Positions 1-64,000 of a stretch of DNA of 64,000 nt are shown here, one piece after another. The position numbers were made by a program, and so were the translations under genes. Positions within the stretch are counted from its first letter, which is position 1. Every line of letters begins with the position of its first letter. Source of the stretch: Heterodontus francisci (lineage: Eukaryota). The notes under the pieces are model-generated. The model was not told the origin of the DNA, ran no database searches, and saw only the letters and a list, made by a program, of their open reading frames with translations. Location of the stretch: positions 1,550,001 through 1,614,000 of the forward strand of contig NW_027140807.1 of the NCBI RefSeq assembly GCF_036365525.1, in the 5' to 3' direction.

Positions 1-247
1 AGGGACATTGTCTCTATCGTTACAAACAAGAAGAGGTAGAAGTGGGCAGAGAGAGAGAGAGAGAGAGAGCGCTGGGGACCAGTTAGAGGCAGAGAGGCAG
101 AGATAAAGGCAAAGAGAGAGAGAGAGAGAGAATGAGAGACAGAGAAAGAAATATAGAGGGAGAAGGAGAGAGACAAAGACAGACAGAGACTGAGAAGCAG
201 AGACACATGTACATCATTGTAACCTCACAGTTCAGACACCTCCTTAC

Positions 248-290
248 CCGTTAACACCAACAACACAACCCAGAGCTGAGAGACAGCCAT
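248..290 (-). CDS. TRBV: V1: TRBV leader exon only (MAVSQLWVVLLVLT); V exon lies left of the window
   Basis: ATG at 290, 43-nt hydrophobic exon, GTAAGG donor; near-identical to the V14 leader at 40023-40065. Confidence 0.85.
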
Positions 291-1569
291 CTCTGGAGGG
301 TAAAGGATCCGTGTGGTTTTATATGAAGTGACTGAGCACTTTTATTGTAGAGTATCTCAAAGTTCTGGGCACTGACTGAAATTCACAGCTTCCCTCTCCA
401 TCACTTTATCATACAGATAGGCGGGACCCAGTTTTCTTTCATTTCCGGGGAGGGACCAATGTTAGACTCCTGGTAATCGCTTTCTGGAACTGCAATTCTG
501 TTTCATTGACATCTGCAGCCCGATCATTCGGAGCCCTGTCCAAATATGTGCACACAGTACTCCAGGTGTGTTCTCACCAAGACCCAATACAAGTGTAATA
601 CGACTTCCTTATTCTTGTACTCCCATCCCCCATGAAACAAAGACCAACATGCCTGTAATTCAACAGAAGCACTTCATTGGCTGTCGAACTCCTTGGGAAG
701 TTCCAGATCGGCTTTCCAACTTTCTCCTCTCTTTCAGATACTGACGTTGACTATATAGAATTGCAGACAATATAGAACACAGCATCAGGTGAACGGATCT
801 ATACAGGTGTTAATGTTCCACAGATACATCCTTTCATCCCTCTTTATCTCAACCTCTCAGCATCTCCTGTCAGTCCTTTCTGCCTCGTATGTCTACTGGT
901 TTCCCACTGAATACTATTTACCTCCACCACTGCCTGTGGTGGTGAGTTCCCCATTCTCACCAATCTCTGGGGAATGAAGTTTGTCCTGAATTCACGTTTG
1001 GATTTTTAGTGAGTATCTTATGCCTTATAATTCTGGTCTTTAGCCTCAAGTGAAAATATCTTCTCTACGTCTATCCTATCAAACCTATTAATAATATTAA
1101 AGACTTCTTATCTGGGCACCCCTCATTTCTAGAGAAGAACCCCAGCCTGTTCGATCTTTACTGCTATGTATAATTATACCGTGATCTAAATGTGGCCTAA
1201 CCAATGTATATAGACGCCAGAACTGTGCATAGTGCTCCAGTTGTGATCTAACCAATGTATAATGAGAGCGGAACAGTGCACAGTTCTCCAAATGAAGTCG
1301 AACCAAGGTATGAGGAGACCTGAAATGTTGACAGTGCACCCAGTGTGTTTTAACCAAGGAGGTTGGAGGCCAAACATGTGCAAATTCCAATTTTGGAACC
1401 CAGGTACATGAAGATAAAACTGTGGATGAGGCCCTGCTCTCTGAGTTCTTGGAAAAATTCCGTGAGTTTGAAGTCAGTCTGTGTGTGGTTCTTTGTCTAG
1501 ACAGTGGATAGCTCTGAACTGCTTTGTCCCATCAGTCACTTTACATAAATACACCTCCACATTGACCTT

Positions 1570-2180
1570 ACCTTGGAGATCCTACAGTAGACACCTCAAG
1601 GCACAGGAGAAGTAACACCAGAGGTGCCTCCGCATTAACCTCCAAATCCAGTGGCAAGACAGGTAGTCCAACAGCATCGTCCTCTCCCAAACCAACCTGT
1701 CTAGTGTCAGGGCGCGAATCACCCAAAACCAGCTCCACTGGCTGGGACATGTCATTCACATTCCTGCCACCAGACTCCCCAAAGCAGCAGTTCTACTCAG
1801 AACTTAGCCGTGTCAGGAGACTCCCAGGAGGACAGCGGAAACGCTTGAGAGATGTCCTCACAGGATCCCTGGAGAGATGAAACATCCGCGTCGACTCCTT
1901 GGAGACCCTGGCTCCTGAACATCCCAGACGGAGGAAGGACAAACGGGAAGGCATCGGACACCACGAGGAACTTAAGGAACATGCAGAGGTAAGGCCGAGG
2001 CATCGGAGGGAGCGCACAAACCTGCAAACTACTCACCTGCCTGATCCTACAAGCACCACCTGCACCTCATGTGACAGAGTCTGCAGATCATACACTGAAC
2101 TCATCAGCCATCTCAGAACCCATTGAACCGGAATGGAAGCAAGTCATCCTCAATCCCGGGGAACTGCCTAAGAAGGTGAA
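1570..2180 (+). mobile_element. RTE-clade LINE 3' fragment, degenerate (copy at ~41345-41950)
   Basis: Translates piecewise as WQDR..QLHWLGHV..RLPK..YSEL..GGQRKR..C..C..R...LISHLRTH, typical of the RTE ORF C-terminus. Confidence 0.7.
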
Positions 2181-2820
2181 CTCTCTCCAGCTTCCGGGTT
2201 AATTTATTATTTTGCAATGTTCTGCAAAAGCGAACCCGCTCTTAAAACCTCAACATACTGAGTTTCACCTCATCAATGAACAGACCTGATTAATACAGCC
2301 CCTCCACCGGCGGGTTGTGGATATCACAACATGTCAGTGTGAAGCCTTCTGTTCTGAAAACTGTCTCTCACTTGATCACATGAAGTGAGCACCAGATCTC
2401 ACGTTATTCCACCTGGAAACAGGGAGCATGTGGGAAAAATGTTACTTTACACTTGGCACGATAGATGTGGGAATTGTGCTAAAGTCACGATGGAAATTCA
2501 GGCTCTCTCCTAGTTTCCTACAAACACCTGGGACAATGTAATTGTAAAATGGAACCTGGAAATCTACAAATTGGCATTTGGGCGCAAATATTCCAAGGTT
2601 GGAATGATATAAATGTCACTTAATGCCCCCAAAACGATCAGACTAAAAGCTCATCTATCTCATCTATCATTGAGTTTTTTTTTTTCATTGCCGGAATATT
2701 TTGTGTGAAATAGTTGAGAAGTGAAACATTTCAGAAGCAGCCAAGTTGACCTGTGGAGCTGCTGTGGGGAAGCTTACTCTGTCTGAGCATGTTCTTGGCA
2801 GCGGCAACAGTGGAGTAACA

Positions 2821-2851
2821 CTGGCACCTAGTGGCTCCAGGTGCAACTGCA
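2821..2851 (-). promoter_or_regulatory. Candidate CTCF site with upstream module (copy at 42603-42633)
   Basis: Minus strand TGCAGTTGC-N8-CCACTAGGTGCCAG. Confidence 0.6.
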
Positions 2852-4213
2852 AGCACTGATTCTGCAGGCCTTTCAGTGTCAGAAGCTGAACCTGTTTCTG
2901 TCATCAGTTATATTCTCCTACTCGACTCGTGTTGGCGCTTGTGGCACAGAACTAGATGGAAGTTAATGCACAGATCGGCGCATTTCGGCCCCACAGCTCT
3001 CTGCTTCACTCCAGCCTCAACCAGTCAAATACATTTTGAAGTGCAGTCACTGTTGTAATGCAGGGAAGGAGGCAGACAAGCTGCAAGATCAAGTGCAGGG
3101 TTATTCAGAAAGAACAGGGAGTGGGAGTAATTGGACAGGGAAGTGAATACCAGGGATCATAATTGGAAGATAGTCCTTTATAAAACCAATTGGAAATTCA
3201 GGAGGAGGTTCTTTAACCCAGGGAGCGGTGAGAATGTGGAATTACAGACCAAATAGAATGGGTTGAGGTCGAATAGAGACGATGCAGTTAAAGGGGAGCT
3301 GAATAAATGCATGAGTGAGAAAGTAATTGAAGAATCTGTTGATAGGGTAAGATGAAGAGAGATGGGAGGAGGTCGCTCTTTCAAACAGTTAGGCCAGGAT
3401 CGATGGGCTGAATGGCCTGGATTTATCCTGCATGATTCTATGATCCAATAAGACCCGTCAACCTGCTGCCTTGTTTCAGGGCCAAGACAGTTTCATTTCC
3501 CCCCTTCTGCTAAAAGGGAGTTAAAGGGTTAAGTTCTTCACCGCACTGAACTCCAGTCACTGTGAAAATTCTTCAAAAGACCCCGACAGACTGAGAGACA
3601 AGTGGATTAACAGTTTTGAACAGATGCTGAAGCCGCCGTCTGGAGGCAGGTGTTCCAGTCAGAGACGGATCTGGAGAGGTTTCTCGCCTTTGCACTGTAT
3701 GAATCATCAGAGACATGATTGAAGGTTCCAAGATCAACCATTTCCAATTTGTATGGACTTGTGTCCATTAGAGTAATGAGGGTAAGGGGAGATTTGAAAG
3801 ACGTGGTCAGAAGTGTCTTGATAGAGAAACTGTATCCAGAGGGTAGTATCTACTGTCAGGAGGGTCGATAAACCAGGGACCAAGAATTGAAGGTAATTGG
3901 GAAAGGAACCAGAGTGGGAGATGAGTGGAATCTTTCTCCTCAGTGAATTGTTATCATGTTGAGGGCACTGACTGAAAGGGCGGTGGAAGACCATCCAATA
4001 GTAACTTCCAGATGTCAATTGGAGAAATAGATGAAGGGAAGATTTATTAGTGCAATGGAGAACTAGTCAGTGAATGGGAACTAGTTAGACAACTCTATCA
4101 AAGAGCCAGTTCATTCAACAGTAGACATAGAAACTGACAGATAGTCAGAGTGATAGAATGACACCCCAGATAGACAGGTCTATCTCCCACAAGTGAGCTC
4201 TGTCAATGTTTAG

Positions 4214-4252
4214 AGTTTTTGCTGAAGTCCGGCGCCTTTCTGAGTCACTGTG
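4214..4252 (-). other. 23-RSS of V2
   Basis: CACAGTG-23-GCAAAAACT. Confidence 0.92.
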
Positions 4253-4774
4253 CAGACTCCATGCACAGTAATACACGGCTGATTGATTCGCCACAGGCTG
4301 GAGGACTCCAGGTAAAAATGGGTGTTGTCGGGTCTCCTGGCGGTGAAACCGTCCACCTCTCCGGAGGGGTTGACCGTTCTAGCAGCATAGGAATAGAAAA
4401 GGTTCTCGGGCTCACGGTCCAGATGCCATTGGTACCAGTAGAAAACAGAGCTAGCTGTTGCTTCAGTGTAAATACACTCGATCCTGACTGGAGAGCCTGG
4501 GGAATGGGATATGGAAGCGGGAGTCTGTTGGATCAACACGGCCCCCACATCTGCAAAACAGAGAGGGAGAGAGAGAGAGAAAGAGAGAGATTAACCCAGG
4601 GACAATGTCTATATCGTTATCAACAGAGAAAGAAATACAGAGGGAGAAGGAGAGAGACAAAGACAGACAGAGACTGAGAATCCGAGACACATCTACATCA
4701 TTGTAACCTCACAGTTCAGACACCTCCTTACCCGTTAACACCAACAACAGAACCCAGAGCTGAGACACAGCCAT
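4253..4774 (-). pseudogene. TRBV: V2: TRBV pseudogene (family A), 1-bp deletion in FR3
   Basis: Leader 4732-4774, V exon 4253-4550 (C..WYQW..). TGG-CG-AAT near 4290 vs TGG-GTG-AAT in paralog V15 puts YYCAWS out of frame. Confidence 0.85.
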
Positions 4775-5943
4775 CTCTGGAGGGTGAAGGATCCGTGTGG
4801 TTTTAAATGAAATGACTGAGCACTTTTATTGTAGAGTATCTCAAAGTTCTGGGAACTGACTGGAATTTACAGCTTCCGTCTCCATCATCTTCAACATTTT
4901 CCTAGGCGGAGCCAAGCTTTCTTTCTTTGTTCATGGGCTCCCCGAGGACTCGTCATTTCTGGGGAGGGACCAATGTTGGAGCCCCAGCTCATCGGTTTCT
5001 GGGCCTGCAGTTCTGTTTCATGTCTTTGAAAGTTGCAGAAAGGAAGGGAGTAAATGTGATGTAAACTATCTTCTGTGGTGGAGAGGTGATTAAATGGGCG
5101 GGTGTGTTGGTATCATCAATACCTTCAGTACTCCCCTGATCATAACCACATTCATCCTGACACCATCCTCACACTCATCATTACCATCTGAGGACACATT
5201 ACCACCCTCCTCCCGACCGCCATTATCTGTGTCAGCCTCACCCTCAGCAGCCTCATAACCATGAAAAGATGCTCACTCCACCATCATTATCAAGCTTGTT
5301 CACTTCCAATTGTATCTGAATGTATTCAGTGATGGGATGTGTGCATTGCTGGGAGGGTCATTTCAGAAAAGCTGAGATGTTACAAGAGTAAATGTTCACT
5401 ATCTTTCTTAAATATCCATCAGGACTCGGTAACAATGGAAGTGTTAAAGGTTAGACCAAGAGAGGGGGTGACAACTTAACTATTCCATAGATGCATTTTA
5501 CATGAAGTGGGAAGATCATGGATGAAATGGGAAACATTTCAATGTTTTTTGGATTGAATGAGCAGTGGTGTGGTCCATCATCGCACCCCTAACCTTCTGG
5601 ATTGGGCTCTGGGACTTTTGGTAACCTTGTCTTTTCCAATGAACAGCTTCTCCCACATCTCCACATAGCTGAAACCCCTCGTGCCCGGTCACCTCCTTCT
5701 AAATCTCCTTTGCACCCTCTCCATCCTCCCGACAATGTCATGTAAAGAAGTGGACACGCTACACCAGTTGAGGCCAAACCAGGCTTTTACTAAAGGGTTT
5801 AGCATCAATTTATTTCGTTTGTGTTGCATTCAAAATTGTGTGCGTTAATTCTGCTTAATCAGAAAAAATAGTATGAAACATGCATTTCAGTCCGAAATTT
5901 TTGGTCGGTGGATTTGTTTTGACTTACCTGCAGTTTGTTGGCA

Positions 5944-6160
5944 AAGAAAGAACAAAGAAAAAAGAAAATTACAGCACAGGAACAGGCCCTTCGGCCCTCC
6001 AAGCCTGCGCCGATCCAGATCCTCTACCTAAACATGTCGCCTATTTTCTAAGGGTCTGTATCTCTTTGCTTCCTGCCCATTCATGTATCTGTCTAGATAC
6101 ATCTTAAAAGACGCTATCGTGTTCGCATCTACCACCTCCGCTGGCAACGCGTTCCAGGCA
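5944..6160 (-). mobile_element. Short CR1 3'-end insertion absent from the duplicate block
   Basis: CR1-type 3' UTR (GGCCCTTCGGCCC) with an A-rich end on the + strand; GGCA at both junctions; empty site TTGGCACTAAAG near 45847-45858. Confidence 0.75.
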
Positions 6161-6259
6161 CTGAAGTGTCAGCCTTTTTATTGGCTCCAGTCTGTGGAGT
6201 GGCACCTCCTAACTCAGAGAGGAGAGTTTTACCCACTCAGATAGCACGTTGAGTCTTGA

Positions 6260-6828
6260 GTACCTCATCTCCTGATTCTACAAAGCTTTTCCACCATCTC
6301 CAAGGCACAAGTCAGAAGTGTGATGGAATACTCTCCACTTACCGGGATGAGTGCAGCTCCAACAACACTCAAGAAGCTCGACACCATCCAGGACAAAACA
6401 GCCCGCTTGATTGGCACCCTATCCACAAACATTCACTCCCTCCACCACAAACGCACTGTGGTAGCACTGTGGACTATATACAAAATGCACTGCAGCAACT
6501 CCCAAAGGCTCCTTCGACAACACCTTCCAAACCCGCGACCTCTGCCACCTAGAAGGACAAGGACAGCAGATGCATGGGAACACCACCACCTGCAAGTTCC
6601 CCTTCAAGTCACACACCATCCTGACTTGGAACTATATCGCCGTTCCTTCACTGTCGCTGGGTCAAAATCCTGGAACTCCCTTCCTTACGGGACTGTGGTT
6701 GTAACTACCCGACATGGACTGCAGTGGTTCAAGAAGGCAGCTCACCACCACCTTCTCAAGGGCAATTTAGGATGGATAGCAGATGCTGGCCCGGTCAGCG
6801 ATGCACACATCCCATCAAAGAATTTTTA
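6260..6828 (+). mobile_element. CR1/L2-group LINE 3' fragment (copy at ~45950-46510)
   Basis: KAQVRSVMEYSPL..TLKKLDTIQDKTARLI, a non-LTR RT C-terminal motif, followed by 3' UTR. Confidence 0.75.
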
Positions 6829-7209
6829 AAAATATGTAAATGACAGAAACTGTTTCTATAGGCAGAAGGCAACCCAGAGACATTGATTAAATATAACTGG
6901 CAGATGAATTAATGGGGAGAGGGGGGGAGAAGTGATGATTTATTTAAGCAGCGAGTTGTTATGATGTGGCGAGCACTGTCTGAAAGGGTGTTGGAAGCAG
7001 TTTGAACAAGAACGTTCAAAAGGCAATGGATTGTACACGTGAATGGAAACAATGTGCAGGGCTATGGGGAAGTAGCGGGGGGGGGGGTGGGGGGAAGAGC
7101 AATAACTGGACAGTTCTTTCAAATAAGCCAGTACGGGGAAGATGGGCCGAATGGTCTCCTTCTCTGCTGTTAACCAAGATGATTCCATGACCTGGTTGCA
7201 GAAATTGAG

Positions 7210-8335
7210 CAGTCAGTCTACTGCTGCCCCCTGTCGGTCGAAGATAAGCACTGAGATTCAATGTACTGCCGCCCCCTGTCGGTGGAAGATGAGCACTGAG
7301 ATTCAATGTACTGCCGCCCCCTGTCGGTGGAAGATGAGCACAGAGATTCAATCCACTGCTGCCCCCTGCCGGTGGATGATGAGCACTGAGATTCAATCCA
7401 CTGCTGCCCCCTGCTGGTGGAAGATGAGCACTGAGATTCAATCTACTGCTGCCCCCTGTCGGTCGAAGATAAGCACTGAGATTCAATGTACTGCCGCCCC
7501 CTGTCGGTGGAAGATGAGCACTGAGATTCAATGTACTGCCGCCCCCTGTCGGTGGAAGATGAGCACAAAGATTCAATCCACTGCTGCCCCCTGCCGGTGG
7601 ATGATGAGCACTGAGATTCAATCCACTGCTGCCCCCTGCTGGTGGAAGATGAGCACTGAGATTCAATCTACTGCTGCCCCCTGTCGGTGGAAGATGAGCA
7701 CTGAGATTCAATGTACTGCCGCCCCCTGTCGGTGGAAGATGAGCACAGAGATTCAATCCACTGCTGTCCTGTGCCGGGGGAAGATGAGCACTGAGATTCA
7801 GTGTACTGCCGCCCCCTGTCGGTGGAAGATGAGCACTGAGATTCAATGTACTGCCGCCCCCTGTCGGTGGAAGATGAGCACTGAGATTCAGTGTACTGCC
7901 GCCCCCTGTCGGTGGAAGATGAGCACAGAGATTCAATGTACTGCCGCCCCCTGTCGGTGGAATATGAGCACTGAGATTCAATGTACTGCCGCCCCCTGTC
8001 GGTGGAAGATGAGCACTGAGATTCAGTGTACTGCCGCCCCCTGTCGGTGGAAGATGAGCACAGAGATTCAATCCACTGCTGACCCCTGCCGGTGGATGAT
8101 GAGCACTGAGATTCAATCCACTGCTGCCCCCTGCTGGTGGAAGATGAGCACCGAGATTCAATCCACTGCTGCCCCCTGCCGGTGGATGATGAGCACTGAG
8201 ATTCAATCTACTGCTGCCCCCTGCCGGTGGAAGATGAGCACTGAGATTCAATCCACTGCTGCCCCCTGCCGGTGGATGATGAGCACTGAGATTCAATCTA
8301 CTGCTGCCCCCTGCCAGTGGAAGGTGAGCACTGAA
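7210..8335 (-). repeat. 45-bp minisatellite, 25 units, each with a CTCF-like core
   Basis: Unit GAGCACTGAGATTCAAT(C/G)(C/T)ACTGC(C/T)GCCCCCTG(C/T)CGGTGGA(A/T)GAT; the minus strand reads CC(A/G)(G/A)CAGGGGGC(A/G)G. Confidence 0.95.
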
Positions 8336-8354
8336 CTCCCGTTCATCCGCTGCA

Positions 8355-8393
8355 GGTTTTTGCAGCTGCGGATCCGCTTTCTCAAACACTGTG
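8355..8393 (-). other. 23-RSS of V3
   Basis: CACAGTG-23-GCAAAAACC. Confidence 0.92.
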
Positions 8394-8687
8394 CGATACT
8401 ACAAGCGCAGAAATAGACAGCGGTGTGAGATGGAGCGGCGTCTCTCAGTGCCAAAGTAAACAGTGTATCGCTGGCTCCGACTGCCTTAAATGACTCGGAC
8501 GTGTAATTGGTAACAGACCCTTCTGTAGCAGAATAGAACAGAGCTTCCAGTGCCCTGTCTGGATGTTGTCTGTACCAGTACATATAGGAATAGGCATTAT
8601 TGGTCAGCGTGCATCTGAGTGTTGTCGACTCTCCTGCTGCAATCGATAGGATAGAGGGCGACTGTTCCACATAGGAGGCGAGTATTC
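8394..8687 (-). pseudogene. TRBV: V3: TRBV (family B) intact V exon; leader exon and promoter deleted
   Basis: ORF SYVEQSP..C..WYRQ..YFCACSI with CAG acceptor. The junction at 9170/9171 joins sequence matching 10926 to sequence matching 11355, removing the leader seen in V4/V16/V17. Confidence 0.85.
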
Positions 8688-8835
8688 CTGTGGAATGGAA
8701 CATCGATTAGATTATTATTTCAGTCAATAATGGATTGGAGCAGGAGCTGCATTGCAAGAAAGAAAGGGCTTACATTAATATAGCGCCGTTCAGGACCTCC
8801 GGACATCAGAAAGTGCTTTGCAACAAATGCAGTTA

Positions 8836-9045
8836 CTCCGTCAGTACTGCCTATTCGACAGTGCAGCACTCCCTCAGTACTGCCTCTGCGACAGTGCAGC
8901 AGTCCCTCAGTACTGCCTCTGCGACAGTGCAGAACTCACTTAGTACTGCCTCTGCGACAGTGCAGCACTCCCTCAGTACTGCCTCTGTGACAGTGCAGCA
9001 CTCCCTCAGTACTGCCTCTGCGACAGTGCAGCACTCCCTCAGTCC
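8836..9045. repeat. 33-bp tandem repeat (~6 units) in the V3 intron remnant
   Basis: (CAGTACTGCCTCTGCGACAGTGCAGCACTCCCT)n. Confidence 0.9.
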
Positions 9046-10109
9046 TGACATGTGGTTTGTCAGCCTTGACTTTGAGCTGAAGTGTTCTGGAGTGAGACTC
9101 AGACACAGGAGTGTTCCGGACAGAATCACCGCTGACATTACAATACATTATTCGACACAGTTTCTGACTTGCTGTTGGTCTGGAGGCACATATAGGCCAG
9201 ACCGTGTAAGAACGGCATATTTCACTATGTTCACTATGGAGAAGGATGATGTCGGTGTAGATATCAGGGAGGGGGGTTGTGATATACTTGAACATATTAG
9301 CTTTTAAAGGGAGGAGTATTAGCTGTTTTAGTGGATAAGACCGCAGCCCGGATGAGACATATCCCAGGCTGTTATGTGAGGCAAGGGAGGAGATTTCAGG
9401 GCCTCTGACACAAATTTTCAATTCTCTCTGGCCACAGGAGTGGTCTCAGAGGACTGGAGGACAGCGAATGTTGTAACATTATTCAAGAAGGACACTTGTG
9501 CTCTTCTGAACTCGCTGTCAGGAGGCAGGTGTCCCAGAGATGAAGTTATCTGGAGAGGGATCTCGCCTTTGAACAGTGTGAAACAGCGTTCAGATGGTTA
9601 AGGGTTCCGAGCTGAGTTAGTTCCTGTTCATTGGGGGGTTGTTCGCCTCTGTGTAGTGAAGGTTAGAGGGAGATTAACCAGACTGGTACCAGGGATGTGG
9701 GAGTTCAATTACTGTGGAGAGACTGGAGAAGCTGGGGGTTTCTGCCCTTAGAGCAGAGAAGGTTAATGGTAGATGTGATACAGATGTTGAAGATCATAGA
9801 GGATTTTGATAGATAATTGATGACAAATCACATCTTCTACTGGTCAATATATAGAAAATCTATGAAAAGATGGTCATTCATTACATTACTGCAGTATGTT
9901 TAATTAGTTCATACAAACTGTAATTACCTAAAGATAGAGTTAGATAGATAGAGAGACAGAGAGATAGATAACCAGGTAGAGAGATAGATAGATAGAGAGA
10001 CAGAGAGATAAACAATCAGGTGGACAGATAGATATGAACAATAAGCTTCAATCTACTGCTGCCCCCTGCCAGTTGAAGATGAGCACTGAACTCCCGTTCA
10101 TCCGCTGCA

Positions 10110-10148
10110 GGTTTTTGCAGCTGCTGATCCGCTTTCTCAAACACTGTG
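10110..10148 (-). other. 23-RSS of V4
   Basis: CACAGTG-23-GCAAAAACC. Confidence 0.92.
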
Positions 10149-10983
10149 TGATACTACAAGCGCAGAAATAGACAGCGGTGTGAGATGGAGCGGCGTCTCT
10201 CAGTGCCAAAGTAAACAGTGTATTGCTGGCTCTGTCTGCCTTAAATGACTCGGACGTGTAATTGGTGACAGACCCTGTTCCAGCAGAATAGAACAGAGCT
10301 TCCAGTGCCCTGTCTGCTTGTTGTCTGTACCAGTACATTAATGTATAGCCAGTATTCTTCAGCGTGCATCTGAGTGCTGTCGACTCTCCGGCAGAAATCG
10401 ATAGGATAGAGGGTGACTGTTCCACATAGGAGGCGAGTATTCCTGTGGGACAGAACATCGATTAGATTATTATTTCAGTCAATAATGGATTGGAGCAGGG
10501 GCTGCAGTACAAGAAAGAGAGGGCTTACATTAATATATCGCCGTTCAGGACCTCAGGGCAACAGAAAGGGCTTTGCAACCAATGTAGTTACTCCCTCATT
10601 ACTGCCTCTGCGACAGTGCGGCAGTCCCTCAGTACTGCCTCTGCAACAGTGCAGCACTCCCTCAGTACTGCCTCTGCGACAGTGCAGCACTCCCTCAGTA
10701 CTGCATCTGCGACAGTGCAGTATTCCCTCAGTACTGCCTCTGCGACAGTGCAGCACACCCTCAGTACTGCCTCTGCGACAGTCCAGCACTCCCTCAGTCC
10801 TGACACCTGGGGTGTTAGTTTTGCCTTTGAGCTCAAGTGTTCTGGAGTGAGACTCTGACACAGCAGTGTTACGGAACAGAGTCACCGCTGACATTACAAT
10901 ACATTATTCGACACAGTTTCTGACTTTGACTTACGTGGGAAGAGTGCAGCCATCAAGATTAGACTGAGAACTTCATGCAACAT
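10149..10983 (-). CDS. TRBV: V4: TRBV (family B), apparently functional
   Basis: Leader 10935-10983 (MLHEVLSLILMAALFP, GTAAGT donor); V exon 10149-10442 open, ending YFCACSI. Confidence 0.9.
10590..10800. repeat. 33-bp tandem repeat (~6 units) in the V4 intron; 1 unit in V16, 3 in V17 (49645-49750)
   Basis: Same unit as 8836-9045. Confidence 0.9.
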
Positions 10984-35774: not shown

Positions 35775-36078
35775 GATCTCTGTCTATTTATCTATACAGC
35801 TATCTATCTATCTCTGTAGCTATCTGTCTATCTTTCTCTCTATCTATATATCTGCATGGCTGTGTGTCTGTCTGTCTATCTGTGTCAATTTGTCTCTCTA
35901 TCTGTATGAATCCGTCTGTCTGTCTTCATATCGACCTATCTGCATATCTGTCTGTCTATCTAACAATCTATTTGACTATTTGTCTATCTATCTGTCTACC
36001 TATCTGTCTGTCTATCTATCAATCTGTCTACCCATCTGTCTTTCTATCTATCTGTCTGACTGTCTGTCTGTCTATCTA

Positions 36079-36147
<69 letters not shown>

Positions 36148-36190
36148 AGTCTGCCTGTCTGCCTTCCTAGCTATCTATCTGCCTGTCTAT
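35775..36190. repeat. (TCTA)n/(TCTG)n microsatellite
   Basis: Seen directly. Confidence 0.95.
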
Positions 36191-36499
36191 GCTGCCTATG
36201 GCATGGTGCTGTACACCAATTGGCTTCCGTGTTTTAAGTACACTGCTCTCTGAAATGACCTAGCAAACTCTTCAGTTATCTACAAGGCAGCACACACCTT
36301 CTCCAGGGCAATTAGCGATGTTGAATAACTACTGGCCTTCTCAGAGGGACCCAGGTCCCCAGAATGAATTTTTAAAAAATCAAAACAAGGGAAGAAGTTG
36401 CAGAGGATCTGACCATCATTTTCCAGTTCTTAGTTGGCTGTTAACTGCTTTGGGGCGTCTTGAAGTCGTGGAAGACCTGATATAACTTTTTTTCTTATT

Positions 36500-37015
36500 C
36501 CTTCATGGGACGTGAGTTTCTTTCACAAGGCCAGCAATTATTTCACAACATTGATTACCCTTGAGAAGGTGGTGGTGAGCTGCCTTCTTGAACCATGGGG
36601 GGTAGGTACACCCACAGTGCTGTTGGGAAGGGAGTTCCCGGATTTTGACCCAGTGTCAGTGAAGAAACGGCGATATAGTTCCAAGTCAGGATGGTGTGTG
36701 ACTTGGAGGGGAACTTGCAGGTGGTGGTGCCCCCATGTATTTGCTGCCCTTGTCCTTCTAGTTGGTACAGTTGGTTGGTTTGGAAGGTGCTGTCTAAGGA
36801 CACTCGATGCTTTGCTGCAGTGCATCTTGTCGATGGTACACACTGCTGCCACCGTGGTGAAGGGAGTGAGTGTTGAAGGTGGTAGATGGGTTGCTGATCA
36901 AGAGGGCTGCTTTTTCCTGGATGGTGTTGAGCTTCCTGAGTGTTGTTGGAGCTGCACCCATCCAGGCAAGTGGAGAGTATTCCATCACACTCCTGACTTG
37001 TACCTTGCAGATGAT
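36500..37015 (-). mobile_element. CR1/L2-group LINE 3' fragment, same family as 6260-6828
   Basis: CKVQVRSVMEYSPLAWMGAAPTTLRKLNTIQEKAA. Confidence 0.75.
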
Positions 37016-37059
37016 TGATACTCTTTTCATCACTTCACAATGGCGATGTTAACTATCTG

Positions 37060-37200
37060 TCTTATTTAGATCATTAATTAACCTTTTAATTAATCAAGTA
37101 TAGGACAGCGACTGTGACTCAGTTTTAACATACTCAGTGCCAGAAATTAAACAGTGTAGACGAGGACTTTGAAATTTTGCAGGGGATCTGAGACACATCT
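37060..37200 (-). pseudogene. Highly degenerate family-D-like leader/intron relic
   Basis: AGATCATTAAT..AGTTTTAACATACTCAGTGCCAGAA..GGATCTGAGAC aligns loosely with 25608-25742; no ATG. Confidence 0.5.
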
Positions 37201-37375
37201 CTCTCTTTCCTTCTCTCTCTTCCTCGGACCTTCTGCCATTCCGTGTCATTCAGCCCTTGATGACGGTTCAGGAATCCGGGAATCACCAGCTTGGAAAACG
37301 GCCGGTGAGGCAGGGAGAGACATTAACCATTGTCACTGCTCCTGTATGTCAGTCAGTTGTGTTGTTCACCCTGTT

Positions 37376-37414
37376 GGTTTTTGTACTGGCACTAAGGCAG
37401 TCTGCAGCGCTGTG
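37376..37414 (-). other. 23-RSS of V13
   Basis: CACAGCG-23-ACAAAAACC. Confidence 0.92.
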
Positions 37415-38229
37415 CTCCCTGGCTGCACAGTAATACACCGCCGCATCCGCAGCCTTAACCTTGAGGACCCTCAGGCTGCATCGTTTGTCCTCGGGCCTTA
37501 TAATCTTCACCTCCTCTTCAAATTTTCCTTCGTACGTGGGTGAGCTTCCAGTGAAAGAATAGCCCATTAGGGTGAGCCCCTGCCCGGCATACTGCCGATA
37601 CCACAGCATAACGCTCTTACTACTGTCATTCTGGTAACAGTTTAATTCTGCTGGTTCACCTCCCTTCACTGCCACCAGAGTTGGCCACTGGTGTATCACC
37701 TCTGCTAGAGTTTTGCCTTGAGAAATAAGGAGAATAGTTTTAAAAGTTTGGAACATATTGTGACATATGATAACCAACTAAACGATCCAAATAGATAATT
37801 AGATAATACTAGATAACTATATAGGCAGACAATATATAGTTAAATGATATATTTGTAGATATATAGATAATAAACAGATAGATATAGAGATTGAAAAATA
37901 ATGTAGCAAGTGAAATGAGACAGACAAATTAACCCAGATTTAGGGCAAACTTATCGGTTAAAGATAGCTGTAGTAGAGTCACGAATATATAAGTTACTTT
38001 CATTCAGTCAACAATTTCATTAAGTAAATATTATTTACAGTGAAAGTAAAGTATGTAGTTTAAGAAATGACAGAAAATCGACTGCAATGATGTTTTATCA
38101 ATCTAGTTTGATAGAAGTTAGCAGTGAATGAAAGCACAGCATGTATTTTAGCACAGGTATCTTTATGAACGATGAATACCTACATGGAAGAAGAGAACAG
38201 ACGATTAGGAAGAGTTTGGCAAACTGCAT
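37415..38229 (-). CDS. TRBV: V13: TRBV (family F, single copy here), apparently functional
   Basis: Leader 38184-38229 (MQFAKLFLIVCSLLP); V exon 37415-37716 EVIHQWP..NCYQ..WYRQ..YYCAARE. Confidence 0.9.
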
Positions 38230-39184
38230 CCTGCAGACTGAAGGCTGAATCTGTTCATGAACCAATATCAGGCGGCTGAAGATAAAGCAGAGAGCGGAAA
38301 TGACAGCACTGGAAGCAGGGTTTCCTTCTGACCCCTCACTTCTGGGTATGACAGAATAATAACACCCCCTGGTCGGAAGGAGCTTGAACAAGGAACTGCT
38401 TCCCGTCTGCATCAGGCTCTCGTTGCTTGTGTCTGATTGGTGTTGTGTAGGGTAGCTCTTTCGAACAGCCGGGCCAGGCTCGATGGGCTGAATGGCCTCG
38501 GCTCTGCTGTTGGATTTTATAAATATATAAGACACATCAAGTTGCTTCTTTGTATTAGGCAGATAAAGATTTATTTCCCCTGGGCTAAACGACAATTCAA
38601 GGATTATGTTTTACATTGGGGTGAAATGTTAGATACTTTGAAAAGCGACAGTGTCATGAAGAAGTGGGTTAACTGTTTTGAACAGATGCTCAAACCGCCG
38701 TCAGGAGGCAGGTGTTCCAGTGAGAGACCTATCTGGGGAGGTGTCTCACTTTTGCATTGTATGAATCATTGGGGACATGTACAAGAGGGAGCTATGTGTA
38801 ACTCTTGTCACATACCACCGACAGCTCATTCAACAGGACCATGAACCCATTTACCCCACCTGGGAATCTGTTCTTTACAGGTAGAGGCTGCCTTAACGAG
38901 AAGGATCTGAGCACATTGCTGCAGCATTTTTAATAATTCATAATGTATTGATGTACTCTGAGTCGAAGGAGAGCAAGAAGATGAAACTATCAGTAAAATG
39001 CAAATCATGATATATCAATAATTAAACTGGTATGGTGCAAACAGTTGTGTTAGATAGATGATAAACGTCAGATATATGGTGGATGCATATTTAGAGAGGT
39101 GAGAGACAGGTCGATAAATCGATGGCAAATATATATATATGATCAAGATAAATAGATAGATAAATGGTGCAATATAACCAAAAA

Positions 39185-39217
39185 TGGACAGACAGACTGA
39201 TAGATAGATAGATAGAC

Positions 39218-39277
<60 letters not shown>

Positions 39278-39290
39278 CGATGGATGGATG
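39185..39290. repeat. (GATA)n microsatellite
   Basis: Seen directly. Confidence 0.95.
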
Positions 39291-39398
39291 CAGAGACGCA
39301 CAAAGAGACACAGAAACTCGCAGATAGTCAGAGAGACAGAAAGACACTGAGATAGACAGGCAGGTTTATCTCCCACAAGTGCTTTCCTCCTCCTTTCG

Positions 39399-39437
39399 AG
39401 TTTTTGCTGAACTCCGGCGCCTTTCTGAGTCACTGTG
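39399..39437 (-). other. 23-RSS of V14
   Basis: CACAGTG-23-GCAAAAACT. Confidence 0.92.
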
Positions 39438-40065
39438 CTGACTCCAGGCACAGTAATACACGGCTGATTGATTCTCCCACAAGCTGGAGGACTCCAGGTA
39501 AAAATGGGTGTTGTCGGGCTTTCTGGCAGTGAAACCGTCCACCTCACCGGAGGGGTTGACCGTTCCAGCAGTGTAGGAATAGAAAAGGTTCTCGGGCTCA
39601 CGGTCCGGATGCCACCGGTACCAGTAGAAAGCAGAGCTAGCATCTGCCTTTGTGTAAACGCACTGGATCCTGACTGGAGAGCCCGGGGAATGGGATATGG
39701 AAGCAGGAGTCTGTTGGATCAACACGGCCCCCACATCTGTAATACAGAGAGAGAGAGAGAAAGAGAGAGATAAAACCAGGGATAATGTCTATATTGGTAA
39801 CAACAAGAAGAGGTAGACTTGGGCAGACACAGAAAGAGAGAGAGAGAGCGGAAGGGACCAGTTAAAAATAGAGACACAGAGATAAAGGCAGAGAGAGAGA
39901 GAGAGAATGAGAGACAGATAAAGAATTATAGAGGGAGAAGGAGAGAGACAGAGACAGACAGAGACTGAGAAGCAGAGACACATGTACATCATTGTAACCT
40001 CACTGTTCAGACACCTCCTTACCCGTTAACACCAACAACACAACCCAGAGCTGAGAGACAGCCAT
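39438..40065 (-). CDS. TRBV: V14: TRBV (family A), apparently functional
   Basis: Leader 40023-40065; V exon 39438-39736 VLIQQTP..QC..WYRW..YYCAWSQ. Confidence 0.9.
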
Positions 40066-43000
40066 CTCTGGAGGGTAACGGATCCGTGTGGTTTTATATG
40101 AAGTGACTGAGCACTTTTATTGTAGAGTATCTCAAAGTTCTGGGCACTGACTGAAAGTCACAGCTTTCCTCTCCATCACTTTATCATTCAGATAGGCGGG
40201 ACCCAGTTTTCTTTCATTTCCGGGGAGGGACCAATGTTAGACTCCTGGTAATCGCTTTCTGGAACTGCAGTTCTGTGTCATTGACATCTGCAGCCCGATC
40301 ATTCGGAGCTCTCTCCAAATATGTGCACCTAGTACTCCAGGTGTGTTCTCTCCAAGACCCAATACAAGTGTAATACGACTTCCTTATTCTTGTACTCCCA
40401 TCCCCCATGAAACAAAGACCAACATGCCTGTAATTCAACAGAAGCACTTCATTGGCTGTAGAACTCCTTGGGAAGTTCCAGATCGGCTTTCCAACTTTCT
40501 CCCCTCTTTCAGATACTGACGTTGACTATATAGAATTGCAGACAATATAGAACACAGCATCAGGTGAACGGATCTATACAGGTGTTGATGTTCCACAGAT
40601 ACATCCTTTCATCCCTCTTTATCTCATCCTCTCAGCATCTCCTGTCAGTCCTTTCTGCCTCGTATGTCTACTGGTTTCCCACTGAATACTATTTACCGCC
40701 ACCACTGCCTGTGGTGGTGAGTTCCCCATTCTCACCAATCTCTGGGGAATGAAGTTTGTCCTGAATTCACGTTTGGATTTTTAGTGAGTATCTTATGCCT
40801 TATAATTCTGGTCTTTAGCCTCAAGTGAAAATATCTTCTCTACGTCTATCCTATCAAACCTATTAATAATATTAAAGACTTCTTATCTGGGCACCCCTCA
40901 TTTCCAGAGAAGGACCCCAGCCTGTTCGATCTTTACTGCTATGTATATTTTACCGTGATCTAAATGTGGTCTAACCAATGTATATAGACGCCAGAACTGT
41001 GCATAGTGCTCCAGTTGTGATCTAACCAATGTATAATGAGAGCAGAACAGTGCACAGTTCTCCAAATGAAGTCGAACCAAGGTATGAGGAAACCTGAAAT
41101 GTTGACAGTGCACCCAGTGTGTTTTAACCAAGGAGGTTGGAGACCAAAAATGTGCAAATTCCAATTTTGGAACCCAGGTTCTTGATGATAAAACTGTGGA
41201 TGAGGCACTGCTCTTTGAGTTCTTGGGAAAATTACGTGAGTTTGAAGTCAGTCTGTGTGTGGTTCTTTGTCTCGACAGTGGATAACTCTGAACTGCTTTG
41301 TCCCGTCAGTCACTGCTCATAAATACACCTCCACATTGACCTTACCTTGGAGAACCGACAGTCGACACCTCAAAGCACAGGAGAAGTAACACCAGAGGTG
41401 CCTCCGCATTATCCTCCAACTCCAGTGGCAAGACAGGTGGTCCAACAGCATCGTCCTCTCCCAAACCAACCTGCCTCGTGTCAGGGCGCGAAACACCCCA
41501 CACCAGCTCCACTGGCTGGGACATGTCATTCACATTCCTGCCACCAGACTCCCCAAAGCAACTGTTCTACTCAGAACTTGGTCGTGGCAGGAGACTCCCA
41601 GGAGGATAGCGGAAAGGCTTTAGAGGTGTCCTCACAGCATCCCTGGAGAGATGAAACATCCCCGTCGATTCCTTGGAGACCCAGGCTCCTGACCATCCCA
41701 GACGGAGGAAGGACAAACGGGAAGGCATCGGACACCACGAGGAACTTCAGGAACATGCAGAGGTAAGGCTGAGGCATCGGAGGGAGCGCACAAACCTGCA
41801 AACTACTCACCTACCTGATCCGACAAGCACCACCTGCCCCTCATGTGACAGCGTCTGCAGATCATACACTGGACTCATCAGCCATCTCAGAACCCATTGA
41901 ACCGGAGTGGAAGCAAGTCATTCTCAATCCCGGGGAATTGCCTAAGAAGGTGAACTCTCTCCAGCTTCCTTGTTAATTTATTATTTTGCACTGATCTGCA
42001 AAAGCAAACATGCTCTTAAAACCTCAACATACTGAGTTTCACCTCCTCAATGAACAGACCTGATTAATACAGCCCCTCCACCGGCGGATTGTGGATATCA
42101 CAACATGTCAGTGTGAAGCCTTCTGTTCTGAAAACTGTCTCTCACTTAATCACATGAAGTGAGCACCAGATCTCCCGTTATTCCACCTGGAAACAGGGAG
42201 CATGGGGGGGGGGGGAGGTGGGAATGTTACTTTGCACTTGGCACGATAGATGTGGGAGTTGTGCTAAAGTCACGATGGACATTCAGGCTCTCTCCTAGTT
42301 TCCTACAAACACCTGGGGGAAAGTAATTGTAAAATAGAACCTGGAAATCTACAAACTGGCATCTGGGTGCAAATATTTCAAAGTTGGACAGATATTAATG
42401 TCACTTAATGCCCCCATAACGATCAGATTAAAGGCTCAATCTACCTTATATCAAATCATTGACTTTTTTCCATTGTCGGAATATTTTGTGTGAAATAGTT
42501 GAGAGGTGAAACATTTCAGAAGCAGCCAAGTTGACCTGTGGAGCTGTTGCGGGTAAAGCTCACTCTGAGCATGTTCTCGGCAGCGGCTGCAGTGGAGTAA
42601 CACTGGCACCTAGTGGCTCCAGGTGTAACTGCAAGCACCGATTCTGCAGGCGTTTCAGTGTCAGACCCTGAACCTGTTTCAGTCATTAGTTATATTCTCC
42701 TACTTGACTCGTGTTGGTGCTTGTGGTGCAGAACTAGATGGAAGCTAATGCACAGATCCGCGCCATTCGACCTGACAGCTCCCTGCTTCACTCCAGCCTC
42801 AACCAGTCAAATATATTTTGAAGTGCAGTCACTGTTGTAATGTAGGGAAGGAGGCAGACAAGCTGCAAGATCAAGTGCAGGGTTATTCAGAAAGAACAGG
42901 GAGTGGGAGTAATTGGACAGGGAAGTGAATACCAGGGATCATAATTGGAAGATAGTCCTTTATAAAACCAATTGGGAATTCAGGAGGAGGTTCTTTAACC

Positions 43001-44028
43001 CAGGGAGCGGTGAGAATGTGGAATTAGCGACCAATGGAATGGGTTGAGGTCGAATAGAGACGATGCAGTTAAGGGGGGAGCTGAATAAATACATGAGTGA
43101 GAAAGGAATAGAAGAATCTGTTGATAGGGGAAGATGAAGAGAGATGGGAGGAGGTCGCTCTTTCGAACAGCCAGGCCAGGATCGATGGGCTGAATGGCCT
43201 GGATTTGTCATGCATGATTCTTTGATCCAATAAGACCCGTCAACCTGCTGCCTTGTTTCAGGGCCAAGACAGTTTCATTCCACCCACCCCCCCCCCCCCC
43301 CCCCACCCCCCCACCCCCCTTCTGCTAAACGGGAGTTAAAGGGTTAAGTTGTTCACCACACTGAACTCCAGTCATTGTGAAAATTTTTCAAAAGACCCCG
43401 AGAGACTGAGAGACAAGTGGGTTAACAGTTTTGAACAGATGCTGAAGCCGCCGTCTGGAGGCAGGTGTTCCAGTCAGATACGGATCTGGAGAGGTGTCTC
43501 GCCTTTGCACTGTATGAATCATCAGAGACATGATTAAAGGTTCCAAGATCAACCATTTCCAATTTGTATGGACTTGTGTCCATTAGAGTAATGAGGGTAA
43601 GGGGAGATTTGAAAGACGTGGTCAGAAGTGTCTTGATGGAGAAACTGTATCCAGAGGGTAGTATCTACTGTCAGGAGGGTCGATAAACCAGGGACCAAGA
43701 ATTGAAGGTAATTGGGAAAGGAACCAGAGTGTGAGATGAGTGGAATCTTTCTCCTCAGTGAATTGTTATCATGTGGAGGGCACTGACTGAAAGGGCGGTG
43801 GAAGACCATCCAATAGTAACTTCCAGATGTCAATTGGAGAAGTAGATGAAGGGGAGATTTATTAATGTAATGGAGAACTAGTCAGTGAATGGGAACGAGT
43901 TAGACAACTCCGTCAAAGAGCCAGTTCATTCAACAGTAGACATAAAAACTGACAGATAGTCAGAGTGATAGAATGACAGCCCAGATAAACAGGTCTATCT
44001 CCCACAAGTGAGCTCTGTCAATGTTTAG

Positions 44029-44067
44029 AGTTTTTGCTGAACTCCGGCGCCTTTCTGAGTCACTGTG
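44029..44067 (-). other. 23-RSS of V15
   Basis: CACAGTG-23-GCAAAAACT. Confidence 0.92.
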
Positions 44068-44683
44068 CAGACTACAGGCACAGTAATACACGGCTGATTG
44101 ATTCACCCACAGGCTCAAGGACTCCAGGTAAAAATGGGTGTTGTCGGGTCTCCTGGCGGTGAAACCGTCCACCTCTCCGGAGGGGGTGACCGTTCTGGCG
44201 GGGTAGGAATAGAAAAGGTTCTCGGGCTCACGGTCCAGTTGCCATCGGTACCAGTAGAAAACGGAGCCTGCTGTTGCTTCAGTGTAAATACACTCGATCC
44301 TGACTGGAGAACCTGGGGAATGGGATAAGGAAGAGGGAGTCTGTTGGATCAACACGGCCCCCACATCTGCAAAACAGAGAGGGAGAGAGAGAGAGAAAGA
44401 GAGAGATTAACCCAGGGACAATCTCTATATCGTTATCAACAAGAAGAGGTAGAAGTGGGCAGACAGAGAGAGAGCGGTGGGGACCAGTTAGAGTCAGAGA
44501 TAAAGGCAGAGAGAGAGAGAGAGAATGAGAGACAGAGAAAGAAATATGGAGGGAGAAGGAGAGAGACAAAGACAGACAGAGACTGAGAAGCAGAGGCACA
44601 TGTACATCATTGTAACCTCACAGTTCAGACACCTCCTTACCCGTTAACACCAACAACACAATCCAGAGCTGAGACACAGACAT
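44068..44683 (-). CDS. TRBV: V15: TRBV (family A), intact; duplicate of V2
   Basis: Leader 44641-44683 (MSVSQLWIVLLVLT); V exon 44068-44366 open to YYCACSL. Confidence 0.9.
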
Positions 44684-46874
44684 CTCTGGAGGGTGAAGGA
44701 TCCGTGTGGTTTTATATGAAACGACTGAGCACTTTTATTGTAGAGTATCTCAAAGTTTTGGGCACTGACTAGAATTTACAGCTTCCGTCTCCATCATCTT
44801 CAACATTTTCCTAGGCGGAGCCAAGCTTTCTTTCTTTGTTCATGGGCTCCCCGAGGACTCGTCATTTCTGGGGAGGGACCAATGTTTGGCCCCCAACTCA
44901 TCGGTTTCTGGGCCTGCAGTTCTGTTTCATGTCTTTGAAAGTTGCAGAAAGGAAGGGAGTAAATGTGATGTAAACTATCTTCTGTGGTGGAGAGGTGATT
45001 AAATGGGCGGGTGTGTTGGGATCATCAATACCTTCAGTACTCCCCTGATCATAACCACATTCATCCTGACACCATCCTCACACTTATCATTACCATCTGA
45101 GGACACATTATCACCCTCGTCCCGACCGCCAGTATCTGTGACAACCTCACCCTCAGCAGCCTCATCACCATAAAGAGATTCTCACTCCACCATCATTATC
45201 AAGCTTGTTCTCTTCCAATTGTATCTGAATGTATTCAGTGATGGGATGTGTGCATTGCTGGGAGGGTCATTTCAGAAAAGCTGAGATTTTACAAGAGTAA
45301 ATGTTCACTATCTTTCTTAAATATCTATCAGGACTCGGTAACAATGGAAGTGTTAAAGGTTAGACCAAGAGTGGGGGGTGACAACTTAACTATTCCATAG
45401 ATGCACTTTACATGAAGTGGGAAGATCATGGATGAAATGGGAAACATTCCAAAGTGTGTGGATTGGATAAGCAGTGGCAGGTTCCATCATCGCTCCCCTA
45501 ACCTTCTGGATTGGGCTCTGGGACTTTTTGTAAAATTGTCTGTTCCAATGAACAGCTTCTCCCACATCTCCACATCGCTGAAATCCCTCACGCCCGGTCA
45601 TCTACTCTTAAATCTCCTTTGCACCCTCTCCATCCTTCCTACAATGTCATGTACAGAAGTGGACACGCTACACCAGTTGCGGCCAAACCAGACTTTTTAT
45701 AAATGGTTTAGCATCAATTTGTGGCGTTTGTGCTGCATTCAAAATTGTGTGCGTTAATTCTGCTTAATCAGGGAAAATAGTATGAAACATGCATTTCGGT
45801 ACGACATTTTTGCTCGGTGGATTTGTTTTGACTTACCTGCAGTTTTTTGGCACTAAAGTGTCAGCCTTTTCATTGTCTCCAGTCTGTGGAGTGGGTCCTT
45901 CTAACTCAGAGAGGAGAGTTCTATCCACTCAGGCAGCGCACGTTGAGTCTTGAGTACCTCACCTCCTGACTCCCCAAAGCCTGTCCACCATCTATAAGGT
46001 ACAAGTCAGGAGTGTGTTGGAATACTCTCCACTCGATTGCAGCTCCAACAACACTGAAGAAGGTCGACACTATCCAGGACAAAACAGCCCGCTTGATTGG
46101 CACCCTATCCACAAACATTCACTCCCTCCACCACAAACGCACTGTGGTAGCACTGTGGACTATATACAAAATGCACTGCAGCAACTCCCAAAGGCTCCTT
46201 CGACAACACCTTCCAAACCCGCGACCTCTGCCACCTAGAAGGACAAGGACAGCAGATGCATGGGAACATCACCACCTGCAGGTTCCCCTTCAAGCCACAT
46301 GCCATCCTGACTTGGAACTATATCGCCGTTCCTTCACTGTCGCTGGGTCAAAATCCTGGAACTCCCTTCCTAACAGGACTGTGGGTGGACCTACCCCACA
46401 TGGACTGCAGTGGTTCAAGAAGGCAGCTCACCACCACCTTCCCAAGGGCAATTTGGGATGGATAGCAGTTGCTGGACTGGTCAGCGATGCTCACATCCCA
46501 TTCAAGAATTTTTATAAATATTAAATGAATAGAAACTGCTTCTATAGGTAGAAGGCAACCAGGAGACATTGATTAAATGTAACTGGCAGATGAATTAGTG
46601 GGGGGAGGGGGGAGATGTGATGATTTATTTAAGCAGCGAGTTGTTATGATGTGGCTAGCACTTTCTGAAAGGGTGTTGGAAGCACTTTGAACAAGAACGT
46701 TCAAAAGGCAATGGATTGTACACGTGAATGGAATCAATGTGCACGGCGATGGGGAAGTAGAAGGGGGGAAGAACTGGACAGTTCTTTCAAATAAGCCAGT
46801 ACGGGGGAGATGGGCCGAATGGTCTCCTTCTGTGCTGTTATCCAAGATGATTCATTGATCTGGTTCCAGTAAAT

Positions 46875-47057
46875 GAGCAGTCACTCTACTACCGCCCCTT
46901 GCCGGTGGATGATGAGCAGTGAGATTCAATCTACTGCTGCCCCCTGCTGGTGAATGATGAGCACTGAGTTCCAATCTACTGCTGCCCCCTGCCGGTGGAT
47001 GATGAGCAGTGAGATTCAATCTACTGCTGCCCCCTGCCGGTGGATGATGAGCACTGA
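46875..47057 (-). repeat. Same 45-bp minisatellite, 4 units
   Basis: Paralogous position, directly downstream of the V16 RSS. Confidence 0.9.
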
Positions 47058-47077
47058 ACTCCCGTTCATCCGCTGCA

Positions 47078-47116
47078 GGATTTTGCAGCTGCGAATCCGC
47101 TTTCTCAAGCACTGTG
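47078..47116 (-). other. 23-RSS of V16 (variant nonamer)
   Basis: CACAGTG-23-GCAAAATCC. Confidence 0.88.
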
Positions 47117-47786
47117 CGATACTACAAGTGCAGAAATAGACAGCGGTGTGAGATGGAGCGGCGTCTCTCAGTGCCAAAGTAATCAGTGTATTGCTGGCTC
47201 TGACTGCCTTAAATGACTCGGACGTGTAATTAGTGACAGACCCTTCTGTAGCAGAATGGAACAGAGCTTCCAGTGCCCTGTCTGGTTGTTGTCTGTACCA
47301 GTACATATAGTAATATGCAGTATTGGTCAGCGTGCATCTGAGTGTTGTCGACTCTCCTGCAGCAATCGATAGGATCGAGGGTGTCTGTTCCACATAGGAG
47401 GCGAGTATTCCTGTGGAATGGAACATCGATTAAATTATTATTTCAGTCAATAATGGATTGGAGCAGGGGCTGCATTACAAGAATGAGAGGGCTTACATTA
47501 ATATAGCACCGTTCAGGACCTCAGGGCATCAGAAAGGGCTTTGCAACCAATGTAGTTACTCCCTCAGTGCTGCCTCTGCGACAGTGCAGCACTCCCTCAG
47601 TCCTGACATCTGGGTTGTCAGCCTTGACTTTGAGCTCAAGTGTTCTGGAGTGAGACTCAGACACAGCAGTGTTATGGAACAGAATCACCGCTGACATTAC
47701 AATACATTATTCTACACAGTTTCTGACATTGACTTACGTGGGAACAGGGCAGGCATCAAGATTAGACAGAGAACTTCATGCAACAT
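47117..47786 (-). CDS. TRBV: V16: TRBV (family B), intact; duplicate of V3
   Basis: Leader 47738-47786 (MLHEVLCLILMPALFP); V exon 47117-47410 to YFCTCSI. Confidence 0.9.
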
Positions 47787-49162
47787 GATTTCTTCATTCG
47801 ATACTAACTCGATGTGTGAACGTGTGGAGTTTTCAACAACACACTTGCAGGCGGTTTCTATATTGTATCCAATTAAATACCCAGCATCCGGTTGTCATTG
47901 TGATTGGCAGTCACTTACTGCGACACTCTGCTCCACCCCATTACATTGTATAGCAATGTTGTAGAATGAGACAACACAAGGGGATAGGGGGAGATTGAAT
48001 AGAGGTGTTCACATTTCAGAAAGGGATTTGATAGAGTAGAATTCAGGGAAACACCCCTCTATACCCAGAGAGTGTGCCCATCCCTTATTGCCCCTGAGAA
48101 GGTGATGGTGAACCATCTTCGGGAATACCTGCTGGGCCATATCAGAGGGCAGTTAACAGTCAACCACATTGCTGTGGGTCTGCAGTCACATATAGGCCAG
48201 ACCGGGTAGGAATGGCGGATTTCCTTCCCTGAAGGTAATCAATGAAGACGTTGGGTTTTTAAGACACTCCATGTTCAGTATTACTCATACTTTCCATTCT
48301 AGATTTTTATTTATTTAATTAATTGAATTTAAATTGCATTTCTGCCCCGGTGGGAATTGAACTCAAGTCTGGGAATCATTAGTCCAGGCCTCTGGATTAC
48401 TAGCCCAGTAACATAACTGCCCTGCTGCCAAACCTCCGTGGTGAATGGGAGTTAAAGGGTTAAATTGTTCACTGGTCTGAACTGCCAGTTTATTTGAAGA
48501 ACACATCAAATATGACTGGAGTCTGAGATGAATGTTGGTAAACAGTTTTCAGCAGCTTCTGAACTCGCTTTCAGGAGGCAGGTGTCCCAGAGATGAAGTT
48601 ATCTGGAGAGGGGTCTCGCCTTTGAACCGTGTGAAACAGCGCTCAGATGGTTAATGGTTCTGCGCTGAGTTAGTTCCTGTGCATGAGGGGGTTGTTCGCC
48701 TCTGTGTAGTGAAGTTTAGAGGGAGATTAACCAGACTGGTATCAGGGATGAGGGACTTCAGTTACTGTGGAGAGACTGGAGAAGCTGGGGGTTTCTGCCC
48801 TTAGAGCAGAGAAGGTTAATGGTAGATGTGATACAGATATTGAAGATCATAGAGGATTTTGATAGATAATTGATGACAAATCACATCTTCTACTGGTCAA
48901 TATATAGAAAATCTATGAAAAGATGGTCATTCATTACATTATTGCAGTATGTTTAATTAGTTCATACAAACTGTAATTACCTAAAGATAGAGTTAGATAG
49001 ATAGAGAGACAGAGAGATAGATAACCAGGTAAAGAGATAGATAGATAGAGAGACAGAGAGATAAACAATCAGGTGGACAGATAGATATGAACAGAAAGCT
49101 TCAATCTACTGCTGCCCCCTGCCAGTTGAAGATGAGCACTGAACTCCCGTTCATCCGCTGCA

Positions 49163-49201
49163 GGTTTTTGCAGCTGCGGATCCGCTTTCTCAAACACTGT
49201 G
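49163..49201 (-). other. 23-RSS of V17
   Basis: CACAGTG-23-GCAAAAACC. Confidence 0.92.
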
Positions 49202-49937
49202 TGATACTACAAGCGCAGAAATAGACAGCGGTGTGAGATGGAGCGGCGTCTCTCAGTGCCAAAGTAAACAGTGTATTGCTGGCTCTGTCTGCCTTAAATG
49301 ACTCGGACGTGTAATTGGTAACAGACCCTGTTCCAGCAGAATAGAACAGAGCTTCCAGTGCCCTGTCTGGTTGTTGTCTGTACCAGTACATTGTAGGATA
49401 GGCAGTATTGGTCAGCGTGCATCTGAGTGTTGTCGACTCTCCTGCGGAAATCGATAGGATAGAGGGTGACTGTTCCACATAGGAGGCGAGTATTCCTGTG
49501 GGACGGAACATCGATTAGATTATTATTTCAGTCAATAATGGATTGGAGCAGAGGCTGCATTACAAGAAAGAGAGGGCTTACATTAATATATCGCCGTTCA
49601 GGACCTCAGGGCATCAGAAAGGGCTTTGCAACCAATGTAGTTACTCCCTCAGTACTGCCTCTGCGACAGTGCAGCACTCCCTCAGTACTGCCTCTGCGAC
49701 AGTGCAGCACACCCTCAGTACTGCCTCTGTGACAGTCCAGCACTCCCACAGCCCTGACACCTGGGGTGTTAGTTTTGACTTTGAGCTCAAGTGTTCTGGC
49801 GTGAGACTCTGACACAGCAGTGTTATGGAACAGAATCACCGCTGACATTACAATACATTATTCGACACAGTTTCTGACTTTGACTTACGTGGGAAGAGTG
49901 CAGCCATCAAGATTAGACTGAGAACTTCATGCAACAT
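49202..49937 (-). CDS. TRBV: V17: TRBV (family B), intact; duplicate of V4
   Basis: Leader 49889-49937; V exon 49202-49495 to YFCACSI. Confidence 0.9.
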
Positions 49938-51990
49938 GATTTCTTCATTCGATACTAACTCGATGTGTGAACGTGTGGAGTTTTCAACAACACACTTGCA
50001 GGCGGTTTCTATATTGTATCCAATTAAATACCCAGCATCCGGTTGTCATTGTGATTGGCAGTCACTTACTGCGACACTCTGCTCCACCCCATTACTTTAC
50101 ATAGCAATGTTGTAGAATGATACAACACAGGAGGATAGGGGGAGATTGAATAGAGGTGTTCACATTTCAGAAAGGGATTTGATAGAGTAGAATTCAGGGA
50201 AACAACCCTCTGTACCCAAAGAGTGTGCCCATCCCTTATTGCCCTTGAGAAGGTGGTGGTGAACCATCTTCGGGAATGCCTGCTGGGCAGTTAATAGTCA
50301 ACAACATTGCTGTTGGTCTGGAGGCACATATAGGCCAGACCGGGTAAGAACGGCATATTTCACTATGTTCACTATGGAGAAGGATGATGTAGGTGTAGAT
50401 ATCGGGGAGGGGGGTTGTGATATACTTGAACATATTAGCTTTTAAAGGGAGGAGCATTAGCTGTTTTAGCAGTCTTAAAAGTGGATAAGACCGCAGCCCG
50501 GATGAGACATATCCCAGGCTGTTATGTGAGGCAAGGGAGGAGATTTCAGGGCCTCTGACACAAATTTTCAATTCCCCTCTGGCCACAGGAGTGGTCTCAG
50601 AGGACTGGAGGACAGCGAATGTTGTACCATTATTCAAGAAGGACACTTGTGCTCTTCTGAGCTCGCTGTCAGGAGGCAGGTGTCCCAGAGATGAAGTTAT
50701 CTGGAGAGGGATCTCGCCTTTGAACAGTGTGAAACAGCGCTCAGATGGTTAAGGGTTCCGAGCTGAGTTAGTTCCTGTTCATTGGGGGGTTGTTCGACTC
50801 TGTGTAGTGAAAGTTAGAGGGAGATTAACCAGACTGGTACCAGGGATGAGGGAGTTCAATTACTGTGGAGAGACTGGAGAAGCTGGGGGTTTCTCTCCTG
50901 AGAGCAGAGAAGGTTAATGGTAGATGTGATACAGATATTGAAGATGATAAAAGATTTTGATAGATAATTGATGACAAACCACATCATCTACTGGTCAATG
51001 TATAGAAAATCCTGGAAAAGACGGTCATTCATTATATTGGTGCAGCATGTTTAATTAGTTCATACAAAGTGTAATCACCCAAAGATAGAGTTGGATAGAT
51101 AGAGAGACAGAGAGATAGATCACCAGGTAGAGAGATAGATTGATATCGAGAGAGGTAGAGAAATAGAGAGTTGGAGGGAAAGTCAGACAGGTAGAGAAAT
51201 AGCGAGCTACAAAGAGAGACAGTCACTGCCCCAGTAAAAGACAGGAATGTTAATTCGCATTCTACCATTTTACGCCAGCTTTGCAGCCAGTGGTAGAGTG
51301 GGGAATAGAGAGAGAGGGAGCGAGAGAGATGGAGAGAGTGGGATGGAGAGAGAGGGATGGAGACAGAGGGATGGTTAGAGAGGAATGGAGAGAGAGGGAT
51401 GGAGAGAGAGGGATGGAGCGAGAGGGATGGAGAGAGGGAGCGACAGAAAGTTATTGATAAGTCACGAACTCATTGAAGGGCGGAGTGTTTTCGAGGTGAA
51501 GAATGTTCTCCTTGTGTTCCCAGGTCACTGTTAAAGTGTGTTCCAGACTCTGATGTTTACCAGGGTCCTACAGCGCACTCTGCTGTCCCTTTGGAGAAAG
51601 AGAACGCAGTGAAATAAAACCACACCGTATCCATCTATCTGTCTATCTGACTGTCTGTCTGTCTGTCTGTTTTTATCTGATCTTCATTCCAGATATTAAA
51701 ATCTTTAATAATCTCTCTTAGACCGCTTAAAGTTTACTCTTGTCTTCTCCTTTCTGGAGAAATAATCCCCCGATGTTCAAACTTTCTTGATAACTTTAAC
51801 CTCTGTGTTCTGATATCATTCCTGTAAAGTCTATTTCACAATTCCCCTGTGTTTCAATATCTAACCACTCAATTTCTATTTAAATCCGCCCTGTCTTCTT
51901 GTGAAAAACATGTTCCCAATGATAAAAACACCCAACAGGACGCAGCACCGCCTGGTTTTATCTGAAACAGGTATTTCCTGCTGCCTTTGG

Positions 51991-52018
51991 GGTTTTTCTT
52001 GAACTCTGAGTCACTGTG
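51991..52018 (-). other. 12-bp-spacer RSS of V18
   Basis: CACAGTG-ACTCAGAGTTCA(12)-AGAAAAACC. Confidence 0.9.
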
Positions 52019-52474
52019 AAGACTCCAGGCACAGAAATACACGGCCGAGTGATTCTCCCACAGGCTGGAGGACTCCAGGTTGAACTCGTACTCATTCGGT
52101 CTCTCGGCGGTGAAACCATCCACCGTCCCCTCTGGATCCACATAGTTAGCAATACTGGAGTAAAACATCAACAGCGGCTCCTTCCCCGGCTCTTGTCTGT
52201 ACCAGTACATGTTGAAGTTACTGCGGCTCCCCTTCACAGTGCACCTCAGTTCCACTCCTTTCCCGGGAAATCTGGAGACAGCGGCGGGAGTCTGGCTGAT
52301 AGTCTGTGAGTTCACATCTGGGAGAGAGATGGAGAGAGGAGGAGATCAGTAAACAGGGAGCATCTGGGAATGAAAGGGAGACAGGGAGAGGAGAGGAAGG
52401 TTATTAACGATAATCTTTGCATTTCACACTCACATACAATGAAACAGGATTATCAGACACAGTAACTGATACAT
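52019..52474 (-). CDS. TRBV: V18: TRBV (family C), intact ORF carrying a 12-spacer RSS; duplicate of V5
   Basis: Leader 52438-52474 (GTATGT donor); V exon 52019-52317 open to YFCAWSL. Confidence 0.9.
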
Positions 52475-53525
52475 CTTTCACTTCAACTTGTTCTCTTGAT
52501 AGACACAGGAGTGAGAGCAGGAGCTTAGAGTCTTGTGAAGGTCCAAATCCACTCTTTACAAATCATTGGGAGGAACATGAAGAGCATTAGGAAGTGATAC
52601 AATGTTGGAGACGCCCATTCCCCCAGGTCAACAAATCAGAATTGTATTATCTGCCAATCTGCTTCTCTCTCTCTCTCTCTCTCTCTCTGTCCCCCTCTCT
52701 ATCTCAGTCTCTCTGTCCCCCTCTCTCTCTCTCAGTCTCTCTGTCTCACTCTCACTGTCTCAGTCTCTCTATCCCCCTCTCTGTCTCAGGCTCTCTCTCT
52801 CTCACTCTCTCTGTTTCAGTCTCTCTGTCCGCCTCTCTCTCTCAGTCGATCTGTTTCAGTCTCTCTGACCCCTCTCTGTCTCAGTANNNNNNNNNNNNNN
52901 NNNNNNNNNNNNNNNNNNNNNNNNNNNNNNNNNNNNNNNNNNNNNNNNNNNNNNNNNNNNNNNNNNNNNNNNNNNNNNNNNNNNNNNNNNNNNNNNNNNN
53001 NNNNNNNNNNNNNNNNNTTCAGTCTGTTGTCTCTGTCAGTTTTCCTCTAAATCTCGTTCTGACCCTCTCTCACACACTCGGTCTCCCTTTCTTTGTCTCT
53101 CTCACTGTGTGTGTGTATATACCTCTCTAAGGTGATGAATGTCCTTCTCCTGTCCATGTGTATGATGCTGGAGGGCTGGATGACCTCTGCCTCTTCCTGT
53201 TTTCCTATTAAATGTTTTACAGGCCATTGTGTATTCATGGTCCTAGAGCACCCTCAGTTAACCATATAGAGGAAGAAAACTCAGTGTCAGTGCAGTAAAA
53301 CTCAAGTCGTTTTATAGTTAATTCTTCCTGATAGTTACACCTCAGATCTGGTGTTATCCTTGTTAATTGTTCTTTGCACATTCTCTACTACCTGTATATC
53401 TAATCTCTCACTACCACTCAAACCCATCTCTTCTTGTTATCATGAACACTTTCTCTCTGCAAAACGAAAGAAGTTCGAGGCTCCGAGCAGTTTTATCCTC
53501 CACAGGTGTTTCCTGCTGCCTTTAG

Positions 53526-53564
53526 GGTTTTTGTTGAACTGCTCCATCTCTCTGAGTCACTGTG
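53526..53564 (-). other. 23-RSS of V19
   Basis: CACAGTG-23-ACAAAAACC. Confidence 0.95.
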
Positions 53565-54049
53565 AAGACTCCAGGCACAGAAATACACGGCCGAGTGATT
53601 CTCCCGCAGGCTGGAGGACTCCAGATTGAACTCGGAGTCTGTCGGTCTCTCGGCGGTGAAACCCTCCACCGTCCCCTCTGAGTTCTCCCTTTGTGCAGTT
53701 AGGGAGTGAAACATCAGCTGCGGCTCCTTCCCCGGGTATTGTCTGTACCAGTACATGTAAGGGTTACTGGTGCCATCCACGGTGCATTTCAGCTTCACCT
53801 GCTCCTCAGAAAATTTGGAGACAGAGGCGGGAGTCTGGTGGATGGTCTGTGAGTTCACATCTGGGAAAGAGACAGGGAGAGGAGGAGATCAATAAACAGG
53901 GAAATTCAGTCCAGTGGGGAGAGAGAAAGAGAGAGAAGAAGAGAACGAAATAAATAAAACCATATCCTAAAGAAATGTTAAGTAGAATTATTGTTTCAAT
54001 AAAATTCCTTACGGTGAAACAGGGTGATCAGAGTCAGCAACAGATACAT
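53565..54049 (-). CDS. TRBV: V19: TRBV (family C), intact; duplicate of V6
   Basis: Leader 54013-54049; V exon 53565-53860 open. Confidence 0.92.
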
Positions 54050-55845
54050 CTTTTACTTTAAGCTGCCTTCTGAATCTGTAAAGGGGAGAGAGCAGGAGTG
54101 ATGAGTGTTGTTAATAACCAACCCACTCTTTACAAATCATTGGGAGGAACAGGGAGAGCATTAGGAAGTGATGCAGAGATGGTGACGTTCATTTCCCACA
54201 TCAACAAATGAGAATCGAGTTGGTTGCCAATGACCCACTTTCTCTCTCTCTCTCTGTCTCTCCCTGTCCTTTACTTGTGATGCTCCTTTCTTCCTCTCTG
54301 TCTCTCTTCTGTGCCTCCCTATATGTCTCAGTCTGTTTATTTCAGTCTCTCTCTCACNNNNNNNNNNNNNNNNNNNNNNNNNNNNNNNNNNNNNNNNNNN
54401 NNNNNNNNNNNNNNNNNNNNNNNNNNNNNNNNNNNNNNNNNNNNNNNNNNNNNNNNNNNNNNNNNNNNNNNNNNNNNNNNNNNNNNNNNNNNNNNNNNNN
54501 NNNNNNNNNNNNNCCTTCTCCTGGTCATGGATATCAACCTGGAGGACTGTATGATCTCCCACTGTTTCAGTTTTCCTGTGAACTCCTTCTCAAAAGCCAT
54601 TGTACATCACATGGTCCTGGAGCGTCCTCAGCTGTCCCTGCGGTGAAAACATACACAGTGTCAGTCTATAACAGCCCCAGTCCTTTTATTGTTATTCATT
54701 CCTGATAGTTACAATCCTGAGATCACGGGATATTCTTATTCAATGAGCTGGAAGATGAATGGGCACGGATACAAAGCTGTGCATGTGTGTGCGTGTGTTT
54801 TTCACTCGCTCTGTCTTTAGTTAACTGTCTCCCTCTGTTTTACTGCTTGCTGTCTTTCTCTCCCTGTTTCATTCTGTGTGTGTGTGTGTCTGTCTCCCAA
54901 TCTGTCTCACTCTCTTCCTCTGTGTTTTTTTTGCTTTTCTCTCGCACTTCCTTCTTCCCCCTCTCTGTCCTCCTCTCTCTCCTCTGTCTGTCTCTCTGTC
55001 TCAGTCGCTTTCCCTCAGTCGCTTTCTCTCTGTCTCTCTCTCAGTCTCTCTCTCTCTGTCTCTGTCTCTCTCTCTCTCTGTCTCTCTCTCACTCTCTGTC
55101 TCTCTCTGTCTCTCAGTCTCTCTCTCTCAGTCTCCCTCACTGTTTCTCTGTCTCAGTCTCTCTGTCTCAGTCTCTTCCTCTGTGTTTTTTGTTCTCCCTC
55201 TCTCTCTTTCTTGTTCCCCCTCTCTGTCCTCCTCGCTCTCCTCTCTCTTCTCCTGTCTGTCTCAATCTCTCTTTCTCAGTCTCTCTCTCTCAGTCTCTCT
55301 CAGTCTCTCTCTGTCTCAGTCCCAGTCTCTCTGTCTCAGTCTCTCTGTCTCTGTCAGTTTTCCTCTCAATCTTGTTCTATCCCTCTCTCACACACTCGGT
55401 CTCCCTCTCTTTGTCTCTCTCGTTGAGTGCGTGTGTATCCCTCTCAAAGGTGATGAATGTGCTTCTCCTGTCAATGTGTATGAAGCTCGAGGGCTGTATG
55501 ATCTCTGCCTCTTTCTGTTTTCCTATTAAATGTTTGCCAGGCCATTGTGTATTCATGGTCCTAGAGCACCCTCTGTTAACCCTACAGAGGAGGACAACTC
55601 AGTGTCAATGCAGAAGAACTCAAGTCGTTTTTGTAGTTGATATTTCCTGATAGTTAGAACCTCAGATCTGGTGTTATCCTTGTCAATTGTTCTTTGCACA
55701 TTCTCTACTACCTGTATATCTAATCTCTCACTACCACTCTGACCCATCTCTTCTTGTTATCATAAACACTTTCGCTCTGCAAAACGAAAGAAATTCGAGG
55801 CTTCGGGCAGTTTTACCCTCCACAGGTGTTTCCTGCTGCCTTTGG

Positions 55846-55884
55846 GGTTTTTGTTGAACTGCTCCAACTCTCTGAGTCACTGTG
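55846..55884 (-). other. 23-RSS of V20
   Basis: CACAGTG-23-ACAAAAACC. Confidence 0.95.
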
Positions 55885-56359
55885 ATCTCTCCAGGCACAG
55901 AAATACACGGCCGAGTGATTCTCCCGCAGGCTGGAGGGCTCCAGATTGAACTGGGAGCTAGTCGGTCTCTCGGCGGTGAAACCGTCCACCGCCTTCTCCG
56001 GATTTATGTGATCAGTACCTGTGGAGTAAAACATAAACTGTGGCTCCTTCCCCGGGTATTGTCTGTACCAGAACATGTCAGGGTTACTGCTGCCCTGCAC
56101 GGTGCATTTCAACTTCACCTGCTCCTCAGAAAATTTGGAGACAGCGGCGGGAGTCTGGTGGATATTCTATGAGTTCACATCTGGGAAAGAGACAGGGAGA
56201 GGAGGAGATCAGTAAACAGGAAAATTCAGTCCAGTGGGGAGAGAGAAAGAGAGAAATAAATAAATAAAAACATCACCTAAAGAAATGTTAAGTAGAATTA
56301 TTGTTTCAATAAAATGCCTTACGGTGAAACAGGGTGATCAGAGTCAGTAACAGATACAT
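55885..56359 (-). pseudogene. TRBV: V20: TRBV pseudogene (family C), early TAG; duplicate of V7
   Basis: Leader 56323-56359; V exon 55885-56180; GTG AAC TCA TAG (stop at 56167-56169) instead of CAG. Confidence 0.88.
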
Positions 56360-58121
56360 CATTTACTTTAAGCTGCCTTCTGAATCAGCAAAGGGGAGAG
56401 AGCAGGAGTGATGAGTGTTGTCAATAACCAACCCACTCTTTACAAATCATTGGGAGGAACAGGAAGAGCATTAGGAAGTGATGCAGAGATGGTGACGCCC
56501 AGGTAAACAAGTCAGAGTGGAGTAGGTTGACAATGTCTCTCTCTCTCTATCTGCATACATCCAGCTTTATGTCTACAACTCTTTCACTCTCTTTCTCTCT
56601 CTGTATCTGTGTGTGTTTGTGTGTGTGTGCATCTTTCTGTCTCTGTCTCCCTCTGTCCCGTTCATTTCCACTGAGCTTTTCCTCACGACGTCTCCCTGAT
56701 TCACCTTCTCTGTCTCTGTGTTTCATCACCGGATTGATTGAGAACCAGAGGTCACTTATTGATGGTAATTGGCAGAAGATCCAAAGGTGAACTGAGGAAA
56801 CCTTTTGACACAGTGAATGGTTAGGATCTGGAATGCACTACCTGAGAGTGCGGGGGAGGCAGTTTCAATCGTCGCTTTCAAAAGGAAATTTGAATAATTA
56901 TGTGTAAGGAAAAATGTGCAGTGTTATGTAGAAAGGGCAGGGGGAGTGGGACTAGCTGCAGAGACCAAGTACAGCAACAGGCTAACAGCATTGTGGAACA
57001 TCCTGCATTCAGGCTGCAAGTGTGACCCTGAGATTCTGGTTAGCGGATACTTTTAATTCTCATTCCCACTCCCACCTCTCTGTACTCGACCTCCTTCTCT
57101 GCTCCAGTGAAGTTCAACAGAAACTCGAAGAAAAGCACATCATCTTTCAATTGGATACTTTGCAGCTTTCTGGGCTCAACAGTGAGTTAAACAATTTCTG
57201 ATCGTAACAACTGCTCCGGTTTATATGGGCAGAGGTTTGTTGGTAATAATTGTGTTTCTGCTACTTTCACCTCCTCTAGACCCATCTCTTGTTCTTTACT
57301 TGACCCATTAACTTCCCCTTTGTCTTGCACCAGCCTCAGTTTTGTTATTAAATCTCTCCTGCATTCCTCCCATTCTCCCTCTCCCTGGCTTTCTGCTGCT
57401 TAAAAGCTGATAGATCACTAAATCCTTCCAGTTCTGTTGAAAGGTCTACGACCTGATATGTTAATGTTTTGTCTCTCTCCACAGAGGCTGTCTGACCTGA
57501 TTAGTATTTCCATCCTTATTTATTTATAACCCAGAAACACAATGAGCTCCAAGACAGTGACAGAGCGCCCAGAACCGAAACCATCCAGCATCTGCGGTAC
57601 CTTGTGTTCAGTTCACCAGACTGTAACCGGGATGTAGTTCTATAATTATCAGGAGAGGTTCATAGACATGTTTCAAAGTCCCTATTGAAACATCATCAAT
57701 AATCTGATACTTATCACGGTCCTACACCGCCCTCTGCTGTCGCTGTGGATAAAGACAACATTGTCAGTGAATAAAACACAACTTTGTCTGTCTGCCTACG
57801 AGCTATCTATCGACCTATCTCCCTACCTATCTGATCTTCACTTCACACATTAAACCCTTTTATAATCTTTCTAAGAACTATGAATGTTCACCCTTCAGTC
57901 TTCTCCTTTCTGGAGCAAAGATGTTCAAACTATCTTTGTTCCGATATCATTATTGTGAAGTCTATTTCACAATTCCCCTGTGCTTCTATTTCTAACCTCT
58001 CACTTTCTGTTTAAATCCGCCCTGTCTTCTTGTGAAAAACACTTTTCCAATGCCAAAAACAACTAACAGGACGCAGCACCGCCTGGTTTTATCTGAAACA
58101 GGTGTTTCCTGCTGCCTTTGG

Positions 58122-58610
58122 GGTTTTTGTTGAACTGCTCCATCTCTCACTGTGAAGACTCCAGGCACAGAAATACACGGCCGAGTGATTCTCACGCAGG
58201 CTGGAGGACTCCAGTTTGAACTCGTACTTATTAATTTTCTCGGCGGTAAAACCTTTCCCCGTCCCCTCTGGATCCACATAGTTAGCAAAACTGGAGTAAA
58301 ACATCAACAGCGGCTCCTTCCCCGGGTGTTGTCTGTATCAGTACATGGAGATGCTACTGCTGCTCCCCTTGACAGTGCACATCAGTTCTACTCCTTTCCC
58401 GGGAAATCTGGAGACAGCGGTGGGAGTCTGGTGGATAGTCTGTCAGTTCACATCTGGGACAGAGATGGACAGAGGAGGAGATCAGTAAACAGGGAATTTC
58501 TGGGAATGAAAGGGAGACAGGGAGAGGAGAGGAAGGTTATTAACGATAATCTTTGTATTTCATGCTCACTTACAGTGAAACAGGATTATCAGACCCATTA
58601 ACAGATACAT
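58122..58610 (-). pseudogene. TRBV: V21: TRBV pseudogene (family C): two stops, 17-bp RSS spacer, truncated promoter
   Basis: Leader 58574-58610; V exon 58155-58453; TGA at 58443-58445 and 58338-58340; RSS CACAGTG-17-ACAAAAACC at 58122-58154. Confidence 0.9.
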
Positions 58611-58727
58611 CTTTCACTGTAACTTGTTCTCTTAATAGACACAGGAGTGACAGTAGGAGCTTAGAGTCTTGTGAAGGTCCAAATCCACTCTTTACAAATC
58701 TTTCCTGCTGCCTTTGGTGTTTTTGTT

Positions 58728-60357
58728 ATTAGAATTAGAATTAGCACATTACAGCGCAGTACAGGCCCTTCGGCCCTCGATGTTGCGCCGACCTGTGAAA
58801 CCATCTGACCTACACTATTCCATTTTCATCCATATGTCTATCCAATGACCACTTAAATGCCCTTAAAGTTGGCGAGTCCACTACTGTTGCAGGCAGGGCG
58901 TTCCACGCCCCTACTACTCTCTGTGTAAAGAAACTACCTCTGACATCTGTCCTATATCTATCACCCCTCAACTTAAAGCTATGTTCCCTCGTGTTTGCCA
59001 TCACCATCCGAGGAAAAAGACTCTCACTATCCACCCTATCTAACCCTCTGATTATCTTACATGTCTCTATTAAGTCACCTCTCCTCCTCCTTCTCTCCAA
59101 CGAGAACAACCTCAAGTCCCTCAACATTTCCTCGTAGGACCTTCCCTCCATACCAGGCAACATCCTAGTAAATCTCCTCTGCACCCTTTCCATAGCTTCC
59201 ACATCCTTCCGATAATGCGGTGACCAGAACTGCACGCAATACTCCAGGTGCAGTCTCACCAGAGTTTTGTACAGCTGCAGCATGACCTCGTGGCTCCGAA
59301 ACTCGATCCCCCTACTAATAAAAGCTAACACACCATATGCCTTCTTAACAGCCCTATTAACCTGGGTAACAACCTTCAGGGATTTATGCACCTGGACACC
59401 AAGATCTCTCTGTTCATCTACACTACCAAGAATCTTCCCATTAGCCCAGTACTCTGCATTCCTGTTACTCCTTCCAAAGTGAATCACCTCGCACTTTTCC
59501 GCATTAAACTCCATTTGCCATCTCTCAGCCCAGCTCTGCAGCCTATCTATGTCCCGCTGTAACCTACAACATCCTTCGGCACTATCCACAACTCCACCGA
59601 CCTTAGTGTCATCTGCAAATTTACTAACCCACCCTTCTACACCCAATCCAGGTCATTTATATAAATGACAAACAGCAGTGGCCCCAAAACAGATCCTTGC
59701 GGTACACCACTAGTAACTAAACTTCAGGATGAACATTTGCCATTAACCACCACCCTCTGTCTTCTTTCAGCTAGCCAATTTCTGATCCAAAGCTCGAAAT
59801 CCCCTTCAACCCCATACTTCCGTATTTTCTGCAATAGCCTACCGTGGGGAACCTGATCAAACGCCTTACTGAAATCCATATAGACCACATCCACGGCTTT
59901 ACCCTCATCCACTTGTTTGGTCACCTTCTCGAAAAACTCAATAAGGTTTGTGAGGCACGACTTACCCGTCACAAAACCGTGCTGACAATCGCTAATGAAC
60001 TTATTCTTTTCAAGATGATTATAAATCCTGTCTCTTATAACCTTTTCCAACATTTTACCCACAACCGAAGTAAGGCTCACAGGTCTATAATTACCAGGGC
60101 TGTCTCTACTCCCCTTCTTGAACAAGGGGACAACATCTGCTATCCTCCAGTCTTCCAGCACTATTCCTGTCGACAATGACGACATAAAGATCAAGCACAA
60201 AGTCTCTGCAATCTCCTCCCTAGCTTCCCAGAGAATCCTAGGATAAATCCCATCTGGCCCAGGGGATTTATCTATTTTCACACTTTCCAAAATTGATAAC
60301 ACCTCCTCCTTGTGAACCTCAATCCCATCTAGCCGAGTAGCCTGAATCTCAGTATTC
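58728..60357 (-). mobile_element. Young CR1 LINE (~1.6 kb, RT domain nearly intact), same family as 28290-28920
   Basis: ORFs 59724-60302 and 58810-59646 (NYRPVSLTS, YMDFSKAFD, KFADDTK); (ATTCTA)n tail at 58728-58744. Confidence 0.95.
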
Positions 60358-60433
60358 TTCCACTCTGCTAAACGAAAGAAGTTCTAGGCTCCGAGCAGTT
60401 TTATCTTCCACAGGTGTTTCCTGCTGCCTTTGG

Positions 60434-60472
60434 GGTTTTTGTTGAACTGCTCCATCTCTCTGAGTCACTGTG
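60434..60472 (-). other. 23-RSS of V22
   Basis: CACAGTG-23-ACAAAAACC. Confidence 0.95.
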
Positions 60473-60945
60473 AAGACTCCAGGCACAGAAATACACGGCC
60501 GAGTGATCCTCCCGCAGGCTGGAGGACTCCAGGTTGAAGTCGAAGTTACTCGGTCTCTCGGCGGTGAAACCGTCCACCATCCCCTCTGATTTCACGTTTT
60601 GTGCAGCGATAGAGTAAAACATCATCTGCGGCTCCTTCCCCGGGTATTGTCTGTACCAGTACATGTATAGGATACTGGTGCTGCTGCGCTGCACAGTGCA
60701 CTTCAGTTCCACTCTCTCACCAGGCAATTTAGAGACAGCGGTGGGAGTCTGGTGGATAGTCTGTGAGTTCACATCTGGGAAAGAGACAGAGAGATCAGTA
60801 AACAGGGACATTCAGTGCCTTGGGGAGAGAGAAGAGAGAGAGAGAATCAAAAATAAATACAACGAAAGAAATGTTAAGTAGAATTATTGTTTCAATATAA
60901 TCCCTTACGGTGAAACAGGGTGATCAGAGTCAGTAACAGATACAT
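60473..60945 (-). CDS. TRBV: V22: TRBV (family C), apparently functional
   Basis: Leader 60909-60945; V exon 60473-60774 open to YFCAWSL. Confidence 0.92.
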
Positions 60946-61254
60946 CTTTTACTTTATGCTGCCCTCTGAATCAGCAAAGAGAAGAGAGCAGGAGTGATGA
61001 GTGTTGTCAATAACCAACCCACTCTTTGCAAATCATTGGGAGGAACAGGGAGAGCATTAGGAAGTGATGCAGAGATGGTGACGCCCAGGTCAACAAATTA
61101 GAGTGGAGTAGGTTGACAACGTCTCTCTCTCTATCTATCTCAATCCGCCTTCCTCTCTCTTTCTTACACTTTGTTTCTATCTCTCTCTCTCTCTCTCTGC
61201 ATGTATCGAGCTTTATGTCTCCAACTCTTTCAATCTCTTTCTCACTCTGTATCT

Positions 61255-61259
<5 letters not shown>

Positions 61260-61298
<39 letters not shown>
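61260..61298. repeat. (GT)n microsatellite
   Basis: Seen directly. Confidence 0.95.
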
Positions 61299-61299
<1 letters not shown>

Positions 61300-62620
61300 G
61301 TTCTCTCTCTGTCTCCCTCTGTCCCGTTCATTTACGCTGGGTTTTTCCTCTCTATGTCTCCCTGATTCACCCTCTCTGTCTCTGTGTTTCATCACCGGAT
61401 GTATTGAGTCCCTGTGCATTGGGGGTTGTTCCCCTCTGTGCAGTGAAGGTGAGAGGGATATTAACCAGACTGGTGCCAGGGATGAGGGACTTCAGTTACT
61501 GTGGAGAGACTGGAGAATGTGGGGGTTTCTCTACTTGCAGCACAGAAGGTTAATGGTAGATGTGATACAGACATTGAAGATCATAGAGGATTTTGATAGA
61601 TAATTGATGACAAACCACATCATCGACTGGTCAATATATAGAAAATCTCTGAAAAGATGGTCATTCATTACATTATTACAGTATGTTTAATCAGTTCATA
61701 CAAACTGTAATCAGCTAAAGATAGAGTTAGATAGATAGCGAGAAAGAGCGATAGATAATCAGGTAGAGAGATAGATAGATAGACAGTCAGGTACACAGAT
61801 AGATATATAGAGAGGTAGAGAAATACAGAGATAGAGGGAAAGTCAGATAGGTAGAGATTTAGCGAGCTAGATAGAGAGGCAGTCACTGCCCATGTAAAAG
61901 ACAGGGATGTTAATTGGCATTCTCTCATTTTACACCGGCTTTGTAGCGAGTGGGAGAGAGAGGGAGGGAGAGAGAGGGAGAGTGGGGATGGAGAAAGAGG
62001 GATGGCGAGAGGGGGAAAGAGGGGGATGGAGAGAGGGATGGAGAAAGAGCAATGGAGAGAGGGAGCGACAGGAAGTTATTGATCATTCCTGATCTCATTG
62101 AAGGTCGGAGTTTTTCCGAGGTGATGAATGGTCTCCTTGTGTTCCCAGGTCACTGTTAAAGTGTGTTGCAGACTCTGATGTTTATCATGGTCCTACAGTG
62201 CACTCTGCTGTCCCTTTGGAGAAAGGAAACACGTGANNNNNNNNNNNNNNNNNNNNNNNNNNNNNNNNNNNNNNNNNNNNNNNNNNNNNNNNNNNNNNNN
62301 NNNNNNNNNNNNNNNNNNNNNNNNNNNNNNNNNNNNNNNNNNNNNNNNNNNNNNNNNNNNNNNNNNNNNNNNNNNNNNNNNCAGTCTTCTCCTTTCTGGA
62401 GCAAAGATCCCCCAATGTTCAAATTAATCTTCATAACTTTAACCTCTGTGTTCATGTTAAGTGTATTTCGCAATTTCCCTGTTCTTCTTTCTAACCTGCG
62501 ACCTTCTATTTAAATCCACCCTGTCTTCTTGCGGAAAACATGATCCCAATGATAAAAACACCCAACAGGACGCAGCACCGCCTGGTTTTATCTAAAACAG
62601 GTGTTTCCTGCTGCCTTTGG

Positions 62621-63101
62621 GGTTTTTATTGAACTGTTCCAATTCTCTGAGTCAGTGTGAAGTCTCCAGGCTCAGAAATACACGGCCGAGTGATTCTCCC
62701 GCAGGCTGGAGGTCTCCAGATTGAACTGGGAGTCAGTCGGTCTCTCGGCGGTGAAACCGCCCACTGTCCCCTCTGGATCCACATAGTTAACAGTACTGGA
62801 GTAAAACATCAACAGCGGCTCCTTCCCCGGGTATTGTCTGTACCAGTACATGGAGAGGTTACTGCTGCTCCCCTCCACGGTGCACCTCAGTTCCACTCAT
62901 TTCTCGGGAAACCTGGAGACTGCGGCGGGAGTCTGGTGGATAGTCTGTGAGTTGACATCTGGGAGAGAGATGGAGAGAGGAGGAGATCAGTAAACAGGGA
63001 ACTTCTGGGAATGGAAGGGAGACAGGGAGAAGACAGGAAGGTTCTGAAGGATAATCTTTGTATCCTTGAACCAGGATTATCAGAGCCAGGAACAGATACA
63101 T
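62621..63101 (-). pseudogene. TRBV: V23: TRBV pseudogene (family C)
   Basis: V exon 62660-62958 with TGA at 62897-62899 and second Cys to TGA at 62672-62674; leader ending at 63101 has lost its GT donor; RSS CACACTG-23-ATAAAAACC at 62621-62659. Confidence 0.9.
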
Positions 63102-63339
63102 CTCCCACTTGACACTGCCCTCTCAAACAGCAAAGGAAGTGGAACAGAGGAAATCAGTTCTGTGACTAACCAATCCGCTCTTTACAAGTCATTGAGTAAA
63201 ACATGAAGGGCATGAGGAAGTAATGCAGTGTTGGACACGCCCCCTTCCAGCACCCAACCAATCAGAATGGACGTGGTTGCTTATGATGGTTGAGTGACTG
63301 GATTAAGTGTTGTTAACATCCCCAACAAGAGTGTCTGTT

Positions 63340-64000
63340 AGATCGGAGTCTGTTCCCTGTGGGGTATTTAGATAGGAGTCTGTTCCCGGGGGGGGGGGGG
63401 TGTTTAGATAGGAGTCTGTTCCGGGGGTGGGGGGGGGCGGTATTTAGATAGGAGTCTGTTCCCGGGGGGGGTATTTAGATAGGAGTCTGTTCCGGGGGTG
63501 GGGGGGGGGTATTTAGATAGGAGTCTGTTCCCGGGGGGGGGGGGTATTTAGATAGGAGTCTGTTCTGGGGGTGGGGGGGGCGGTATTTAGATAGGACTCT
63601 GTTCCCGGGGGGGGTATTTAGATGGGGGTCTGTTCCCGGGGCCCGGGGGGGGTGGTATTTAGATAGGAGTCTGTTCCCGGGGGGGTATTTAGATAGGAGT
63701 CTGTTCCCGGTGGGGGTATTTAGATAGGAGTCTGTTCCCGGGTGGGGGTATTTAGATAGGAGTCTGTTGTGGGGTATTTAGATAGGAGTCTGTTCCTCGG
63801 GGGGGGGGGGGGTATTTAGATAGGAGTCTGTTGTGGGGTATTTAGATAGGAGTCTGTTCCCGGGGGGGTATTTAGATAGGAGTCTGTTCCCGGGGGGGGT
63901 ATTTAGATAGGAGTCTGTTGTGGGGTATTTAGATAGGAGTCTGTTCCTCGGGCGTGGTGGGGTATTTAGATAGGAGTCTGTTCCCAGTGGGGTATTTAGA
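63340..64000 (+). repeat. G-rich minisatellite, ~20 units of roughly 26-45 bp, running off the window end
   Basis: GGTATTTAGATAGGAGTCTGTT(CCC)G(n) with variable G-run length. Confidence 0.95.

What the first reader, a model, noticed from the sequence alone, without database searches (positions are those of the whole stretch)
51991..52018. Intact V-beta gene whose 23-RSS has become an exact 12-RSS
Seen: V18 has an intact leader, splice sites and ORF. Its RSS reads CACAGTG-ACTCAGAGTTCA-AGAAAAACC, a 12-nt spacer. Its duplicate V5 has a 23-nt spacer (+ strand tgaact[gctccatcgct]ctgagt), so an 11-bp deletion at a CT microhomology removed about one helical turn. V18 also has the consensus heptamer, whereas V5 has CACACTG. 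Established: TRB is V-23 / 12-D-23 / 12-J and RAG obeys the 12/23 rule. Inference: V18 can no longer join the D 5' RSS or J. It becomes a legal partner for the 23-RSSs of neighbouring V genes (inversional V-V joins that would flip parts of the cluster) and for the D 3' 23-RSS (V joined to inverted D). In trans it could pair with 23-RSS J segments such as IgH JH. It may be a dead gene, a RAG decoy or rearrangement hotspot, or a new joining route. The nonamer variant (AGAAAAACC) may weaken it.
Basis: partly seen in the sequence, partly recalled or inferred. Interest (0 to 1): 0.85.

Follow-up and report, generated by a model that had tools for sequence, protein, structure and literature searches.

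The report
Shark V-beta gene with shortened RSS
One otherwise intact T-cell-receptor beta V gene of a shark has lost 11 bases from its recombination signal, so the signal now has the wrong spacer class (12 instead of 23); it is most likely a stranded, unusable V gene in a decaying gene subfamily, not a new recombination device.

Summary
A minus-strand V gene (leader 52474-52438, intron, V exon 52317-52019) ends in CACAGTG, the 12-nt spacer ACTCAGAGTTCA and AGAAAAACC (52018-51991). Its paralog at 13038-13076, 97.8% identical over the 3.2-kb block, has a 23-nt spacer. The difference is one clean 11-bp deletion flanked by a 2-bp microhomology.

Context argues for ordinary decay. The window is a co-oriented array of 22 V segments containing a ~39-kb tandem segmental duplication. 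V18 belongs to a five-member subfamily, and every member deviates from the canonical form: two have stop codons (one also has a 17-nt spacer), one has a dead AACAGTG heptamer, V5 has CACACTG, and V18 has the 12-nt spacer. The V5/V18 exons differ by 7 nonsynonymous and 0 synonymous changes. The neighbouring canonical pair shows 2 and 6.

By the 12/23 rule V18 cannot join the 5' D-beta 12-RSS, so it fits the IMGT 'ORF' class. I found no evidence of V-V or V-D inversions and no signal-joint relics.

The public read data were only short contigs confounded by paralogs. They neither confirm nor refute the deletion, and they do not show whether V18 is used.

Another first-stage note of this scan (s1-872159, unchecked) reports a V RSS elsewhere in this genome shortened to an 11-nt spacer.

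The parts
52438..52474 (-). V18 leader exon (L-part1), ATG at 52474-52472, 37 nt, encodes MYQLLCLIILFH plus the first base of the split codon
   Evidence: Sequence. The exon end at 52438 matches the splice joint 52317->52438 seen in contigs of run X5. The joint cannot be assigned to V18 rather than V5.
52318..52437 (-). Leader intron, 120 nt, GT..AG. The donor is GTATGT in V18 and GTAAGT in V5.
   Evidence: Alignment; joint ('skips 120', ends CT..AC on the + strand).
52019..52317 (-). V18 V exon, open frame ending ...AVYFCAWSL
   Evidence: Translation; Pfam V-set E = 3.4e-13.
52012..52018 (-). Heptamer CACAGTG (consensus). Together with the first spacer bases it spells TGACTCA.
52000..52011 (-). 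12-nt spacer ACTCAGAGTTCA, the remnant of the family's 23-nt spacer after an 11-bp deletion
51991..51999 (-). Nonamer AGAAAAACC (8 of 9 matches; position 2 is C>G, a change shared with V5)
13038..13076 (-). RSS of the paralog V5: CACACTG, the 23-nt spacer ACTCAGAGCGATGGAGCAGTTCA, and AGAAAAACC
13077..13375 (-). V exon of the paralog V5. It is intact and differs from V18 by 7 nt, all nonsynonymous.
49643..52886 (.). Duplicated block holding V18. It is 97.8% identical by blastn to 10689-13942, which holds V5. It is part of a ~39-kb tandem segmental duplication (1-18800 and 39778-57791).
   Evidence: blastn. The MAFFT alignment of the block gives 1.76% mismatches and only 3 indels.
58122..58154 (-). 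RSS of the subfamily member V58155, which has two stop codons: CACAGTG, a 17-nt spacer (6-bp deletion), ACAAAAACC
20005..20043 (-). RSS of the subfamily member V20044, which has an intact ORF: heptamer AACAGTG (the critical first C is lost), 23-nt spacer, ACAAAAACC
62621..62659 (-). RSS of the subfamily member V62660, which has two stop codons: CACACTG, 23-nt spacer, ATAAAAACC

Best explanation
V18 is a recent tandem duplicate of a shark TCR-beta V gene. An 11-bp deletion between two AG dinucleotides shortened its 23-RSS spacer; this looks like replication slippage or microhomology-mediated end joining.

Shown: the coding part, leader, splice sites and upstream region are intact.

Inferred from the 12/23 rule: the signal is now in the same spacer class as the 5' D-beta and J-beta signals. 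RAG therefore cannot pair V18 with a D-J-beta joint, and V18 drops out of the productive repertoire. This makes it an 'ORF'-class V gene in IMGT terms: an open reading frame with a defective recombination signal.

Inferred: the exact length of 12 is a coincidence of one deletion among several RSS lesions in a subfamily under relaxed constraint. Any RAG activity on it would be a rare, non-productive by-product. Such activity would take the form of inversions with co-oriented V 23-RSSs or with the 3' D-beta 23-RSS.
For: 1. The deletion is a derived state. The closest paralog V5 and the other family-A members have 23-nt spacers of the same sequence, apart from pseudogene V58155 with 17 nt.
2. Every member of subfamily A1 deviates from the canonical form (tree):
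   - V62660 has stop codons and CACACTG.
   - V58155 has stop codons and a 17-nt spacer.
   - V20044 has AACAGTG.
   - V5 has CACACTG.
   - V18 has the 12-nt spacer.
3. The V5/V18 exons differ by 0 synonymous and 7 nonsynonymous changes. The adjacent canonical pair V14617/V53565 shows 6 and 2. Fisher p = 0.007, or p = 0.033 against three pooled canonical pairs. Exon divergence is 2.3% against 1.76% for the whole block, so there is no sign of purifying selection.
4. V18 has no alternative nonamer at 22-24 nt spacing.
5. All 22 V segments are co-oriented and there are no signal-joint relics.
6. Published annotation practice defines the IMGT ORF class as an open frame with an RS defect (PMC10464911).
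7. Another first-stage note of this scan reports a V RSS in this genome shortened to 11 nt (s1-872159). I did not check it.
Against: 1. The ORF, leader, splice sites and upstream region are all intact. The heptamer is consensus and the five 'critical' RSS positions are kept. A 12-RSS that RAG can cut is therefore plausible, and some aberrant joining cannot be excluded.
2. Only 3 indels occur in the 3.2-kb duplicated block. One of them lies in the 23-nt spacer and has exactly the length that switches spacer class. This is a low-probability coincidence for a single locus, though expected somewhere among the many V genes this scan reads.
3. Zero synonymous against seven nonsynonymous changes could also reflect diversifying selection on a gene that is used.
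4. I obtained no read-level or repertoire evidence that V18 is unused.
Confidence: 0.7

Rival explanations
1. The 12-RSS is a working RAG target that pairs with 23-RSSs in cis. With neighbouring co-oriented V 23-RSSs it would give inversional V-V joins. With the 3' D-beta 23-RSS it would invert about 0.5 Mb and join V18 to an inverted D. V18 would then act as a decoy or hotspot that wastes or rearranges alleles in thymocytes. Sharks are known to rearrange Ig genes in germ cells (my own knowledge, not tested here), so such events might also occur in the germline.
For: The heptamer is consensus, the spacer is exactly 12 nt, and the nonamer keeps its A-tract. The first two spacer bases, AC, fall in neither the best nor the worst quartile for 12-RSS use (PMC9723617). 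The V family is transcribed in a probable lymphoid RNA run that also contains a V-(N/D)-J junction contig. The nearest 23-RSSs lie 1.5 kb upstream and 2.8 kb downstream.
Against: No such product was seen. All V segments are still co-oriented and no signal-joint relics exist in the window. Spacer sequence can change 12-RSS activity by up to two orders of magnitude, and an RSS with all critical residues can be inactive (PMC212687). In mammals V-beta 23-RSSs pair poorly with most 12-RSSs (the beyond-12/23 restriction) and RAG loads mainly at D-J recombination centres; both points come from my own knowledge and were not tested here. V18 lies about 0.5 Mb from D-J-C according to earlier notes.
Confidence: 0.15
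2. The 12-nt spacer is not a fixed feature of the species. It could be an assembly error, or a private or rare allele of the assembled haplotype.
For: In the best DNA-holding runs (X1, X3) no listed contig bridges the deletion junction, and the only loose ends at 52004/52005 carry 23-type spacer sequence. These runs never show the window's letter at 51973, 52234 or 52498. Their share of the stretch's 31-mers is 0.54-0.58, which matches the 0.56 already shared with paralogs in the window. They therefore come from a different haplotype or individual.
Against: The deletion is a clean 11-bp gap in non-repetitive sequence, inside a block that otherwise aligns with only two tiny indels over 3.2 kb. 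That is not a typical assembly error. Most laid contigs were not displayed and a filter removes some records, so absence from the listing proves nothing. A rare allele would still be a real 12-RSS V gene.
Confidence: 0.08
3. V18 uses its 12-RSS in a new productive route, joining to some 23-RSS-flanked D or J element in this or another locus.
For: Only the intact ORF and the canonical look of the 12-RSS.
Against: No 23-RSS-flanked J or suitable D is known in TCR-beta, and none is in the window. Joining to the 3' D-beta 23-RSS would leave an inverted D followed by a 12-RSS that cannot reach J-beta 12-RSSs (geometric inference). The subfamily shows decay, not conservation.
Confidence: 0.03

Closest known systems
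IMGT 'ORF' functionality class of germline V genes (open reading frame with a defect in the recombination signal or splice sites)
   Same: Intact leader, splice sites and V exon with the conserved Cys, Trp and Cys, but a non-canonical V-RS. It is expected not to rearrange normally. The definition is as quoted in PMC10464911.
   Different: The defect is not a degraded heptamer or nonamer, or an off-by-a-few spacer. It is a spacer that lands exactly on the other legal length. I found no paper in the held library describing a TRBV with an exact 12-RSS.
Canonical TRBV gene segments with a 23-RSS (V-23 / 12-D-23 / 12-J organisation)
   Same: Gene structure, V-set domain and CAWS-type 3' end match. 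So do the family-typical heptamer and flanking spacer bases (including the TGACTCA motif) and the nonamer. It lies in a co-oriented V array with D-J-C downstream, according to earlier notes.
   Different: The spacer is 12 nt, not 23 nt, so the defining pairing with the 5' D-beta 12-RSS is forbidden by the 12/23 rule.
Natural 12-RSSs (J-beta, 5' D-beta, V-kappa)
   Same: CAC heptamer core with the R/Y pattern CACNRYR, a 12-nt spacer, and a nonamer with A at positions 5 and 6.
   Different: The spacer sequence is a fusion of the two ends of a 23-type spacer and was not shaped by selection as a 12-RSS. Activity is untested. Mouse J-beta 2.6 shows that such a signal can be inert (PMC212687).

Membership tests
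Germline TCR-beta V gene segment (TRBV) | [quoted passage not shown] | tested here: met
   The splice joint 52317->52438 appears in RNA-type contigs, though these are family-level and not V18-specific.
Germline TCR-beta V gene segment (TRBV) | A 3' recombination signal with a 23 +/- 1 nt spacer | tested here: not met
   The spacer is 12 nt. There is no alternative nonamer at 22-24 nt.
Germline TCR-beta V gene segment (TRBV) | Lies in the TRB locus upstream of, and co-oriented with, D-J-C beta | not testable with these tools
   Only the 64-kb window can be read. Earlier unchecked notes place a TCR-beta D-J-C about 0.5 Mb below the window start, which is downstream for these minus-strand V genes. 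The best named protein hits are V-set proteins of the bamboo shark. PDB hits include TCR beta chains but also antibody V domains.
IMGT ORF-class V gene | Open reading frame without stop codon or frameshift | tested here: met
IMGT ORF-class V gene | A defect in the recombination signal (or splice sites, or conserved residues) | tested here: met
   12-nt spacer where the locus requires 23 nt. Definition from PMC10464911.
IMGT ORF-class V gene | Not found, or only rarely found, in rearranged transcripts | tested here: inconclusive
   The contigs of the probable RNA run X5 are 60-160 nt and cannot separate V18 from V5 and other paralogs. The one V-(N/D)-J loose end at 52020 cannot be assigned to a gene.
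Functional 12-RSS | Heptamer CAC core, 12 +/- 1 nt spacer, nonamer with conserved positions 5 and 6 | tested here: met
   CACAGTG, 12 nt, AGAAAAACC. The critical positions are those named in PMC212687.
Functional 12-RSS | RAG1/2 cleaves it when paired with a 23-RSS | not testable with these tools
   This needs a recombination substrate assay or junction sequencing. A RIC12 score could not be computed because the model tables are not available here.

The most novel reading that the evidence does not exclude
V18 is a natural one-step 23-to-12 switch of RSS class on an intact V gene, and the new 12-RSS is RAG-competent. It would then produce measurable V-V or V-to-3'D inversions in shark thymocytes, and possibly in germ cells. 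That would make it a natural probe of beyond-12/23 restrictions and a living example of how the 12/23 layout of an antigen-receptor locus can flip during evolution.
Probability: 0.12. Interest if true: 0.6.

Novelty: new member of a known kind. Interest (0 to 1): 0.3.

Why it matters
If the ordinary reading is right, this matters mainly for annotation. The gene should be labelled ORF (non-rearranging) rather than functional, and repertoire pipelines for this shark should not expect it in productive rearrangements.

It also shows that RSS spacers in this expanding and contracting V array decay by small microhomology deletions. The window holds spacers of 17 and 12 nt, and an unchecked note reports one of 11 nt elsewhere.

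If the 12-RSS proved active, it would be a rare natural substrate for two questions. One is what limits 12/23-legal but unwanted joins inside a V cluster. The other is whether a single deletion of one helical turn can change a segment's recombination partners.

Tried and rejected
1. Read support. The look-up of sequencing runs and read laying gave only Logan contigs of 60-120 nt.
   - Depth is summed over many paralogs.
   - No displayed contig bridges the deletion junction.
   - The DNA runs differ from the window at 51973, 52234 and 52498.
   - The result therefore neither confirms nor refutes the deletion or the use of V18.
2. k-mer check. 56% of the stretch's 31-mers are shared with paralogs in the window. 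The 0.54-0.58 word share of the best runs is therefore not evidence that they hold this exact copy.
3. Cross-species or cDNA evidence through proteins.
   - The search for homologous proteins found only two bamboo-shark V-set proteins, at 64% and 45% identity.
   - No close ortholog and no rearranged chain was found. Only candidates of 55-175 aa were visible, so full-length beta chains were out of reach.
4. Germline traces of RAG action. Heptamer-to-heptamer fusions were scanned with up to 2 mismatches. The three hits lack the CAC core on one side and have no flanking nonamers, and two of them are copies of each other. Rejected.
5. Hidden 23-RSS. No nonamer lies at 22-24 nt spacing. Rejected.
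6. The idea that V18's consensus heptamer is a newly 'improved' signal. Parsimony on the subfamily makes it the retained ancestral state.
7. Kappa-type V gene (a V with a native 12-RSS). Rejected, because V18 is a 97.8% duplicate of a V with a 23-RSS.
8. RIC scoring. Not possible, because only the formula outline appears in the papers read, not the probability tables.
9. Literature search for a described TRBV with an exact 12-RSS. None was found in six searches; this is absence of evidence only.
Exons were used by reference only.

Full report
**What is there.** On the minus strand of the window lies a complete germline V gene.
- Leader exon: 52474-52438, encoding MYQLLCLIILFH plus the first base of a split codon.
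- Intron: 120 nt, phase 1, 52437-52318, with donor GTATGT and acceptor cag.
- V exon: 52317-52019, 299 nt, ending ...NHSAVYFCAWSL.
- Recombination signal: CACAGTG / ACTCAGAGTTCA / AGAAAAACC at 52018-51991.

The exon product matches Pfam V-set (E = 3e-13). The spacer is exactly 12 nt. A 12-RSS pattern with up to three mismatches occurs only here in the 64 kb. V18 has no replacement nonamer at 22-24 nt spacing.

**Where it sits.** The window is a dense array of 22 V segments, all on the minus strand. It contains a ~39-kb tandem segmental duplication: 1-18800 matches 39778-57791 at 94-98% identity.
- V18 lies in block 49643-52886. Its counterpart V5 lies in block 10689-13942.
- The two blocks are 97.8% identical by blastn. 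The MAFFT alignment gives 1.76% mismatches and only three indels.
- V5 carries CACACTG / ACTCAGAGCGATGGAGCAGTTCA / AGAAAAACC, with a 23-nt spacer.
- The pairwise alignment shows one 11-bp gap in V18's spacer, bounded by an AG (CT on the + strand) microhomology, plus the G/C difference in the heptamer.
- Every other family-A member has a 23-nt spacer of the same sequence type, except pseudogene V58155. The deletion is therefore the derived state.

Earlier notes of this scan, which I did not check, say the genome is a shark and that a TCR-beta D-J-C region lies about 0.5 Mb below the window start. That is downstream for these V genes. The only named protein relatives are V-set proteins of the bamboo shark at 64% and 45% identity.

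**Context that decides the reading.** A maximum-likelihood tree of the ten family-A units splits them into two well-supported groups. V18 and V5 are sisters in group A1 with V62660, V58155 and V20044. Every member of A1 deviates from the canonical form:
- V62660: two stop codons, CACACTG, ATAAAAACC.
- V58155: two stop codons and a 17-nt spacer (6-bp deletion).
- V20044: intact ORF but heptamer AACAGTG. The first three heptamer bases are among the five positions whose mutation essentially abolishes recombination (PMC212687).
- V5: CACACTG and AGAAAAACC. This is only mildly suboptimal, since a purine at heptamer position 5 is preferred about 2-fold (PMC9723617).
- V18: the 12-nt spacer.

Spacer-length lesions are thus not unique to V18. 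Another first-stage note reports a V RSS in this genome shortened to 11 nt (s1-872159, unchecked).

By parsimony V18's CACAGTG is the retained ancestral heptamer and V5's C is its own change. The AGAAAAACC nonamer is a shared derived state.

**Selection.** The V5 and V18 exons differ at 7 nucleotides, all nonsynonymous (pN 0.030, pS 0).
- The adjacent duplicated pair with canonical RSSs and intact ORFs, V14617/V53565, shows 6 synonymous and 2 nonsynonymous differences.
- Fisher p = 0.007 for that comparison, and p = 0.033 against three pooled canonical pairs.
- Exon divergence of 2.3% is no lower than the block's 1.76%.
- By outgroup comparison both lineages took amino-acid changes (translations).
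- This fits relaxed constraint. Diversifying selection cannot be excluded on seven changes.

**Mechanism.** Established knowledge:
- RAG pairs a 12-RSS with a 23-RSS only.
- TCR-beta is organised as V-23 / 12-D-23 / 12-J.

Inference for V18:
- It cannot synapse with the 5' D-beta 12-RSS of a DJ joint, or with J-beta 12-RSSs. It is excluded from productive V-to-DJ joining.
- That is the IMGT 'ORF' category: an open frame with a defective RS (PMC10464911).
- Legal partners would be co-oriented 23-RSSs. The nearest lie 1.5 kb upstream and 2.8 kb downstream. The 3' D-beta 23-RSS is another.
- Because these signals point the same way, joining would be inversional.
- A join to the 3' D-beta signal would leave V18 fused to an inverted D followed by a 12-RSS that cannot reach J-beta. 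That is a dead end.

Nothing in the window shows that such events have happened. All V segments keep one orientation. The only heptamer-to-heptamer near-matches lack a CAC core on one side and have no nonamers.

Whether the signal is active at all is open.
- The first two spacer bases (AC) fall in neither the best nor the worst quartile for 12-RSS use (PMC9723617).
- Spacer sequence can shift activity about 100-fold.
- The mouse J-beta 2.6 RSS is inert despite having all the critical residues (PMC212687).

**Reads.** Laying X1, X3, X5 and X7 gave only contigs of 60-160 nt with depth summed over paralogs.
- Among the displayed pieces none bridges 52004/52005.
- The loose ends there (GCTCCATCT...) are 23-type spacers of paralogs.
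- X1 and X3 never show the window's base at 51973, 52234 or 52498.
- 56% of the stretch's 31-mers are already shared with paralogs inside the window.
- These runs therefore come from a different haplotype or individual and cannot test the deletion.

Run X5 shows two things.
- The leader-V splice joint 52317->52438 is present.
- One contig leaves the V exon at 52020 and continues in frame into a J-like sequence, reading CAWSL-RPNSGNQYYF if the shown letters abut the junction.
- This suggests lymphoid RNA with rearranged beta chains of this V family. The CAWSL end is shared by at least six V genes in the window, so the contig cannot be assigned to V18.

**Verdict.** The feature is real in the assembly and correctly described. 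Its most likely meaning is ordinary: a recently duplicated V gene, stranded by a small deletion in its RSS, in a subfamily that is losing recombination competence.
- That the deletion lands exactly on 12 nt is a low-probability coincidence. A natural 23-to-12 class switch on an intact V gene is not something I could find described (six literature searches).
- No evidence makes it a device rather than a lesion.
- I rate it a new member of a known kind (ORF-class V gene with an RS defect), interest 0.3.
- I give about 12% chance that the 12-RSS is active enough to matter, in which case it would merit about 0.6.

Noticed in passing
window 1-18800 and 39778-57791: A ~39-kb tandem segmental duplication of the V array at 94-98% identity copies at least seven V genes in order. 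The N runs at 13943-14073 and 52887-53017 are both 131 nt long and sit at the same relative place in the two copies. They were left untouched.
   Followed up: partly
window 58122-58454 (minus strand): Pseudogene V58155 has two stop codons. Its RSS lost the first 6 spacer bases, leaving a 17-nt spacer with a perfect heptamer and nonamer. This is a second spacer-length lesion in the same subfamily.
   Followed up: partly
window 20005-20340 (minus strand): V20044 has an intact V exon, but its heptamer is AACAGTG (the critical first C is lost), with a normal 23-nt spacer and nonamer. It is another ORF-class candidate. It lies next to the N run at 19315-19707.
   Followed up: partly
window 24989-25291, 32147-32449, 37415-37696, 26807-27107 (minus strand): Four V segments from other families are interleaved with the CAW-type V genes. 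Two are near-identical copies ending CAAGDG with heptamer CACAGCG. One ends CAARE with CACAGCG. One ends CVTTEG with CACAATG. All have 23-nt spacers. Their 3' ends look more like alpha/delta-type V genes than beta-type.
   Followed up: no
window 52012-52020 and run X5: A contig of the probable RNA run X5 leaves the V exon one base before its end and continues into a J-like sequence. It reads in frame as CAWSL-RPNSGNQYYF. This indicates rearranged beta transcripts of this V family in that library, and it cannot be assigned to one V gene.
   Followed up: partly
window 51973, 52234, 52498: The best DNA-holding public runs (X1, X3) never show the window's base at these three positions. They do match V18-specific bases elsewhere, for example 51739-51814 and 52189-52257. 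This suggests haplotype or individual polymorphism, or mosaic alleles, in this V array.
   Followed up: partly
window 52006-52012 and the same place in most family-A RSSs: TGACTCA (AP-1 consensus) spans the heptamer/spacer junction and is retained in V18's shortened RSS. Other first-stage notes have already flagged this motif. One follow-up in this genome judged that there was no evidence for an AP-1/Fos role.
   Followed up: no
window 51300-51440 and 52650-52700: GA-rich degenerate minisatellites (units such as GGGATGGAGAGAGA) flank the V18 unit on both sides. They are possible substrates for the unequal crossing-over that expands and contracts the array.
   Followed up: no
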